A DNA stretch of 64,000 nucleotides from NCBI GenBank assembly GCA_964636325.1, contig CAZWRV010000003.1:1824-65823 (forward strand), read 5' to 3'. Both the position numbers and the translations under genes were made by a program. Under the pieces are notes generated by a model that worked only from the letters and a program-made list of their open reading frames with translations, was not told the origin of the DNA and made no database searches. How positions within the stretch are numbered: the first letter of the stretch is position 1; every line of letters starts with the position of its first letter. Below, one piece after another: positions 1-64,000 of this stretch. The DNA comes from an uncultured Victivallaceae bacterium. Lineage in GTDB: Bacteria > Verrucomicrobiota > Lentisphaeria > Victivallales > GWF2-50-93.

Positions 1-3000
1 ATCCGCGGCCAGCCGCGCCCCTACGGCGCGGGAATCGACATGGGCTGCGACGAGTTCGCCGACTCCGACAACGACGGCCTCGCCGACTGGTGGGAGCTCG
101 AACACTTCGGCGACCTCGCCGCCTCCGACGGCACCGGCGACTTCGACTCAGACACCTACTCCGACATGGCCGAATACCTCGCAGGTTCCAATCCGACAAA
201 GCCCGAGAGCAAGCCCTTGTACACCATCACATTCACCGCTTCTGCGGGCGGTGTCCTCACTTGTCCTCCAAGTCCTCCCTGTCCTCCCGCTCCTTCAATC
301 GTCCTCACCGCCCGCCACGGCTTCGACGCCCAATCCGTCACCGCCGCGCCGGACGATGGTTACCAGTTCACAGGATGGTCCGGCGCCGCAACCGGAACAA
401 TGAACCCCCTCAAAATCCGCAACGTCACCTCCGATATGTCTGTCACTGCTAATTTCGCAGTAAAAACATACACAGTAAATATTTCCGCAGGTTCTGGCGG
501 AAAAATTGAAGGTGCCGCGATTCAGGTTGTGAATCACGGCACGGACACCGCCGCAGTCGAGGCAGTGCCGGACGAAGGCTACTCTTTCATAGGCTGGTCC
601 GTCGATTACATCGGCACCGAAAACCCGCTCGCAATTCCGAACGTCACTTCAAACATGAATATCACCGCCAACTTTGAATTGAAGACTTATACCGTCACAT
701 ATTCCGCAGGGCCGGGCGGTTCGATCAGCGGCGAGTCGCCGCAGACCGTGAACCACGGCGCTGACGGCACCCCTGTCACCGCAGTTCCAGACGACGGCTA
801 CCGCTTCATAGGCTGGAGCGACGGCTCCACCGCCAATCCCCGCGCCGACGAAAACGTCACGGCGGACATAAATGTCACCGCGAACTTCGAACAGGCTTAT
901 CGGGTTGAATTCCGCGCCCTTACCGGTGGAAGGCTCATCGGCGAGGCGGTCCAGCTCGTCCCGCCCGGCGGCTCGTGCTCGCCGGTGACCGCGGTGGCGG
1001 ACGCAGGATGGCATTTTACCCGATGGATCGTGTCCGGCGACAATTATTCCATCGACAATCCCCTGACAATTTCAAACGTCCAGTCCGACATGCTTCTTGA
1101 AGCGGCATTCCATGCGGACGCCGCCGGGCTTTCCGTCAACGGCGGCAGGCTGTATACCAATTCACGGGACATCGTCATTGATCCATTGACCTGCCAGTTA
1201 CCGGAAATAAGGATAGGCTCATCCCCGACCTTGCTTGACAGCGTTGAGGTTCAGAATCCACTCGAACCATTCGTCTACACGCTCCCTGACAAAGGGGATG
1301 GCAGATATATGCTCTATTTCCAATATTATGATTCTGGAGTCTCGTGCAGCGACATCATAGGCAAATCGGTGATGCTTGACACGCTTGCGCCTTCCGTGAC
1401 TATAACACAACCAACCAATGGCGAAACCACCGACCAGGGTTATATTGATCTTCAGGCGCGGGTCTACGATCCCGACCCCGCATCGCTCGGGGAAAGCAGG
1501 CCTGGGAGTGCACTCATTGTGCGGATCAACGGCAAACCGTTCTACGCAATGGACGAGGATATTGTGAGGGACGACAGGTTCAAGCTCAATCCCGGGGAAA
1601 ACACAATAAGCGTCGAGGACGAGGACGAGGCAGGAAATATCTCGTCCGCGACGGTCACGGTGACGTGCGATCCATCAACGGATACCACGGCTCCGGCATT
1701 GTCCGATGTAAATCTCGAAGGAGTTACCGTCCTCCCCGCGAACCTCTCGAAATTCATGCTCCTCGGCGGCATCGACGACTATTTCTCAGACGTCCGCGTA
1801 ACAGTGAATGGCGGAGATCCCATAACCTGTTCCGTTTCCAAGGACTTGGCCGGGAATTGCCAGGCCAGCGCGGTTCTCCCGCTTGAAGAAGGATTGAACA
1901 GCATAGAAGTCACCGCGTTTGACGCCGCAAGAAACACGGACGTCAGGTCGTACTCCGTGGACAAATCCGACAAATACCGCATCGAAATCATATCACCCGA
2001 GGATGGAGCGTTCGCAAACGGAACCGCCACGGACGTAACGGGCTACGTGTGGGAACCTGGCTGGGGCACCCAGGACGAGGATCCGCTGGCCTCCGTGACG
2101 ATAAACGGCGTCGAGTGCGTCATCGGCAGCCCGGATACCGAAGGCAAGCGCAACTTCAGCGCCACAGTCCCGCCAGCCGCGGACGGCGCGGCCACACCAC
2201 TGAAATTCACGGTTTCAACAACAAGCGGCGCGAATGCACCCAATATGTCTCTTAGCCATCTCGACGGTTATGCGATAACAGAATGCTCGAGGACCATGCT
2301 GACATACAACGCCCCGCACAACTTCATTCACAGGTCCGAAGGCCCAGGTTGGTCGTCAGACTGGTCTATCAGAAATTCAATTGGAAACAGCACATATGAA
2401 TGGGAACCGGATTATTCTTGTGCAAAAAGCTGTTACTCTGAAGTTATTAAAACACACTGCAAATCGCCACACTTTGATGACAATGACTGGGACGATGGAA
2501 CTCCAACAGGAAATCCCGACCCGAATCCACCATCCAGTCCCAGCATCTCACCCATTTTCAAAGTCTGCGAGGAAGAGACCCTGCAAATCCCCTGCTATTA
2601 TTATTGTTGGGGGACTGATTACTATTATGAATATGCTGCATCTTCCACGTTTAATAAAACGAACACAACCCTTTCGTTAAACGTTCCGAAAAAATATCAG
2701 GACGCTGGAGCTACTAATCTTGTTTTGTATTTCAGCGGGATAGAGGGGATTCCAGATATTTCAATGCTCAAGTTCAATGGGCAATCACCGATCTTCTATG
2801 ACAATGCCGCAAAAACCGCAGGATATTTTATTCCCGCTGGAACAAAATCTATCACAGTCAGCAAAGGTTCATTTAACTGGGATGAATTACCGGAATATGC
2901 GGCTGACAGTGGAACCATTCCCTACTATCTCAGATATTTTGGTTCGTTGGTCTCATATGAATTCTTTGTAGAAAAGAAAAAGATCGAATTCAATAATTAT

Positions 3001-4041
3001 TACATTAAAGATATTATCACATTGAAATTACCACCTGCGGTTAGGCGCTTTTACAGTGAGCCAGAGGGACAAAGAAGCTATACAACAATACTTAATGTTA
3101 AGGCAAACAAAGACATGAAATATCGCCTCATCATTAGTCGAACCAACGGTTCTAAAGGTAGTGCCGTTTTCGAGTATGGTGAATTTCCTGGACAAAGAGA
3201 TATTGAATATTTGGGGAAGGGGATTGAAGAAGAAGTGAAAGTAATTGGGACCGAGGAAAGCGATTTAGAAGATAATTTATCGATTATTGTAAAGGACGAA
3301 TATTGGAATGATTTACCGAGCAACCAGATTAAAGCTTATAGAATTATTAAGAAGCCTAATGGATCAATTGAAGAAATACCCGTCGGAGCTATCAATTTTA
3401 TTGTTTTCAGTAAAATCATAAATGATTTCGAGTCTAGCGAAACTCAACATAAAGACACAAATGCTTCATGTATAAAATGCGCTAAACAACAGAATAATGA
3501 TCTTCTTCCACCTAAACATGTTCATTATGCAGTTCCTCCTGATTACGATGAAATCACGCCATGTGATCATGGTGAATATAATTTTATCTGTAAACATTGT
3601 AGCTCCAATTGTTTCAGATGTTGTTTGAAAGTTAAATATGGTGGAAATCAAGATGATTACCATGAATTAACAATTGGAGCTAAAACTGTTGAGGATGATC
3701 ATGGATTTGGGCTTTCATCATTTTCATTTAGAGAATATGTTAAAGATAAATGGAAAATCGTCCTAGGAAAAGAAGACGATCCACAATATTCATTTATCTA
3801 CGATAAAATCCCAAAAGATGGCTCTTGTGCAACAAGCATATCGACTCCCTTGAATCATGGTGTTATTACCCACGGGTGCCGCCATAATGATGAAGATGGA
3901 AATATTACAAAAGAAGAAATATTATATTGGGATCCTAAATATGCCGAAAATTGTTGGGCTGAAATGTTGGAAAAGGAAGAGGAAGTGTTACCCCCTAATA
4001 TATATATATTAGAAATATTATATAAAATGCAAAGCCAATGA
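1..4041 (+). CDS. Giant secreted/surface repeat protein, 5-prime partial, with an AT-rich C-terminal module of unknown family
   Basis: Frame 1 is open from base 1 with no stop before the ATG at 40. The upstream residues ..RPYGAGIDMGCDEF resemble the G-x-x-ID-x-G-x-x-E motif that closes parallel beta-helix surface proteins, so the gene starts outside the window. It carries Asp-rich DSDNDG / DFDSD TSP3-like motifs, four ~70-aa InlB B-repeat-like modules and Ig-like stretches (LDTLAPSVTITQP.., TAPALSDV..). From about nt 2370 the sequence becomes AT-rich, N/K/I/Y-rich and Cys-clustered with no family I recognise. Confidence 0.8.
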   Translation: MRGQPRPYGAGIDMGCDEFADSDNDGLADWWELEHFGDLAASDGTGDFDSDTYSDMAEYLAGSNPTKPESKPLYTITFTASAGGVLTCPPSPPCPPAPSIVLTARHGFDAQSVTAAPDDGYQFTGWSGAATGTMNPLKIRNVTSDMSVTANFAVKTYTVNISAGSGGKIEGAAIQVVNHGTDTAAVEAVPDEGYSFIGWSVDYIGTENPLAIPNVTSNMNITANFELKTYTVTYSAGPGGSISGESPQTVNHGADGTPVTAVPDDGYRFIGWSDGSTANPRADENVTADINVTANFEQAYRVEFRALTGGRLIGEAVQLVPPGGSCSPVTAVADAGWHFTRWIVSGDNYSIDNPLTISNVQSDMLLEAAFHADAAGLSVNGGRLYTNSRDIVIDPLTCQLPEIRIGSSPTLLDSVEVQNPLEPFVYTLPDKGDGRYMLYFQYYDSGVSCSDIIGKSVMLDTLAPSVTITQPTNGETTDQGYIDLQARVYDPDPASLGESRPGSALIVRINGKPFYAMDEDIVRDDRFKLNPGENTISVEDEDEAGNISSATVTVTCDPSTDTTAPALSDVNLEGVTVLPANLSKFMLLGGIDDYFSDVRVTVNGGDPITCSVSKDLAGNCQASAVLPLEEGLNSIEVTAFDAARNTDVRSYSVDKSDKYRIEIISPEDGAFANGTATDVTGYVWEPGWGTQDEDPLASVTINGVECVIGSPDTEGKRNFSATVPPAADGAATPLKFTVSTTSGANAPNMSLSHLDGYAITECSRTMLTYNAPHNFIHRSEGPGWSSDWSIRNSIGNSTYEWEPDYSCAKSCYSEVIKTHCKSPHFDDNDWDDGTPTGNPDPNPPSSPSISPIFKVCEEETLQIPCYYYCWGTDYYYEYAASSTFNKTNTTLSLNVPKKYQDAGATNLVLYFSGIEGIPDISMLKFNGQSPIFYDNAAKTAGYFIPAGTKSITVSKGSFNWDELPEYAADSGTIPYYLRYFGSLVSYEFFVEKKKIEFNNYYIKDIITLKLPPAVRRFYSEPEGQRSYTTILNVKANKDMKYRLIISRTNGSKGSAVFEYGEFPGQRDIEYLGKGIEEEVKVIGTEESDLEDNLSIIVKDEYWNDLPSNQIKAYRIIKKPNGSIEEIPVGAINFIVFSKIINDFESSETQHKDTNASCIKCAKQQNNDLLPPKHVHYAVPPDYDEITPCDHGEYNFICKHCSSNCFRCCLKVKYGGNQDDYHELTIGAKTVEDDHGFGLSSFSFREYVKDKWKIVLGKEDDPQYSFIYDKIPKDGSCATSISTPLNHGVITHGCRHNDEDGNITKEEILYWDPKYAENCWAEMLEKEEEVLPPNIYILEILYKMQSQ
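220..1116 (+). repeat. Four tandem ~70-aa coding repeats (InlB B-repeat / Listeria-Bacteroides repeat type) inside the giant protein
   Basis: The units are aa 61-141, 143-213, 216-284 and 287-357. Each follows the pattern Y-T/R-V-x-F/Y..G G.I......V.HG.D...TA.PD.GY.F.GWS....NP....NVTSDM.VTANF. Confidence 0.7.
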
Positions 4042-4106
4042 TTATCTTGTATCTTATGAAGTAATTTATTCTCATTTTTTAAATATATTTATGAAAGGGA
4101 TTGCTT

Positions 4107-4940
4107 ATGGTTACATGGCATTATTTTATCATAATAATTGTTCTATTTTATACATTTAATATTCAATCAGCTAATGAAAATTATTTTGATGAGAAAATCA
4201 TAATAAGCGAAATATGTATTAAAAAAGAAAATAATGAATATCCTAAATGGTTAGTATTAATTTCTAATTTGAATGAAACGATAAATCTTAAGAATTGGTC
4301 ATTAAGCGATTCGCAAAAATGCTTTTATAAATTTACTGAAAATATAAATATTGAGCCCAAGGGAATATTAATGATATGCTTTTATCCTGATGATACTCCT
4401 TCTTCAGATTTTAAAGATAAAATATCAGCTAATGTTAATCAAATAATCGATATATTCAAATGCGAGCCTTTCGATAGCAAAGGAGAATATAATATCTCAC
4501 AGATATTAATAAATAAAACTGTACCTTTATATTTGAGTTTAGGGGAGAAACAATCGATTCATGAATTAGAGCAAACAACAGGGCCAATGTATAAATGGTT
4601 TTATGATGAATCATTAAAATATATTAAAATAAACAATTATCCTGATAATTACAAATATCCTATTATGAGTATTATGTCACAAATTCCAAGAGAATATGAT
4701 GAAGTGGCATTAATTGATGACAAAAACAATCTTATTTCTTACATTAGCTGGGGGAATCAGGCAAATGTGAAGCCATCGCATGAGTTTAAATGGGAAAAAC
4801 AAGTAAAAGATAATTGTAGCTTATATAGAACTTATCCATTAACTATAAATATAAAATCTACAAATGCAATAATTTTAAAAAGGATATCTAAATCAATATT
4901 CGAATTTGAGAAGGATATAAAAAGTTCATTTTTAAAATAG
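4107..4940 (+). CDS. AT-rich hypothetical protein with an N-terminal hydrophobic anchor/signal and a possible lamin-tail-domain (LTD)-like segment
   Basis: ATG at 4107 is preceded by aaaggga; the ORF track starts at TTG 4101. The N-terminus is WHYFIIIIVLFYTF. The segment IISEICIKK..YPKWLVLISNLNETINLKNWSLSDSQKCFYKF..IEPKGILMICF resembles the LTD pattern (I.E...... e.iEL.N....vdLsgW.Lsd....y.f....l.pg....v). Its base composition matches the AT-rich tail of the upstream gene. Confidence 0.55.
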   Translation: MVTWHYFIIIIVLFYTFNIQSANENYFDEKIIISEICIKKENNEYPKWLVLISNLNETINLKNWSLSDSQKCFYKFTENINIEPKGILMICFYPDDTPSSDFKDKISANVNQIIDIFKCEPFDSKGEYNISQILINKTVPLYLSLGEKQSIHELEQTTGPMYKWFYDESLKYIKINNYPDNYKYPIMSIMSQIPREYDEVALIDDKNNLISYISWGNQANVKPSHEFKWEKQVKDNCSLYRTYPLTINIKSTNAIILKRISKSIFEFEKDIKSSFLK

Positions 4941-5214
4941 CAAGCTTGGTAATATCGCTGGGGGGAAGGGACGTTCACACTTAAGTGGCTGAAATAAAAT
5001 GGGATGCGGCGGATATGACGGCGCATGTCCGGGGGGAAGCTTGTACTTTCAGGCCGGTAAATCCACGCATCCCTATATCCACCCTAACTATATCCACCCC
5101 CGGGGCTCGGTAACATCCATAACAACAGATAGTTATGAACATAATATGCCCAGATAATAGCGTTAGAATGAAACAAAGAGGCATCCATTTGACTTTAAGG
5201 ATAGCAATGCTATA

Positions 5215-5919
5215 TTGTCCTCCATGACCACCAGCCGACAATTTCAGGGCGGGCGCAGCTACCATGTGACCCAGCGCTGCCACGGGCGGGCTTTCCTGCT
5301 GGGCAAGGACGTGGATCGGCGCGCCTACCTGAATCTGCTGTGGTCGGGCAAGCAGACGTGGCCGGTGTCGCTGCTGGCGTACAACCTGACCAGCAATCAT
5401 GTGCATCTGCTGGTGTCGGCCGAGGAGCTTGGGGCGCTGAGCGGATTCATGGCCCATGTGTCGGGAGCGATGGGCCGCAACTACAACCGCCGCAAGGAAC
5501 GGGCCGGTGCGTTCTGGGAGGGGCGTTACCGGACGACGCTGATCCAGGACGGCAGCCACCTGTCGCGTTGCCTGTTCTACATCGAGATGAACATGGTGCG
5601 GGCGGGGGTGGTGGATCATCCCCGGGAATGGCCTTGGAGCTCTTACCGGGAGTTGTGCGGGGAACGCCAGCGGTATCGGCTGCTCGACCAGGAACTGCTT
5701 TTGCGCAAGCTAGACTGCGGCCCGGACCGCGGGCTGTTCCGGCAATGGTACCGGGCCACCCTCGACCAGATGAGCGAGCGCCGGGCGGAGCTCCGCCGTG
5801 AGCCATGGTGGGCCGGAGCCAAGGTCGTAGGCGACCGCCAGTTCGTCACCCACCAGGTTGACAAGCGCCGCGCCGAGGATATCGTCGAACTGGAAGATGG
5901 CACCTGCACTTGGGCTTAA
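5215..5919 (+). CDS. HUH/Y1 transposase, IS200-like / REP-associated tyrosine transposase (RAYT)-type
   Basis: The HUH motif is in SNHVHLLVS and the catalytic-Tyr helix motif is in RCLFYIEMNMVRAGVV, followed by WPWSSY. Length is ~230 aa. No tnpB or other IS gene is adjacent. The gene is GC-rich and flanked by AT-rich DNA. Confidence 0.7.
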   Translation: MSSMTTSRQFQGGRSYHVTQRCHGRAFLLGKDVDRRAYLNLLWSGKQTWPVSLLAYNLTSNHVHLLVSAEELGALSGFMAHVSGAMGRNYNRRKERAGAFWEGRYRTTLIQDGSHLSRCLFYIEMNMVRAGVVDHPREWPWSSYRELCGERQRYRLLDQELLLRKLDCGPDRGLFRQWYRATLDQMSERRAELRREPWWAGAKVVGDRQFVTHQVDKRRAEDIVELEDGTCTWA

Positions 5920-6102
5920 AATCGATAAAATGTCCAGTAAATGAATAATGGTTTATAACTAGGTATCATATCCCGGGATGGAGTAATAAAAGTATTCAAA
6001 CTATGGGGTATTCAAACTTGCGGCTCCGCCAGAAAATATCCCGATCCGGCTTGCATTTCCTGCAATCCGCATAAAATTACATTAAATGCTTGGAGCATTG
6101 CC

Positions 6103-6500
6103 ATGAAAAGCCATTTCCGCAAGCGCAAACTCCTTCACCTTGATCGAACTGCTTGTCGTGATCGCGATCATCGCCATTCTCGCAAGCCTGCTAATGCCGG
6201 CCCTCAGCAGTGCCAGGGCAGAGGCCCGCCAGATCAGCTGCCTCAACGACATCAGGCAGCTTTATTCCGCCTCATACAACTACATCCAGGACAACAGCGA
6301 GTGGGTGCCTTTGCACGTCATGCCGGTCAACGGGAGGAACTGACCCACCTGGGTGGCGCTTCCAAGCTATCATAAATATTTGAGCGTGCCGGCCAATGAT
6401 CCCAACAAATAACGTATATTTCTTCGACGGCCACGGCACCGGGTTGCACATCAACGATCCGGAACACAGCAAGGAAGCCGCATACTGCATGTGGAAATAG
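6103..6500 (+). pseudogene. Decayed prepilin-type N-terminal cleavage/methylation (H-X9-DG / DUF1559-like) gene
   Basis: The leader MKSHFRKRK is in frame 1. The cleavage/methylation helix [24 protein letters not shown] is in frame 2, with no start of its own and a stop at 6343. The C-terminal remnant NNVYFFDGHGTGLHIND is in frame 3 and ends at 6500. It parallels [15 protein letters not shown] of the intact paralogue at 18086-18904. Total span is ~400 nt against ~820 nt for the intact gene. Confidence 0.6.
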
Positions 6501-6577
6501 ATGTCGCCGGTCGTACTAAAAAAAAGCGGCTCGGCATTTGAGGCCGAGCCGCCGTTGTGCCTCATGACGGAGACGTC

Positions 6578-7009
6578 TTATTTCTTCCCCTTGACGCTCC
6601 ACTCGTAGAGGTCGAACGTCTCGCCCTCCTTCTCGAGCTCCTTGTACTTCTTCTTGCCGGAGTATTGGACGAAGGCGTCCGTCAGATTCCAGATCACTCC
6701 GCCGAACTCGAGGTATACGCCCTTGACCTCGCCGGAGACGGAACCGACTTCCGCGTCCGAGAGGTCCAGGATGTTGGTGTCGGTGTCAGGCAGGGGTTTG
6801 CCTGTGATCGTGACGACGAGCTCCTTCTTGTCGATCTTGTTCCACTTGAACGTGATCTTCTCGACGGTCTTTTCCTTCTCGTTGTCGTCGACCTCCTTTA
6901 TCGTGAAGACGGCGGATCCGCCCTTCTCCCCCTTGGGTGTGATCTTCGCATCGCTTTTACTTATGGTATAAGATGCGGTTACGACGTTACAAACGGCTGC
7001 AAGAAAATT
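6578..7009 (-). pseudogene. 143-codon open frame with host-like codon bias but no ATG/GTG/TTG start; probable 5-prime-truncated small exported/lipoprotein gene
   Basis: My own minus-strand translation gives NFLAAVCNVVTASYTISKSDAKITPKGEKGGSAVFTIKEVDDNEKEKTVEKITFKWNKIDKKELVVTITGKPLPDTDTNILDLSDAEVGSVSGEVKGVYLEFGGVIWNLTDAFVQYSGKKKYKELEKEGETFDLYEWSVKGKK*. Stop TAA is at 6578-6580. An in-frame TAA sits at 7010-7012 directly upstream. Codons strongly end in G/C, as in neighbouring genes. It is absent from the ORF track because the only start-type codon is a GTG about 30 codons from the end. FLAAVC looks like the tail of a signal/lipobox. Confidence 0.4.
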
Positions 7010-7038
7010 TTAAATGAAGATGTGTAGATTGGCTTATT

Positions 7039-7146
7039 TTACCCCCCCCCAAGAAGTGCAGTTTTCGGGCAATAACCCTAAGGCCACAATACCCTTAACT
7101 TGGATTGACATTCTTACATGTCAAGAGAGGGAGGGGGGGGGGGTAA
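7039..7146. repeat. Inverted repeat built on homopolymer tracts: TTACCCCCCCCC ... GGGGGGGGGTAA
   Basis: The C9 run is at 7042-7050 and the G11 run at 7133-7143. The 12-nt arms at 7039-7050 and 7135-7146 are exact reverse complements, separated by ~84 nt that has stops in all three minus-strand frames. Confidence 0.7.
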
Positions 7147-7187
7147 TTATTTTCTATTTTTTTTTCAACTTCCTCAAACTCGATCAT

Positions 7188-7219
7188 CTTTGTCGTGAGC
7201 TTTGTCGCGAGCTTTGTCG
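7188..7219 (-). repeat. Three tandem 12-nt units containing CGACAAAG (read on the minus strand); copy A of a two-locus motif
   Basis: CTTTGTCG occurs at 7188, 7200 and 7212 on the plus strand with an exact 12-nt period. The same CGACAAAG x3 array with a 12-nt period occurs at 29107-29138. A perfect 8-bp hairpin GGTTGAGC-CAT-GCTCAACC lies at 7230-7248. Confidence 0.65.
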
Positions 7220-7444
7220 TCTTCCGGAGGGTTGAGCCATGCTCAACCACGGCTCAGCACCCGCCTTCGCTGGGAAGCTACGGCGCGGCAGGCGGCTTCG
7301 CCCTCCATAGGATACGTTGCACGATCCAAGGGCGACATTAATGCCGAGCTGGGGCTCGGCGTTCCCAGGGCTCGTCCGTCAGTGTTTTGTAATTGCCGCC
7401 ATACCTCTTATAGTATGTGATTTTACGGGCGCTTCCTACTCTTT

Positions 7445-9049
7445 ATGAAAAGAATTGTTTCTCTTTCCCAGGGCAGTCTGGCGAAGGGCTGGTCATCCGG
7501 GAAAAGTTTGTTCAATATAATATTCCTGGGTTCCGACGGCGGCGAAGACATCCAGACGCTTCGCCTGTCCCTCCGCAGGGTCATAGTCGCATGGCTATAC
7601 GGCTCCGCCTGGATGTATCTGGTCACCGGAGCCGCCTTCACGCGCTACGCGGAGCTGCTGGGCCTTTCTGAGTTCGGATTCGGCCTTCTTGCCGCGATTC
7701 CATTCATCGGGCCGATGATGCAGCTTCCCGCCAGCTACATGCTCGAGCGCTACGGCCACCGCAAGGAGATATTCCTCTGGACCTGCACGATCCACCGCTT
7801 CCTCTGGATCGTCATCGCCGCGCTTCCATGGCTGGTTCCGGCGTCATGGCAGTGGCCTGCGCTGGTGACACTGATGCTGATATCTTCCATTCTCGCGCAT
7901 TTGGCGACGCCGGCCTGGATGTCGTGGATGGCGGATCTGATACCTGCACGGATCAGAGGCCGCTATTTTTCGCGGCGCATCCAGTTCGGGCAGGCGGTCG
8001 GGTTCGTGATCTCGCTGCTCGCGGGCCTGGCGCTGGACTGGCAGACGTTCGCGCCATGGTTGTCCGAGCATTGCGGCATCAGCTTCTCGTATCCTGTCGC
8101 CGACCAGGCGCGGATGCTCCGCAATACGATCAGCTGCATGTTCGCCATCGCGGGGATCCTCGGGATGATAGACATCCTGATCTTCATCAAGGTGCCGGAC
8201 GAGAAGCACAAGCTGCACCGGCCGCAGTTCAGCCTCTCCGACCTCATTGTGAAACCGCTGGCCAACAGGAACTTCAGGCTCTTCCTGGGATATTCAGCGA
8301 CGATGACCTTCGCGACCGGCTACATAGGGCAGTTCGTATGGCTCTACCTCTTTAACGAGGTTGGCATGAGCAACTTCAAGGCCAACCTGATGCTCGTATG
8401 CATTCCGATCCTTGTCATGGCGTGCACCTATCCCGCCTGGGGCCGCATTGTGGACCGCTTCGGCTCGAAGCCGGCGCTCCTGATAGCGGGGCTCTTCGTA
8501 GTCAACGGCGCGACCGCCTGGGTCTTTGTGACGCGCGACCACTGGGTCCTCGGCTACATGTGCGCGATGATCGCGACGATGGCCTGGCCGGGGATGGATC
8601 TGGCGGCATTCAACCTGCTTCTCCGGATGACGGACGCCGGCGACAAGGGCCGCGCAAGTTCGGCGGTGATCGCGATCAACAGCTTCGTCGTCGCGGTCGC
8701 AGGCGTGCTCAGCGGCATATTCGGGGGCGCAGTGGCGGAATTTCTCGGGAAGAACTGGCATGCGACAGTCCTGGGATGGCCGCTGTCCTACCACGGCGTG
8801 CTCTTCATAATCTCCGCGTTCCTGCGTGCGGCCTCGCTACTCTGGCTCCTTCCGCTCAAGGAGACCAAGGGGGCGGCGCCGCGAGACGCGCTCCGCTACA
8901 TGGTGACCAACGCCTACTCCAACCTCCTGCAGGCGAGCGACTTCTCGATGCGGATGCTCATCACGATGGTCAAGCTCACCTGGAGGCTGCCTATCTCGAC
9001 CTACCGCCAGGTCGAACGCCTGATCGACGACGACGGCAAGGAACCCTGA
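7445..9049 (+). CDS. Polytopic membrane transporter, probably major facilitator superfamily
   Basis: There are about 12 hydrophobic segments in two halves, for example LLAAIPFIGPMMQLPASYMLERYGHRK and VCIPILVMACTYPAWGRIVDRFGSKPALL (D-R-x-G-R/K-like loops). No specific subfamily was recognised. The exact start is uncertain. Confidence 0.6.
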   Translation: MKRIVSLSQGSLAKGWSSGKSLFNIIFLGSDGGEDIQTLRLSLRRVIVAWLYGSAWMYLVTGAAFTRYAELLGLSEFGFGLLAAIPFIGPMMQLPASYMLERYGHRKEIFLWTCTIHRFLWIVIAALPWLVPASWQWPALVTLMLISSILAHLATPAWMSWMADLIPARIRGRYFSRRIQFGQAVGFVISLLAGLALDWQTFAPWLSEHCGISFSYPVADQARMLRNTISCMFAIAGILGMIDILIFIKVPDEKHKLHRPQFSLSDLIVKPLANRNFRLFLGYSATMTFATGYIGQFVWLYLFNEVGMSNFKANLMLVCIPILVMACTYPAWGRIVDRFGSKPALLIAGLFVVNGATAWVFVTRDHWVLGYMCAMIATMAWPGMDLAAFNLLLRMTDAGDKGRASSAVIAINSFVVAVAGVLSGIFGGAVAEFLGKNWHATVLGWPLSYHGVLFIISAFLRAASLLWLLPLKETKGAAPRDALRYMVTNAYSNLLQASDFSMRMLITMVKLTWRLPISTYRQVERLIDDDGKEP

Positions 9050-9098
9050 AAGGGGCCCGCAGTGAAATTCCGGAGGTGCCTGCGTCAGGCGGCAAGGC

Positions 9099-11069
9099 TT
9101 ATTTGAAGGACGGGACGACGATCCCCTTCAGAATGATGTTCTGGCAGAAGACGAAGACGAGCAAGGTGGGAACGGCGGAAACCACCAGCGACGCCATCAC
9201 CAGATAGTTCGGATAATTCTGCTGGAATTCATACAGGAAGACCATCAGAGTCCACATCTTCGGATCCTGGCAGGTGAGGAACGCGAACATGAAGGCGCTG
9301 TATGCGTGGGTGAACGCGCCGAGCGCGATTATCGCGAGGATGGGCTTTGTCATCGGCACCGCCATCCTGCAGAATATCGTGATTTCCGAGGCACCGTCTA
9401 TGAGGGCCGCCTCGTACATCTCCGAAGGCAGGCTGTCGAAGAAGCCCTTGAGCAGGAATATGCTGTATCCGTTGGCGAGGCCCGGCAGGACCAGCGCCGC
9501 GAAAGTGTTGAGGAGGCCGAGATCCTTAAGCAGCAGGAAGCTCGGTATCATTCCAACCGAATGGGGGAAGGCCATGGTCGCGAGCAGGAATAGCATTATC
9601 TTGTTGGTGTAGCTCAGCTTGTAGCGGGAGAGGGCATAGGCCGCGAGCGGATTCACCGTAAGTGCGCAGGCGATCGCCAGCACGACGAATACGATCGTGT
9701 TGAAGAGCGCCCTTCCGTGGACTGCGATCACATTGAACACCATCATGTAGTTGCCGGTCAGGTACTTCCAGAATATGGCCGACCTGCTGGCGCGGAACGT
9801 ATGGATGTCTATCCAGGGGGAGGGGAGCCTGATGTCGGCGGCGTCCCTGAAATCGGAGCCGTACCTCGCGTTGATGGCATCGAGCCCTCCGTATTTGCCG
9901 ATCAGGAAAGACTGGTACATAAGGGCAGGATCCTCGAAGCTTATCTTTTCGGCCGGGACTTTCTTCTCCATGAACTCGATCCATTCGTTGGCCTGCCCCG
10001 TGTAGTCCGTGTCCATCGGGCATGTCGGCGAGAACTTTATCGCGAGCTTCGCATCCCTGGTCTCCTTGGAGAAGTTGCGGTATTTTTCTTCAATGAAATC
10101 CTTGAAGGCCGGCTCCATCGAGGGATCGAGCTTAAGGAATATCACCGGGCACTTCTTCTTGATGAACTCCTCGCGGATGCCGTCGGCAAGAAGCTTTCTT
10201 GAGAATGCGCTGAAGAGGCTGATCTCCGAATGCCTGCGGATTCCGAGCCCTGTGGCCTTCCTTAGATCATCCATCATCGGGAACTTCTCCACGAGGAACT
10301 TCTGGAACGCCATCTCCGCGCTGACCACCCTTACCTTGCCGGCGGGCAGCGTCCTCTTGAACTCGGCCCAGTCGGCATATTTGCTGTCGAGCGGAAGCAC
10401 CCACCTCTGCCGCAGGGGATCCTCATAGGGCGGTGAAACCTGGCTGAACTCGTCCGCGTTCTCGACATATGCCCTGTTCAGCTCCTGGATGGTTCCGTAC
10501 TTCTTCTTCAGCCATTCCCTGTATTCGGGCTTCAGGTCGAGCACCGTGTACGTGCCTGATCCGGCGTCAGTGAAATAGGTGAACTTGTAGAGGTTCGGGC
10601 ACAGTTTGAGGAATTCGTCCCAGTCGGATGCGATCGCTCCGACCTTGGAAGGATCCTTCTCGAAATAGACGCTCAGCGGGTCTTCGAGCCGGGTGACCTT
10701 CCTGATATAGCACGTCTTGCCGGTCCTGTTCGTCCTCTCCACGTCGATTTCGCTCTTTTCCTGGTCGATGACTTCGGCTTCGACCTTGATGTCTATCGGA
10801 TGATACCAAGGATGGCCGTATTCGTAGCCGAGGAAGTTCGTCTTGCACTTGTCGACGATGTATTTCTTGAACAGCATCTTCTCGCTGAAAAGGTATCTAG
10901 GGACAAGCGTGAACTCGTGGTAGTCGGCATATGAGCATATCGAGCTTGAGACCATGAGTGCGAAAGGATAGACCATGGTTACTCCGCCGAGGCAGAGGAC
11001 CACGTAGAAGACGCCTATCAGCGCCGCCGACCTCAGGCTTTTCCTTCCTACGCTAGAAACGAGCGGCAT
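9099..11069 (-). CDS. Carbohydrate-type ABC transporter permease (MalG-like) with a ~400-aa extracytoplasmic insertion after TM1
   Basis: The C-terminal region carries the EAA loop SLPSEMYEAALIDGASEITIFCRMAVPMTKP within five TM segments. The N-terminal TM is LIGVFYVVLCLGGVTMVYPFALMV, followed by a long soluble region. At 656 aa it is about twice the usual permease length. Confidence 0.75.
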   Translation of the reverse strand: MPLVSSVGRKSLRSAALIGVFYVVLCLGGVTMVYPFALMVSSSICSYADYHEFTLVPRYLFSEKMLFKKYIVDKCKTNFLGYEYGHPWYHPIDIKVEAEVIDQEKSEIDVERTNRTGKTCYIRKVTRLEDPLSVYFEKDPSKVGAIASDWDEFLKLCPNLYKFTYFTDAGSGTYTVLDLKPEYREWLKKKYGTIQELNRAYVENADEFSQVSPPYEDPLRQRWVLPLDSKYADWAEFKRTLPAGKVRVVSAEMAFQKFLVEKFPMMDDLRKATGLGIRRHSEISLFSAFSRKLLADGIREEFIKKKCPVIFLKLDPSMEPAFKDFIEEKYRNFSKETRDAKLAIKFSPTCPMDTDYTGQANEWIEFMEKKVPAEKISFEDPALMYQSFLIGKYGGLDAINARYGSDFRDAADIRLPSPWIDIHTFRASRSAIFWKYLTGNYMMVFNVIAVHGRALFNTIVFVVLAIACALTVNPLAAYALSRYKLSYTNKIMLFLLATMAFPHSVGMIPSFLLLKDLGLLNTFAALVLPGLANGYSIFLLKGFFDSLPSEMYEAALIDGASEITIFCRMAVPMTKPILAIIALGAFTHAYSAFMFAFLTCQDPKMWTLMVFLYEFQQNYPNYLVMASLVVSAVPTLLVFVFCQNIILKGIVVPSFK

Positions 11070-11087
11070 GCTTTCCTCCTTGTTCCG

Positions 11088-13835
11088 TCAGGCGTTGTCG
11101 GCCCTTCCGGCCCTTTTGAACTCCACTTTTCCAAGGACCTGGAGCTGGAGCACGGTGAAACCGATCAGCATCGCCCCGAGTATCCAAGCCTCTGCGGTGG
11201 CGAAACCGAAGTTCAGGTAGAGGAACGAGTGGTACCAGATGTCGAGCCCTACCGTCATGGTCTTGTTCACGGGCCCGCCTCCTGTCATCACGAATATGTT
11301 CTCCGAGGCCTGGAACGCCCCGACGAAGGCGCCGAGGAAGTTGATCAGTATCAGCGCCTTGAGGTTCGGCACAAGTATGTGCCAGAACTTGTGGAGGAAT
11401 CCGGCGCCGTCGAGGTCCGCTGCCTCGTACTGGTCCTCCGGAATGCACTTCATGGCGGCGAGATATATCAGGCATCCGGGCCCAGCATGGGCCCATATGC
11501 CGGGGATTATGATGCAGACCATCGCAAGCCCAGGATCCTCCAGGAAATTCTGCGGCGAAATGCCGAAGAGGCCGAGTATCCAGTTCACGGCTCCGTCGGG
11601 CGTAGGATCAAAGAGCAGCTGCTTCCACAGGAACATCGTCACAAGTCCGGTGGTCACGGCGGGCAGGTAATATATGATCCTGAAGAGAACCCCGCCTCTA
11701 GGGATCTCCGTCAGCATTATCGCCAGTATGATCGGAACCAGGAAGCCCATTATGATGGAGAGGAACACATAATAGAAAGTCTGGAAGAGGAACTGCCAGA
11801 AGTTCTTCTCAAGCACCACCTCGATGAAGTTCTGCGTGCCGACGAAGGGGCCTCCTCCGAGTATCTTGAAGTCCTGGAACGCCATCAGCGAGCCCCTGAA
11901 CAGCGGGTAGTACTGCCAGACTGCTATCGAAAGGAACGCAATGGAGAGGAACGACCAGGCATAGATCGTCCTCCTCCGGCGTGTAAGCCCCGGTATGTAG
12001 AAGTCGACCGCCTTCTTCTGGCCTTTCATCTTTGAGCGGAGCATGTATGTGAACGCCAGGACAACGAGAAGGGCGGCAAGGGCTATTGCCCAGTACGAAT
12101 GCGCCTTGTACTTCCTCATCGTCTCCTCGGGGCGCTTGCCGAGGATGGTGGCGTTGACCTCGCGGCAGGTCTTCGCCATGAGGCCCTCCGCCGGCTCCTC
12201 CGGATAAAGTATAGCCATGTCCATCGGATGGCCAAGGCTAACGGTCATGACGTGCGTGAAGCCCCGGCAGTAGGGCTCCACCTCCGTGTTCTTGGCGACG
12301 GACTCGTTGATCTGGATCCATTCCCCGGGAAGATCGTTGTAGTAGTCGATATAGCCATATTTCTTGAGGAGGAACGGGCGGACATACTGGGCCATACCGT
12401 TTTCAACCATTGCCTTGACGCGCATCTGGATCGCCTCCTCGCTCGTCATGAACTTGATATACTGCCACGCGGCCTCCTGGCGTTCAGGCGGGGAAGTCCT
12501 GTTGACCGACAGGTACCATCCGGCGATGAAGCTCTTCACATCATGGCCTTTCCTGGGAGGGAAGGCTGTGAGGCTCCACAGCGTGAGATCGATGTTGGTG
12601 AGGGCGCCCATCGTGGTGATGCCCATGGCGGTCTCGTACCGTTCACCGCGCGTATTCCCGGTCGAACTCCTCGCGATGCCGTTGTAGATTCTGTTCTTCA
12701 CTCCCTCGGAGGAGAGGTCGTATTTCTCGCCGCAGACCGGACATACCGCCATAGAGGACTTCTTCATCTCCGGGGTGATGTCGAATTCGCGCTTCTCATG
12801 CTGCTTGAGGCACCTGAGCCACGGCTGAGTCGCAAGCTTCCTGTAGTATTCTAGCGCGGCGACACCGTTCTCATCGTCGCAGACGAGACGCCACTTGAGT
12901 TCCCTGACGCCTGAAAGATCCGCCCCGCATGCCTTGCACGCCTCCTTCGTTCCACCGGCATACGCCTGCTCATATTCCTTAAGGTTGATCGGGGTTATGC
13001 CGCAGGACATATAGTCGAAGTACGGCGGCTTGACCTCGGCCAGCGCCTTGCAGGAAGGGCATTCCTTGTAGCACTTGACGACATCGCCGCCGGCCGCCCA
13101 GATGAACTGGAGGAAATGCCAGCCCTGGAACATGCCCCTCAGAAGATTGAAGCCGTATGTCGGCAGCTGGTCTGTCACAGTGCCGGGCTCCTTCGACGGC
13201 ACGAAGGTCAGCTTCTTGCCCATCTCCCACATCTCGTCCCAGTCGCGCGGAGGCTTCGACGGATCAAGACCCGCCTTTATGAAAAGATCCTTCCGGTAGG
13301 TCAGGGACATGAAATAGTAGCTCTGCGGAACTGCATATATGCTGCCATCCTTTATGCAGAGTTCCCATACCTTGTCTGGCGCCTCGACCCCGTAATAGTC
13401 CTTCCCCTGATCCTTGAAATCCCTTCTGAAACGGTCGTTCAGGGGTGCAAGGAACCCCTGGTCTATGTAGTCGCCAACCTTGCGGCCGTAGAGGTCGAAG
13501 ACGTCGGGCGCCATCCCGCCGGCGACCGCCAGGAACTGATTGCCCTCCGCCCCGGCGCCCTGAATCTTGAGAGGAACTAGAGTCTTCACATCGATATGAG
13601 GGTGCTTCTTCAGAAAAAGATCGAAGACTTCCCGGTTCGCCTTCTGTTCGACATCCATGCTTCCCTTGGGCGGGATGTTCCAGAGGAGAAGGGTCAGCCG
13701 CTTAGACCCTTCGGATGCCGCCGCCGCATTATTGTCATCGGCCATCAGCTGCTGGCATGGGACATAGACGGTCGCCATGGCAGATGCAATAATGAAAAAC
13801 AAAAGGTTGCGGGTTGCCATCGGAGAACTCCCCAA
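11088..13835 (-). CDS. Fusion of an extracellular solute-binding protein (family 1-like) and an ABC permease (MalF-like)
   Basis: The N-terminal ~560 aa has a signal/anchor and SBP-like sequence (LTLLLWNIPPKG.., QFLAVAGGMAPDVFDLYG, SIYAVPQSYYFMSLTYRKDLF). The C-terminal ~340 aa has six TM segments and the EAA loop IPEDQYEAADLDGAGFLHKFWHILVPNLK. A Cys-rich insert (CYKECPSC, CKAC, CPVC) lies at aa 255-368. Confidence 0.75.
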   Translation of the reverse strand: MGSSPMATRNLLFFIIASAMATVYVPCQQLMADDNNAAAASEGSKRLTLLLWNIPPKGSMDVEQKANREVFDLFLKKHPHIDVKTLVPLKIQGAGAEGNQFLAVAGGMAPDVFDLYGRKVGDYIDQGFLAPLNDRFRRDFKDQGKDYYGVEAPDKVWELCIKDGSIYAVPQSYYFMSLTYRKDLFIKAGLDPSKPPRDWDEMWEMGKKLTFVPSKEPGTVTDQLPTYGFNLLRGMFQGWHFLQFIWAAGGDVVKCYKECPSCKALAEVKPPYFDYMSCGITPINLKEYEQAYAGGTKEACKACGADLSGVRELKWRLVCDDENGVAALEYYRKLATQPWLRCLKQHEKREFDITPEMKKSSMAVCPVCGEKYDLSSEGVKNRIYNGIARSSTGNTRGERYETAMGITTMGALTNIDLTLWSLTAFPPRKGHDVKSFIAGWYLSVNRTSPPERQEAAWQYIKFMTSEEAIQMRVKAMVENGMAQYVRPFLLKKYGYIDYYNDLPGEWIQINESVAKNTEVEPYCRGFTHVMTVSLGHPMDMAILYPEEPAEGLMAKTCREVNATILGKRPEETMRKYKAHSYWAIALAALLVVLAFTYMLRSKMKGQKKAVDFYIPGLTRRRRTIYAWSFLSIAFLSIAVWQYYPLFRGSLMAFQDFKILGGGPFVGTQNFIEVVLEKNFWQFLFQTFYYVFLSIIMGFLVPIILAIMLTEIPRGGVLFRIIYYLPAVTTGLVTMFLWKQLLFDPTPDGAVNWILGLFGISPQNFLEDPGLAMVCIIIPGIWAHAGPGCLIYLAAMKCIPEDQYEAADLDGAGFLHKFWHILVPNLKALILINFLGAFVGAFQASENIFVMTGGGPVNKTMTVGLDIWYHSFLYLNFGFATAEAWILGAMLIGFTVLQLQVLGKVEFKRAGRADNA

Positions 13836-13838
13836 TCT

Positions 13839-14891
13839 CTAGTTTTCCGGAGTTGCTCGTATATCGTCGAAATCGACCGTTCCTGTCGAATGGTAGATGC
13901 CGGGCTGCAGCCTTATTCCCGCGGCGCCTTCCGGCACCTCTCGGACCGCGGACATTTCCTTCCAGTCCTGATCGGCCTTGGCGAACGGGACTTCTCCGTA
14001 TCCGCCGACCTTCTGCCCTTTTGAGTCCGTGAAGATCAACATAACTCTGGCGTCATGATAGACTTCCGAACCGCACTTCAGATCCTTCGTCCGCATTTTA
14101 GCAGATATCCTGACTTTCTTCCATGAAGGGTCCAGTGCAAAAAAGTTTTCGGCGAAGACGTCCTTTTCCGGACTGCCGTTCCTGACACGCAGGAAGCGCA
14201 TGCCGTCCTCATCCTTGAGGGCGATCTCGGGATTGTCCTTCGTCTGCTGATCGTAGCTGACAATCCAGTTGGGCGGAGAGTTCGTCCTGAGCGTCCGGCG
14301 GTGGTCGAATCCGCCGGCGAGATCGAGCGCGGCTAGGGGGATGCACTTGTCGTTCGTCGCGAAGAGCCTCACGTCGGAGATGTCGAATTCCCCCACCGCT
14401 GCGGACATGTCGAATACCAGCTCGGCCGTCTTTGAATCGGGAGGGACCGGCATCGTCTCCCAGCGTTCGAACCATTTACCGCCGGTGCTGTCAGCCAGAT
14501 GGCAGAACGGCCTGTATTGGGCCTCACCGGCAGAATTGAAAAATACAAGCATGGCCCGGGGAACGTCGCCGGGCTTCGCGGCAGTCTTCTCGTCCAGTTT
14601 GTTCACTCTCATCCTGAAGCCAAGCGTCAAGCTCTCCCATTCCGGCTTGAGATCGAAGATCTGCTTGATGCTGGCATATCCGCCGGGCGCCGTATTCGAT
14701 ATCCTGGCAAAGGCGGCATCCGCTTCCTTTTCTATGGATACGCCCTTTCCGTATCTCCAGTCGGACGCCTTCCCGTCCTCTCCGACCTGCGAGAAGCCGC
14801 CGTTCCTGACCAGGTTTTCCGCCGCTCCTGAGGAGAGCGCCGCGAGCGCGAATGCCGCAGCGGCAATCATCATGATGGAAACCGCCTTCAT
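13839..14891 (-). CDS. Secreted protein with two tandem jelly-roll carbohydrate-binding-module-like domains
   Basis: It has a signal peptide MKAVSIMMIAAAAFALAALSSGAAE. It starts ENLVRNGGFS...W as in the CBM4_9/CBM22-type N-G-x-F-E motif. Each half ends in a G.(F/V)D(I/F).D(V/I)R motif (GEFDISDVRLF, GTVDFDDIRAT). Confidence 0.6.
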   Translation of the reverse strand: MKAVSIMMIAAAAFALAALSSGAAENLVRNGGFSQVGEDGKASDWRYGKGVSIEKEADAAFARISNTAPGGYASIKQIFDLKPEWESLTLGFRMRVNKLDEKTAAKPGDVPRAMLVFFNSAGEAQYRPFCHLADSTGGKWFERWETMPVPPDSKTAELVFDMSAAVGEFDISDVRLFATNDKCIPLAALDLAGGFDHRRTLRTNSPPNWIVSYDQQTKDNPEIALKDEDGMRFLRVRNGSPEKDVFAENFFALDPSWKKVRISAKMRTKDLKCGSEVYHDARVMLIFTDSKGQKVGGYGEVPFAKADQDWKEMSAVREVPEGAAGIRLQPGIYHSTGTVDFDDIRATPEN

Positions 14892-14968
14892 CTGTCCCCC
14901 TTCCGTTAAATTATTAGCCGTAACGATTCGTTAATTCAGGTTGGCAACCTAATAGCTGGCATATTGAA

Positions 14969-15268
14969 TCACTCCCCGGACAAATCCATCGCGGAGGAGT
15001 CCTTTTCCGAGTCAGGCATTCGGCCGCCGCCGATAAAAGATGGATGTTTATTGACATGGAAATGACGGCATGCCTCTTTTTCGACTTCCTCCTTTTCAAG
15101 CATTCTGCCGGCCAGGGAGCTTCGGGCGTCGCAGCATTTGTATCGGCGCCTAGTTTTGTCAAAAATCAACCAGCCGCAGTCAATGTGCCTTTTCATCTTA
15201 TCCTCCATAAGATCTGCCGTTCCGGCTGATGATGTCTGCCTCTTCAATGTCTTTGCCCCCAAGTCCAT
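14969..15268 (-). CDS. Possible small Cys/His-rich protein (99 aa) in the gap of the glycan locus
   Basis: The ATG lies 10 nt after the upstream GH stop and is preceded by GAGGG (TGAGGGCAAGCCATG). The peptide contains HIDCGW..YKCCD..ACRHFHVNKH. G+C is lower than in neighbours and no family was recognised. Confidence 0.3.
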   Translation of the reverse strand: MDLGAKTLKRQTSSAGTADLMEDKMKRHIDCGWLIFDKTRRRYKCCDARSSLAGRMLEKEEVEKEACRHFHVNKHPSFIGGGRMPDSEKDSSAMDLSGE

Positions 15269-15277
15269 GGCTTGCCC

Positions 15278-18058
15278 TCAAAGCCAGCCGAAGAGCCTGA
15301 TCCAGAAACTCTTTTCCTCCACCTTCTTTTCTAAGGGGACCGTATCTTGGATAGGCGCCTTTTCCCCGGATCCCTTTCCGGCAATGGCCGAGGCAAGTTT
15401 GGCGGCAGGCATTCCTTTTCCCTCCATGAACACGGCGTATCCGCCGAGCTTGACCGGAGCTTGTAAGTCGTTCCCGAAAAGATCCCTGGCCTTTACTTCC
15501 GTTCCGCCGATGTCGAGTTCGAAGGATACGGCCGACTTTGGAATCAATACGGCCGCGGAACCCGCGCCGTCTTCGAAAAGATATGCGAAGAGGCCTTGCG
15601 TGACTTCGCAGGTCTCCACGTATCTTTTTCCCTCGAGATGCCAGGCCAGATTCGATATCCCGGCCATGTTCGGCGACAGCCTGCCGTCGACGTTCAGTGG
15701 CGAATAGGTGTTTCCAAACTCCCCCCAGCCATGGTTCGTGTAGAGGAAGAACTTGTCCGCTCCGCTCGCAAGCGTCGACACCCAGTAGCGAACCATGTAG
15801 TCGGCCCAGAACGCGCTCTTGTCCTCCTTCCCCAGCGGCGGGAAGCGACGGTAGAAGTTCCTGACGTCGGAAGGTCCTGGCCCGCCTTCAGTGTTCCATA
15901 CTTGCATTACGGGATCCTCCGGATTGGAGTTCTCCTTGGTCGCCTTGTAGATGGCGTCTCCGGGATATCCTATTCCGGATGCAAGATAAGAGTGGTAGCT
16001 GACGGCGTCGACAGTCTTGAACGCCCCCTCAGCGAAAAGTTTTCTGGTCCAGGCGTCAGCAGGGGCATGATAGTGGGCGCCTGCGTTGAGGAGGATAATG
16101 GCGTCCGGATCGCCGGTCCTCGCTCCATCGGCGGCGGCCTTGTGGATCCTGAGGAATTCCTCAGGCGCCGGATGGACGTATTTGCCGTTCTCGAAGCCGG
16201 CGTTGAGGAAGCCCGGGAGAAACGGTTCGTTCCATGTCTCCCACGCCTCGACTTTATCCTTGTATCTCTCGGCCATGCGTCTGCAGTATTCGCTCCATTC
16301 GCCCAGATCCTTCGGAGGAACACTCTTCGCGTGCCAGTTGTTGTAGCCCTTGGGCGGAGGCTCAGGCATCTTCCAGCTCCGCGCCCATTCCGGAATCCCG
16401 GCGAATATTCCTAGTACGCAGAGGCCGGATTCCCGCAAGTTGCGGACGATCCCGTCCATCCCCTCGAAGCTCCACTGGCCCTTCTCCTTCTCGACCGACT
16501 GCCAGTCCATTCCGAACTGGCGCGCCCATGTGAAGCCCAGCTTGCGCATGACCTTCGGCATCTCGCTGTTCGGGACAAGATGTATGCCGAACGGTGAATC
16601 CGGCCTCAGCTGCCCTGCGAACTTCGCAGGCCTGACGCGGTGCAGCAGTGTCTCGCCTGTCTTTGAGGCTTCCTTCCCTTCCTTGTCCACGACCCTGTAT
16701 TCGAGCCGGTAGCTGCCGAGCGGAGGCTGTCCCGCCTCCGGAAGCTCCACGTCCATGCTCTGGAAGCTCCCCGCCTTGAGCGCGAGATCGGGCATAGGAT
16801 GCGCCTTTCCGTAGACATCGCAGATTTCGCTCCTCAAGAGCATTCCGTCCGTGATTTCACCGTAGACTGCCGCCTTCAGCCTGAAAGGTTGACCCGCCTC
16901 ATAAAGCCCGTATGGTTCGAGAGGCTGGACTGCTGCCTCAACCCTGCCGCATCTTTTGAAGTCTGTTACGTTTTCAGATGCTTCGACCTGGACGCCGTCG
17001 ACCCAGAATCTGCCCTTCGGCCCCCAGTTCATGATCTGGGCCAGATAGAACCCCGAAGAAGAATAGGGAAGCTTCAGCGTGAAGCTGAACCTTTTCCATT
17101 CCTTCCCTAACGCTATGGTCTTCTGGTATGGTTCTACCCAGAGTTTCTCGTCGGGAGGGCCGAACCTCATGTTCAGGAAGTGGCCTGAGTTTTCCGCCTT
17201 CGCCCAGAAGCTGAAAGTGTAGTGCCTGTCCCCCAGCCCGACGAACGGACAGGTGATGGCGGCGACACCGTGCTTCCCGTATGGCGCGGTTGTCATCCTG
17301 AAGGACGCTACCCCGGTCGGTCCGGTCTCAACGGGGTCGCTGGCATAGTTTTCCGGACTGTAGCTTTCATGGAAGGGGGTCCAGGGCGCCGGGAGCCAGT
17401 TCGGAAATGAACTGTTGGTGAGGAGGTTGCCCTCCAATCTCACGCCCTCGGCAACTTCCGCCGGCGAAAGATACTCGATCGAGACCTCGTCGACTTCAAG
17501 GACGCTTGGCGTCCGGACTTCGAACATCAGGCAGGCGTATGGATCGTCCGCCACCGGAGAAACCAACAGTTCATGCTTCACCCATTCTGGTATCGCTGTC
17601 ACCTCGCGGCTGCCGTAGTAGTTGTAGGGGGAGTCCACTCTGCGTATGCCCGTCTTGACAGGGACGCTGTCGGGGCTCCTGAGGGCGAACTTGACCTTCG
17701 CGAACCAGTCCTTGCTCATCTTCACCCGCGGAAGCCGGAAGAGGACAGCACCGTTCCTGATCTCCTTGACAGTCACCCTCAGCGCACCTTTGCCCTGGAA
17801 GGGGTTGTCAAGGACCTTCGCATATTCCACGTCGACGTCGGCCCACGCCGAATCGTCCTCGCAGCGGGGCGGCATCTCCCCGGTTATTTTCGACTTCTCC
17901 GACTTTACTTCCAGACGCTTGAACCCGCCTTCGAAGTCGCAGGCGATTGGAGCAGGGCGGACCTTTTCCTTTCCTGCGGAGCTTTCATCAGCCGCGGAAA
18001 CAGCCATGCTCGCAAGGAGCGCCGAGGCCCCCAATATCCACATCACAATCTTTTTCAT
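15278..18058 (-). CDS. Secreted multidomain glycoside hydrolase (clan GH-A TIM barrel) with N-terminal CBM-like domains
   Basis: It has a signal peptide MKKIVMWILGASALLASMAVSAA. Two CBM-like modules end in VLEVDEVSIEY and RFWVDGVQVEA. The acid/base-type motif VEAWETWNEPF is typical of clan GH-A (GH5/30/39/79-like). The family cannot be assigned by eye. Confidence 0.7.
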   Translation of the reverse strand: MKKIVMWILGASALLASMAVSAADESSAGKEKVRPAPIACDFEGGFKRLEVKSEKSKITGEMPPRCEDDSAWADVDVEYAKVLDNPFQGKGALRVTVKEIRNGAVLFRLPRVKMSKDWFAKVKFALRSPDSVPVKTGIRRVDSPYNYYGSREVTAIPEWVKHELLVSPVADDPYACLMFEVRTPSVLEVDEVSIEYLSPAEVAEGVRLEGNLLTNSSFPNWLPAPWTPFHESYSPENYASDPVETGPTGVASFRMTTAPYGKHGVAAITCPFVGLGDRHYTFSFWAKAENSGHFLNMRFGPPDEKLWVEPYQKTIALGKEWKRFSFTLKLPYSSSGFYLAQIMNWGPKGRFWVDGVQVEASENVTDFKRCGRVEAAVQPLEPYGLYEAGQPFRLKAAVYGEITDGMLLRSEICDVYGKAHPMPDLALKAGSFQSMDVELPEAGQPPLGSYRLEYRVVDKEGKEASKTGETLLHRVRPAKFAGQLRPDSPFGIHLVPNSEMPKVMRKLGFTWARQFGMDWQSVEKEKGQWSFEGMDGIVRNLRESGLCVLGIFAGIPEWARSWKMPEPPPKGYNNWHAKSVPPKDLGEWSEYCRRMAERYKDKVEAWETWNEPFLPGFLNAGFENGKYVHPAPEEFLRIHKAAADGARTGDPDAIILLNAGAHYHAPADAWTRKLFAEGAFKTVDAVSYHSYLASGIGYPGDAIYKATKENSNPEDPVMQVWNTEGGPGPSDVRNFYRRFPPLGKEDKSAFWADYMVRYWVSTLASGADKFFLYTNHGWGEFGNTYSPLNVDGRLSPNMAGISNLAWHLEGKRYVETCEVTQGLFAYLFEDGAGSAAVLIPKSAVSFELDIGGTEVKARDLFGNDLQAPVKLGGYAVFMEGKGMPAAKLASAIAGKGSGEKAPIQDTVPLEKKVEEKSFWIRLFGWL

Positions 18059-18085
18059 CGTAGCTCCTTTTCAAAACGGTTGAAA

Positions 18086-18904
18086 TCAGAAGTCGTCCGG
18101 CCTGTAGCTTTTATATGCCTCTCGGAACGGAAGGGCGTCTCCATGCCCGTCCCAGAACAAGTAGTTAGCGACCGATCCGTGCCTCATCACCGCCGAATAA
18201 AAGAGCTTGCTGTTGATCATCGGAAACTGTCCGTCCATCGCGTTCGGATGGTAGAAGACCTGCGAACTTCCCCGGCATTCGCCGAAGAACACCCGCTTGT
18301 CCGGCTTCTTGATGTCGCTGACTCGCGCAAGCTCGACTTCTGAGGGGGTGTCGGAGTGCATCGTCCGGAAATTGGAGTCGTAGCCGCCGTTTAGGGCGCG
18401 GGACTTCGGAGGCGAAAAGGGCTCGGTGTTTATGCCGTAGGCGATCGTCCACCAGTTCCAGGCGCCGCTGTCCGCCTCAGGGGACGGATATGACATGCAG
18501 CCCCAGAAGGGATAGCCGGAATTCTTCATGCAATACTTGTCCTTTATTTCGTTCATCCATGGAAGCCCGTCCGAGTTCGCCAGGCCAGCTGCGCCCGGGG
18601 CGATGTATTGCATCAGGAATGACGGCCAAAGCACCTGTTGGTCGCAAGAAGGGACGAATGTCTTGTTCCGGGGGGGAGTCACATATTCGTTGTAGTCGGA
18701 TGCATATAGGAATTCGGTCGTCCCTATCTGCTTGAGCGTGTTCGCGCACTGTATCTTCTTGCCCGTGTCCCTGGCCCGCTTAAGGGCCGGCAGCAGCATC
18801 GCGGACAGTATCGCGATGATCGCGATCACCACTAGAAGTTCAATAATGGTGAATTGTCTCCCCCTTTTGGCCGGTGGGCATGGCCCTCTGATTCTGCGCT
18901 TCAT
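18086..18904 (-). CDS. Prepilin-type N-terminal cleavage/methylation domain protein with a C-terminal H-X9-DG motif (DUF1559-like)
   Basis: The N-terminus is [28 protein letters not shown]. The C-terminus is [16 protein letters not shown], which is H, nine residues, then DG. It overlaps the LacI stop by 4 nt. Confidence 0.85.
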
Positions 18905-19914
18905 GACAATGTCCCTCCCTCGATCTTAGTGAACTTGACCGTTGCGCTGGGCACGTCGCGTCCCTCCTTGGAGAGCCTCAGCATGAGCAGCTTCGCAGCC
19001 TCCTCTCCGAGCGAGAGCGACGAATATTTGTATCCGCTGAAAACCGTGCCGGAATCGCAGCTCTCGTCCCTGGTTGTGAACGCGATTATTCCTATGTCCT
19101 GCGGAACCCTCCTTCCACATTCGAGCGCCAGCGCATGGCACCGCCTCGCCTCATGGAAGGAGGGCGCGACAAACGCCAGCCTGCGCCTTGCGCCGCGCAT
19201 GATCCTGATTGTCTTGGCGGTCCATTCCCCGGGCGGAATCCTTATGTCGGTCTGCACAGATAAATGCCTGCGTCCGGATCCCCGGCTCCATTCCGCGAAA
19301 GAGCGCCATATCCCGTCGGCATAATGGTGATACTTGGCCTCGGTCGGACCGAGATAAACGAGGCTCTCGTATCCCCGCTCCAACGCCTCGTTGAACGCTC
19401 CGGGGAGAACCGAGCGGAAGTCCTGACGCACGCAGTTCACGCTGCCGTCACCCATGATCCAGACCGACGGAACCGGAGGAGAATCAAGGAACTGAGGCAT
19501 GCCTGACGCCCTTATTATGCCTGCATGCATGATAAGGCCGTCGACCATGCTTTCCATGAAAAGGCGGGGGACCGACCACGATTCGAACTTCTCCCTCTCG
19601 TAAGGCACTTCGGCAAAGACCAGGTTCATCCCCTCCCTGTTCAGTATCCGCGAAATTCCAACCACGGAAGCCATCTCAAGGTCGGCGGGACCCGTCGCCA
19701 GACCGACGCTTCCGAACCTTCCGCTACGGATGGCACGGGCATGGCTGTTCGGGCGGTAATTATGCTTCTTCGCCAGCTCCATGATCCGCTTCTTGGTATC
19801 GGAGCTGATGTCGGGATGGCCGTGAAGGGCGCGGTGTATGGTCATCACCGAAACACCCGCCATCCTGGCGATGTCCGACATCCTGCTCGCGCCGCTCCTG
19901 ACTTCGCTTTTCAA
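18901..19914 (-). CDS. LacI-family transcriptional regulator
   Basis: The HTH is [55 protein letters not shown], followed by a periplasmic-binding-fold sugar domain. The true start may be the internal MSDIARM, about 19881. Confidence 0.85.
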
Positions 19915-19936
19915 GCTGCCTCCGCTCTTTGTTATA

Positions 19937-19960
19937 CGATTACGTTAACGATTACGTTAA
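19937..19960. promoter_or_regulatory. Candidate operator: exact tandem duplication of CGATTACGTTAA containing the half-palindrome TAACGATTACGTTA
   Basis: The units are at 19937-19948 and 19949-19960 and are identical, about 23 nt upstream of the LacI ORF start. AACG-ATTA-CGTT has the AACG/CGTT dyad symmetry typical of LacI-family operators, but with an atypical centre. Confidence 0.35.
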
Positions 19961-20477
19961 TGATTTCAAGGCCGGTTCCGGACTTTTTTTACGTTTTTTT
20001 TCCGCGGCCGCCAGTCCGGCGCGGATGGGCGAGGATTCAGGCCGCATGCTGCCGAGCTTCATCGAGACCCGGCTGAAGCCGGAACTGCAAACGGGGAAGC
20101 TTCAGGGCTGGCCGGCGGATATGAGCAAGGACGATCGCGCTTCAGCCTAATTGCCGCAGTTGAAAATATGCTTTATAAATTAACTCTCTCATAATAAGGC
20201 ATTTACATATTTAGAGGCTTTCACCCGATGAGTGAAAGCCAGTTTCGGCATATTTTCAACCCGGGAGGGTTGGCCGCATTCGCCATATCTACTTCGTCAG
20301 CTGCAACTTGCAGTGGTCACCACAGCTGCGTCTTGCCGCCTGGCAGCTACGGCAATGCGGCCAACTGCGGCTATTAGGTTCAGGCGGATATTCGGCTTAT
20401 GTTTTTGTCGCCGGCCTTTGTCCTTATGTAATGGACGAAGAACGGAGGTCAGGATGAAATGCAAGGATGCTGGGATT

Positions 20478-21794
20478 TCAGGGGCGCTGTTCGCCGAGGG
20501 CCTTCTTGATGGAATCGAGATCGGCCTTGACCTTGAGCGGCCTGTTGGCGAAGCTGCCTGCGATGTCCCTGTCGCGGAGGGTGTCGGTGTGGTAGCCGAT
20601 GATGGCGTCGGGGTCCTTGAGCATGCCGCCGGTGAGGATTCCGACGGCCGACTCGCCCCTGGAGATTACGCCGGCGCGGACCAGCTTTCTTGCGCCGGCG
20701 ACGACGCAGCATGAGGCGGGTTCGGCGCCGATACCGGCCCTGTCGACCATGGCCTTGGCGTCCATTATCTCCTGCTCGCCGACCTGCTCGACGACGCCGT
20801 TGCTCCACTTGATCCCCTTCATGGACTTCTCCCATGAGACGGGGTTGCCGATCTTGATGGCGGTGGCGATGGTCTCGGGGTTGCCGACTGGCCTGAAGTC
20901 CGTTCCGTCCTTCCACATCCTGTAGAGCGGGTTCGCGCCCTCGGCCTGAATCACGGCGATCCTGGGGATTTTCCTTATTATGCCGAGCTGGTGCAGCTCC
21001 ATGAGGGCCTTGGACAGCGCGCTGTTGTTGCCGAGGTTTCCGCCCGGGACGATGAACCAGTCCGGCGGATTCCAATCGAGCTGCTGGAGCGTCTCGAAGC
21101 ATATGGCCTTCTGGCCTTCCAGCCTGAATGGATTGATGGAGTTGAGAAGATAGATGTCCATCTCGGCGCATATTTTCTGGACGAGCTCCATGGCGTCGTC
21201 GAAGTTGCCGTCGATCTGGAAGGTGAGCCCGCCGTATGCTAGCGCCTGGGCGAGCTTGCCGTATGCGATCTTCCCGGAAGGTATGAATATGACGGCCTTC
21301 ATGCCGCACTGCGCGGCGTACGCGGCCATGCTGGCGCTGGTGTTGCCGGTGCTGGCGCATGCGACGGTGCCGGCGCCGTAGATGCGTGCGGCGGTCACCC
21401 CGCAGGTCATGCCCCTGTCCTTGAAGCTGGAGGTGGGGTTCTCGCCTTCGTGCTTGAGCAGGAGGCTGTCCATTCCGGCATATTCTCCGGCGCTGCCGGC
21501 CGGATAAAGCCTGGTATTGCCCTCGAGCTTGGTGACGATCAGCTCCTCGGGCACGTCAATCACAAGCTCCTTGTATCTCCAGACTCCGGAAGCCAGCGGG
21601 CCGCGCTTGAGCATCCTCCGGGCCTCCCATTTTTCAAGAAGACCGCGCGGATCGAGCTTCGCAAGATCCCTCCTGATCTCGAGCAGGCCGCCGCATGAGC
21701 AGGTGTAGCGCACCTCGTCCAGCCCGTATTTCAAGCCGCACCTGATGCACTCCGCCCATGCCGAACCGTCGAACTTGTATCTGAGGCTACTCAT
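20478..21794 (-). CDS. thrC: Threonine synthase
   Basis: It has the N-terminal zinc-ribbon-like CIRCG..YTCSCGG, the PLP-lysine motif SSFKDRGMT, and GNTSASMAAYAA. Length is 438 aa. Confidence 0.9.
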   Translation of the reverse strand: MSSLRYKFDGSAWAECIRCGLKYGLDEVRYTCSCGGLLEIRRDLAKLDPRGLLEKWEARRMLKRGPLASGVWRYKELVIDVPEELIVTKLEGNTRLYPAGSAGEYAGMDSLLLKHEGENPTSSFKDRGMTCGVTAARIYGAGTVACASTGNTSASMAAYAAQCGMKAVIFIPSGKIAYGKLAQALAYGGLTFQIDGNFDDAMELVQKICAEMDIYLLNSINPFRLEGQKAICFETLQQLDWNPPDWFIVPGGNLGNNSALSKALMELHQLGIIRKIPRIAVIQAEGANPLYRMWKDGTDFRPVGNPETIATAIKIGNPVSWEKSMKGIKWSNGVVEQVGEQEIMDAKAMVDRAGIGAEPASCCVVAGARKLVRAGVISRGESAVGILTGGMLKDPDAIIGYHTDTLRDRDIAGSFANRPLKVKADLDSIKKALGEQRP

Positions 21795-23340
21795 CGATCC
21801 CCTTGCCCAATGTTTTCCTTGTCAGTTCAATCTGTCCGAGCATGGCGTCGATCCTTGCGAGCCTGTCCGGATCCCTGGTCTTGGCCCTCATGTCCCTGAG
21901 GAGCCTTTCCGACTCGCCGAACTTCCTCTTGCCGTACAGCTTTTCGGCGCGGTCGAGATTGTCCTGATATGTCTCCTGCTCCCTCTTCATGTCCTCGGCG
22001 AACACGAACGCCTTCTTGTAGAACTCCTCGGCCTGGCGGGCGTAGAAAGTGCCCTTGCAGGTCTCCCTGGCGAACTTCGCCCTTGCGATGATCTCCTCGT
22101 ATTCGTATGGGTAGCGGCGCATGTAGTCGTCGGCGGCCTGTATGCTCAGCTTCGCGTCGTAGTTGACGGAGCATGAGCGTATGAGGAGGATGCACAGCAG
22201 GATTGAAACGCCGATGATTCCGTACCTGATGGCAAGGGTCTTCCCGGCGGCCGCCTGCGGCCTGGGCAGCGATGCCGCGATCTTGCTTATGTCCTGCCGC
22301 GGCAGCCTGTCCAGGTTTACGGGGGCCCGCGGCGCGGCCGCCGGCTTCTTGCCGGCGCGGGAGGCGAGGTTGACGGCGGAAGTCTTGGTGGATTTTTCGG
22401 CCTCGCCCGACAGGAGCCGGCCGACTATGAGCTTGAAGTCGTCCCAGGAGCTGAAGCGGTCGTCCGGCTTCTTCGCCATCATCTTTTTCAAAACCGCGAG
22501 AACCCCGTTGCTGACCTTGGCGTTCGGATTGCACTTCTTCGGATCGGGGAACGGTTCGGTTATCTGCTTGAGGATTATCTCGTTGGGGGAGCCGGCGTCG
22601 AAGGGTGGTACGCCTACGATCATGTGGAAGAGGGTCGCCCCGAGCGAATACTGGTCGCTCCGCCAGTCGAGCGCCTCGCCCTTCGCCTGCTCCGGGCTCA
22701 TGTAGAAGGGCGATCCGAGCACGAACTCGTCGTTCTCAGTCTTCGAAGTTATCTTCTGGGCAATGCCGAGATCCATCAGGAAGACCTCGCCGCGCCTGTC
22801 CCTTATGATGTTGCCGGGCTTGATGTCCTTGTGCAGGAGGCCATGCTTCTCCCACGCATACTTGAGGGCGTCCGAAATCTTCAGCGCAAGCTCGAGGGCC
22901 TCCTTCTCGGGGATCGCGAAGTCCCTGTTCATCCTCTTCTCGTAGTCCTCCCCGTCGATGTAGTTGACGGCGAGAAACAAGGTGTTGTTCTCCTCCCCGG
23001 CGTCGATCGCGGTTATGATGTTCGGATGCTGGAGCTTGCCGGAGAGCTGCACCTCGCTCTTGAACTGGGAGAGGATGTTGGGATCGTCGACCAGGCCGGA
23101 GGACAGCAGCTTCAGGGCGACAAGCCTCTGCATCGACATCTGGCTGGCGAGATAGACGTTCCCCATGCCGCCCCGCCCGAGCAGGCGGACTATCTCAAAG
23201 CCGCCTACAAGCGTGCCCGGCTTGAGCTCGTCCTCGGGTATGAGCACGACCCCGTTGCAGTGCGGGCAGAGCAGGACGGCGTTCGGCCTCTTCTCGGCCT
23301 GGAATATGTTCTGGCAGTGCGGGCAGGTGAAATTTTCCAT
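21787..23340 (-). CDS. Ser/Thr protein kinase with an N-terminal zinc ribbon, a TM segment and a C-terminal helical domain
   Basis: The zinc ribbon is CPHCQNIF..CPHCNG. The kinase motifs are GRGGMGNVYLA, ALK, HKDIKPGNII, DLGIA and SPFYMSPEQ. The TM is YGIIGVSILLCILLI. Its stop overlaps the thrC start by 8 nt (ATGAGTAG). Confidence 0.85.
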   Translation of the reverse strand: MENFTCPHCQNIFQAEKRPNAVLLCPHCNGVVLIPEDELKPGTLVGGFEIVRLLGRGGMGNVYLASQMSMQRLVALKLLSSGLVDDPNILSQFKSEVQLSGKLQHPNIITAIDAGEENNTLFLAVNYIDGEDYEKRMNRDFAIPEKEALELALKISDALKYAWEKHGLLHKDIKPGNIIRDRRGEVFLMDLGIAQKITSKTENDEFVLGSPFYMSPEQAKGEALDWRSDQYSLGATLFHMIVGVPPFDAGSPNEIILKQITEPFPDPKKCNPNAKVSNGVLAVLKKMMAKKPDDRFSSWDDFKLIVGRLLSGEAEKSTKTSAVNLASRAGKKPAAAPRAPVNLDRLPRQDISKIAASLPRPQAAAGKTLAIRYGIIGVSILLCILLIRSCSVNYDAKLSIQAADDYMRRYPYEYEEIIARAKFARETCKGTFYARQAEEFYKKAFVFAEDMKREQETYQDNLDRAEKLYGKRKFGESERLLRDMRAKTRDPDRLARIDAMLGQIELTRKTLGKGIDE

Positions 23341-23393
23341 AGTCCTATCCTAAAGCCTTTCAGACTTGGACGAATACACCGCGGTAATTAAAT

Positions 23394-24743
23394 TCATCTA
23401 TCTCCAATTTCATCCTGGGGAATTAAATTTTTCAGGATTTCGCGGGACTCCCTGTCTCCTGCCGTCGCCGCCTTTGCGAGCCATGCGGCCCCGGCCTTGG
23501 CATCCTTCGGCGTCCCCTCCCCTTTCAGATACGCCAGCGCAAGCCTCCTCTGCGCCTTCGGATCCCCGCCCTCGGCGGCCCGCTTGAACCAGTAGAACGC
23601 CGCCTTGGGATCCTTCGCCACGCCCCTGCCGTCCGAATAGCAGCTCCCTATGTTGAACTGCGCGTGCAGGTTCCCCCTTCTGGCGGCGTCGAGAAAATAG
23701 ATCGCGGCCTTCCTGTCGTCCGCATCCTGCCCGATCCCCTCGGCCGCCATGAAACCGAGGTTGAACAGCGCATAATGGTTGCCCTTTTCGGCGGCCTTCT
23801 CAAAGCACTGCCGCGCGCGGCGGATGTCAGTCTCGACCATCTTGCCTTCCATGTAGATTTCGCCGAGCTTCACAAGGGCCATGCAGTTGCCCGCCTCGGC
23901 CGCCTTTGCATATAGCCCGCATATCCTGGCCGGATCGCGCTCCAGCCCGCCGATCCCGTTCTCATGGCAGAACGCGAGTTTGGCAAATGCCTCGCCGAAA
24001 TCCTGCTCGGCCGCCCTTTCCAGCCAGAAGACCATCTTCTTCTCGTCCTTCTGGCATAGCTTCCCGGAATAGTAGAAGTCTGCGAGCATGCACATTCCGC
24101 CCGGATCCCCTGCCTCGGCGGATCTGCCGAGCAGTTCGAAGGCCCTCCCCATATCCACAGCAAGCCCCCCCTCGCCTTCCATATATGCCTCGGCAAGCTT
24201 TAGATAGGCGGGTGGGAACCCCTCGTCCGCAAGTTCCTTCAGCATCTCCACCGCGCGGACGGGATCTCTGTTTACTAAGACGATCTCCTCACCCTCCGGA
24301 GAGTCCGCCGCGGCAAGTCCGTTCCGGAAGGTCAGCGCCACATTGTATTTCGCCTGTGGGACTCCGGCCTTGCCGGCGAGATCATACCACTTGAACGCCT
24401 CAAGCCTGTCCTCCTTCACGCCAAGCCCCTTGTCGAAGCAGACCCCAAGGTTGAACTGCGCCTCCGGCAGCCTCTGAAGGGCGGCCTTCCTGAACCAGAA
24501 CGCCGCAAGCGAATAGTCCTTCTTCCTGCCCTCGGAGCCGTAGAAATATATGTTGCCGAGCCTGAACTGCGCCCTCGCGTCGCCCGCCCTCGCCTCCTGC
24601 TCGATCCTTCCGAACGAATCCGCCGCGGCGGCGTCTTTGGAAGAAGATTCGTCCCCGCCGGCAACTACGCTGGGCGCGGCGAGCAGCATGCCATAAATGG
24701 CGATGCTGCCCAAGATCCACATCAATTTGCGACTGACAGGCAT
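23394..24743 (-). CDS. Secreted Sel1-type (TPR-like) repeat protein
   Basis: It has a signal peptide and about 10 repeats of the Sel1 pattern, for example AQFRLGNIYFYGSEGRKKDYSLAAFWFRKAA and AQFNLGVCFDKGLGVKEDRLEAFKWYDLAG. Confidence 0.85.
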   Translation of the reverse strand: MPVSRKLMWILGSIAIYGMLLAAPSVVAGGDESSSKDAAAADSFGRIEQEARAGDARAQFRLGNIYFYGSEGRKKDYSLAAFWFRKAALQRLPEAQFNLGVCFDKGLGVKEDRLEAFKWYDLAGKAGVPQAKYNVALTFRNGLAAADSPEGEEIVLVNRDPVRAVEMLKELADEGFPPAYLKLAEAYMEGEGGLAVDMGRAFELLGRSAEAGDPGGMCMLADFYYSGKLCQKDEKKMVFWLERAAEQDFGEAFAKLAFCHENGIGGLERDPARICGLYAKAAEAGNCMALVKLGEIYMEGKMVETDIRRARQCFEKAAEKGNHYALFNLGFMAAEGIGQDADDRKAAIYFLDAARRGNLHAQFNIGSCYSDGRGVAKDPKAAFYWFKRAAEGGDPKAQRRLALAYLKGEGTPKDAKAGAAWLAKAATAGDRESREILKNLIPQDEIGDR

Positions 24744-24750
24744 TCGAACT

Positions 24751-24862
24751 CCTGAAACTCGCCTGAAGTAACGCAGACATTCCTGTCTGTGATTCCGCAG
24801 GTAAGAATACCTGCGCTACTTTAAGTCTCACACCGATAAAACTGTCCGCCGCGGCAGACAGA
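24751..24862 (+). repeat. Dispersed palindrome-rich repeat, short copy (C1)
   Basis: It matches the reverse complement of 28787-29009 in two blocks. The first is 77 nt with about 4 substitutions plus a 2-nt indel; the second is ~33 nt with 3 substitutions. It contains CGCAGACA-TTCC-TGTCTG(T/C)G and CTGTCCGCCGCGGCAGACAG palindromes. It lies 8 nt upstream of the Sel1 gene start. Confidence 0.75.
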
Positions 24863-25054
24863 GCGGCACTCCTCTGGAACTCGTCCGTCTTTACCTCGCA
24901 TCTTCGCCTGCCCAGGGAAGGACAAAGAGACGAAGACATATGACGAAGAATCTCACGATGCGGGATGGAGAGCTTAATTTTCCCCGTCTGGGCGGGCGAT
25001 TCAAGCGTTTTTTTGGCGGCGAATACTTCCGCCGGTAGGATCATGAGGAGCCGT

Positions 25055-25693
25055 TCATGAGTTTTTGATCGCAGACTGCTCCTGACCTTTCTCGGACTTC
25101 TGCCGCGCCAGTTCCTGAGAATATACCGACTGGAACTCCCTGAAGGCCTTCTCATACCGCTCGCGGTCCTCCTCCCCGAATTTCCTCAATCCCCTGTCCC
25201 TGAACTGCCTTATGGCAGACTCGGCGGCCTTTACGAGGCTGCATATGCAATTGAAAATTTCGGACTCGCTCTTGGTAAAAATCTGATCCGTCAGCTTCAC
25301 CTGGGAGGCGAACTCCCCTCCTATGAAATATCTGAGGTCCTTTTCCTCCGCCTGGAGTATCAGCTCGTGGTTGAGCATGGACGACGACGCCTGGATGGTG
25401 TCGGTAAGAAGGATAAGATACTGCTCGTAGGGGTCGGCGGCCTCGCCGCCGAAGGCGGCCCCCCCTCCCGAGATGGCGTGAGTAGCGTCCATCGCGTCGC
25501 CCAGAAGCCTCAGGGCCGACTGATACATACCCAGCCGCCTCTCCTTGTCAAACGACATTATCTCGGGCACAAGAAGCGACACCGCAAGATCATAGGCCAC
25601 GTCCCTCCGCGCAGAATACGCGGGTATGTTCATCACCACGAGGTAGTCCTTCTTCGCCCCTGAACTGCTTTTCCTCATGAACGGGAACATCAC
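25055..25693 (-). CDS. Hypothetical protein (212 aa), no recognisable family
   Basis: The ORF has host-like codon bias and is predicted helical (..YEQYLILLTDTIQASSSMLNHELILQAEEKDLRYF..). No motifs were recognised. Confidence 0.55.
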   Translation of the reverse strand: MMFPFMRKSSSGAKKDYLVVMNIPAYSARRDVAYDLAVSLLVPEIMSFDKERRLGMYQSALRLLGDAMDATHAISGGGAAFGGEAADPYEQYLILLTDTIQASSSMLNHELILQAEEKDLRYFIGGEFASQVKLTDQIFTKSESEIFNCICSLVKAAESAIRQFRDRGLRKFGEEDRERYEKAFREFQSVYSQELARQKSEKGQEQSAIKNS

Positions 25694-25957
25694 TGCACCT
25701 GCGCGGAGTTTGTTCTTTTCCTAGTGCCTGTGCCGAGTTTCGGTAAAAGCATTTGAAAAACCGCGACAATATCCTGCTGGCACCTGAACTCTGACACCTT
25801 GTTTCAATAACTATATCACCGCCCCCGTCCATTTCCAAGCGGAGCCCCTGCGACAGCAGGTTTCTGGTGATGCGCCAGTCTTTGCTCCGCACGGCGCGGG
25901 GGAGCGGTGAACTGGTCACCCGAGACAGGCTATGGCTTCCCGGAAAAAACAGACGCA

Positions 25958-26914
25958 TTACGGTTTCTGCGGCAGCTTCCCGAAGCATTTCATGACCTTC
26001 TGAAGATCCTCCCAGGCATACTTCTTCATCCCGGGCGACCTCAGGAGATACGAGGGATGGAAGGTCGGCATAGTCCTGATCCCCTTGTATTCGAGCCAGC
26101 CGCCGCGCAGCCGAGTTATCCCTGTCAGGTTGAAGAGGGCCTTCAGGGGAACCGCCCCGAGGGTCACTATGACCTCTGGCCGTATGAGCTCGATCTGCCT
26201 CTCCAGATAGGGAAGGCATGCCTCGACTTCGTCGTCCTCCGGCGCCCTGTTGCCAGGGGGACGGCATTTCACTATATTCGCGATATAGACCTCGGCCCTG
26301 TCGAACTGCATCGCCGAAATCATCTTGGTCAGAAGCTGGCCCGCGCGCCCCACAAAGGGAAGCCCCTGCAGATCCTCGTCCTCGCCGGGCCCCTCCCCGA
26401 CAAACATCAGCCTCGCAGCTGACGGACCGCTTCCGAAGACGGTGTTCGTCCTCCCGGAATGGAGCTTGCACTTCTTGCATGCCGACACCGTATTCTGCAG
26501 TTGACCAAGATCGCCAGACGGAACGGTTCCCGACGGCTGATAAGTATTGACCCCCTCCTTCACCTGGGAAAGCTTGGATGCGGGATTCCCTGGAGCCGCG
26601 CCGGACTCGCGGCGCTGCACCGACGGTCCAGGCGAAGGCGAGCTCTTCATGGTGGGCGGGGGGGACGGGACGGTGCCCTTCGGAGCGGGCGCCCCATTCT
26701 TCGTCGCGGCGCCGCCGCGGAGCGGCGCAAAAAGCCTCGCCCGGACCCCGGAATCCAAGCTGAGGAGCGGCGTCCTCTCCCCCTCCAGCGAAATGCACTC
26801 GATTATCTCGTCGAACAAATCCTTCTTGGCCATTGAAAGTTCTCCTGGGAATTTTGTCCCGTCGTCCGTTATTGGTTGTCCGCCGCGAGCTTTGACCTTA
26901 ATCGCCATACGCAA
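25958..26914 (-). CDS. Family-4 uracil-DNA glycosylase with a ~130-aa low-complexity N-terminal extension
   Basis: The motifs are LMFVGEGPGEDED (GE-G/A-PG motif), FVGRAGQLL, ANIVKCRPPGNR and HPSYLLR. Confidence 0.85.
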   Translation of the reverse strand: MRMAIKVKARGGQPITDDGTKFPGELSMAKKDLFDEIIECISLEGERTPLLSLDSGVRARLFAPLRGGAATKNGAPAPKGTVPSPPPTMKSSPSPGPSVQRRESGAAPGNPASKLSQVKEGVNTYQPSGTVPSGDLGQLQNTVSACKKCKLHSGRTNTVFGSGPSAARLMFVGEGPGEDEDLQGLPFVGRAGQLLTKMISAMQFDRAEVYIANIVKCRPPGNRAPEDDEVEACLPYLERQIELIRPEVIVTLGAVPLKALFNLTGITRLRGGWLEYKGIRTMPTFHPSYLLRSPGMKKYAWEDLQKVMKCFGKLPQKP

Positions 26915-27110
26915 GCGTCCAGTGAAAAGCTGCGGCCGGGAAAAACAGCGCCCCCTCTAAGACGGCCGGCAAACGCCAGCCAAATATAAATCCTGGAGCA
27001 TATTTTACACGTGCCTAAGCGGCCTTAATGGCGACATATTCGCAAAAAAATCTTGCCAAAAGACTGTGCCGAACTATAATATTGATTCTGCTCAGTTTCC
27101 ATTCATTCAC

Positions 27111-27200
27111 GGAGAGATGGCCGAGTGGTCGAAGGCGCAGCACTGGAAATGCTGTAAACGGGCAACTGTTTCGTGGGTTCGAATCCCACTCTCTCCGCCA
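27111..27200 (+). tRNA. tRNA-Ser (anticodon GGA), class II with a long variable arm, encoded CCA
   Basis: The acceptor is GGAGAGA/TCTCTCC. The anticodon stem is CAGCA/TGCTG with loop CTGGAAA. The variable arm is AAAC..GTTT, the T-arm is GTGGG-TTCGAAT-CCCAC, and the discriminator is G plus CCA. Confidence 0.9.
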
Positions 27201-27237
27201 TTCGATTCAATATCTGAAAATAAACCGAGGGGCATCC

Positions 27238-28608
27238 ATGTCGAAAATCCCCAGGCTCAAGAGCGAGTGGAAAAAGATTCTGCCGGTAATAGAGGCGTAT
27301 CAGGACAGGATTGATCCGACGTACATGACGCCGGCGCCGGAATTCGGGCGCAGGCAGCATCTCGTCGCCAAGGCTTTGAAGGACAACGGGTTCGACGTAG
27401 GGATTGTCTTCTCCGACGAGCACTACTGCGGCGACGTGCCATATCTCGGCGGCAACAGCAACGTGTCGGTCGAGCAGGTCGCCGGAGTGATGGGGCCGGA
27501 GGGTTTCCATATCGTGGCCGGCTTAGAGGGCGGCTATGTCGCGGAACAGCTTTCCCCGCGTTCGGGCGCGAAAGTCCACAAGGCGGAGCTGCTGCAGCTC
27601 GCCGACGAGAAATATCCGGTCGCGGCCGAACGCCTTGAGGACATCCTCTCGGCAGCCGCAGGAAAACCCTGGAAGGAGATCAAAAAGGTCGCCCTGCTCA
27701 CGCCGCGCCAGGTGATCCCCGCAAGCCTCGTGGAATATCTTGAAAAGCTGCTGGGGAAGAAGGGAGTCGTCGACGCCCAGCACCTCTACTTCCACATAAA
27801 ATACATAAAGTCCGACGTCGAGATGAGGCTCATACGCGACGCATGCGCGGTGGCCGACGCGATGATGCGCGGGATGCTGGCGGTACTCAGGCCCGGCATG
27901 CTCGAGACCGAGGTCGTGGCCTGGGGCTACTTCATCGGCCGGGAGCTCGGCTGCGAGGACACCGGCTTCAAGCTGATGTGCGGCTCCGACGAGGCGAACC
28001 GCACGCTTATCGGCAAGGCGCTCAACCGGCCGGTCAAGAAGGGGGAATGGGTGCATCTAGGCGTCGCCCCGACCCGCGACGGCATGAACTCCTGCATCCG
28101 CCGCTCGGTGATCGCTGTCGAAAAACCTTCCCAGGTGACTCCGGATCAGAAATATTGGTTCGACTTAATCGAGGCCGCCTACAAGGTCGGATACGACAAG
28201 TTCGTGGAGGTCGCCAGGAAGAACCTGCCGGCAAGGCTGCAGGAGCAGGCGCTGGTCGACTTCTTCGCATCCAAGGCTGAGGAAGTCTCGAAACGCTGCG
28301 GCAGGGAAATCCCGCTTGCCATGCTCAAGCCGTATACCGGCACGCACAACTCCGGCTACACCGAATGCCAGGAGTTCTTCGGCGCGATAACTCTTGATTC
28401 CGACAAGCCGCTAGGCTCGCAGATAGTCATGATGCTCGACGTCGCCCTGCGCGGTTTCGGCAACCACTGGAACGACATCGTCATCCCCGGCTTCGACTAC
28501 ATCGTCGTTGAAAACACGCTCGGCAAGTTCGGAAGACGCGTCGAAACTTTGACGAAACTGCCGATCAACGTCCAGGGGCTGGTTGGAAACATCAAGGGGC
28601 TCTGCTGA
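27238..28608 (+). CDS. M24-family metallopeptidase (Xaa-Pro aminopeptidase / creatinase-like)
   Basis: It has the pita-bread fold pattern: an N-terminal creatinase-like domain, then SDVEMRLIRDACAVADAMMRGM..PGMLETEV and ..GEWVHLGVAPTRDGMNSCIRRS. The start is set at ATG 27238, preceded by ccgagggg, because the longer ORF (27028) runs through the tRNA. Confidence 0.7.
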   Translation: MSKIPRLKSEWKKILPVIEAYQDRIDPTYMTPAPEFGRRQHLVAKALKDNGFDVGIVFSDEHYCGDVPYLGGNSNVSVEQVAGVMGPEGFHIVAGLEGGYVAEQLSPRSGAKVHKAELLQLADEKYPVAAERLEDILSAAAGKPWKEIKKVALLTPRQVIPASLVEYLEKLLGKKGVVDAQHLYFHIKYIKSDVEMRLIRDACAVADAMMRGMLAVLRPGMLETEVVAWGYFIGRELGCEDTGFKLMCGSDEANRTLIGKALNRPVKKGEWVHLGVAPTRDGMNSCIRRSVIAVEKPSQVTPDQKYWFDLIEAAYKVGYDKFVEVARKNLPARLQEQALVDFFASKAEEVSKRCGREIPLAMLKPYTGTHNSGYTECQEFFGAITLDSDKPLGSQIVMMLDVALRGFGNHWNDIVIPGFDYIVVENTLGKFGRRVETLTKLPINVQGLVGNIKGLC

Positions 28609-28786
28609 AAGAAATACAACGGTTGAATAGAGTTCAACCCTCCATCCGCCGGTCGGCGGATTAGAATCCTTGTCCTTAATCGTCATGCGTAATCATATGC
28701 CGATTCGGGAATCAAGCGTTCGACGATTGCGGACTGCGATTACGGTTCACGAATAACAAGAAGTTATCATAGGAGAGAATGGCCAT

Positions 28787-29009
28787 CTGTCTGCCGCGGC
28801 GGACAGTTTTGCCGGTGTAAAACCTAGGTTTTTCCCTGCGGGAAAAAGGCGCCCTTACGGCGCGCAGGTAGCTTGCGCGCGCCGCGCGCAAACTACTTTT
28901 GGTAAAAACGTTTTCCAAGTCGCACCGTAAGGGACTTAAAGTAGCGCAGGTATTCTTCTGCGGGATCGCAGACAGGAATGTCTGCGTTACTTGAGGCGAG
29001 TTTCAGAGG
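28787..29009 (-). repeat. Dispersed palindrome-rich repeat, long copy (C2) carrying a ~113-nt nested palindromic insert (28820-28932)
   Basis: It is the reverse complement of C1 plus an insert. The insert contains TTTTTCCC-TGC-GGGAAAAA (28829-28847), TTGCGCGCG-C-CGCGCGCAA (28873-28891) and flanking CCCTTACGG / CCGTAAGGG (28852-28860 / 28925-28933). Confidence 0.75.
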
Positions 29010-29106
29010 AGTGCTCATCTGCGAACCTCGCAGTTCTGTCAACCAGAAACTTTCGGGAGGGACGCCGGCCTCGGCGTCCGCGGACACCGAGGCCGGTGCC
29101 CCTCCC

Positions 29107-29138
29107 CGACAAAGTTAGCGACAAAGCTACCGACAAAG
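29107..29138 (+). repeat. Three tandem 12-nt units containing CGACAAAG; copy B of the two-locus motif, 25 nt upstream of the sulfatase start
   Basis: CGACAAAG occurs at 29107, 29119 and 29131. It is preceded by a 44-nt near-perfect palindrome at 29059-29102 (GGGACGCCGGCCTCGG-CGTCCGCGGACA-CCGAGGCCGGTGCCCC). It is followed by AT..TC.AGTTT, as in copy A. Confidence 0.65.
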
Positions 29139-29163
29139 ATTTTCAAGTTTCGGGGGAGTCGAG

Positions 29164-30543
29164 TTGAATCCCAGAGGCATAATACTGATACAGTCCGACC
29201 AGCACCGCGCCGACTGCCTCGGCGTGTCCGGACATTCCATTGTCAAGACGCCGCATCTTGACAGGCTTGCCTCGGAAGGAATCATCTTCCGCGAGGCATA
29301 CTGCCCCTCCCCCGTCTGCGTTCCGGCGAGGACTTCGCTTCTTTGCGGGCGCTGGCCGCTACAGCACGGGGCCGTTACGAACTTCGACAGCGAGAGCTCG
29401 AAGGTTCTGCAGCCCGACGCTGACAACTTCGCGAAAACTCTTAAGGCGCACGGACTTTCGCTGGACTTCATCGGGCGCTGGCATGTTCATCCCCGCCTCA
29501 AGCCGACAGACTTCGGATTCGACAGCTTCACAAGCGACTCCGGGTATGGTGCATGGAGGATTGCCAAGGGCGCGGCACCGGTGAAATGCGGCTGGCAGGG
29601 AGCCGTCGACCATCACATAAAACCCGAGGAGTCAAGGCTCCATTGGCTCACCGACATCCTTATAGCCATCATGAGGCGAAGGATCGCCGAGGGAGGCCGC
29701 TTCTTCATAAGCATGGACATTCAGGAACCGCACCTTCCGAACCTTGTTCCGGAACCATATGCCTCCATGTATCCGCCGGAAAGCATCCCGCCATGGGGAA
29801 GCTTCTCAGATGATTTTAAGGGGAAACCATACATCCAAAGACAACAGCTTAAATCCTGGGGCATCGAGGACATGACCTGGGACGAGTGGGCTAAATCCGT
29901 CTCCCTCTACCTGGGACAGCTCTCGCTAATCGACGCCCAGATCGGAAGGGTGCTTGCCGAGCTCGACAGGCTCGGCGCGTCCGACGAAGTTCTCCTCGTC
30001 TACACCTCCGACCACGGCGACATGTGCGGCGGGCACAGGATGCTGGACAAGCATTTCATCATGTATGACGACGTCGTGAAAGTCCCGCTGCTGATGCGCT
30101 GCCCGGCGCTCATAAAGGCGGGCCTTGATCACGAGGGATTTGTCTCCAGCGCGATCGACCTCGCCGCAACATTCTGCGCCGCCATGGGCGCCGCCATACC
30201 CGCCTCCTTCTCCGGAAAAAGCCTCATGCCGTGCATGGCCGGAGAAACAAAGCCGATCCGAGACGACATCCTCTGCACCTACTGCGGAAACCAGTTCGGC
30301 CTGTTCAGCCAGAGGATGGTCCGGAACAAGAAATGGAAATATGTCTGGAACGCCACAGCGGAGGACGAACTTTACGACTTGTCAGAGGACAGGCACGAAC
30401 TGAAAAACCTCGCCGCCTCGGAAAAACACGCCACAATTCTGGGCGCCATGCGGAAAAGGCTCTGGGAATGGATGGAAGAGACCCGCGATCCCCTCAGAAA
30501 CGAGTGGATCCGCAGACAGCTCCGCGACGGGAAAAAGATTTGA
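29164..30543 (+). CDS. Formylglycine-dependent sulfatase (arylsulfatase family), no signal peptide
   Basis: The motifs are ILIQSDQHRADCLG and the signature CPSPVCVPARTSLLCG (C-x-P-x-R). The TTG start is preceded by GGGGAG. The N-terminus goes straight into the catalytic domain. Confidence 0.85.
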   Translation: MNPRGIILIQSDQHRADCLGVSGHSIVKTPHLDRLASEGIIFREAYCPSPVCVPARTSLLCGRWPLQHGAVTNFDSESSKVLQPDADNFAKTLKAHGLSLDFIGRWHVHPRLKPTDFGFDSFTSDSGYGAWRIAKGAAPVKCGWQGAVDHHIKPEESRLHWLTDILIAIMRRRIAEGGRFFISMDIQEPHLPNLVPEPYASMYPPESIPPWGSFSDDFKGKPYIQRQQLKSWGIEDMTWDEWAKSVSLYLGQLSLIDAQIGRVLAELDRLGASDEVLLVYTSDHGDMCGGHRMLDKHFIMYDDVVKVPLLMRCPALIKAGLDHEGFVSSAIDLAATFCAAMGAAIPASFSGKSLMPCMAGETKPIRDDILCTYCGNQFGLFSQRMVRNKKWKYVWNATAEDELYDLSEDRHELKNLAASEKHATILGAMRKRLWEWMEETRDPLRNEWIRRQLRDGKKI

Positions 30544-30581
30544 GCAGGTTTGGCGATAAGCTTAAATAAATCGACCCAAGG

Positions 30582-32831
30582 ATGCAGCACATGGACAATC
30601 TGATTTTCCTTGACTGGGAACTGGGATTCACGCTGGATCCGGGGCTGAAGCCGGAGGAGTTTGTGCCGGCGTCGGTTCCCGGTGCCGTGCAGCTGGACTG
30701 GTCGAGGGCGAAAGGCATGGGCGATCCGCACTGGGCGGACAACTGGCGCGACTACCTCTGGATGGAGGATGCCTGGTGGCTCTACCGCGCCCGCCTGAAA
30801 CCGCCGAAGCTGAATGGCGGCGAGCGCCTCCACTTCATCGCCGGAGGCGTCGACTATGCGTTCAAGATATCTCTCTGCGGCGAAATGCTCCACGAACAAG
30901 AAGGGATGTTCACGCCAGTCGACATCGACTTGGGAACTTCCGTCCATGAAGGCGCCCTGCTTGAAATCCTGATAAATCCGGCCCCGAAATCGCGGCCTTC
31001 GCCGCCGGACCGAGTCCAGGCGAACCAGAGCTGCAAGCCGGCGGTAGCATATGGCTGGGACTTCCATCCGCGCCTGATCCCGCTCGGTGTCTGGCAGCAC
31101 GCGGGTTTGAAAGTTGTTCCGGCCACCCGTCTCGTCGATGCTGAAATTTCCTACACTCTTTCGCCGGATTTCACTTCCGCCGACGTATCTCTCGCTGTCC
31201 GTCCTTCCGCTCCGAAAGGCGGGCGGATCCGCTGGACGCTGACAGCGCCAGACGGCCGTGCGGCAATAACTGCCGGCGCTCCAGCAGACAATCCGGAACT
31301 GCTTCTGCGCGAGAAGCTTGCGAATCCCGAACTCTGGTGGCCGAACGGGCACGGCCGCCCCGCCCTTTACACTTCTTCAGTCGAACTGCTCTCAAGCGGA
31401 GGCAAAGTTTTGGACTGTATCCACAGCCGCGTAGGTTTCCGCAGCATCCGGCTGGTGATGCACGAAGGTGCCTGGGATGAGCCCGCCAACAACGATTTCC
31501 CGAAGCCGCGCAGCAATCCGCCGACAACGATCGAGATCAACGGACGCCGAATCTTCGCGAAAGGCAGCAACTGGGTCTGCCCGGACATATTCCCCGGGCG
31601 TGTCCCAGATTCGCGCTACCGCGAGCAGGTCGAGATGGCGGCCCGCGCCAACTTTAATATTCTGAGATGCTGGGGCGGCGCGGCTGTTCCGCCCGACGCA
31701 TTCTACGACGCCTGCGACGAACTGGGAATCATGGTCTGGCAGGAATTCCCACTGGCGTGCAACCGCTACGAGGGGACGCCGCCGTATCTGAAAGTCCTCG
31801 ACCAGGAATCCCGCTCGATCATCAGGCGCCTCCGTTCAAGGCCGAGCCTGGCGATATGGTGCGGCGGCAACGAGCTTTTCAACTCCTGGTCGGGCATGAC
31901 GGACCAGGATCTCGCGCTGCGGCTGCTTAACAGGAATTGCTATGACCTAGATCCGATGCGTCCCTTCCTTATGACTTCGCCTCTTTCCGGAATGGGGCAC
32001 GGGCACTACGTGTTCAGGGATGCGGATGGGCGCGAGACATACCAGATTTTCTCCCGTGCTTCGTTCACCGCCTACACAGAGTTCGGGTGCCCCGGTCCGG
32101 CGAACACCGATGTGCTGCGCAGCATTATTCCAGAAAAGGATATCTTCCCTCCAAAGCCCGGAACTCCGTGGGAGACGCACCACGCATTCCTGGCCTGGCA
32201 GCCTAACAGCCACCTGCTGCTGGACGTCATAGAGCACTATTTCGGTTCCGCTCCGGACTTGCAGACGCTTGTGGACCGCGGCCAGCTACTGCAGTCGGAA
32301 GGGTTGAAAAGCATTTTCGAGGAGGTGCGCCGGCAGAAGCCCAAGGCGGCGATGGCGCTGAACTGGTGCTTCAACGAGCCCTGGCCGGCCGCGGCGAACA
32401 TGAGCATGCTCTGCTGGCCGTCGATTCCCAAACCGGCGCTGGCCGCCGTCTCGGAGAGCTGCCGGCCCGTCCTGGCAAGCGCGAAAATCGCAAAATACAG
32501 CTGGCAGGAAGGCGAGATCTTCAATCCTGAACTGTGGATTTTGAACGACAGCCCCGCGCCAGTTGCGTCCGGCAGGATCGAGGCCTGGCTCCTTCTCGGC
32601 GGAGCAAAAATATTCCTGCTCGGATGGGATCATCCAGAAATCGCAGCAAACTGCAATCTGCCGGGCCCGCTCATCAGGCGTGCGCTTCCCGCTGCGGCCG
32701 CGGACATGATGACACTGGAGCTGCGCGTCCCCGCAAATCCCGGATGGAGTTCGTCCTACCGCCTGAGATACAGCCCTTTGCCGCGCCATGATGCGGTTGA
32801 CGGCGCTGCTGCACGCCCGCTGAATCAATAG
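30582..32831 (+). CDS. Glycoside hydrolase family 2 enzyme (beta-mannosidase-like), no signal peptide
   Basis: It has a sugar-binding N-domain and Ig-like domain order. The TIM-barrel motifs are NFNILRCWGGAAVPPDAFYDACDELGIMVWQEFPLAC and LAIWCGGNE. Confidence 0.75.
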   Translation: MQHMDNLIFLDWELGFTLDPGLKPEEFVPASVPGAVQLDWSRAKGMGDPHWADNWRDYLWMEDAWWLYRARLKPPKLNGGERLHFIAGGVDYAFKISLCGEMLHEQEGMFTPVDIDLGTSVHEGALLEILINPAPKSRPSPPDRVQANQSCKPAVAYGWDFHPRLIPLGVWQHAGLKVVPATRLVDAEISYTLSPDFTSADVSLAVRPSAPKGGRIRWTLTAPDGRAAITAGAPADNPELLLREKLANPELWWPNGHGRPALYTSSVELLSSGGKVLDCIHSRVGFRSIRLVMHEGAWDEPANNDFPKPRSNPPTTIEINGRRIFAKGSNWVCPDIFPGRVPDSRYREQVEMAARANFNILRCWGGAAVPPDAFYDACDELGIMVWQEFPLACNRYEGTPPYLKVLDQESRSIIRRLRSRPSLAIWCGGNELFNSWSGMTDQDLALRLLNRNCYDLDPMRPFLMTSPLSGMGHGHYVFRDADGRETYQIFSRASFTAYTEFGCPGPANTDVLRSIIPEKDIFPPKPGTPWETHHAFLAWQPNSHLLLDVIEHYFGSAPDLQTLVDRGQLLQSEGLKSIFEEVRRQKPKAAMALNWCFNEPWPAAANMSMLCWPSIPKPALAAVSESCRPVLASAKIAKYSWQEGEIFNPELWILNDSPAPVASGRIEAWLLLGGAKIFLLGWDHPEIAANCNLPGPLIRRALPAAAADMMTLELRVPANPGWSSSYRLRYSPLPRHDAVDGAAARPLNQ

Positions 32832-32887
32832 GCGCATATACCAGTTTCATTTGGAAGTTCAGACTTCCATATCTGCGGGAATAATAA

Positions 32888-33083
32888 TTCAGATTTCCTG
32901 ACCCGCCCGCTATGAAAAGCTTAAAAACGACTGGAAAATACCCATATGGCTTTTCAGGCCGGGGCGCCGGAAATCTGAACTGAAATACCTTCCGGGGGTC
33001 GGTATTTCACCACATTTTTATTTTCCACGGATCAGGATGTCTGACTTTTTAGCCGTTTCAGATACGGGGTCAGGAAATCTGAA
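32888..33083. repeat. Perfect 17-bp inverted repeat pair bracketing ~160 bp (MITE-like or long terminator structure)
   Basis: TTCAGATTTCCTGACCC at 32888-32904 pairs with GGGTCAGGAAATCTGAA at 33067-33083. A third GGAAATCTGAA lies at 32969-32979 inside the hairpin CCGGAA..TTCCGG. A related palindrome GGAAGT-TCAG-ACTTCC lies at 32852-32867. Confidence 0.7.
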
Positions 33084-33089
33084 ATCCGG

Positions 33090-34373
33090 CTACAGGGCAG
33101 GCAAGGAGATTTTCAGGACAGCGGGGAAAATTTTCCTTGATGCGAGGCGGCGGATGATGCTTCTTGTGTGCCGGAGGCCGAAGAACGGTGATTTTGAGAA
33201 TGTGTGGTCGATGATTTCGATCGCCTTTCTGACGTCGGGCTCGCGGACTGCCCTGTCCTCGCTGCGCTGGGCGAGCATTGCGGCGAGCATGACGATTGAA
33301 GGGACGGCGAGTAGAAGCTGCCGCATGCCCTCCTCGAAGGTGATTCGCTGGAGCGGGTATCCGCAGAAATGCAGGGACTTCAGCTTGCTGCCGAGGTATG
33401 GACGGAGCGGCGCCAGCGCGTTCTTATCAACGTTAATCTTTAGCGTCAGCGCCAATGGATCCAGCGCTGGAATGTCATCATGCCCGGGCAGGAAATCGGA
33501 GAGTTTTGCTCTGCCGGTTATGAACTTGTAGATCTGTCCGCCCCTTCTCAGCCTCGCCTTTACACCCCTGACGGATAATTCGGCGGCGGCACTTTCGTCC
33601 GTGCGCAGGAATCCGGCGAGCAGATATCTGAGGAAAATCCTTGAGCGCGCATCGGGATGCGGTGCGTTTTCGAGTTCGTCCTTGAGATCCTCCCGGCTTC
33701 TGCGGACAAGCGTCATGGCGTCCTGCATGAACGAACCGTCGGCGCCGAGAATTTCCTTGGAGTTCTCCTTGTCGGAGTGGAATTCGAGGAGCCTTGCGGC
33801 GGCGAGAAGGCGGACGGGCAGCTCCAAGTCCTCGCACAGCAGGAAGTTGCAGTATGCGGAGGCGATTAGCCTGAGCCTGTCGAGCCCCGGTTCCAGGTTC
33901 CAGCCGTAGGAGGCGTCGGCTGAAATTCCGCTCTTCGACAGCTCGGCGGCGAAGGAGCGTATCTGCGACTTGAAGTGCGACATCGGCCTCCCCTGCCCTG
34001 CCGCCACGGCGGGGCAGTCGAACCTGAGGGAGGCGGAGACGGAGCCGTCCTTCCAGTTGAAGACGTCGAAGGGATAGATTCGGCATGCGAGCGGCTTGGC
34101 GGCTTCGCCGTGGTGCGAATGTATCCGGCAGAGGTTCTTTTCGTCCAGGAAGACGCATTTTCTGCCGGTCTTGGCTACATAGAAGATGTTTCTTCTTTTA
34201 CGATCCGGAACGAAGAGCTCCTGCAGGGCGGCGCCGGGGACGGGGATTTTAAGTGCCTGGATGCGTTCCCTTTCCGCCTTGGTGGCGGGAACCTCCCATA
34301 CGCCGCAGCATTTGCCGCAGCTTACGCACGAGAAGGACTGCTCCTCCGAGAAATGGAGGGCAGGGCTTCTCAT
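33090..34373 (-). CDS. YkgJ-family Cys-cluster (CxxCxxCC) protein, FliB-like (putative lysine-N-methylase-like)
   Basis: The motifs are FSCVSCGKCCGVWEV, KCVFLDEKNLCRIH and ACRIYPF. A ~300-aa helical C-terminal region gives a FliB-like overall length. The start is set at MRSPALHF (34373), which forms an ATGA overlap with the upstream stop. The longer ORF to 34568 overlaps the upstream gene by 200 nt. Confidence 0.6.
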   Translation of the reverse strand: MRSPALHFSEEQSFSCVSCGKCCGVWEVPATKAERERIQALKIPVPGAALQELFVPDRKRRNIFYVAKTGRKCVFLDEKNLCRIHSHHGEAAKPLACRIYPFDVFNWKDGSVSASLRFDCPAVAAGQGRPMSHFKSQIRSFAAELSKSGISADASYGWNLEPGLDRLRLIASAYCNFLLCEDLELPVRLLAAARLLEFHSDKENSKEILGADGSFMQDAMTLVRRSREDLKDELENAPHPDARSRIFLRYLLAGFLRTDESAAAELSVRGVKARLRRGGQIYKFITGRAKLSDFLPGHDDIPALDPLALTLKINVDKNALAPLRPYLGSKLKSLHFCGYPLQRITFEEGMRQLLLAVPSIVMLAAMLAQRSEDRAVREPDVRKAIEIIDHTFSKSPFFGLRHTRSIIRRLASRKIFPAVLKISLPAL

Positions 34374-35266
34374 GCCTTGGGCCGTGCGGCCGTCCTGATG
34401 AGCATTGTGTTCGTGAGGATTTCCTGCAGCGAGCGCCTGTAGGGGCTCAGATACACGAGCAGGAGCGAAGGCAGGCCGAGAGCCAGCATAAGGAAGGAAT
34501 AAAGGTATGCGCGGCCCAGGAAGACCTCGCCGAGATCCTTCCTCACGATCAGCAGGCCCCAGAACCACATTCCGAAGGTCTGGGCGAAGAGTCCGAGAGT
34601 TATCCCATAATAAAGCAGGATGCCGAGGACAAAGGCGATGAAGGCCTTCGAGAAGACGCTGTTGACCAGGTCGCTGTTGAGGGGGGGAGATGCGGACATC
34701 GCAGAAGCAGCTTCGGAGCCTTGGGATTCCGCTGCGGGGGGAGCAGGTGCTGCCGGAACTGCCGCATCAGAACCGGCGGCGCCGGGAGCGGAGGATGACA
34801 GATCCGCGCCCGGGGCGGAGGGGGAGGTCTCGGCCGGCATGCCGCCCTCGGACTGCACCACGGCGGAGCATATGAACGCCAGAACGAGGAAGTATATGAA
34901 GACAACTATTCCGTCGGTGCATGCGGTCGCGATCCTGAGGAAGACGCCCGCGTTTTCATGGATGTAGGCATGCCTGAACGCGGTTCCGTCCATGAATATG
35001 TTCTTGGTTTTCTTGGTCCGTATGATGGAGAGAAGGGCGTCAACGGTCTTTTCCTTGAAGGACTTTTCCTTCTCGGCCTGCTGGAACTGCACTGCGAAGG
35101 GCTGCTTGAGGAAGTCGAAGTCCTTGGCCTTGTTCCACTTCTTGATCATGGTGTTGCGGACTGGGGTTTCAGGATGGACCCTGCCGTGCTCGACCCACTT
35201 GACTAGGGTGTCGCCGTCGATTGGCCCGTATTCCTTGTTGTCGTCGCCGAGGATGACGTATTTCAT
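34370..35266 (-). CDS. GYF_2 (DUF4339)-domain plus RDD-family membrane protein
   Basis: The N-terminus MKYVILGDDNKEYGPIDGDTLVKWVEHGRVHPETPVRNTMIKKWNKAKDF follows the GYF-2 pattern. It is followed by three or four TM segments and an Ala/Pro/Ser-rich loop typical of RDD proteins. Confidence 0.6.
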   Translation of the reverse strand: MKYVILGDDNKEYGPIDGDTLVKWVEHGRVHPETPVRNTMIKKWNKAKDFDFLKQPFAVQFQQAEKEKSFKEKTVDALLSIIRTKKTKNIFMDGTAFRHAYIHENAGVFLRIATACTDGIVVFIYFLVLAFICSAVVQSEGGMPAETSPSAPGADLSSSAPGAAGSDAAVPAAPAPPAAESQGSEAASAMSASPPLNSDLVNSVFSKAFIAFVLGILLYYGITLGLFAQTFGMWFWGLLIVRKDLGEVFLGRAYLYSFLMLALGLPSLLLVYLSPYRRSLQEILTNTMLIRTAARPKA

Positions 35267-35287
35267 GGATGGCCTCCGCCGTTGCTA

Positions 35288-36649
35288 TCATGCGCTGATG
35301 AGTTCGTCCTCGTCGGACTGGCCTGTGCGGCCCTTGTCCTTGCCGTCCGTATTGGACTTCATCAGCGGAGGGGCGCCCTTTTTTATTGTGTCCTCCGTGA
35401 CGACGCATTCGCAGATTTCATTCTGGGACGGCAGCTTGAACATCACGTCCAGCATCACCTCTTCGAGAATGGCCCGGAGTCCCCGCGCGCCGGTGCCCTT
35501 TTCCAGGGCCTTGTCGGCGAGGGCGGATAGAGCCTCGGGCTGGAAGACCAGCCTGACGTTTTCCATTCCGAGAAGCTTGACATACTGCTTGGTGAGGGCG
35601 TTTCTGGGCTCTGTGAGTATCCTGACAAGATCGTCCTTGGAAAGAGGCGAGAGGCCGCTGACGACGGGGATGCGTCCGATGAACTCGGGAATCATGCCGT
35701 ATCTGATGAAGTCCTCGGGTTCTGCCAGGTTGTAGATGCGGTCGTCCTTGGAGTCGGAAATGATGTCCTCTGATGTCTTTTCTATCTGCTTGAACCCGAG
35801 GATATGCCTCCCGATGCGGCGCCTTATTATCTTGTCCAGTCCGACGAAGGCGCCGCCGCAGATGAAGAGAATGTTTGAAGTGTCGACCTGCATGAACTCC
35901 TGATGGGGGTGTTTCCTGCCGCCCTTCGGCGGTATGTTCGCGACGGTTCCCTCCAGTATCTTGAGGAGGGCCTGCTGGACTCCCTCGCCTGAGACATCCC
36001 TGGTTATGGAGACATTCTCCGTCTTTCTGGCGATCTTGTCGATCTCATCGATGTATATGATGCCTATCTGCGCGCGCTGGACATCGTAGTCGGCCGCCTG
36101 GACAAGCCTTAGGATTATGTTCTCGACGTCCTCGCCGACGTATCCGGCCTCGGTGACGGTGGTAGCGTCGGAGATCGAGAACGGTACGTCGAGCATCCTG
36201 GCCAGCGTCTTCGCTAGGAGCGTCTTGCCGGATCCGGTATGCCCGATGAGCATGACATTGCTCTTTTCGATCTCGACGTCGTCGCCGCCCCCCGGGAAGG
36301 CTCCCTTGGCCTGCGCGCACTGGAGGCGCTTGTAATGGTTGTGGACGGCCACGGAGAGGACCTTCTTCGCATGCTCCTGCCCGATCACGTACTTGTCAAG
36401 GAAGTCCTTTATGCGCTGGGGCTTTGGAACCTGCAGGAGGCCGAGGGGCTTCCCCTGAGCCTTCGGGGCGGGTGTTCCCCCCTTCTTATCCTCGTCCTTG
36501 AACATCCCCATGCAGATTTCGATGCAGTTCCTGCAGATGTTCGCGCCGGTGGGGCTGGTGATCAGCATCCCCGTCTTTTCGGGGCCGAAGCCGCAAAACG
36601 AGCATTTCGACTTGAATTTGCCCATGTCGTCGATTTTTCTGGCGCACAT
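35288..36649 (-). CDS. clpX: ATP-dependent Clp protease ATP-binding subunit ClpX
   Basis: The zinc-binding domain is CSFCG..CRNC and Walker A is [17 protein letters not shown]. It also has [10 protein letters not shown] and GARGLR. The start is probably MGKFKSK at 36625. Confidence 0.95.
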
Positions 36650-36663
36650 CTTTGGATGCCCCT

Positions 36664-37257
36664 TTACTTCTTTTCGATCTTAGTATACACATGATCCACG
36701 ATGCCGTAGCCTTTGGCCTCGGCAGCGGACATGAAGAAGTCGCGGTCGGTGTCTTCCGCGATCTTTTCGAGGGTCTGGCCGGTATGCTTGGCGAGGATTC
36801 CGTTGAGCGAGGCCTTGAGCCGCATTATCTCCCTGGCCTGGATGTCTATGTCGGTGGCCGAGCCTTCGGCGCCGCCGAGGGGCTGGTGTATCATGATCCT
36901 GGAGTTTTCGAGCGCGTATCTCTTGCCCTTGGTGCCGGCCGCGAGGAGGATCGCCCCCATGCTCGAGGCCTGTCCGAGGCAGTATGTGTTGATGTCGCAG
37001 GTGAGTATCTGCATGGTGTCGTAGATGGCCAGGCCGGCGGTGACGGATCCGCCCGGGGAGTTGACATACATGTTGATGTCTTTCCTGGGATCCTCGGACT
37101 GGAGGTATAGCAGCTCGGCGACGATCAGGTTCGCTATGGCGTCGTCGATGTGGGTTCCGAGGAGGATGATCCTGTCCTTGAGCAGGCGCGAATATATGTC
37201 GTAGCCCCTCTCGCCCTGCCCGGTCTGTTCGATCACATATGGTACAAGCACCGACAT
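36664..37257 (-). CDS. clpP: ATP-dependent Clp protease proteolytic subunit ClpP
   Basis: The sequence reads [30 protein letters not shown] (active-site Ser) and [10 protein letters not shown] (His). Confidence 0.95.
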
Positions 37258-37272
37258 CTTTCAGATTCCTTT

Positions 37273-38688
37273 CTATTTTGCATCAGGCGGAACGTCCTTG
37301 CCCGCCCCGCCGGTCAAGTTCTTGACAAGATGGTCAGTCACTTTTCGTATGAGCATGTCCATCTTGATGTCTTCTATTCCTCCTGTCTCCTCGAGTCTGT
37401 TTTCCAGCTCCTTCTTGGTGACGCCGTAGTAGCGGCTCATGCCCTTAAGGTAGAATTCGAGCTCGTCGTTTCCGACCTCGATCTTTTCATCCTTTGCGAT
37501 CTTCCTCATTATAAAGAACAGCCTGAGCCTCCTTTCGGCGTTGTCCTTTGCGGCCTTCAAATGTTTTTCCTTGTCCTTCTCGAAGCTGCCGATGTCCTCC
37601 TTAGACCTTACGATCCTGTCTACGATCGACGACAGCTCTGTCCTTGTCTGCGAGGCGACCAATGCCGGCGGGAGGGGGAACTCCCCGGCGGCGGAAACGA
37701 GCTGGGCTATGACGCTGTTCCTGATCTCGGCATTGGCCTTCGCCGCGGCATCGCCCTTCAGCTTCTTCTCGATGTCAGCCCTGAGGGCCTCGACGCCGTC
37801 CACCTTCAGCCTGCGGCAGAGCTCCTCGTCGGATGCCACAGGCATCCTGCGCTGGATTTCGAGAACCTTGATCCTGTATCCGACCGTCTTCCCCGACAGG
37901 CACTTCTCCCTGAAGTCCGCCGGGAAGGATGCGCTGAAGGAATATTCGTTCCCGCATGTCGCGCCGGCAAGCGCGGCGATGAGGCCGGGGATCGACTCGG
38001 GATGGGAAAGCCATAGCCATGCCTCGGCCGCGCCCAGCAGATTCTTGTCCTTGACTGTTTCCGCGGCCTCGGGCTTGAAGTCTGTCTCGACGCAAGCCTT
38101 GAGGAAATCACCTTCCCTGGCTGCATCCTCGACCTTCGCGAACTCGCCGTAGACTTCGCGGAACCGTTCTATCTCCTTGTCCACGTCGGCCTGGCCGATC
38201 TTGACTTCAGGCATTTCAGCCTTGAGGGCGGTCCTATACTCGGGCAGCTTGAATTCCGGCGCCACGTTCAGGACGATCTTGAACTCGAACGGGGCCCCCT
38301 GTTTCAGCTCCGGCAGCTTGTCGTCCTTCAGCGTGAAGGAGAGCATTTCCGTCTTGTCCTCCTTGATTATGTCGAAAAGGCAGGCGAATATCCTCTGGAC
38401 GATCTCCTCCCTGATCTTAGGGTCGAGGTGTCTCTTAACCAGCTGGGCCGGCGCCTTTCCAGGCCTGAAGCCGGGAATCAATGCAATCTTCCTGACGTCT
38501 CCAAGGACCGCCTCATACTCCCTGTCCACCGCCTCGGGAGGCACTTTGACCGAGAGTTCGCGCAGGCATGGTTCGCTCTGCACGGATTCGATATGGAACG
38601 ATTTTTTCAGCTCTTCGCTTTTTTCTTCTTTGTTTTTCATTATGGCGTCTGCTTCTTTCCAAGGTGAAACATTGCCGCAGGCCGACAT
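37273..38688 (-). CDS. tig: Trigger factor
   Basis: The ribosome-binding signature is PGFRPGKAP. It has a PPIase-like middle and helical C-terminal arms, in the conserved tig-clpP-clpX order. The start is probably MKNKEEK at 38640. Confidence 0.85.
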   Translation of the reverse strand: MSACGNVSPWKEADAIMKNKEEKSEELKKSFHIESVQSEPCLRELSVKVPPEAVDREYEAVLGDVRKIALIPGFRPGKAPAQLVKRHLDPKIREEIVQRIFACLFDIIKEDKTEMLSFTLKDDKLPELKQGAPFEFKIVLNVAPEFKLPEYRTALKAEMPEVKIGQADVDKEIERFREVYGEFAKVEDAAREGDFLKACVETDFKPEAAETVKDKNLLGAAEAWLWLSHPESIPGLIAALAGATCGNEYSFSASFPADFREKCLSGKTVGYRIKVLEIQRRMPVASDEELCRRLKVDGVEALRADIEKKLKGDAAAKANAEIRNSVIAQLVSAAGEFPLPPALVASQTRTELSSIVDRIVRSKEDIGSFEKDKEKHLKAAKDNAERRLRLFFIMRKIAKDEKIEVGNDELEFYLKGMSRYYGVTKKELENRLEETGGIEDIKMDMLIRKVTDHLVKNLTGGAGKDVPPDAK

Positions 38689-38900
38689 GGCATGCGGAGC
38701 GGGAACGACTATTATATTTTGCGGCGCGTGTTTTTCAAATACGGATACTCAATATGTCGGCAATTATTGAGACGTAAAAAGATGTCAATAAATATAAGGT
38801 TGCCCGGTTGACTTTCATTTTTTCCATCGAATATTATTCCTTTCTTAAACTGCGACTCCAGCAGCCGTGGCAAGTCCGGAGGAATTTTCGGGGCGAAAAG

Positions 38901-39506
38901 ATGGCAGTCATTCCAAAACTCATCATCCTTTCGGAGCAGCTCAGGGGCAACAACTTCGAGCTCATCGGGGAGAGATACATCGTCGGCAGGGTCGACACCT
39001 GCGACATCACCCTCAAGGATCCCACCGTAAGCTCCAGGCACTGCGAATTCATAAAGAAGGGCACCACCTACCTGCTGAGGGATCTCAACAGCACCAACGG
39101 AACCCGTGTGAACAACGTGCCCATCTCCGAGCAGGAACTGCGCAGCAGCGACATCCTCCAGATCGGCGGAATAGAGATACTCTTCGACTGCGAGGACAAG
39201 TCGTTGAGCACCGCGATAAAGACAACGACCAACATAAAGCTGGACACCACCGACCAGGGGATTTCCACCATAAAGAAGATGGAGAATTTCTCCCCTTACA
39301 GCTCGGGCAAGGGATCCGACAAGATAAAGCACGGAGCCATAATCGCCGTCCTTGTCCTGCTCGCCCTGCTGGTCCTCTGCCTCATCCTGTATCTTGTCTA
39401 CATACTGTTTCTCAGGAATCCCCCTTCGGCTGGGGGGGCAGGCGTTTTTTTCAACATCCCGGAAATCCTGTCCGGCCATCTGAGGGAATTCTTAGGACGG
39501 GCCTGA
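38901..39506 (+). CDS. FHA-domain protein with a C-terminal transmembrane anchor
   Basis: The FHA domain is YIVGRVDTCDITLKDPTVSSRHCEFIKKGTTYLLRDLNSTNGTRVNN. The C-terminal TM is AIIAVLVLLALLVLCLILYLVYILF. The start is set at MAVIPKL. Confidence 0.8.
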   Translation: MAVIPKLIILSEQLRGNNFELIGERYIVGRVDTCDITLKDPTVSSRHCEFIKKGTTYLLRDLNSTNGTRVNNVPISEQELRSSDILQIGGIEILFDCEDKSLSTAIKTTTNIKLDTTDQGISTIKKMENFSPYSSGKGSDKIKHGAIIAVLVLLALLVLCLILYLVYILFLRNPPSAGGAGVFFNIPEILSGHLREFLGRA

Positions 39507-39590
39507 CATATCCCCCCGCCGACCGACAGTTCCGTTGAGCGGCAGTAACCGCCGCGTATTTTTCAACCTCACGGAAGGACGTTCGATTTG

Positions 39591-41546
39591 ATGGAAACAC
39601 CCGACAAAAAGTTGAACGGCGACAAATACAAGTCTCCGGACACGGAGCCGGATCAGAAACAGGAGCCGAGCCAGCCTCCTTCGAGGAGGCCGCATATTGC
39701 GCTAGTCGTATGGATGATCATATTCGGCTGCCTCGGCGCGCTTCTCATATACAACAGCGCCAAAGGAAACTACATCAAGTGGGACCAGGGCAGGTTCGAG
39801 AAGGAGCTCGCCGCCGGCAACATACAGTCGGCGACAATAAGCCTCGGCAGCGACAGGACCGCGACCATCAAGGGCCAGTTCAGGATTCCAGGAGACGACA
39901 ACCTCAAGGTGGTCACTTCCGGCGGGGAGAACTATTACAAGGTTGAAGTAGTCTACACCGACAACCTTGACAAGATGCTCAGGGATCAGCCCGGCATAGA
40001 GAGGAAGGTCGAGAGCCGTGACTCCCTTATGACCGGACTGCTATACACATATCTGCCCATACTTATCCTCGTCGCGCTGCTGTATTTCCTCTTCTCAAGG
40101 CAGATAAAGCTCGCCGGCAAGGGCGCCCTTCAGTTCGGGAAAAGCAGGGCGAGGATGATATTGCCGAACAGCCAGAAGGTGACCTTCGAAGACGTCGCCG
40201 GCGCGGAGGAGGCCAAGGAGGAGACAAAGGAGATTATAGACTACCTGAAGGATCCCCTTAAGTTCAAGATGGTCGGAGGCAAGATACCCAAGGGCGCCCT
40301 CCTCACAGGTCCGCCGGGAACCGGCAAGACATTGCTTGCCAAGGCGATCGCGGGCGAGGCCGGAGTGCCCTTCTTCTCGATCAGCGGCTCGGACTTCGTG
40401 GAGATGTTCGTCGGCGTGGGCGCAAGCCGCGTCCGCGACATGTTCGAACAGGCCCGCAGGCATGCCCCCTGCCTTATTTTCATCGACGAAATCGACGCGG
40501 TCGGCCGTTCCCGTTTTTCCGGGATCGGAGGGGGCCATGACGAGAGGGAGCAGACATTGAACGCACTTCTTGTCGAAATGGACGGCCTCGAGACCCAGGA
40601 GGGCGTAATAGTCCTGGCGGCCACCAACCGGCCCGATGTCCTCGACGCCGCCCTGCTCCGTCCGGGAAGGTTCGACAGGCAGATCATACTGGACTTGCCC
40701 GACATCAAGGGCCGGCGCCAGATACTCGAAGTCCACGCGAAGCATATAAAGCTTGTGAAAGGCATAGACCTTGAAATAATCGCACGGGGAACCCCCGGCT
40801 TCAGCGGCGCCGATCTCGCCAACCTTATCAACGAGGCTGCGCTTCTGGCTGCAAGACTTAACAAGAAGGCTGTGGAAATGCCGGAGCTCGAAGAGGCCAG
40901 GGACAAGGTGCGCTGGGGCAGGGAGCGCAAGAGCAGGAAGATCAGCGACAAGGAGAGGAAGCTCACCGCCTACCACGAGGCAGGGCACACTTTGGTCGCA
41001 TTGAACTGCCCCAACGCGACCCCCGTCCACAAGGTCACAATAATCCCGCGCGGTATCGCATATCTGGGGGCGACCATGCATCTTCCCCATGAGGACAGAT
41101 ACACCCAGAGCCGCCAGGAGATGCTTGACGAACTTACTGTCCTCATGGGCGGCCGCTCTGCGGAGGAGATTGTCTTCCAGGAAATAACAACAGGTGCCGC
41201 GGCGGACATCGAGTACGCAACCAAGATCGCAAGAAAAATGGTCTGCGCCTTCGGAATGAGCGACAAGATGGGGCCGGTGCAATATGGCACCCGGGATGAA
41301 CACATATATCTAGGAAGGGACATTGTCCGCTCGGAAGGCTACAGCGAGATGACATCCAGGGAAATCGACATTGAGATCAAATCCATATTGGACGGCGCCA
41401 AGGCCAAGGCCAAGGATATCCTCGCCAAGAACCGCGACAAGCTTGAACTTCTTTCCCTAAAGCTGCTCGAGGTCGAGACGCTCGAGCTGAAGGACATTGA
41501 AAAGCTGCTTGGAATCACACCGCCGGCGCAGCAGCCCGCGCCATAA
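39591..41546 (+). CDS. ftsH: ATP-dependent zinc metalloprotease FtsH
   Basis: It has two N-terminal TM segments, Walker [18 protein letters not shown], an SRH region, and the zinc site HEAGHTLVA. Confidence 0.95.
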
Positions 41547-41609
41547 ACCCGCCTGAGAAGAATGGCTGGGAGAAAGTACGGCCGGTAGCCACCATGCCAT
41601 GTATAAATT

Positions 41610-41632
41610 CAGCAAACTACGCCCTTTTGCTG
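41610..41632. terminator. Possible bidirectional terminator hairpin between the convergent ftsH and secretin genes
   Basis: CAGCAAA-ctacgccct-TTTGCTG forms a 7-bp stem flanked by A/T-rich sequence on both sides. There is no strong U-tract. Confidence 0.3.
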
Positions 41633-41651
41633 CATTCATACAGCTTAAGCT

Positions 41652-44240
41652 CTACTGCCGGAAGGGCGGAAGCCCTCTGATTTCGCGCGCCCTGTATGGC
41701 GAACCGTCCGGCTGCACAAGGCGGACGGTGGTGAAAATCAGGAGGTTACGCTTGGCAAGATCTTCAACCTTGGACTGGAACAGTCTTCCTACGACTGGAA
41801 TTGATCCGAGGCCGGGGATTCTGTCGTCGATATAGCCGCTGGTATCCCTGGTAACTCCGCCCATGACGACCGTCTCTCCATCGTATATCTGCATCTGCGT
41901 GGTTATTGTCCTTGCCTCGATGATCGGCATCCGCAAGGTATTCGTGTAGAAGTTGCCGTTGGCGGCAGGAACCTGATAGCTGTAGTCGATCCATCCGATG
42001 AACGCCTGAAGGACGGGGGTCATGTCAAGGGCTATCGTGTATCTGTCCGCGTCCACCTGCGGAGTCACGGTCAGCCTAACGCCCAGCTCGGTAGGGGATC
42101 CGAACTGCGGTACGGAAGGCGTAAATATATCCCCCCATCCTGCCGCCCCGCCTCCGCCGCCGCCCGCAGGGATATAGTTCGCGTCGCTCCAGCTCTCAGG
42201 CAGATACACCTCCGTTATCATCCTTATGGTCGCCTCCTCTCCGTTCTGCGTCGTTATCCTGGGTGTGGAAAGGATATCTGTGGATTCGGAGGTGTTCAAT
42301 GCGTGGACGAGGGCCTGATATGTGACGCCGTCGCTGGAATGCTTAGTCACATTGAAAATCACATCCCTGTTGTTTGTCCATATCGGCGAAACATCGTCCG
42401 AGAAACGCAGAAGCGGATCGTTCTGGTTGAAGGTCATGCTCTTGTCCGACAGAGGCGGATGCGACAGGGAGGACGGCCTGCTGACAAGCCATTCAAATCC
42501 CAAGGAATTCATGTCCTGCTGGGCGATTTCAACGAATTTCGCCTCAATAAGAACCTGGGGATCGGTGATATTCATCTCCTTCAAGACCTTTTCAATCTTC
42601 TCGAGGTTGTCCGGAGTGTTTGTGGCGATGAGACGGCTGATGGCGGAATCATAGACCACTTTCGCCCCCTCGGGGAATGTGACGCCGCGCTGGACGAAGA
42701 ACTGCTGTATTGCGGCGCTCTGCCCGGTAGCCGCAGCGCCGCCCTCCTCCCCGCCTCCTCCACCGCCTCCGAATTCCGAGAATGTCTCCTGTTCGACGGG
42801 ATATATGCGTGTTTCGAGCTCGTCCAGGGCGACGTCGGGGGAGGCTATGACTACGGCATACTTCTCAACGCGCCACTTCAAGTTCACGCCTCTGCAGACA
42901 TATTTTATCGCCTCGATGAGGGGGATGTCTTCTACAAGGATGGTTACTGTCATGTCACTGCCCGGAGCCGCAAGCGCGCCATCCGTAAGGTTGCCGGCCT
43001 CTTCTTCGGCGTTGGCGCCCTCTGCCGCAGGGGCGGCTCCGCCCTCCGCCCCTTCGGCCGGAGCCGGTGCGGCGGCTCCGCCTTCGCCGCCGGCGGCCGG
43101 CGCCGGTGCGGCACCGCCTCCGCTCAGCCTGAGGAAGATATTGACGCCTTCGCCTTCCTTGTCAAGCTCCTTGCTCTTCATCTTCAGATATTTGACTACT
43201 ACCGGAACTGAAACCTCCTCGAACTCCATCCTGTCGATTATTATGCTCTCCAGCTTTTTCTGTATGTCGCTTACCCCTTCTTTCTTCTCTATCGGAGCTT
43301 CTACTATCTCCTTCTCGCCGGTGAACGTCCTAGGCAGGAGGGGGGTCACATACTTCCATTCGGACTCAGTGAGCCTTTCCTTGAGCGTGAGCTTCAAGCG
43401 GTCGCTGCCTGACTGGAAAAGCTTCTGGTTGACCAACTTCATAAACCTTATCGTATTGATATGATAGGGGTTTATTATCAGAATCTGCTCGAACTTGTCA
43501 CGGGCCTTGTCATACTGTCCGTCGTAATAGAAGGTTTTGCCCTGCTCGTAAAGGACTTCGAGATTATAGGTCCTCTGGTTGGCGTCCGGAAGGAGGGTGT
43601 CCTTGGAGGTTTCCTTGCGGAACTTCAATACATCCTTCATTTTTTCGTATTTTTCAATCATGGCATCCATCCTGGCGGAAGTGGAAGGGCTGATTCTCTT
43701 GGCCTCCTTGCATTTTTCGATCGCCGAATCATACTGGTTCGCGTTCGCGACCTCCTCGGCCTTCGCCGCAACGCTTTGCGCCCAGTAGTAGTAAGCGACC
43801 GACATGGCCTCGTCAACGGAGTCCAGCTTCGCCTTTATCCTGGCGGAAGGATTGGCTCCGCCCAGGCCGAGAAGCTTCTTTTTCGCCTCGAGATAGAGAT
43901 TGATCGCATTTTCATAATCGTTGTTTTGGAAGGCGATCCTGGCCTTGTTGAAAATCTCGTTGACTTTAATGTCCTCCTCGGACATTTCGATTTCAAACTT
44001 ATTGACATCGTTCTCTATTTCCATCTTTATCTCTTCCGGAGAAGGCGGAGGGAATTCCACTGCCGGCTTCTTCTTCGGGGACGGCTGGGGGGCGTCGTCG
44101 GGCAGTTCCTGCTGTCCTTGTACGGCTTCGGGATTAGCCGGATTGTCCGCAGGCGCCTCTTCCTGGGACAGGAGAGGCGTGCCCGGAGCGAACAGCAAGA
44201 TTGGAAGGACGAACAGCGAAATTATTCGCAAAAAACGCAT
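41652..44240 (-). CDS. Secretin-family outer-membrane channel protein (paralogue 2) with an N-terminal TPR-like region and an Ala/Gly/Glu-rich linker
   Basis: The C-terminal secretin signature is DDRIPGLGSIPVVGRLFQSKVEDLAKRNLLIFTTVRLV. The N0/N1-like modules include IIDRMEFEEVSVPVVVKYLK and VEDIPLIEAIKYVCRGVNLKW. It has a signal peptide MRFLRIISLFVLPILLFA. The start is set at the ATG preceded by GGAGG. Confidence 0.85.
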   Translation of the reverse strand: MRFLRIISLFVLPILLFAPGTPLLSQEEAPADNPANPEAVQGQQELPDDAPQPSPKKKPAVEFPPPSPEEIKMEIENDVNKFEIEMSEEDIKVNEIFNKARIAFQNNDYENAINLYLEAKKKLLGLGGANPSARIKAKLDSVDEAMSVAYYYWAQSVAAKAEEVANANQYDSAIEKCKEAKRISPSTSARMDAMIEKYEKMKDVLKFRKETSKDTLLPDANQRTYNLEVLYEQGKTFYYDGQYDKARDKFEQILIINPYHINTIRFMKLVNQKLFQSGSDRLKLTLKERLTESEWKYVTPLLPRTFTGEKEIVEAPIEKKEGVSDIQKKLESIIIDRMEFEEVSVPVVVKYLKMKSKELDKEGEGVNIFLRLSGGGAAPAPAAGGEGGAAAPAPAEGAEGGAAPAAEGANAEEEAGNLTDGALAAPGSDMTVTILVEDIPLIEAIKYVCRGVNLKWRVEKYAVVIASPDVALDELETRIYPVEQETFSEFGGGGGGGEEGGAAATGQSAAIQQFFVQRGVTFPEGAKVVYDSAISRLIATNTPDNLEKIEKVLKEMNITDPQVLIEAKFVEIAQQDMNSLGFEWLVSRPSSLSHPPLSDKSMTFNQNDPLLRFSDDVSPIWTNNRDVIFNVTKHSSDGVTYQALVHALNTSESTDILSTPRITTQNGEEATIRMITEVYLPESWSDANYIPAGGGGGGAAGWGDIFTPSVPQFGSPTELGVRLTVTPQVDADRYTIALDMTPVLQAFIGWIDYSYQVPAANGNFYTNTLRMPIIEARTITTQMQIYDGETVVMGGVTRDTSGYIDDRIPGLGSIPVVGRLFQSKVEDLAKRNLLIFTTVRLVQPDGSPYRAREIRGLPPFRQ

Positions 44241-44280
44241 GATGAAAACCTCCATGTATTATATATGCGATTAACTAAAA

Positions 44281-47094
44281 TCACCTTCTGAAATCCGGCA
44301 TCCCTTTGCCCTCAAGCTCTCTGACAGGCATTCCGTCAGGATTGACAAGCCTCGCAGTGACAAAGATCATAAGATTCCTTTTCTCGCTCCTGTCGTTCTT
44401 GGCGGAGAACAGCCTTCCGAGTATCGGTATGTCACCTATTCCGGCAACCCTGTCGTCGACAGCCGACAGCCTTTCAGTAAGCATTCCGCCCAGGACTATG
44501 GTCTCACCGTCATAGACCTTGACGGTGGCTGTCGCATCGCGCCTTGATATTTCGGGCATCTTCAGGTTGAACTGGGCGCCGGAGCCCGCTATTCCAATGA
44601 TAAGAGTGTAGAAGTTGTTGGTCCAGCCGGACAGATCGACCACCTGCGGGTTGAGCTGCAAAGTTATCGTGTAATGGTTGGGGCTGACCGTGGGAGTGAC
44701 AACAAGGACAATGCCGACGTCGGTGGCGGAGCCGAGGTCAGGCTTGGGAGGGGTTATCTGGAAGACACCGTTGGTGATGGCGACAGTAGGCTCAGTCCAG
44801 GAGGTCGGATAATATTCCTCCCTGACCATCCTTATCTGCGCCTCCTGCCCGCTTGTCGCAATAACCTTGGGCGCGGACAGTATCTCCGTCCTGTCGCTCC
44901 AGTCAATCGCATGCAGCATCATCTGAAGGTGCATCTGGCCCCTGCCTGGCGAACCGAACGCCGGGAACACGAGGTTGTTGATCAGCCTGTCGTTGACTAC
45001 GGGGTCGACTGGGCTGAGCACGCCGCTCATGTTGCTTCCGAGAGGCCTGACGGTCGATGCGTTGGGCGCAATCTGCCACCACGAGTCGGAGTCCGTGGGA
45101 TTCTGTACGCTGGGATCCTTGCTGAAAATCCATTCAAAGCTCAGGTCTTCAAGATCGGTCTGGACCATTTCAATGAATTTAGACTCAATAAGGACTAGGG
45201 GGCTTTCAACGTCAAGTTCCCTCAGGATATATTCAAGGCGCCTGAGGTTTTCCGGGGTGTTCGTGCAGGAAAGCCGGCTGGATTGCCGGTTATAGGCGAT
45301 TCCGGCTCCTTCAGGGAAGGGAATGCCTCTCTCGGCAAAATACGCCATGAGAGCCTCGGCCGTAAGTGACTTCTTCGCGGTCTTATCGTCATCTTTAGAC
45401 AGGATATCCTCCTCAAAAAGTCCCGTACCAGCTTTCTGGGAAGCGATGCTTTCCTCCTTCTCGCCCTGCTCCTGTGGCACTATACGCGTGATCAGCGCCG
45501 CCCTGACCCTGAAATACCTTGTCTCCATGACATCGGGAATTTCATCGCCGATCATTACCGCGTGCTCCTCCACCCTGTATTTCAGCCCGCAGTTCAAGCA
45601 GATATACCTTATAAGTTCGCCGATCGGGATATTGTCGAAGTTCATCGTCACCCTGGGAATTGACGCAAGCCTTTCGGGCTTGATTGTGAGCTGTATGGCG
45701 ATTCCCTCCTTCTGCGTGTCGACCTCCCTGCTCTTCTGCAGGAGCCAAGTTACGACAGACGAAATAGGGGCGTCCTCGAAGTCCATGTGGTCGATCACTA
45801 TCTTCGCAAGCTTCTCATACATTTCCGAGTTCGACGATCTTGAGACATTATCCTCTTCGGGCGGCTTCACGGCCGGAGCGGGCAGGACAGGTTCGTTCCA
45901 TTTCCATCTGACTTCGGTGAGCCTTTCAAGCGTGTCGTTGTATTTCCTTATCTTTGCGAAATAATAAAGCTTCTGGTAAATGTTGGAAAGCAGGTTGGTC
46001 GCCTTCAAATTATATGGATCTCTGGCGAGGATTTTCTCGAGGGCGTTCCTGGCGAGGATGAATTCGTCGTTGTCCAGCAGGACTTCAGCCTGCTTCAAGG
46101 AGACTTCCATCTCATATAGCCTTAAGGGCCTCTCCGGATCCATGTTGAACTTGGGGTTCTCCTGGTCGCTGTGCTCTATGTCGCTGAGCTTGAGCGCTTC
46201 CGCAGTCCGTATTCTCGCGTCGCAATGGTCAATTGCCTTCTGTATGCCTGGTGTGAGCGAATTGTCGGCCTGGACAGCCTTGCGAAGTATTTCCTTCGTC
46301 CTATCATACCTCCCCTTGAGCTCCTCATAATAGACGTCCGCCGACTTCTTCTCCAGCTCATCCGGCTTTTCACATGCGGAGTATGCCTCGAATCCAATGT
46401 CCTTTATATACTGGCCGAGTCTGCTTTTCAGGGATGCAACACCGTCTTCCACCTTCCCCTTCAAGATATCGACCGCCGGGCCCGTAAGCCCTTTCACCGA
46501 CTTGTCGAAGTCGGCCTTCGCGTTGTCAATCAGCTTGATCGCATCGTCGAACTTCTGTTTGTCCGCGAGCGCCTTAGCTTCCTCGAAGAGCTTGCCGCTA
46601 ATGATCGGGTCGGCGATCTCCTTGTTCTTCTTGAGGTTTTCCTCCCTCTGCATATCTTCGGCTGAAACCACGGTCGAGACGTCCGACGAGCCGATCTTCT
46701 TATTTGACTCGCTGATGATCAGCTTAAGAGGCTCCCGCAACGAAGGATCCAGCTCCACGGCGACGTTTGCGGCAACCAAGGCTTGGTCGAACTTCCCTTC
46801 CTTGAAGGCGGATTCGGCCTTGGCCCTGTAATCGGCCGCCTTTTGCAGCTTTCCGGCATCGGCGGCCTTGGCGGCTTTTTGTACAGGCTTTCCGGCTGGC
46901 TCTCCGGCATCTGGCTGTTCATTCTTTTCCGCGTCGGCATTTCTCTCGTCGGGCTTGCCGGCCTTGCCGCCGTCCTGTTTAAGGGAGAGATTGTCGAGAT
47001 CGTCTTCCTGCGCCCCGGCATTGACCGCGCCCACAAATGTGAAGACAGCAACTGCCAGGAACAAAAGCAGATTTGGCTTATTTATCATGAGCAT
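44281..47094 (-). CDS. Secretin-family outer-membrane channel protein (paralogue 1) with an N-terminal TPR-like region
   Basis: The C-terminal secretin signature is DDRVAGIGDIPILGRLFSAKNDRSEKRNLMIFVTARLV. The N-domain modules include VIDHMDFEDAPISSVVTWLL and FDNIPIGELIRYICLNCGLKY. It has a signal peptide. Confidence 0.85.
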   Translation of the reverse strand: MLMINKPNLLLFLAVAVFTFVGAVNAGAQEDDLDNLSLKQDGGKAGKPDERNADAEKNEQPDAGEPAGKPVQKAAKAADAGKLQKAADYRAKAESAFKEGKFDQALVAANVAVELDPSLREPLKLIISESNKKIGSSDVSTVVSAEDMQREENLKKNKEIADPIISGKLFEEAKALADKQKFDDAIKLIDNAKADFDKSVKGLTGPAVDILKGKVEDGVASLKSRLGQYIKDIGFEAYSACEKPDELEKKSADVYYEELKGRYDRTKEILRKAVQADNSLTPGIQKAIDHCDARIRTAEALKLSDIEHSDQENPKFNMDPERPLRLYEMEVSLKQAEVLLDNDEFILARNALEKILARDPYNLKATNLLSNIYQKLYYFAKIRKYNDTLERLTEVRWKWNEPVLPAPAVKPPEEDNVSRSSNSEMYEKLAKIVIDHMDFEDAPISSVVTWLLQKSREVDTQKEGIAIQLTIKPERLASIPRVTMNFDNIPIGELIRYICLNCGLKYRVEEHAVMIGDEIPDVMETRYFRVRAALITRIVPQEQGEKEESIASQKAGTGLFEEDILSKDDDKTAKKSLTAEALMAYFAERGIPFPEGAGIAYNRQSSRLSCTNTPENLRRLEYILRELDVESPLVLIESKFIEMVQTDLEDLSFEWIFSKDPSVQNPTDSDSWWQIAPNASTVRPLGSNMSGVLSPVDPVVNDRLINNLVFPAFGSPGRGQMHLQMMLHAIDWSDRTEILSAPKVIATSGQEAQIRMVREEYYPTSWTEPTVAITNGVFQITPPKPDLGSATDVGIVLVVTPTVSPNHYTITLQLNPQVVDLSGWTNNFYTLIIGIAGSGAQFNLKMPEISRRDATATVKVYDGETIVLGGMLTERLSAVDDRVAGIGDIPILGRLFSAKNDRSEKRNLMIFVTARLVNPDGMPVRELEGKGMPDFRR

Positions 47095-47134
47095 ATTTCC
47101 CTTAATTGTTCATTATGTTAAATATTTTCAGATA

Positions 47135-48463
47135 TCATTTCCTGTCGCGAGGAGGCTGGGGCATCTGCCCAGGGAACACTCCTGGAGGGGCAGGAGGCAT
47201 CGGCATGCCTGCCGGGCCTGGAACAGGCGTCGTCTTGGAAGGCGTCTTCGGCTGTTTCGGAGGCTGCGGGCCGGGAGTGAATCCCGGAGGGAGAGGCATC
47301 CCCTCCGGGTGCATCATGTTCTCCGGATTCTCCTCGGGCGGCGGTATCTCCTTCTTGTCCCATTCCTGCTGTGCGATAAATGTCTTATCCCCGAGATTGA
47401 ATGGCATGCCCTCCTTATTCTTCAACTTCACCTTCTTGTTCTTGGCGTCCGCCGCTCCGTCGACCACATATGTCTCTGGCTGGATGTTCTTGCCGGTAAC
47501 GGTGAATTCGCCGCTGCTGTTGGGCGTGTATTCCTTGCCTGTCGCGGAATCGATGATGAAAATCTTCTCCTTGTTTTCAAAGACCTTCTTTTCGGGTTGT
47601 ATCTCTATTGGAGGATCGTCCTCCCTTTGTATAATGATGCCAGTCATGTCCTTGGAAACCAAGGTCTTGAGCTTTTTATCCTCTACCTCGACGGTTTTCG
47701 GGACAATGTCGACGATGTTGAACTTGTCATTCGGGCCGTAATCTATGACGTTTCCAATCTTGTAGAACTTCAACTTCCCCTTGACATACATCTGGATTTC
47801 CCACTTGCTCTTGTCGTCGCCGCTCTTCACGACCTTCTGAAGCTTCAAGTTCAGCTCCCGGCGCTCTATCTTGCTGACGTAAAGCCTCAATGCGGCCGGG
47901 GGGTGCGACTTCGCGTCGTTCATCTTCGTCTTGAGCTTGTATTCTGTAAGATTGTTGAAGCCATCCTCGTCGAGGTCGGTGAAGGCATCGGTCGGGTTGT
48001 TGGGATCCAAGTTGAATTCCTTCTCGACCTTGTCTGGAATCCCGTCCTTGTCGGTGTCGAAAGTGACGCCGTCCTCATCCGGCCCTTTTTTGATTTTAGG
48101 CGGCTGCAGCTTGGCGCCGCAGTTGGGACATTTCTCTTTTTCCCAGGACTGGTATGGGATAATCTTCGAACAGACCCCGCATGGTGCCGCCGGATACGGG
48201 AGCACCAGATCCGCCGAAAGCTTGTCCTCGGAGTCGGCATTCTGCCTTGCCCAGTCGTGTTCGGAGTAGAATATGTTTGCTATCTCATAATCGGCGAGCT
48301 TCAGCGGGTTGTAGTTCGCCCTTATGTAAGGGAGCTTCAAATCCTCGGGCTTTATGTTAAGTGACACGCTCAGGACCGCGATCAGCCAGATCAGCGAGAA
48401 TATGAACACCAGCAGTGAAATGGCCAGTATTATCTTTTCGTAATGTTTCTTCAGGAAGTTCAT
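47135..48463 (-). CDS. Bitopic pilus-like-system protein: TM anchor, CxxC..CxxC zinc ribbon, TSP3-like Asp-rich repeats, Pro-rich tail
   Basis: The TM is IILAISLLVFIFSLIWLIAVL and the zinc ribbon is CGVCSKIIPYQSWEKEKCPNCG. The Asp-rich repeats are DEDGVTFDTDKDGIPD..DPNNPTD..DLDEDGFNNLTEY. The C-terminal tail is PPGFTPGPQPPKQPK..PPAPPGVFPGQMPQPP. It overlaps the upstream gene by 4 nt. Confidence 0.75.
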   Translation of the reverse strand: MNFLKKHYEKIILAISLLVFIFSLIWLIAVLSVSLNIKPEDLKLPYIRANYNPLKLADYEIANIFYSEHDWARQNADSEDKLSADLVLPYPAAPCGVCSKIIPYQSWEKEKCPNCGAKLQPPKIKKGPDEDGVTFDTDKDGIPDKVEKEFNLDPNNPTDAFTDLDEDGFNNLTEYKLKTKMNDAKSHPPAALRLYVSKIERRELNLKLQKVVKSGDDKSKWEIQMYVKGKLKFYKIGNVIDYGPNDKFNIVDIVPKTVEVEDKKLKTLVSKDMTGIIIQREDDPPIEIQPEKKVFENKEKIFIIDSATGKEYTPNSSGEFTVTGKNIQPETYVVDGAADAKNKKVKLKNKEGMPFNLGDKTFIAQQEWDKKEIPPPEENPENMMHPEGMPLPPGFTPGPQPPKQPKTPSKTTPVPGPAGMPMPPAPPGVFPGQMPQPPRDRK

Positions 48464-49671
48464 TTCGCCTTCTGCACCATGTCGTTTTCGATGAACGTCA
48501 CATACTCGAAAGTTATCTCGGATGTCACTTCGCTTTCGGCGGGATCCCCGAGGATCAGCTTTGCCGGAGCCGCAGTCGAACCTGAGGATTCGGCGTCATC
48601 CTTGGCGGGCTTGAAGACGTTTTCGTCCTCAACGACTTCCTGCTTCTTCTCTGCCGCGGCGGCGGCGATGGGCGCGGCTTCGTCCTTAACCTTCTCTATG
48701 GAGACATATTTGATTTTGTAGACTCTGTTTTCCTTGTAAGCGTTCTTCATGCTGTTGACGAGGTCGCGCAGCGAACCGAGCGGGCAGCTCACGGTCATCT
48801 TATATGGCAGATAATGGTATCCTCTTTCGGTATATCCTTCGATGGTGCCCGTCTTCGCCAGGGACTTGAGGTTCGTGACTCCGGCCCCCTTCATCCTGTA
48901 GACCAGATCCTCCACCATCTTGTAGTTCCTGATTATATAAGGTATATGGTCGGGAACCGGCAGCTTGTTTTCGTAGACGGTGAAGATGTTCCTGTCGGGT
49001 ACGGTTATCGATATTCCTTTCCCGACGTTGGCGGACAGGAGCTTCATCAGGTTGCTGCTCATGCGCAGCATGTAGGCCTTGCATACCTCGGGGGAAATCC
49101 TCCTCTGCAGCCCCATCGCCTCTAAGAGTATGTCGTTGGAATTGACATTGTAGGGCTCGACCGATATCTTCTGATCCTCCTCGACGGTCAAAGTCTCCTT
49201 GTCCATCACCTTCCAGAAGGCCTCCTTTGCCGCGTTCAACGTCTCCGGTTCATACTTCTTGACGAAGCTGGCGAATATCTGCTCCGGCTGGCTGCCCATC
49301 TTGGACTCCTTCAGGAAGAGCTCCCTCCATCTCTTATACATCGCGAACTCGTTCTCCCCCAGCACTTCGCAGAAGGCCTGGAATGCAGCCCTGTACGGCT
49401 TCCCGAAGAGGTAATGGATCTCGTCGGCCTTCTTCTGGACGACAAGCGTGTCCTTCTTGATGTTGTCGAGGTTCTCCTGGACCGGGCCTGGAGGCGGCAT
49501 TTTCGCGGCCTCGTCAATCTTGGCCCTGTTCTCCTGGAGGATGCGCTGATACTCCTTGATCTTCTGATACTTCTGGAGCACCAGGAACAGGAGTGCGACG
49601 GAGGCCGCCAGCGAGACCGCCAGCGTTATGAACAGGAGCATGTTCTTCTTCAATATTGCAATGAAAAGCAT
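48460..49671 (-). CDS. Bitopic PilO-like / Amuc_1100-like pilus-system protein
   Basis: It has an N-terminal TM LFITLAVSLAASVALLFLVL, a coiled-coil region, and a C-terminal alpha/beta domain interrupted by an Ala-rich linker (..YKIKYVSIEKVKDEAAPIAAAAAEKK.. then ..SEITFEYVTFIE). As far as I recall, this architecture resembles Akkermansia Amuc_1100. Confidence 0.65.
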   Translation of the reverse strand: MLFIAILKKNMLLFITLAVSLAASVALLFLVLQKYQKIKEYQRILQENRAKIDEAAKMPPPGPVQENLDNIKKDTLVVQKKADEIHYLFGKPYRAAFQAFCEVLGENEFAMYKRWRELFLKESKMGSQPEQIFASFVKKYEPETLNAAKEAFWKVMDKETLTVEEDQKISVEPYNVNSNDILLEAMGLQRRISPEVCKAYMLRMSSNLMKLLSANVGKGISITVPDRNIFTVYENKLPVPDHIPYIIRNYKMVEDLVYRMKGAGVTNLKSLAKTGTIEGYTERGYHYLPYKMTVSCPLGSLRDLVNSMKNAYKENRVYKIKYVSIEKVKDEAAPIAAAAAEKKQEVVEDENVFKPAKDDAESSGSTAAPAKLILGDPAESEVTSEITFEYVTFIENDMVQKAK

Positions 49672-49672
49672 G

Positions 49673-51451
49673 TTACTTCATCACCGGTTCTTTGAGTTTT
49701 ATGCCCATTGTGAAGCTTGTTATGTTGTTTTCGACGCCCGGATTGAATTGGATCATCCTGATCTCGCTGATGTTGCTGCTGAAGAGCGGCGACTTCACAA
49801 GGTTGTCCTTGAAAGTAGCCTCGAGCGGTGTGCTCTCCTGGAAGTAGAGGAAGTAGCCCTTCACCTCGAGCCATTCGCACTTCGATGTCTCGGTAGGGCC
49901 TCTGGCCACGCCTCCTCCCTTTTTCCTGAATATCGGGATCATCATGGGGCCGCCAGGCCCCTCCCCGCCGCCTTCGGCCACGGCAGCCGCGGCGACTTCG
50001 CCGCCTTCCACGGTAGGCTTGGGAACCACGCTTGTGAGCCACATGTTTTCCGGCAGAAGCCTCTGTATCTCCTCGAAGATGCCTATGACCTTGCAGCGCT
50101 CCTGGAGTATCTTCGCCGCGAAATTGTAGTCGGCCTTGGCGGTCTCAAGCTTGCCATATGCGATCTTGACCTCGTTCTTCATGTTGTCGGTCTTTGCCAC
50201 CTCCTTGGTGGAGAGCTCCGACTTCATCTTGTCTATCTTCTCCTGGTTGATGAGGGCCGCGAACGTCAGGGCGAGGCACAGCACCAGCGAGGCGGCGCTC
50301 ATGAGGAAATACGGGGCCTTGTGCCTTATCTCCTGCAGCTTGCGCAGCTTCTGAGGGACGAGCGAGATCTCTATCGGGCAGACGGTCGCGTGCCTTAGCC
50401 CCAGGCCTATGACCTCCGAGAACATGTGCGCCACCTCGGCAAGCTCCTCCCTGTTTATATTGGGGGACAGGGAGACGACCTGGAAGGGGTTGAAGAAGTC
50501 GGAAGGTATCTTGAGCTTCTCCGTGAAGAATCTCGGCGTGAACGCCATCACGGAGCTTCCGCCTGCAAGATAGAGCTTGTTCGGCTTGTTGCCTTTCTGC
50601 TGGGAGCGGTAGACGTTGATAGACCTGTTGATTTCCCCGTGGAGCCTTGTCATGACGTTTCGGACAATCTTTGAAATCGTGGCGGCCACCTCCGAATCAG
50701 GCTCCTCGTATGCGCCGCCCAAGGCCACGAAACCGTGCTTCCGCTTGAGCTCCTCGGCATCCTTGAACGGAATGCCGAACTCCTTGCTGATCTGCTGGGT
50801 TATGGCATGGCCGGCGACCGCGATCGGCCTCACGAAGAACCTTCCGCTGTCGACGAAGACCAGGCTCGCGCAGCGCGAGCCGATGTTGAGGAGCATCACG
50901 CACTCTTCGCCTCCGATCTCGTTCGCCCTGGCAGCGTTGTAGCAGGCCGCCGGCGCGACGTCCACGAGCATGATCTCCTTGCCGAGCTCCTCGATCACGT
51001 TCGTGATTTCCTCTATCACGGAATCCTTTATCACGACGAACATCACGTTGATCTCGGTGTCGCCCTCGGCGCTTCCGATAAGCTGGTAGTCCCAGACGAC
51101 CTGCTCGATAGGGAAAGGCACGTTCTGCTTGGCCTCGTATTCGACGACCTGGCGAACCCTGTCCTCCTTGTCCCCTATAGGCGGCAGGCTGACGAAGCGG
51201 ATGAACGCGGACTGGCCGGAAATGGAAAGATAGACCTTCTCGGAATTGAACCCCTTTTCCTTGATGGTCGTAATGATGGCAGCCTTCAGCGCCCCGGCCA
51301 GCTCCTCCTCCTTGAGGTCTCCGCCATATTCCGTGAAGGCGAACTTCTCGAGTATCATACCTCCGGCCGGAGGGTAGCTGAACTCGGCGACCTTGAGGCT
51401 GTCGGCACCTATGTCTATCGCCAGAATTTTTTCCTGCTTAGCCATTGTCAC
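49673..51451 (-). CDS. PilM-like actin-fold ATPase fused to a TM/PilN-like and C-terminal periplasmic domain
   Basis: The N-terminus ILAIDIGADSLKVAEF..., ..MLVDVAPAACYNAARAN.. and LYLAGGSSVMAFTPRFF are PilM/FtsA-type. It is followed by the TM FLMSAASLVLCLALTFAALI, a coiled coil, and a ~170-aa periplasmic domain. Confidence 0.8.
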   Translation of the reverse strand: MTMAKQEKILAIDIGADSLKVAEFSYPPAGGMILEKFAFTEYGGDLKEEELAGALKAAIITTIKEKGFNSEKVYLSISGQSAFIRFVSLPPIGDKEDRVRQVVEYEAKQNVPFPIEQVVWDYQLIGSAEGDTEINVMFVVIKDSVIEEITNVIEELGKEIMLVDVAPAACYNAARANEIGGEECVMLLNIGSRCASLVFVDSGRFFVRPIAVAGHAITQQISKEFGIPFKDAEELKRKHGFVALGGAYEEPDSEVAATISKIVRNVMTRLHGEINRSINVYRSQQKGNKPNKLYLAGGSSVMAFTPRFFTEKLKIPSDFFNPFQVVSLSPNINREELAEVAHMFSEVIGLGLRHATVCPIEISLVPQKLRKLQEIRHKAPYFLMSAASLVLCLALTFAALINQEKIDKMKSELSTKEVAKTDNMKNEVKIAYGKLETAKADYNFAAKILQERCKVIGIFEEIQRLLPENMWLTSVVPKPTVEGGEVAAAAVAEGGGEGPGGPMMIPIFRKKGGGVARGPTETSKCEWLEVKGYFLYFQESTPLEATFKDNLVKSPLFSSNISEIRMIQFNPGVENNITSFTMGIKLKEPVMK

Positions 51452-52116
51452 TTCCTCTGACCCATCTTTAACAGCTCGTAGTAGTCGTTGTTCAGATTCC
51501 GCCAGGGGGTTTCCTCTATGCAGTAGATGCTGTCGTTCACCCTTGTTATGGCGGGATCCCTCGCGGCGGCCTTGAACATGTTTGCGACCTCCGCGGCCTT
51601 CCTTTCCGGATTTACAGCGCCGCCGATTATGGCCTGGTTCATCGTGACCTTCAGTCTTATATACATGTCCTTGGCGACCGAAGGTGTGATCTTGAGGTCG
51701 GGTGCGAACCTCTGGAGGAACCTCGGATGGACGAAGGCCACCGCATGGTGATCCTTTCCGTCAAGGGGGATGGACCAGTATGTCGTCGATCCGGAGAGGT
51801 ATATGGCCCTGTTGCCCTCCCCGCGCATGAGCACCTCATATTCGAAGGAGACGTCGTCCAGCCATTCCGTCTGCCTGTTCTTGTCCGTCTTGGACACGGT
51901 CGTGAAGGTCACGTTGATCACAAGCCACATCTCTATCTCTTTTACGATTCCGGCGACATTCTGGACATTTATCTGAGGCGTCTGCTGGAACTGGCAGTCG
52001 AACTTGAAGTTCTTGAAATATTCCTCCTGGGCGCTGAGGGACAGGCAGGCGGAAAACGCCGCTGCCAGGAGAATCCCGAATGCGGCCTTAGCGAATTTGG
52101 CATCCGTATACGGCAT
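51448..52116 (-). CDS. Small exported protein, paralogue B (possible lipoprotein), first-gene pair of the pilus-like operon
   Basis: The signal peptide has AAFSAC, a lipobox-like sequence. It aligns along its whole length with the gene at 52123-52773, for example DKNRQTEWLDDVSFEYEVL, TMNQAIIGGAVNPERKA and YYELLK. Confidence 0.7.
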   Translation of the reverse strand: MPYTDAKFAKAAFGILLAAAFSACLSLSAQEEYFKNFKFDCQFQQTPQINVQNVAGIVKEIEMWLVINVTFTTVSKTDKNRQTEWLDDVSFEYEVLMRGEGNRAIYLSGSTTYWSIPLDGKDHHAVAFVHPRFLQRFAPDLKITPSVAKDMYIRLKVTMNQAIIGGAVNPERKAAEVANMFKAAARDPAITRVNDSIYCIEETPWRNLNNDYYELLKMGQRK

Positions 52117-52122
52117 CCCTAT

Positions 52123-52773
52123 CTATCTCCGTACTGGCTTGATAAGCTCGTAATAGTCGTAGTTCAGGTCGCGCCAAGGCGTCTTGTCGATGCCGTAGAC
52201 GCTGTCGTTCACCCTCAATATGTTCGGATCTGTGGCGGCCTTCTTGAACGCATTGGCGACTTCCATAGCCTTGCGCTCAGGATTTACCGCCCCTCCGATG
52301 ATGGCCTGGTTCATGGTGACCTTTATCCTTATGTAGGTGTCCTTGGCAGCGGAGGGGGACGTGGACTTCAGTTCCGGAGCATAACGCTGCAGGAACCTGG
52401 GGTGTATGAAACCCACGGAATGATGCTCCTTCCCGTCGAGGGGGATGGCCCAGTAGGTGGTGGTTCCGGAAAGATAGACGGGCCCCTTGAAGCCCGGAAC
52501 CAGCACCTCGTATTCGAAGGAGACGTCGTCGAGCCACTCGGGCTGCCTGTTCTTGTCAGTCTTGCTGACGGTCGTGCATGTCACATTGATCACAAGCCAC
52601 ATGTCGAGCTTCGCGACCGGAAGGCCGGCCACGTTGGGGGCGTTTATCTGAGGGGTCTGCTGGAAGCTGCAGTCAATCTTGAAGTTCTTGAAGAAGTCCT
52701 GCTGCTGCGGGAATACGGAGAGGCAACAGGACAAGGACAGCACAACAAGCAGGAGCTTGAGGACAAGCTTCAT
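52123..52773 (-). CDS. Small exported protein, paralogue A, first gene of the pilus-like operon
   Basis: The signal peptide is MKLVLKLLLVVLSLSCC. It shares blocks with paralogue B: FFKNFK.DC.FQQTPQIN, MWLVINVT.TTVSKTDKNRQ.EWLDDVSFEYEVL and VTMNQAIIGGAVNPERKA.EVAN.FK.AA.DP. Confidence 0.7.
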   Translation of the reverse strand: MKLVLKLLLVVLSLSCCLSVFPQQQDFFKNFKIDCSFQQTPQINAPNVAGLPVAKLDMWLVINVTCTTVSKTDKNRQPEWLDDVSFEYEVLVPGFKGPVYLSGTTTYWAIPLDGKEHHSVGFIHPRFLQRYAPELKSTSPSAAKDTYIRIKVTMNQAIIGGAVNPERKAMEVANAFKKAATDPNILRVNDSVYGIDKTPWRDLNYDYYELIKPVRR

Positions 52774-52957
52774 ATCGCACCTCGGAATTCGGACAAGATT
52801 TTATGTGAATTTATAAATCTATATAAATGAATTGCAAAATAAACCTGAAAAGTCCATTCTGCAAGCTCATTTCGAACAATTATTTTATTTTATTTAGCAG
52901 TTTCAATTTGACGGCCTAGATTCATATGCCGCCATAACACGACGCCTCTGGAAACGC

Positions 52958-53755
52958 ATGGCGGGCAGGTTGAAAGGCAGCTCAGGTCAGACGATGAACA
53001 ACTCCGGCAAAGAGGCCGCTAGCACATGGATTGCAATCCCCGTCTTCAACCACGGAGCCGAGCTGGTGAAGCTGCTGCCGCGGCTCATCGGACACTGGAG
53101 GGGCGGTATACTTGTGGTTGACGACGGCTCGACCGACGTGGATCTGGGGCAGGAATTGAAAGCGTTTCCGTCCGTGGCGCTGCTCAGGCATGGAGGCAAC
53201 CGGGGGAAGGGCGCAGCTCTGCTCAGCGCCGCGGCGCATCTTGAAAGGCTCGGCTGCAAAACCATGATAACTCTCGACTCCGACGGCCAGCACGATCCCG
53301 CTGACATTTCGCGGTTCAGCCGTCTCCTGGAGGGAGGCTTCGAGGGCGTCATCATCGGCGACAGGGACTTCAGGGGCTCCCGCGCGCCCGCGGCAAGCCG
53401 GCTAGGCAGGAAACTCTCAAACCTTCTAGTATTCCTCCAGACGGGGGCATGGCTGCCCGACACCCAGTCAGGCTTCAGGGCATATCCGGTCAGGACGCTG
53501 CTGGACGTCAGGTGCATCTCAAACCGTTTCGCATTCGAATCTGAAATCATCGTCCGTGCGGCCTGGCGGGGGGTGGAAATAAGATCTGTCGGAATATCGG
53601 TTGATTATCCTGCCGGCAGGATCTCCCACTTCAGGCACTTCACAGACACCATCAGGATTGCGTCCGTCCATCTGCTGCTCCTCGCGGAGAGAATGTCGGG
53701 GAGACGTAGCCGGAACGATTCAGGATCTCAGCCGCGCATCTTCGGCTCGAGATAG
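52958..53755 (+). CDS. Family-2 glycosyltransferase
   Basis: The motifs are IAIPVFNHG, ILVVDDGSTD, NRGKGAAL, TLDSDGQHDP and QSGFRAY. The start could be the MNNSGK codon at 52994. Confidence 0.8.
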   Translation: MAGRLKGSSGQTMNNSGKEAASTWIAIPVFNHGAELVKLLPRLIGHWRGGILVVDDGSTDVDLGQELKAFPSVALLRHGGNRGKGAALLSAAAHLERLGCKTMITLDSDGQHDPADISRFSRLLEGGFEGVIIGDRDFRGSRAPAASRLGRKLSNLLVFLQTGAWLPDTQSGFRAYPVRTLLDVRCISNRFAFESEIIVRAAWRGVEIRSVGISVDYPAGRISHFRHFTDTIRIASVHLLLLAERMSGRRSRNDSGSQPRIFGSR

Positions 53756-53976
53756 TCTATGCAGCTGTTCAGCGTGGCAAGCCTGCCGTAGTCGGACTCC
53801 GGCACTTCGACCTTGTGCTTCTTCCTCAGCTCCATTACAATGTCCAGGAAGTCCATGGAGTCAAGCTCAAGCTGATCCCTCAGCCTCTTGTCCGGATCCA
53901 CTCCGGAACAGTCGCCGTCGGGCAGGATATCGTTGATTATCTGTATTATCGCTTCCCTGACCTGGTCTCTCGTCAT
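53728..53976 (-). CDS. Acyl/peptidyl carrier protein (phosphopantetheine-binding)
   Basis: It is 82 aa with the attachment motif LELDSMDFLDIVMEL. It is not the canonical AcpP DSLDTVELV sequence. Confidence 0.75.
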   Translation of the reverse strand: MTRDQVREAIIQIINDILPDGDCSGVDPDKRLRDQLELDSMDFLDIVMELRKKHKVEVPESDYGRLATLNSCIDYLEPKMRG

Positions 53977-54196
53977 CTTCAGAACTCCTGAGTTAGCCGG
54001 AAAAAGAATATAGGAATTTTAAGTATACCCCGCAAAGTCGTTCCGTGCAAGTGCAATTCCGCAAAAAAAGCGCGGGGTGTTGAAATCGGAAATAGCGGAA
54101 CTATTTTCGTAGCCTGCGGCAGGCGCCCGGGGGAAGCGGGGGCGGAAAGCCCCGGCATCCGGGCAAAACTGTCAACTCACAACCCACATCGGCGCC

Positions 54197-55510
54197 ATGG
54201 CTGGAAAGATTGCGGAATATTTCAGGGAAGGGATATGGAGGCAGGAGACGGACGGGCTGCATCCCTTGAAGGCTTCTGCCGTCGAGGCACTAAAGGCGGT
54301 CATTATCGCCGTCAAGGGATTCAGGGCCGACAAGTGCGAGTTCAGGGCCTCGGCCCTCACCTTCTACACCTTGCTTTCAATCGTGCCCGTGGCGGCCATG
54401 CTCTTCGCCGTCGCCAGGGGGTTCGGCATGGAGAAGCACCTTCGCCAGCGCCTCTACGATGAGTTCAGCCAGCACTCGCAGACCCTCGACTACGTCGTCA
54501 GCTTCGCGAACTCGCTCCTCGAAAACACCCGGGCCGGCGCCATGGCCGGAGTCGGCGTAATAATACTGATATATACGATAATCAAGGTTCTTGGCAACAT
54601 CGAGGAGTCCTTCAACGACATCTGGAAGATAGACCGGCCGCGCCCGCTGACGAGGATGATCAGCGACTATCTGTCCTTCGTCCTGATCTGCCCTGTCCTC
54701 CTGGTGCTTTCGGGAAGCATAACAGTCTTCATCGCGACATTTCTGAAGGGCCTGTCGGTCAAGATCGGCATGGGCCATTCGCCGCTGTGGCTCTCGTTCG
54801 TCATGCTGAAGATTTTCGCATACATCGTGCCCTGGATGATGTTCACGTTCATCTACATGTTCATGCCCAACACCAAGGTGCGTCCGAAGGCGGGGCTTGC
54901 CGCGGGCATACTTGCAGGCTCCATATACCAGATCATCCAGTGGACCTTCATCAAGTTCCAGATCGGCGTCTCCAGCTACAACGCCATTTACGGGAGCTTC
55001 GCGGCCCTGCCCCTCTTCCTGGTCTGGATGCAGCTCAGCTGGCTAACAGTCCTCTTCGGGGCGGAGTTCTGCAACGCGCTCCAGAACTTGAAGAGGTATT
55101 CGCCAGACCCCCTCTTCGACGGAATCAGCCGCTACGGGCGGAAAATCCTGGCGCTGGAAATCACATCACTGGTCGCCAGGAACTTCAACGAGGGGCGTCC
55201 TCCGCTGGACTCCGAGGCGATCTCGAGGTCTCTCCGGATGCCCTGCGCGGTGGCCGAGGACGTCCTCGCATGGCTGGTATCCTCCGGAATCCTCTGCGAG
55301 ACGAGATGCCGGGGTTCCTCATCCTATCTGCCGTCCACCTCCTGCGAAAAGTTCAAGCTGTCATTCATACTCAGGCAGCTCGACCTCTCCGGCGAGGACA
55401 AGTTCCTCGAATCAGGCAATCCTGAGTTCAGGCGCGTAGACCTGGCCGTCAGAAACCTGATGGAGGAGATGTCAAGATCCAAGTCGGACATCCGCGTCGC
55501 GGAATTATGA
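54197..55510 (+). CDS. YihY/BrkB-family inner-membrane protein with a C-terminal cytoplasmic extension
   Basis: The sequence reads FRADKCEFRASALTFYTLLSIVPVAAMLFAV, with six TM segments and SFAALPLFLVWMQLSWLTVLFGAEF. Confidence 0.8.
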   Translation: MAGKIAEYFREGIWRQETDGLHPLKASAVEALKAVIIAVKGFRADKCEFRASALTFYTLLSIVPVAAMLFAVARGFGMEKHLRQRLYDEFSQHSQTLDYVVSFANSLLENTRAGAMAGVGVIILIYTIIKVLGNIEESFNDIWKIDRPRPLTRMISDYLSFVLICPVLLVLSGSITVFIATFLKGLSVKIGMGHSPLWLSFVMLKIFAYIVPWMMFTFIYMFMPNTKVRPKAGLAAGILAGSIYQIIQWTFIKFQIGVSSYNAIYGSFAALPLFLVWMQLSWLTVLFGAEFCNALQNLKRYSPDPLFDGISRYGRKILALEITSLVARNFNEGRPPLDSEAISRSLRMPCAVAEDVLAWLVSSGILCETRCRGSSSYLPSTSCEKFKLSFILRQLDLSGEDKFLESGNPEFRRVDLAVRNLMEEMSRSKSDIRVAEL

Positions 55511-55615
55511 CTCGACATAATATCTACTGGTCTTCACAGCCCCTGCCCGTTTTCCGCGGAGCATGATTGCGGGCCGCCGCCATCCGGCAAGCTCCGCCTT
55601 CTTACCCGACCGGAC

Positions 55616-55643
55616 TTGACTATTCTCCCTGAAAATATATATT
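55616..55643 (+). promoter_or_regulatory. Candidate sigma70-type promoter for ftsW: TTGACT-N16-TATATT
   Basis: TTGACT is at 55616-55621 and TATATT at 55638-55643, about 19 nt upstream of the ftsW ATG. PVC promoter consensus is not well defined. Confidence 0.3.
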
Positions 55644-55661
55644 TTATATGTTGAATTATCC

Positions 55662-56864
55662 ATGAATAGAGGGCGCATGGCGGATGTCCGCTTCAAACGG
55701 CTTAAGATTTCCGGCGTCGGAGAAGATGCCTGGCTCGACTCCGGCAAGGCGGCGGTAGGCCTCGCAACAACCGTGATGATCATGGTGCTCTTCGGCCTTG
55801 CCATGCTCTACTCCACCTCATCTGGGATGGCCGGCGCAAAGCTTTTCATCAAGCAGCTGGTCTGGGCCATACTGGGGATATTCTTCGCCACGTCCATATA
55901 CTACTACGGCTACAAGCGGGTCCTCGCCTTCACCGGCTATTTCCTTGCAGGATGCGCTCTGCTGCTGATAATAGCCCGCCTCGGAAAGCCGATCAACGGC
56001 GCATACAGGTGGATACAGCTCGGAGGGATCAGCGTCCAGCCCTCGGAGTTCGCCAAGCTGGCGGTCATCATGTTCCTCGCGCAGTTCTGCACTTCCAAGC
56101 AGCACTCGCTGAGCTCGTTCAAGCACGGCCTGCTGCCGTGCGGCATCGTCTGCTGCGCCATGGCCGGGCTCATCCTCCTCGGAAAGGATCTGGGAACTAC
56201 CTTCCTGCTTGTGGCGACTATACTTTTCGTCCTTTTCGCCGCCGGGCTCAGGCTGAGGTGGTACCTCCTGCTGTTCTCCTTCTGCATCCTGCTCGCGCCG
56301 ATATGCGCGGAATACCTCAAGAGCCACGACCCCGAGAGATGGTCAAGGGTCACCTCCTTCACCGACCCCAAGAAATACGCCAAGGACGAGGGCTACCAGC
56401 TCTGGAACTCCCTCATGGCGCTGGGCTCGGGCAACTGGACCGGCCTCGGATTCACCAAGAGCCGCATGAAGGGGATGTATCTGCCCGAGGCGCACACCGA
56501 CTTCATACTGTCCATCGTCGGAGAGGAGCTCGGCTACGCCGCAATGCTCGCCGTCATATTCCTCTACTTCATGTTCATGGTGTTCGCCATCTACATCAGC
56601 ATAAGATCCCCGGACAGGCAGGGGATGCTGCTCGGGTTCGGCATATGCGCGCTGATCACAATGCAGAGCATCATCAACATAGGCGTCATATCCGGGATGC
56701 TCCCTACCAAGGGCATACCCGCACCCTTCATAAGCTACGGCGGCAGCAACCTTATGGCATGCCTCTGCGCCGTCGGCCTCCTGCTAAGCATCTCAAACCA
56801 GGAAAACTCCGGAGAGATCAAGCATACCGTAATAAGACCCCCCTTCCAGCCGCCGCCCGCATAA
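55662..56864 (+). CDS. ftsW: SEDS-family peptidoglycan polymerase FtsW/RodA
   Basis: The motifs are IQLGGISVQPSEFAKLAVIMFLA, EAHTDFILSIVGEELG and PTKGIPAPFISYGGSN. It lies next to murG. Confidence 0.9.
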   Translation: MNRGRMADVRFKRLKISGVGEDAWLDSGKAAVGLATTVMIMVLFGLAMLYSTSSGMAGAKLFIKQLVWAILGIFFATSIYYYGYKRVLAFTGYFLAGCALLLIIARLGKPINGAYRWIQLGGISVQPSEFAKLAVIMFLAQFCTSKQHSLSSFKHGLLPCGIVCCAMAGLILLGKDLGTTFLLVATILFVLFAAGLRLRWYLLLFSFCILLAPICAEYLKSHDPERWSRVTSFTDPKKYAKDEGYQLWNSLMALGSGNWTGLGFTKSRMKGMYLPEAHTDFILSIVGEELGYAAMLAVIFLYFMFMVFAIYISIRSPDRQGMLLGFGICALITMQSIINIGVISGMLPTKGIPAPFISYGGSNLMACLCAVGLLLSISNQENSGEIKHTVIRPPFQPPPA

Positions 56865-56892
56865 GAAAGCACCCCCAATCACCCATTCGACG

Positions 56893-58050
56893 ATGCCGCC
56901 GATGAACCAAAATCCATATAAGGCGCTCCGTAAGCTCGTAATAGTCTGCGGCGGCACCGGGGGACACTTCTATCCCGGACTTTCGGTGGCGAGGGCCTTC
57001 GCGGAGGCCGGAGGCGAGGTAAGGCTCTTCGTCGGGGGAAAGAACTCCGTGCCGCAGGCCGCGGTCGCGGCGAAGTTCGGAATCCAGTCCGACATCTTCC
57101 CGCCGGCGAGCCCGCCCGCCGGGCTACCCGGCAGGGCGATGTTCATGATCCACCTCTGCAGGGACATATTCTCGTCGTACAAGAGGCTCGGTTCATACAA
57201 GCCCCAGGCTATTCTGGCCATGGGAAGCTACAACAGCATCCCGCCCGCACTCGCGGCGGTGTTCATGAAGATCCCGCTCTTCCTGCACGACGGCAACGCG
57301 AGGCTGGGAAAGGCCAACATCTTCCTTTCGAAGCGGGCCAGAAGGCTCCTCCTGTCGTTCCCGCCCGTGAACGCGGAAAAATGCGCATGCCCGTGGACCG
57401 TAACCGGAATGCCGGTCCGCCCGGAACTCGCGTCGAAGCGCATCCCGAAGCAGGAGGCTATCGCGCAGATCAACGTCGGCCACGGAACCGCGTTCTCCGC
57501 GGAAACGCCCACCGTCCTCGTATTCGGCGGAAGCCTCGGAGCCGAAACGATAAACAGAAACTTGCCCCGGACCCTCGCCGGACTCTCGTCGAGGCACAGG
57601 CTCCAGGCCTTCCATCTGGCAGGCGCGGGCAACCTGGACAAAGTCAAAGCGGGATATGCGGAAGTTCCGTTCCCATCCCTCGTCCTTGAGAAGACCGAGG
57701 ACATGCACCTCTTCTACTCGGCCGCCGACATCGTGGTCTGCCGGGCCGGAGGAAGCACCGTCGCGGAGCTGTCAATCTTTGCGAAGTTCGCAGTCCTCGT
57801 GCCCTACCCCCACGCGTCGGAAAACCACCAGGCAGACAACGCCGCGCACTACGTCTCCTCCGGCGCAGGCACGTCGCTGCCCAACGCCGACTGCGTCCCG
57901 GAAAAGCTCGCGCCGATCCTCGAAACAATGCTCAGGGACAGGGAGGAACTGCAGGCAAGGGGCGCCAAAGGCCTCGCACTCGCCAAGCCTCAGGCCGCCG
58001 AAGAAATACTCAGGGCCATTGACGAGGACATCTCGCAGGTACCACGCTGA
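56893..58050 (+). CDS. murG: UDP-GlcNAc:lipid I N-acetylglucosaminyltransferase MurG
   Basis: It has CGGTGGHFYPGLSVA, VCRAGGSTVAEL and HQADNA. Confidence 0.9.
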   Translation: MPPMNQNPYKALRKLVIVCGGTGGHFYPGLSVARAFAEAGGEVRLFVGGKNSVPQAAVAAKFGIQSDIFPPASPPAGLPGRAMFMIHLCRDIFSSYKRLGSYKPQAILAMGSYNSIPPALAAVFMKIPLFLHDGNARLGKANIFLSKRARRLLLSFPPVNAEKCACPWTVTGMPVRPELASKRIPKQEAIAQINVGHGTAFSAETPTVLVFGGSLGAETINRNLPRTLAGLSSRHRLQAFHLAGAGNLDKVKAGYAEVPFPSLVLEKTEDMHLFYSAADIVVCRAGGSTVAELSIFAKFAVLVPYPHASENHQADNAAHYVSSGAGTSLPNADCVPEKLAPILETMLRDREELQARGAKGLALAKPQAAEEILRAIDEDISQVPR

Positions 58051-58052
58051 TA

Positions 58053-58844
58053 TCACTTGACGCCCTTGGCGCGGACGTAGCCGAGCCATTCGTCCAGTCC
58101 CTCGCCGGTCTTCGCGCTGAGCCTGATGATCCTGATGCGCGGGTTGATGAGGCGTATGTTCTTATGGCACAGCGAGATGTCGCAGTCGAGATGGGGCAGC
58201 AGATCGATCTTGGTGATGACCGCGAGCTCCGCGCGGGAGAATATCTCCGGATATTTGACGGGCTTATCCTCCCCTTCGGTCACGGAAAGAAGCGCTATCT
58301 TGGCCTGCTCTCCGAGCCCGAACGACGCGGGGCAGACGAGGTTGCCGACGTTCTCGATGAAGAGGACATCAATCTTTTTCATTGTGAGATCCGGCAGGGA
58401 ATGGGCGATGTGTTCTGCGGTAAGATGGCACGCTCCGTGAGTCTGGATCTGGCGGATTTCAGCCCCCCTCCCCTCGAGCCTTCTCGCGTCGTTGTCGGTC
58501 TCTATGTCGCCGGTGATGACTGCGCAGGAGAGCTTCCCCTTCAGCGCGTCGAGCGTCTTTTCCAGGAGCATGGTCTTGCCAGCCCCCGGGGATGAGATAA
58601 TGTTCAGGACACGAATGCCGTGCCGGCCGAAAAACTCGCGGTTCCGGGCCGCGGTCTCATTGTTGCCGGCAAGAATGTCCTTGTCCAATGCGACGGTCTT
58701 CAGGTGAAGATGACCCGCGGAGCCTCCGTCATGGCGGTGCGAATGCTCCTTAGAACCCTCATGATGCCGGTGCACGGTGCCGTCCTCATGGCGGTGCCAG
58801 CCCTTCTTCAGCTTTGTTCCTCCGCATCCGCAAGCGTCGCACAT
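58053..58844 (-). CDS. hypB: Hydrogenase nickel-incorporation GTPase HypB (G3E family)
   Basis: The N-terminus is MCDACGCGG with a His-rich stretch HRHHEGSKEHSHRHDGGSAGH. The P-loop is SSPGAGKT, followed by ENVGNLVCPA and TKIDL. Confidence 0.9.
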   Translation of the reverse strand: MCDACGCGGTKLKKGWHRHEDGTVHRHHEGSKEHSHRHDGGSAGHLHLKTVALDKDILAGNNETAARNREFFGRHGIRVLNIISSPGAGKTMLLEKTLDALKGKLSCAVITGDIETDNDARRLEGRGAEIRQIQTHGACHLTAEHIAHSLPDLTMKKIDVLFIENVGNLVCPASFGLGEQAKIALLSVTEGEDKPVKYPEIFSRAELAVITKIDLLPHLDCDISLCHKNIRLINPRIRIIRLSAKTGEGLDEWLGYVRAKGVK

Positions 58845-58933
58845 GGCGTCCTCCTTCCGGCCACCAAAGGTGGCAAATTGAACGACTGCGGCCGGCTGCT
58901 ATCGATCGCAGCCGAATGCAATCGGACTGGACA

Positions 58934-60907
58934 TTACACCAAGAACGCCTCGACGTCCAGTTCCGGTATCTGCAGGGCCAGCCGGCCGCCTGCAGTTTCT
59001 TCGGCCTTGACCCGGACAGTATCCTTCCCTGGCGAAAGAAGCTTTGACGGCCGCCATGCCCCCTTTCCCCTCGGCGGAAAGATCCTGATCCCGCGAACGG
59101 GGGTGTCAGAATAGTTCAGGAGTCCGACGGCAAACTTCCCTGCCTTGCTTTTACTGATGGAGCATTGGATGTGGGGCATGGGCGAAAAGACTTCCGGAAC
59201 GCCGGCGTCCGAAAGCATTTCCCTTATGATTTCCGCGATTTTCGCGGATGGAATCTCGCACGCCGGAGAGCCGTCCGGCATATGCAGCCCCCACGAGCCG
59301 GGGATCAGGACCGAGCCGTTTTTGCAGTTGAAAATCATCGAATCATGGCTGGCGTCCTCGAAGGAGTTGGAGAAGTCGGCTCCGAAGACATCCGCAAGCG
59401 CGTAGTTCCTGCGCATCCTCATCTTTTCGTCGTAGAGGCTTGACCGGCCGGTGGCCAGCACGCGCCCCCCGCCCTTCACGAATTTTCCGATCCTTGCAGC
59501 CTGGGAATCAGAGATCGGCAGGACGTTCGGAAGGATCAGCATCCTGATCCCGCTGAGGAGATCAAGCCGGTCGCTGAGGACATATCGGAACGGGATCTGA
59601 TTCTGCATCAGCAGTTGCGCCATGGAGTTCCGCGACTTGGCGTAGTCCGGTTCGTCGCCGAGCAGGGCTTCAAAGCTGTAGAGGATTCCGACCGCCGACG
59701 CGTCAGCGCTTCCGGAGAAAAGACGGCCGTTCGCGGCATACCATTCGCAGAGCTTCCGGTGTATCCTGCGGTAGCTGGAGTCCCGGACGATTATCGTATC
59801 CTCTCCGGCGTTTTCGCCGCGGAGCCCCCATGGGCCGCCGTATGCGTGGCCGCCGAACATCGCGCTTTCCGCGAAGCAGCGCCTCAGCTGGCGTTCGTCC
59901 GGAACCGCCGGGCGCGGATGCCTGCGGCTCATCTTCCCGAGACCGGCGCCGGGGACGACTTTTATCCCTGCAGCCTCGGCCAGCGACATCGTGAAGTGCT
60001 GGCTTGATATTTTCTCGTCCTCCCAGGCCGGGAAGAGATGGTTCTCCGCGTAGGTGAAGTCGAGAGGGGAAAGCGACGAAATCCAGTTCGCGTTCTCCAG
60101 GACATGCCTCTGCGGATTGCCGATTCCGATGTTCGCGGCCATCACCACGTCCGGCTTGAGCTTCCTCGCATGGCGGCATATCATTTCCAGGCTGCCCCTC
60201 ACCTCCTCGCAGCGGAACTTTATCCATTCCTGGAAGACCGGATCCCTCGGCCTTTCAGACCTTGGGATGCTGAGAGAAGAAACGTCCTTGACTCCGAGCT
60301 CGCGCCAAGGATCAGCGATTTTTTCAGCGAGCCATGCATTGAATTTCCTCTGGCATTCCGGACAATGGCAGCCGTCGGAATTAAGGTTGTCGATCCATAT
60401 GCCGTCCGCGCCGAACTCTACAGCCTTTTCAACGCATTTCAGTAGATACTCCCGGAAGCCCGGCTGGTTGGCGCACGGCTTGGCGCGCCAATACTGCGTT
60501 CCGTATTCGTAGGGATGGCCGTCGTGGTGGCTGTTCCAGTCCCTGCGATACCATTCGGCGGAGGACGGATCCTCGAGCTTGACCGTCTCGGGCATTATCG
60601 TCCCATACTGGATGTAGGTGAAGACCTTGACGCCGTGCCGGTGGAAGTTTTCGATGAGTCTTGCGGCCTCCCGCATCTCCTCGTCTTCGATTTCTATCCC
60701 GAACCCCTTGTAGAAATGCGTGGTGACCCAGTTGATTCCGGCATCCTTCAGCGCCCGAGCCGTCCTTTCCGATCCGAGCTTGCGCATCCATTCATCCGCC
60801 CATTCCGCGTTCCCCTCCTGCGCCTCGTGGAACCCGCCCAGCCTCCTGTAAAACTGCAGCGGCTCCCATCCGGCCCAGGTCCAGGACATTATGCTGTCGT
60901 ATGGCAT
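58934..60907 (-). CDS. GH42-like glycoside hydrolase (TIM barrel with a Cys cluster, plus a glutamine-amidotransferase-like domain), no signal peptide
   Basis: DGIWIDNLNSDGCHCPECQRKFNAWLAEK resembles the GH42 C-x-C-x-x-C zinc-site region. The overall length and domain order also fit. The assignment is tentative. Confidence 0.5.
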   Translation of the reverse strand: MPYDSIMSWTWAGWEPLQFYRRLGGFHEAQEGNAEWADEWMRKLGSERTARALKDAGINWVTTHFYKGFGIEIEDEEMREAARLIENFHRHGVKVFTYIQYGTIMPETVKLEDPSSAEWYRRDWNSHHDGHPYEYGTQYWRAKPCANQPGFREYLLKCVEKAVEFGADGIWIDNLNSDGCHCPECQRKFNAWLAEKIADPWRELGVKDVSSLSIPRSERPRDPVFQEWIKFRCEEVRGSLEMICRHARKLKPDVVMAANIGIGNPQRHVLENANWISSLSPLDFTYAENHLFPAWEDEKISSQHFTMSLAEAAGIKVVPGAGLGKMSRRHPRPAVPDERQLRRCFAESAMFGGHAYGGPWGLRGENAGEDTIIVRDSSYRRIHRKLCEWYAANGRLFSGSADASAVGILYSFEALLGDEPDYAKSRNSMAQLLMQNQIPFRYVLSDRLDLLSGIRMLILPNVLPISDSQAARIGKFVKGGGRVLATGRSSLYDEKMRMRRNYALADVFGADFSNSFEDASHDSMIFNCKNGSVLIPGSWGLHMPDGSPACEIPSAKIAEIIREMLSDAGVPEVFSPMPHIQCSISKSKAGKFAVGLLNYSDTPVRGIRIFPPRGKGAWRPSKLLSPGKDTVRVKAEETAGGRLALQIPELDVEAFLV

Positions 60908-60951
60908 ATATGCGAACTCCCCATATTATCGGTTCCTAAAAAGGCAAACCG

Positions 60952-61929
60952 CTATCGGCTTGCGGCGAGGCCGGTCCTGAGGCGTTCCAGGTTGGCGTCC
61001 ATGATCGAGATGAAGGTCGTGCCGTCCTGGAGCTCCTTCGCGCTGATGTTGTGGGCGCCGTGCAGGAGGAGGAGCTGAGCGCCTGTCTCTTCGGCAAGCG
61101 CCTTTGCGACGCGCGGATCTATCAGCTCCTCGTGGAAGATGTATTTCGCGCCGGACTGCCTCATGTTCTTTATCATCTCCGCAATGTCCTTGGGCGAGGG
61201 TTCGGCGTCCGGGGCGAATCCCTTGTATGGGGACTTGTGGCTGAGGCCGTAGCGCTTTGCGAGGTAGGCGAACGCGAAATGCCCGCCGTAGAAAATCGTC
61301 GCGCCCTTGCATTTCCCCAGCGTATCGCTGAACTTCCGGTCCAGTTCATCGAGCCTTTTCGCATAGTTTTCAGCGCGGGACTTGAAATATTCCGCGTCCT
61401 TGGATGATTTCTTCGACAGCGCCGACTCTATCTGCGAGACAATCTTCCTGCAGTTCGTGAAATCGAGCCAGTAATGCGGATCGATGCCGCCATGGTGCGA
61501 ATGCCCGCAGGTCTTATCGCTGCAGACATGGGCCTTCTTTTCATCTCCGGTATGCCCTTCATGGTCCTCGCCCTCGCACGAAAGGAGATCGGCCGCCTTG
61601 CTCGCATCTACAATCTCCCTGGGCCGCGCCTGAAGGCCGGCCAGTATTTCATCCATCCACGGCTCCATGCAGTCCCCGGCCCATAATATGACGTCGGCAT
61701 TGCCAAGCCTTATGATGTCCTGCGGCCTGGGCTCGAAGGAATGCGCCTCCACTCCGGGCGGCAGCAGCATGGAGACTTCAACTTTGTCCCCGCCGACTTC
61801 ACGGGTGAAGTCGAAGAGCGGAAAAATCGTCGCGACAGCCTTCAGCCTGCCGGAATCCTCGGCCGCCGATACGGGAGGAAGGAAGGCGAGAAGAAGGAAT
61901 GCAAAAATGATTTGTACCGTCGACCTCAT
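60952..61929 (-). CDS. ZnuA/TroA-type (cluster 9) metal-binding ABC substrate-binding protein with a His/Cys-rich loop
   Basis: It has a signal peptide, VATIFPLFDF, the loop CEGEDHEGHTGDEKKAHVCSDKTCGHSHHGGIDPHYWLD, and YIFHEELI. No cognate permease or ATPase gene is adjacent. Confidence 0.75.
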   Translation of the reverse strand: MRSTVQIIFAFLLLAFLPPVSAAEDSGRLKAVATIFPLFDFTREVGGDKVEVSMLLPPGVEAHSFEPRPQDIIRLGNADVILWAGDCMEPWMDEILAGLQARPREIVDASKAADLLSCEGEDHEGHTGDEKKAHVCSDKTCGHSHHGGIDPHYWLDFTNCRKIVSQIESALSKKSSKDAEYFKSRAENYAKRLDELDRKFSDTLGKCKGATIFYGGHFAFAYLAKRYGLSHKSPYKGFAPDAEPSPKDIAEMIKNMRQSGAKYIFHEELIDPRVAKALAEETGAQLLLLHGAHNISAKELQDGTTFISIMDANLERLRTGLAASR

Positions 61930-61935
61930 GGCGGG

Positions 61936-62550
61936 CTATTTCCTTATCTGGAAGACGCAAGTCGGGGCGAACATGTTGGGCATGAGCCTGGCGAGGAACG
62001 AGTTGGAGCTGCTTATCGGGATCTGCCGGACTATTGAAATGTCCTTGGCCCGGCATAGGAGCCTGAAGTCGCGGACGGTGGCAAGATGGATGTTGGGCGT
62101 CTCGAACCAGGGGGTGGGCAGCGTCTCCGTCACCGGCATCCTGCCTCCGAAGAGCAGCTGCAGCCTGACGTCGAGGCATCCGAAGTTGATGAAGCTTACG
62201 ACGCTGTTCCTGCCGACGCGCATCATCCCGTCGAGGAGGAGGTCCGGCCGGTTCACCGCCTGCAGTGTCTGGCTGAGCACGACGAAATCGAAGGACGCGT
62301 CGGGGAACTCTCGGAGGCCTTCGTTGAGATCGAGCTGGACGACGGGCACTCCGGCCCTGACGCAGTCCATAATCTTCTCCTGCGATATCTCGACCCCGCA
62401 TCCGGAGACGTTCTTCTCCTTCCTGAGGAGGTAGAGGAAGCTGCCGTCGCCGCAGCCGAGGTCGAGGACTCGCACGTCGGAGGGGATCAAGTCGTAGATC
62501 GCCGCGAGGTCGGGCCTCGACATAAGCTGTTTCCTGGCCTTGTCGGTCAT
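61936..62550 (-). CDS. metW: Methionine biosynthesis protein MetW (SAM-methyltransferase fold)
   Basis: It matches the MetW sequences I recall almost colinearly: VLDLGCGDGSFL, FDFVVLSQTLQAV, GRMPVTETLPTPWFETPNIHLATVRDF. The start is MTDKARK (62550) or MSRPDL (62523). Confidence 0.8.
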   Translation of the reverse strand: MTDKARKQLMSRPDLAAIYDLIPSDVRVLDLGCGDGSFLYLLRKEKNVSGCGVEISQEKIMDCVRAGVPVVQLDLNEGLREFPDASFDFVVLSQTLQAVNRPDLLLDGMMRVGRNSVVSFINFGCLDVRLQLLFGGRMPVTETLPTPWFETPNIHLATVRDFRLLCRAKDISIVRQIPISSSNSFLARLMPNMFAPTCVFQIRK

Positions 62551-62654
62551 ATGCCTCGTTTCCGTATATGAGGTTCTCCGAATCCCGCCGATACCTGCCG
62601 GCCCCTGACGGCGGCAATCCGACACTATCCACTATTCACTATTCACTGCCGGCT

Positions 62655-63533
62655 TCACCCCTGGTTCTTGAGGCCTTCGGCGCCGGAGATTATTTCGATG
62701 AGTTCGTTTGTTATGACGGCCTGCCTGGCGCGGTTCCGCAGAAGCGTGTACCTGTCGATCATGGCGTCAGCGTTCCTTGTGGCGTTGTCCATGGCGGTGA
62801 CTCTGGCGCTGTTCTCCCCGGCCGCGTTGACGAGCAGCGCGTAGTAGACTTCGAACTCCACGATCTTGGGGATCAGCATCGAGAGCAGTTCTGCGCGCGG
62901 CGGCTCGAAGATGAAGTTCGGGCTCAGCCTGTGCTCGCCGGGCTGTATCTTGCCTTCGTCGATAGGCAGGAGCTTCTGTATCTGGGGCTTCTGCGATATG
63001 GGGCTGATGAAGCTGTTGTAGACGAGGTTGACCTCGTCGAAGGCCCCCTTTGTGAAGTCCGTGGCCGCGTCGGCGGCGATCCTGGAGGCCTGGCTGAACA
63101 GCGGCTTCGCCGAATCGCCCTCGTAAGCGGAGCCCGACGGGAACTTTTTGCGGAAGGCCATGTGGCCCTTCCGGCCGAAGAACCGCAGTTCGAAGTCGTG
63201 CCTGACCTTCTGGAGCTGCAGGAAGTGGCGCTCGGCGAACCTGAGGAGGTTGTTGTTGAAGCCTCCGCACATGCCCCTGTCCGAGGTGATGACTATGAAG
63301 AGCGTCCTTCTGGGGGGCAGCCTGACTTCGAAAAGGGGGTGTGCCGACTGCTCGACTGACGCCATCAGGTGCGAGATGAGCTCGTGGACCCTGGCGGAGA
63401 AGATGCTTGCCTTGCGCTGGGCGTCCACGGCCTTGGTGAGCTTGCTCATCGCGACCATCTTCATGGTCTTGGTCATCTTCCTCGTATTTTTGAGGCTGAC
63501 GAGCCTGTTCTTGTATTCCTTCAGCGATGGCAT
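62655..63533 (-). CDS. atpG: F1 ATP synthase gamma subunit
   Basis: The N-terminus is MPSLKEYKNRLVSLKNTRKMTKTMKMVAMSKL and the C-terminus is RNRARQAVITNELIEIISGAE. Confidence 0.9.
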   Translation of the reverse strand: MPSLKEYKNRLVSLKNTRKMTKTMKMVAMSKLTKAVDAQRKASIFSARVHELISHLMASVEQSAHPLFEVRLPPRRTLFIVITSDRGMCGGFNNNLLRFAERHFLQLQKVRHDFELRFFGRKGHMAFRKKFPSGSAYEGDSAKPLFSQASRIAADAATDFTKGAFDEVNLVYNSFISPISQKPQIQKLLPIDEGKIQPGEHRLSPNFIFEPPRAELLSMLIPKIVEFEVYYALLVNAAGENSARVTAMDNATRNADAMIDRYTLLRNRARQAVITNELIEIISGAEGLKNQG

Positions 63534-63547
63534 GTGCGGCTGCCGCC

Positions 63548-64000
63548 TTAGTCGTTGTCGTTGAACCTGTTGCGGAATGAGTCCTTGAATTCGTGGAGAA
63601 CGGTGTCCAGCTCCTTCCTGATGGATTCGCTGAGCGCCCCGGACTGCGAGAGGGTCTTCATGACGCCCGCGTATGTGGTGTCGAGGGCGTCGAAAAGCTG
63701 TCGCTCAAATGTTCTGATCATCTTCACGGGGATGTCGTCCAGGAATCCGTTGACCCCCGCATAGATTATGACGACCTGCTTCATGACCGGGAGGATTTCG
63801 TGTACGCCCTGCTTCATGATCTCCATGAGGCGATGGCCGCGCTCGAGCTGCTTCCTTGTGGCGGCGTCGAGATCGGAGGCGAACTGCGAGAACGCCGCCA
63901 GCTCGCGGTACTGCGCCAGTTCGAGGCGGAGGGAGCCCGCGGTCTGCTTCATCGCCTTGATCTGGGCGTCGCCGCCGACGCGCGAGACGGAAAGTCCGGC
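63548..64000 (-). CDS. atpA: F1 ATP synthase alpha subunit, C-terminal part (gene continues beyond the window)
   Basis: The frame is open to base 64000. The sequence is AGLSVSRVGGDAQIKAMKQTAGSLRLELAQYRELAAFSQFASDLDAATRKQLERG. Confidence 0.9.
   Translation of the reverse strand, partial: AGLSVSRVGGDAQIKAMKQTAGSLRLELAQYRELAAFSQFASDLDAATRKQLERGHRLMEIMKQGVHEILPVMKQVVIIYAGVNGFLDDIPVKMIRTFERQLFDALDTTYAGVMKTLSQSGALSESIRKELDTVLHEFKDSFRNRFNDND

What the first reader, a model, noticed from the sequence alone, without database searches (positions are those of the whole stretch)
41652..52773. Seven-gene, 11-kb secretin / PilM-like trans-envelope system without pilin, ATPase or platform genes
This is a tight minus-strand operon with junctions from -4 to +40 nt. 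It starts with two paralogous exported ~220-aa proteins and a 592-aa PilM-actin-fold protein fused to TM, coiled-coil and periplasmic domains. A 403-aa bitopic PilO-like protein and a 442-aa bitopic zinc-ribbon/TSP3/Pro-rich protein follow. It ends with two large secretins that have TPR-like N-termini. The order mimics pilMNOPQ but every component is divergent, fused or duplicated. No PilB/PilT ATPase, PilC platform, prepilin peptidase or pilin is present. From memory it resembles the Akkermansia muciniphila Amuc_1098-Amuc_1102 neighbourhood, which contains the immunomodulatory outer-membrane protein Amuc_1100. The function and assembly of that system remain uncharacterised. This version, with doubled secretin and doubled first gene, is a good candidate for an undescribed PVC envelope machine for surface display, secretion or uptake.
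Basis: partly seen in the sequence, partly recalled or inferred. Interest (0 to 1): 0.78.

Follow-up and report, generated by a model that had tools for sequence, protein, structure and literature searches.

The report
Lentisphaerota Amuc_1100-type pilus-like secretin operon
This seven-gene operon is a Lentisphaerota version of the known Akkermansia Amuc_1098-1102 (MUL2) pilus-like envelope system, notable mainly for two conserved secretin genes where Akkermansia has one.

Summary
All seven products are homologues, in the same order, of the Akkermansia muciniphila Amuc_1102, 1101, 1100, 1099 and 1098 proteins. The evidence is NCBIfam hits, profile and fold matches to PDB 7DSZ and 6KNY/6LAD, and hhalign probabilities of 99-100%. 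All NCBIfam scores fall below the equivalog cut-offs, so these are divergent relatives.

The organism is a Lentisphaerota (Victivallales-like) bacterium. That system is no longer uncharacterised. In Akkermansia it is called MUL2 and is required for mucin uptake and competitive gut colonisation. Two of its proteins have crystal structures.

The cassette occurs in at least 575 species genomes of Lentisphaerota, Kiritimatiellota and Verrucomicrobiota. The two secretins come from one old duplication that is kept in every complete locus of a Victivallales-like clade. The doubled first gene is confined to this lineage.

The operon itself carries no motor or pilin gene. In related genomes, however, pilB-pilT-pilC operons or prepilin gene clusters sit directly next to the cassette. 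I read it as the envelope-spanning module of a retractile type IV pilus-like machine whose motor and pilins are encoded elsewhere. It is a new variant of a known kind, of moderate interest.

The parts
52798..52906 (-). Promoter-like sites in the 184-nt divergent intergenic region upstream of g1
   Evidence: Two sigma-70-like matches on the minus strand: TTGAAA-16-AATAAT (10/12) at 52906-52879 and a 9/12 match at 52827-52798. These are consensus matches only.
52123..52773 (-). g1: exported Amuc_1102-family (Mul2A-like) beta-sandwich protein, copy 1, 216 aa
   Evidence: It is 70% identical to g2. Precomputed Pfam PF28178 Amuc_1102 matches it on an identical contig. It is a member of family alignment A2, which matches PDB 7DSZ at E 1.9e-15. 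The N-terminus looks like a Sec-type signal peptide.
51448..52116 (-). g2: exported Amuc_1102-family (Mul2A-like) beta-sandwich protein, copy 2, 222 aa
   Evidence: NCBIfam Amuc_1102_rel E 3e-7, 30 bits against a cut-off of 55. The AF2 model has pLDDT 92.8. Its best PDB fold match is 7DSZ Amuc_1102: E 6.8e-10, probability 1.0, TM 0.64/0.73.
49673..51451 (-). g3: PilM-PilN fusion (Amuc_1101/Mul2B family), 590-592 aa. Cytoplasmic actin-like PilM domain, INLLP-like motif CPIEISLVP, TM helix, coiled coil, periplasmic alpha-beta-beta x2 domain.
   Evidence: PilM_2 1e-34. Amuc_1101_fam 1e-136, 457 bits against a cut-off of 650. The AF2 model (pLDDT 81) has the PilM fold at 1-353, a helix at 365-463 and a beta-beta-alpha-beta-beta domain at 468-589. 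Foldseek top hits are PilM of P. aeruginosa, T. thermophilus and M. xanthus, E 6e-26 to 3e-23. C356, E359, L362 and P364 are invariant in 65 homologues.
48460..49671 (-). g4: bitopic Amuc_1100-family protein (PilO/GspM position), 403 aa, with an insertion of about 100 aa relative to Amuc_1100
   Evidence: NCBIfam Amuc_1100_fam 1.5e-7, 31 bits against a cut-off of 180. A profile built only from Lentisphaerota sequences has Amuc_1100 (6LAD/6KNY) as its best PDB hit, E 0.005. hhalign against the Verrucomicrobiota/Kiritimatiellota Amuc_1100 family gives probability 99.3%, E 8.6e-21, with an unaligned block at about residues 93-190.
47135..48463 (-). g5: bitopic Amuc_1099-family protein (PilP/GspC position), 442 aa. 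TM helix, CxxC...CxxC, TSP3-like Ca-binding repeats, beta-rich domain, Pro-rich tail.
   Evidence: NCBIfam Amuc_1099_fam 1.5e-12, 47.8 bits against a cut-off of 50. hhalign against the Verrucomicrobiota/Kiritimatiellota Amuc_1099 family gives probability 100%, E 6e-45 over residues 5-357. No solved relative was found by sequence, so the PilP-like role is inferred from position only.
44281..47094 (-). g6: TPR-secretin, paralogue A (Amuc_1098 family), 937 aa
   Evidence: Secretin 1.4e-32 plus TPR hits. Amuc_1098_fam 2e-83, 281 bits against a cut-off of 750. GspD, PilQ and MshL models all score far below their cut-offs. It is orthologous to the first secretin of other Victivallales-like loci.
41652..44255 (-). 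g7: TPR-secretin, paralogue B (Amuc_1098 family), 862-867 aa, with Gly/Ala/Pro/Glu-rich linkers
   Evidence: Secretin 4.2e-29 plus TPR_2 1e-10. Amuc_1098_fam 1e-99, 335 bits against a cut-off of 750. It is 31-36% identical to g6. It is orthologous to the second secretin of other loci.

Best explanation
The operon is the Lentisphaerota (Victivallales-like) version of a cassette found across the PVC phyla. In Akkermansia muciniphila that cassette is Amuc_1102-1101-1100-1099-1098, also called MUL2.

It encodes the envelope-spanning, non-motor half of a type IV pilus-like (type IV filament) machine:
- g3 is a PilM-PilN fusion. It forms the cytoplasmic ring and an inner-membrane stalk.
- g4 is the Amuc_1100 homologue and takes the PilO/GspM-like partner role.
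- g5 is the Amuc_1099 homologue. It is a bitopic periplasmic connector in the PilP/GspC position.
- g6 and g7 are two paralogous outer-membrane secretins with fused TPR (pilotin-like) N-termini.
- g1 and g2 are exported Amuc_1102-type beta-sandwich accessory proteins. They carry Sec-type signal peptides and are not canonical pilins.

The motor (PilB, PilT, PilC), the prepilin peptidase and the prepilin-type subunits are encoded elsewhere in the genome.

Shown here: homology of every gene, the domain architecture, co-conservation, the history of the secretin duplication, and physical linkage to pilBTC or prepilin genes in relatives.

Inferred: that a retractile fibre passes through the secretin(s), and that, as in Akkermansia, the system serves attachment to and import of large glycans or glycoproteins in this sulfatase- and glycosidase-rich organism.
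For: 1. Homology of every gene to the Akkermansia proteins:
- NCBIfam Amuc_1098-1102 hits for g2-g7.
- Pfam PF28178 on both g1 and g2.
- The family profile hits 7DSZ at E 1.9e-15.
- The g2 model's best fold match is 7DSZ.
- g4 family against the Amuc_1100 family: hhalign 99.3%.
- g5 family against the Amuc_1099 family: hhalign 100%.
- g3 is 32-33% and g6/g7 are 24-27% identical to the Akkermansia and Rubritalea orthologues.

2. The gene order is the same in Akkermansia and Rubritalea and in nearly all of 80 PVC loci. Flanking genes differ from locus to locus.

3. g3 has a PilM fold, a PilN-like motif, a TM helix, a coiled coil and an alpha-beta-beta x2 domain.

4. Linkage to pilus motor and subunit genes:
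- A convergent pilB-pilT-pilC operon lies directly downstream of the secretin in 8 of 34 loci that have at least 3 kb of downstream sequence. One of these is a Lentisphaeria locus (L031), six are Verrucomicrobiota loci, and one contig is labelled Acidobacteriota.
- The PilT genes checked (L031 and L061) pass the TIGR01420 cut-off, 456 and 462 bits against 319.
- In the Kiritimatiellota loci L068 and L069, five or six prepilin genes and a large unknown protein lie on the same strand just upstream of the cassette.

5. Prepilin-type HX9DG genes are frequent in Lentisphaerota flanks, and one lies in this window.

6. From the literature:
- MUL genes for pili are needed for mucin transport and competitive colonisation (PMC12928651, PMC12418764, bioRxiv 10.1101/2024.03.27.586211).
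- Amuc_1098 is an outer-membrane secretin (PMC4960237).
- MUL2 is conserved in aquatic Akkermansiaceae that live on particles (PMC13174399).

7. The window is rich in sulfatase, GH2, GH39-like and GH42-like genes.
Against: - No motor, peptidase or pilin gene lies in the operon or in the annotated flanks (about 18 kb downstream, about 11 kb upstream).
- The rest of this genome could not be examined, so the presence of pilB, pilT, pilC and pilD in this organism is assumed, not shown.
- All pilBTC adjacencies are in single-secretin lineages. For the double-secretin loci fetched by PilM match, less than 3 kb downstream of the second secretin was held.
- The adjacency cases probably represent only two or three independent events, because seven fall in or near one Verrucomicrobiota clade.
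- Every NCBIfam score is below the equivalog cut-off, so functional equivalence with the Akkermansia proteins is not guaranteed.
- The PilO-like role of g4 rests on a weak PilO match (E 0.17). The PilP-like role of g5 rests on position only.
- The primary MUL2 paper (Davey 2023) could not be read. Its results are cited second-hand.
[quoted passage not shown] That abundance is unusual for a pilus secretin and hints at a more porin-like use.
Confidence: 0.6

Rival explanations
1. It is a type II secretion-like exporter. g3 acts as a GspL analogue, g4 as GspM, g5 as GspC and g6/g7 as GspD-type secretins. A short pseudopilus built from the abundant HX9DG/DUF1559 prepilin-type proteins pushes folded glycoside hydrolases and sulfatases out of the periplasm.
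For: - The fused architecture of g3 (cytoplasmic actin-like domain, TM helix, periplasmic ferredoxin-like domain) is that of GspL.
- For both secretins the GspD model scores slightly above the PilQ model, 110 against 105 bits and 133 against 124 bits.
- The secretins lack the AMIN domains typical of PilQ.
- Prepilin-type HX9DG genes sit in glycan-utilisation operons, including one in this window.
- The extension ATPase next to the cassette in L061 scores just above the GspE cut-off, 636.6 against 630.25 bits. Its PilB score, 631.2 bits, falls below the PilB cut-off of 675.65.
Against: - By sequence and fold the cytoplasmic domain is PilM, not GspL: PilM_2 at 1e-34 and top fold hits all PilM.
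- A PilT-family retraction ATPase, which type II systems lack, is part of the adjacent motor operon in L031 and L061.
- Akkermansia MUL mutants are described as defective in mucin import, not enzyme export (PMC12928651, bioRxiv 10.1101/2024.03.27.586211).
- GspD scores are about a third of the family cut-off.
Confidence: 0.17
2. It is an autonomous, motor-independent trans-envelope channel, which is the reader's 'undescribed PVC machine'. The PilM-PilN/Amuc_1100/Amuc_1099 scaffold gates very abundant secretin pores. These pores let large glycans or glycoproteins diffuse or be handed into the periplasm, with Amuc_1102-type proteins acting as periplasmic or surface receptors. No pilin or PilB/PilT is involved.
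For: - The cassette is self-contained. No ATPase or pilin gene was found between its genes in any of about 85 loci, and its flanks are unrelated from locus to locus.
- Amuc_1102-type proteins carry Sec-type signal peptides and have only about 33 residues before the first beta-strand, too few for a pilin alpha-1 helix.
Against: - The PilM domain and the PilN-like motif are conserved. In known systems they exist to couple to PilB, PilC and PilT (established knowledge of T4aP machines, e.g. PDB 3JC8 and 5EOU).
- pilBTC or prepilin clusters recur next to the cassette in three phyla.
- No secretin is known to work without a piston or filament.
Confidence: 0.13
3. It is a DNA-uptake (competence) or generic adhesion/twitching pilus module with no special link to glycan use.
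For: The C-terminal parts of g6 and g7 hit the HofQ 'DNA uptake porin' models at 7e-17 and 2e-22. PilT-containing motor operons lie next to the cassette in relatives. Adhesion to particles is the role proposed for aquatic Akkermansiaceae (PMC13174399).
Against: - The HofQ hits cover only the last 70 residues or so, the generic secretin C-terminus, and score 50-80 bits against cut-offs of 554-598.
- No comEA, comEC or dprA gene was seen among the annotated ORFs of the window.
- The only genetic phenotype reported for the family concerns mucin use (literature as above).
Confidence: 0.1

Closest known systems
Akkermansia muciniphila Amuc_1098-Amuc_1102 cluster (MUL2: Mul2A = Amuc_1102, Mul2B = Amuc_1101; 'PilQ' = Amuc_1098; Amuc_1100 = the TLR2-active 'pili-like' protein)
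   Same: It has the same five protein families in the same order. It has the same PilM-PilN fusion and a secretin with a TPR N-terminus. The Amuc_1102 fold is the same. The cassette is self-contained, with no ATPase or pilin gene.
   Different: - The host phylum is Lentisphaerota.
- All scores are below the NCBIfam equivalog cut-offs. Identities run from 14% (g2 against 7DSZ) to 33% (g3), and g4 has no BLASTP match at all.
- There are two paralogous secretins instead of one.
- There are two Amuc_1102-type genes instead of one.
- g4 has an insertion of about 100 aa.
- g5 has a CxxC...CxxC element and a Pro-rich tail.
- The CoaE-Rho genes that follow the secretin in Verrucomicrobiota are absent here.
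Type IVa pilus alignment subcomplex and secretin, PilMNOPQ (P. aeruginosa, M. xanthus, T. thermophilus)
   Same: The PilM fold and sequence family match. A PilN-like motif, TM helix, coiled coil and alpha-beta-beta x2 domain are present. The gene order M-N-O-P-Q is mirrored. An outer-membrane secretin is present. A PilB-PilT-PilC motor lies next to the cassette in some relatives.
   Different: PilM and PilN are fused. The proteins in the PilO and PilP positions belong to other sequence families, with no PF04350 or PF04351 hit. The secretins have TPR N-termini instead of AMIN domains and score 105-124 bits against the PilQ cut-off of 284. An extra exported beta-sandwich gene leads the operon. 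The secretin is duplicated.
Type II secretion system GspC/GspL/GspM/GspD
   Same: g3 has a GspL-like one-polypeptide architecture. Bitopic partners are present. The secretin C-terminal part aligns with GspD.
   Different: The cytoplasmic domain is PilM, not GspL. GspD scores are 110-133 bits against a cut-off of 351. The linked motor operons include PilT. No gspE, gspF or pseudopilin genes lie in the operon.

Membership tests
PVC Amuc_1098-1102 / MUL2 cassette | An Amuc_1102-family (PF28178, NF042424) exported beta-sandwich protein encoded first in the operon | tested here: met
   PF28178 matches both g1 and g2. Family profile A2 hits 7DSZ at E 1.9e-15 over its full length. The g2 AF2 model's best PDB match is 7DSZ, E 6.8e-10, TM 0.64/0.73. 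The NCBIfam equivalog cut-off is not reached: g2 scores 30 against 55, and g1 has no hit. This is family membership, not equivalog status.
PVC Amuc_1098-1102 / MUL2 cassette | An Amuc_1101-family PilM-like protein fused to a TM helix and a periplasmic domain (NF045709) | tested here: met
   E 1.2e-136, 457 bits, below the equivalog cut-off of 650. It is 32-33% identical to the Akkermansia and Rubritalea orthologues. The architecture is confirmed by the model.
PVC Amuc_1098-1102 / MUL2 cassette | An Amuc_1100-family bitopic protein (NF038287, PF28028) | tested here: met
   hhalign of the Lentisphaerota family against the Verrucomicrobiota/Kiritimatiellota family gives probability 99.3%, E 8.6e-21. 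The best PDB hit of the Lentisphaerota-only profile is Amuc_1100, E 0.005. NCBIfam gives 31 bits against a cut-off of 180. This is remote homology, with an insertion of about 100 aa.
PVC Amuc_1098-1102 / MUL2 cassette | An Amuc_1099-family bitopic protein with TSP3-like repeats (NF042425) | tested here: met
   hhalign probability 100%, E 6e-45. NCBIfam gives 47.8 bits against a cut-off of 50.
PVC Amuc_1098-1102 / MUL2 cassette | One Amuc_1098-family TPR-secretin closing the operon (NF042912) | tested here: not met
   Both g6 and g7 belong to the family (2e-83 and 1e-99, but 281 and 335 bits against a cut-off of 750). There are two paralogous genes rather than one. Akkermansia, Rubritalea and all Verrucomicrobiota and Kiritimatiellota loci examined have one. 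This is the feature that makes the locus a variant.
PVC Amuc_1098-1102 / MUL2 cassette | Collinear gene order 1102-1101-1100-1099-1098 as a compact unit with variable flanks | tested here: met
PVC Amuc_1098-1102 / MUL2 cassette | Required for uptake of mucin or glycan and for competitive colonisation | not testable with these tools
   This is known only for A. muciniphila and was read second-hand (PMC12928651, PMC13174399). The primary paper is not held.
Canonical type IVa pilus PilMNOPQ | A PilM actin-like ATPase-fold protein | tested here: met
   PF11104 scores 120 bits against a gathering score of 27. TIGR01175 scores 132.5 against 133, just under. Foldseek top hits are PilM structures, E 6e-26.
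Canonical type IVa pilus PilMNOPQ | A separate PilN whose N-terminal INLLP peptide binds PilM | tested here: not met
   There is no separate gene. A PilN-like segment (CPIEISLVP, TM helix, coiled coil, alpha-beta-beta x2 domain) is fused to PilM.
Canonical type IVa pilus PilMNOPQ | PilO (PF04350) and the PilP lipoprotein (PF04351) | tested here: not met
   g4 and g5 have no Pfam hit to either family. The only trace is a PilO (3JC8) match at E 0.17 with the broad g4 profile. g5 has no solved relative.
Canonical type IVa pilus PilMNOPQ | A PilQ secretin with AMIN domains that reaches the TIGR02515 cut-off | tested here: not met
   Scores are 104.9 and 123.7 bits against a cut-off of 284. The N-termini are TPR, and no AMIN domain was found.
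Canonical type IVa pilus PilMNOPQ | A major pilin, PilB, PilC, PilD and PilT in the same genome | not testable with these tools
   Only 64 kb of the genome is available. None lies in the operon. One prepilin-type HX9DG gene is at 18086-18904. pilBTC lies next to the cassette in related genomes.
Type II secretion system | A GspD secretin that reaches the TIGR02517 cut-off | tested here: not met
   Scores are 109.8 and 133.1 bits against a cut-off of 351.
Type II secretion system | GspL-family and GspM-family inner-membrane proteins | tested here: inconclusive
   The architecture of g3 resembles GspL, but its sequence and fold family is PilM. No GspL or GspM Pfam hit was found.

The most novel reading that the evidence does not exclude
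The two secretin paralogues arose from a single duplication and have been kept side by side in every complete locus of a Victivallales-like clade, at equal evolutionary rates. They may assemble into one hetero-oligomeric or two-layer outer-membrane channel, or into two dedicated channels sharing one inner-membrane scaffold (for example fibre exit and polymer entry). A hetero-oligomeric assembly would, as far as I could find, be the first heteromeric secretin. It would also give a handle on how this pilus-like system moves large glycans inward.
Probability: 0.2. Interest if true: 0.75.

Novelty: new variant of a known kind. Interest (0 to 1): 0.45.

Why it matters
The Amuc_1100 cluster is one of the most studied loci of a next-generation probiotic, yet how the machine works is still open.

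This analysis shows that the same cassette is shared by Lentisphaerota, Kiritimatiellota and Verrucomicrobiota, in at least 575 species genomes. It is sometimes physically joined to a pilB-pilT-pilC motor operon or to prepilin clusters. That gives comparative support to the idea that it is the envelope half of a retractile type IV pilus-like machine, not a stand-alone 'pili-like protein' set.

The Victivallales-like variant, with two co-conserved secretins, is a natural experiment for asking what passes through the pore and in which direction. These bacteria are common glycan degraders in guts and sediments.

Tried and rejected
- Single-sequence searches of g2 and g4 against PDB sequences found neither Amuc_1102 nor Amuc_1100. 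Family profiles were needed.
- g2 gave weak hits to the MMADHC/CblD family (PDB E 3.5e-4, Pfam 0.0054). With the 138-sequence family profile the hit drops to E 0.89 while 7DSZ rises to 1.9e-15. I rejected it as chance.
- The first PDB search with the broad g4 alignment was circular, because the alignment held the Akkermansia orthologue. I repeated it with Lentisphaerota sequences only and with hhalign.
g4 and g5 therefore have no model.
- The g5 family profile found no informative solved relative.
- My first prepilin regex required Gly or Ala at position -1 and missed the window's HX9DG protein. A looser pattern and Pfam found it.
- Davey et al. 2023 and the 2025 Annual Review article are not held, and no preprint was found.
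- A literature search for heteromeric or tandem secretins found nothing relevant. That is no proof of absence.
- A lipoprotein reading of g1/g2 was rejected, because the Cys near the signal peptide is not conserved in the family.

Full report
**1. The observation**

| Gene | Coordinates | Length (aa) |
|---|---|---|
| g1 | 52123-52773 | 216 |
| g2 | 51448-52116 | 222 |
| g3 | 49673-51451 | 592 |
| g4 | 48460-49671 | 403 |
| g5 | 47135-48463 | 442 |
| g6 | 44281-47094 | 937 |
| g7 | 41652-44255 | 867 |

The junctions are +6, -4, +1, -4, +40 and +25 nt. Gene callers on two identical metagenome contigs choose an ATG two codons into g3 (590 aa) and five codons into g7 (862 aa).

Two sigma-70-like sites lie in the 184-nt gap upstream of g1, which is divergent from a GT2 gene.

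The domain content matches the description:
- PilM_2 in g3, at 1e-34.
- Complete Secretin domains plus TPR repeats in g6 and g7.
- No Pfam family for g1, g4 or g5 in the local Pfam copy.
- g1 and g2 are 70% identical.
- g6 and g7 are 31-36% identical over their C-terminal two-thirds.

**2. Surroundings and organism**

The annotated flanks are housekeeping or glycan-metabolism genes.
- Downstream lie FtsH, trigger factor, ClpP, ClpX, a sulfatase and a GH2.
- Upstream lie GT2, BrkB, FtsW, MurG, CobW, ZnuA and the ATP synthase gamma subunit.
- No T2SSE/PilT-type Walker motif occurs in any ORF of at least 70 aa in the window.
- A strict prepilin motif is absent from the six-frame translation.
- A looser search and Pfam found one prepilin-type protein at 18086-18904 (-). 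Its N-terminus reads RGRQ|[16 protein letters not shown] and it has a C-terminal H-x9-DG motif. It sits in an operon with a LacI regulator, a GH39-like protein and ABC transporter genes.

The closest homologues of g3 (57-69% identity) come from Lentisphaeria and Victivallales MAGs. The window therefore belongs to a Lentisphaerota bacterium.

**3. What the genes are**

NCBIfam places the products, in order, in the Amuc_1102, Amuc_1101, Amuc_1100, Amuc_1099 and Amuc_1098 families. g6 and g7 both fall in the Amuc_1098 family. Every score is below the curated equivalog cut-off.

| Gene | NCBIfam family | Score (bits) | Cut-off (bits) |
|---|---|---|---|
| g2 | Amuc_1102 | 30 | 55 |
| g3 | Amuc_1101 | 457 | 650 |
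| g4 | Amuc_1100 | 31 | 180 |
| g5 | Amuc_1099 | 47.8 | 50 |
| g6 | Amuc_1098 | 281 | 750 |
| g7 | Amuc_1098 | 335 | 750 |

I tested each weak link independently.

*g1 and g2.*
- An exhaustive profile search found 294 clusters at 50% identity.
- A 138-sequence family profile matches the crystal-structure sequence of Amuc_1102 (7DSZ) over its full length, at E 1.9e-15.
- An AF2 model of g2 (pLDDT 92.8) has 7DSZ as its only strong PDB match: E 6.8e-10, TM 0.64/0.73. The next hit is at E 6e-3.
- The model has one N-terminal helix (residues 6-24), and the beta-sandwich starts at residue 34.
- The family N-termini look like Sec signal peptides ending in ...S|Q-E.
- So these are exported beta-sandwich proteins, not canonical type IV pilins with a long alpha-1 helix.

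*g4.*
- A profile built only from the double-secretin Lentisphaerota clade has Amuc_1100 (6LAD/6KNY) as its best PDB hit, E 0.005.
- hhalign against a Verrucomicrobiota/Kiritimatiellota Amuc_1100 alignment gives probability 99.3%, E 8.6e-21.
- The alignment shows an insertion of about 100 residues in g4.

*g5.*
- hhalign against the Amuc_1099 family gives probability 100%, E 6e-45, collinear from the TM helix through the TSP3-like repeats to the beta-rich domain.
- The Pro-rich tail is additional. The CxxC...CxxC element is present in about half of the clade.
- No solved relative was found, so a PilP/GspC-like role is an inference from position.

*g3.*
- The AF2 model (pLDDT 81) shows a PilM fold at residues 1-353.
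- A helix spans residues 365-463 (TM helix plus coiled coil).
- A C-terminal beta-beta-alpha-beta-beta domain follows. Together with the long helix it gives the alpha-beta-beta x2 pattern of PilN, PilO and GspL periplasmic domains.
- The best fold matches are PilM from P. aeruginosa, T. thermophilus and M. xanthus.
- Directly after the PilM domain the motif CPIEISLVP is nearly invariant. It resembles the INLLP peptide by which PilN binds PilM (established knowledge, PDB 2YCH and 5EOU).
- g3 is therefore a PilM-PilN fusion.

**4. Comparative genomics**

Akkermansia (L007) and Rubritalea squalenifaciens (L008) have Amuc_1102, PilM-like, Amuc_1100, Amuc_1099 and one secretin, followed by CoaE and Rho.

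A scan of one genome per species found at least 575 genomes that encode a relative of g3. The best 80 are Lentisphaerota, Kiritimatiellota and Verrucomicrobiota.

With HMMs built here, the cassette in this order is present in almost every locus long enough to show it.

Two secretins occur in 19 loci, all among the closest relatives and mostly labelled Victivallales or Victivallaceae. Other Lentisphaeria and all Verrucomicrobiota and Kiritimatiellota loci have one secretin, and in the other Lentisphaeria it is longer.

In a neighbour-joining tree the first and second copies form two sister clades with mirrored internal branching. This indicates one duplication at the base of that clade, with no loss in any complete locus.

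Both copies evolve at similar rates:

| Copy | N-terminal mean pairwise identity | C-terminal mean pairwise identity |
|---|---|---|
| A (first) | 27% | 41% |
| B (second) | 30% | 44% |

Both keep complete secretin domains, so neither is decaying.

The doubled Amuc_1102-type gene is seen only in this organism's own contigs.

**5. Link to a motor and to pilins**

The cassette itself carries no ATPase or pilin gene in any locus examined. Even so, linkage appears in relatives.
- In 8 of 34 loci with at least 3 kb held downstream, a convergent pilB(MshEN+T2SSE)-pilT-pilC(T2SSF) operon follows the secretin. One of these is a Lentisphaeria locus (L031), six are Verrucomicrobiota loci, and one contig is labelled Acidobacteriota.
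- The PilT genes of L031 and L061 pass the TIGR01420 cut-off.
- In two Kiritimatiellota loci, five or six N_methyl prepilin genes and an unknown protein of 806-1035 aa lie on the same strand just upstream of the Amuc_1102-type gene.
- Prepilin-type genes are also scattered through Lentisphaerota flanks.

These linkages, and PilT in particular, favour a retractile type IV pilus-like machine over a type II secretion system or a motor-less channel.

The caveats are three:
- The adjacency cases probably reflect two or three independent events.
- None is in a double-secretin genome, where too little downstream sequence was held.
- The rest of this organism's genome could not be searched.

**6. What is already known**

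[quoted passage not shown] - Transposon genetics (Davey et al. 2023, read only through citing papers) showed that MUL genes encoding pili and a periplasmic complex are needed for mucin transport into internal compartments and for competitive colonisation (PMC12418764, PMC12928651, bioRxiv 10.1101/2024.03.27.586211).
- A 2026 ISME J paper names Amuc_1099-1102 'MUL2'. It reports conserved synteny in Akkermansiaceae and other Verrucomicrobiales, less conservation in Chthoniobacterales and none in Methylacidiphilales. It proposes attachment to particles as the role (PMC13174399).
- None of the papers I could read mentions Lentisphaerota or Kiritimatiellota versions beyond a passing note that Lentisphaera araneosa has a PilQ homologue (PMC4960237). 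None mentions a doubled secretin.

**7. Mechanism proposed**

Shown here: a PilM-PilN fusion, an Amuc_1100-type bitopic partner, an Amuc_1099-type bitopic connector and two TPR-secretins. These are encoded as one unit and co-inherited across phyla.

Inferred:
- g3 and g4 form the inner-membrane ring that docks a PilB/PilT/PilC motor encoded elsewhere.
- g5 bridges the periplasm to the secretin N-domains.
- The TPR N-termini replace a separate pilotin.
- A fibre of prepilin-type proteins extends and retracts through the secretin or secretins.
- The Amuc_1102-type proteins are periplasmic or surface accessories.
- The biological role is capture and import of large glycans or glycoproteins, or attachment to them.

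The role is inferred from the Akkermansia phenotype and from the sulfatase- and glycosidase-rich context here.

My estimates are as follows:
- Membership in the Amuc_1098-1102 family: about 0.97.
- The reading as a pilus-type envelope module with a remote motor: about 0.6-0.65.
- The specific glycan-uptake role: about 0.4.

**8. Verdict**

The claims that the system is uncharacterised and is an undescribed machine are outdated.

What is new, as far as I could find:
- The extension of the cassette to Lentisphaerota and Kiritimatiellota.
- The recurrent physical linkage to pilBTC or prepilin genes.
- A clade-wide, stably retained pair of secretin paralogues.

This is a new variant of a known kind, of moderate interest. 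The most novel reading not excluded is a heteromeric or dual secretin channel.

Noticed in passing
window 18086-18904 (-), with neighbours 9099-19914: A prepilin-type HX9DG/DUF1559 protein has Gln, not Gly, at position -1 of the cleavage motif (RGRQ|FTIIELLVV...). It lies in an apparent sugar-utilisation operon with a LacI regulator (18901-19914), a GH39-like protein (15278-18058), a 915-aa ORF fusing an SBP_bac_1 domain to an ABC permease (11088-13835) and a 656-aa ORF with both ABC-permease and GH42 matches (9099-11069).
   Followed up: partly
L005 5665-6294, L006 3725-4411, L011 2604-3368, L016 2159-2941, L018 16216-19051, L022 3672-4292, L040 7310-7897: Prepilin-like genes in Lentisphaerota flanks almost all lack the canonical Gly at -1; they have R, H, Q, K or S before FTLIELLVV. 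The Kiritimatiellota loci L068 and L069 have G or A there. This suggests an unusual prepilin peptidase specificity, or uncleaved anchors, in this phylum.
   Followed up: no
L031 17371-21408 (-); L061 17170-21271 (-); also L046, L047, L054, L060, L070, L077: A convergent pilB(MshEN+T2SSE)-pilT-pilC operon lies directly downstream of the cassette's secretin in one Lentisphaeria lineage and one Verrucomicrobiota clade.
   Followed up: yes
L068 544-8475 (+); L069 4-8090 (+): In two Kiritimatiellota genomes, five or six N_methyl prepilin genes and a large protein of 806-1035 aa with no Pfam family lie on the same strand just upstream of the Amuc_1102-type gene. The large protein could be a PilY1-like tip protein.
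   Followed up: partly
L018 10001-11737 (+): A second, orphan PilM-PilN-type paralogue (578 aa, 53% identical to g3) sits without the cassette, between ppx/ppk and pfk genes, in Lentisphaerae bacterium GWF2_50_93. Locus tags with the same prefix (DET40_01595 and DET40_05900) suggest that another MAG carries both this paralogue and the cassette copy. Three HX9DG prepilin genes lie 4.5 kb downstream.
   Followed up: no
window 2001-6000: A low-GC island (0.41-0.42 against about 0.58 elsewhere) covers the 3' part of a 1333-aa ORF with InlB B-repeats (40-4041), a Lamin-tail-domain protein (4101-4940) and an IS200-like Y1 transposase (5215-5919). It is probably horizontally acquired.
   Followed up: no
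window 51448-52116 (g2), residues 27-120: Single-sequence searches give weak similarity to the human cobalamin-trafficking protein MMADHC/CblD (PDB E 3.5e-4, Pfam E 0.0054). The similarity disappears with the family profile (E 0.89), so it is probably chance.
   Followed up: yes
window 21787-24743 (-): A Ser/Thr protein kinase (517 aa) lies next to a 449-aa protein with six Sel1 repeats. Neither is related to the finding.
   Followed up: no
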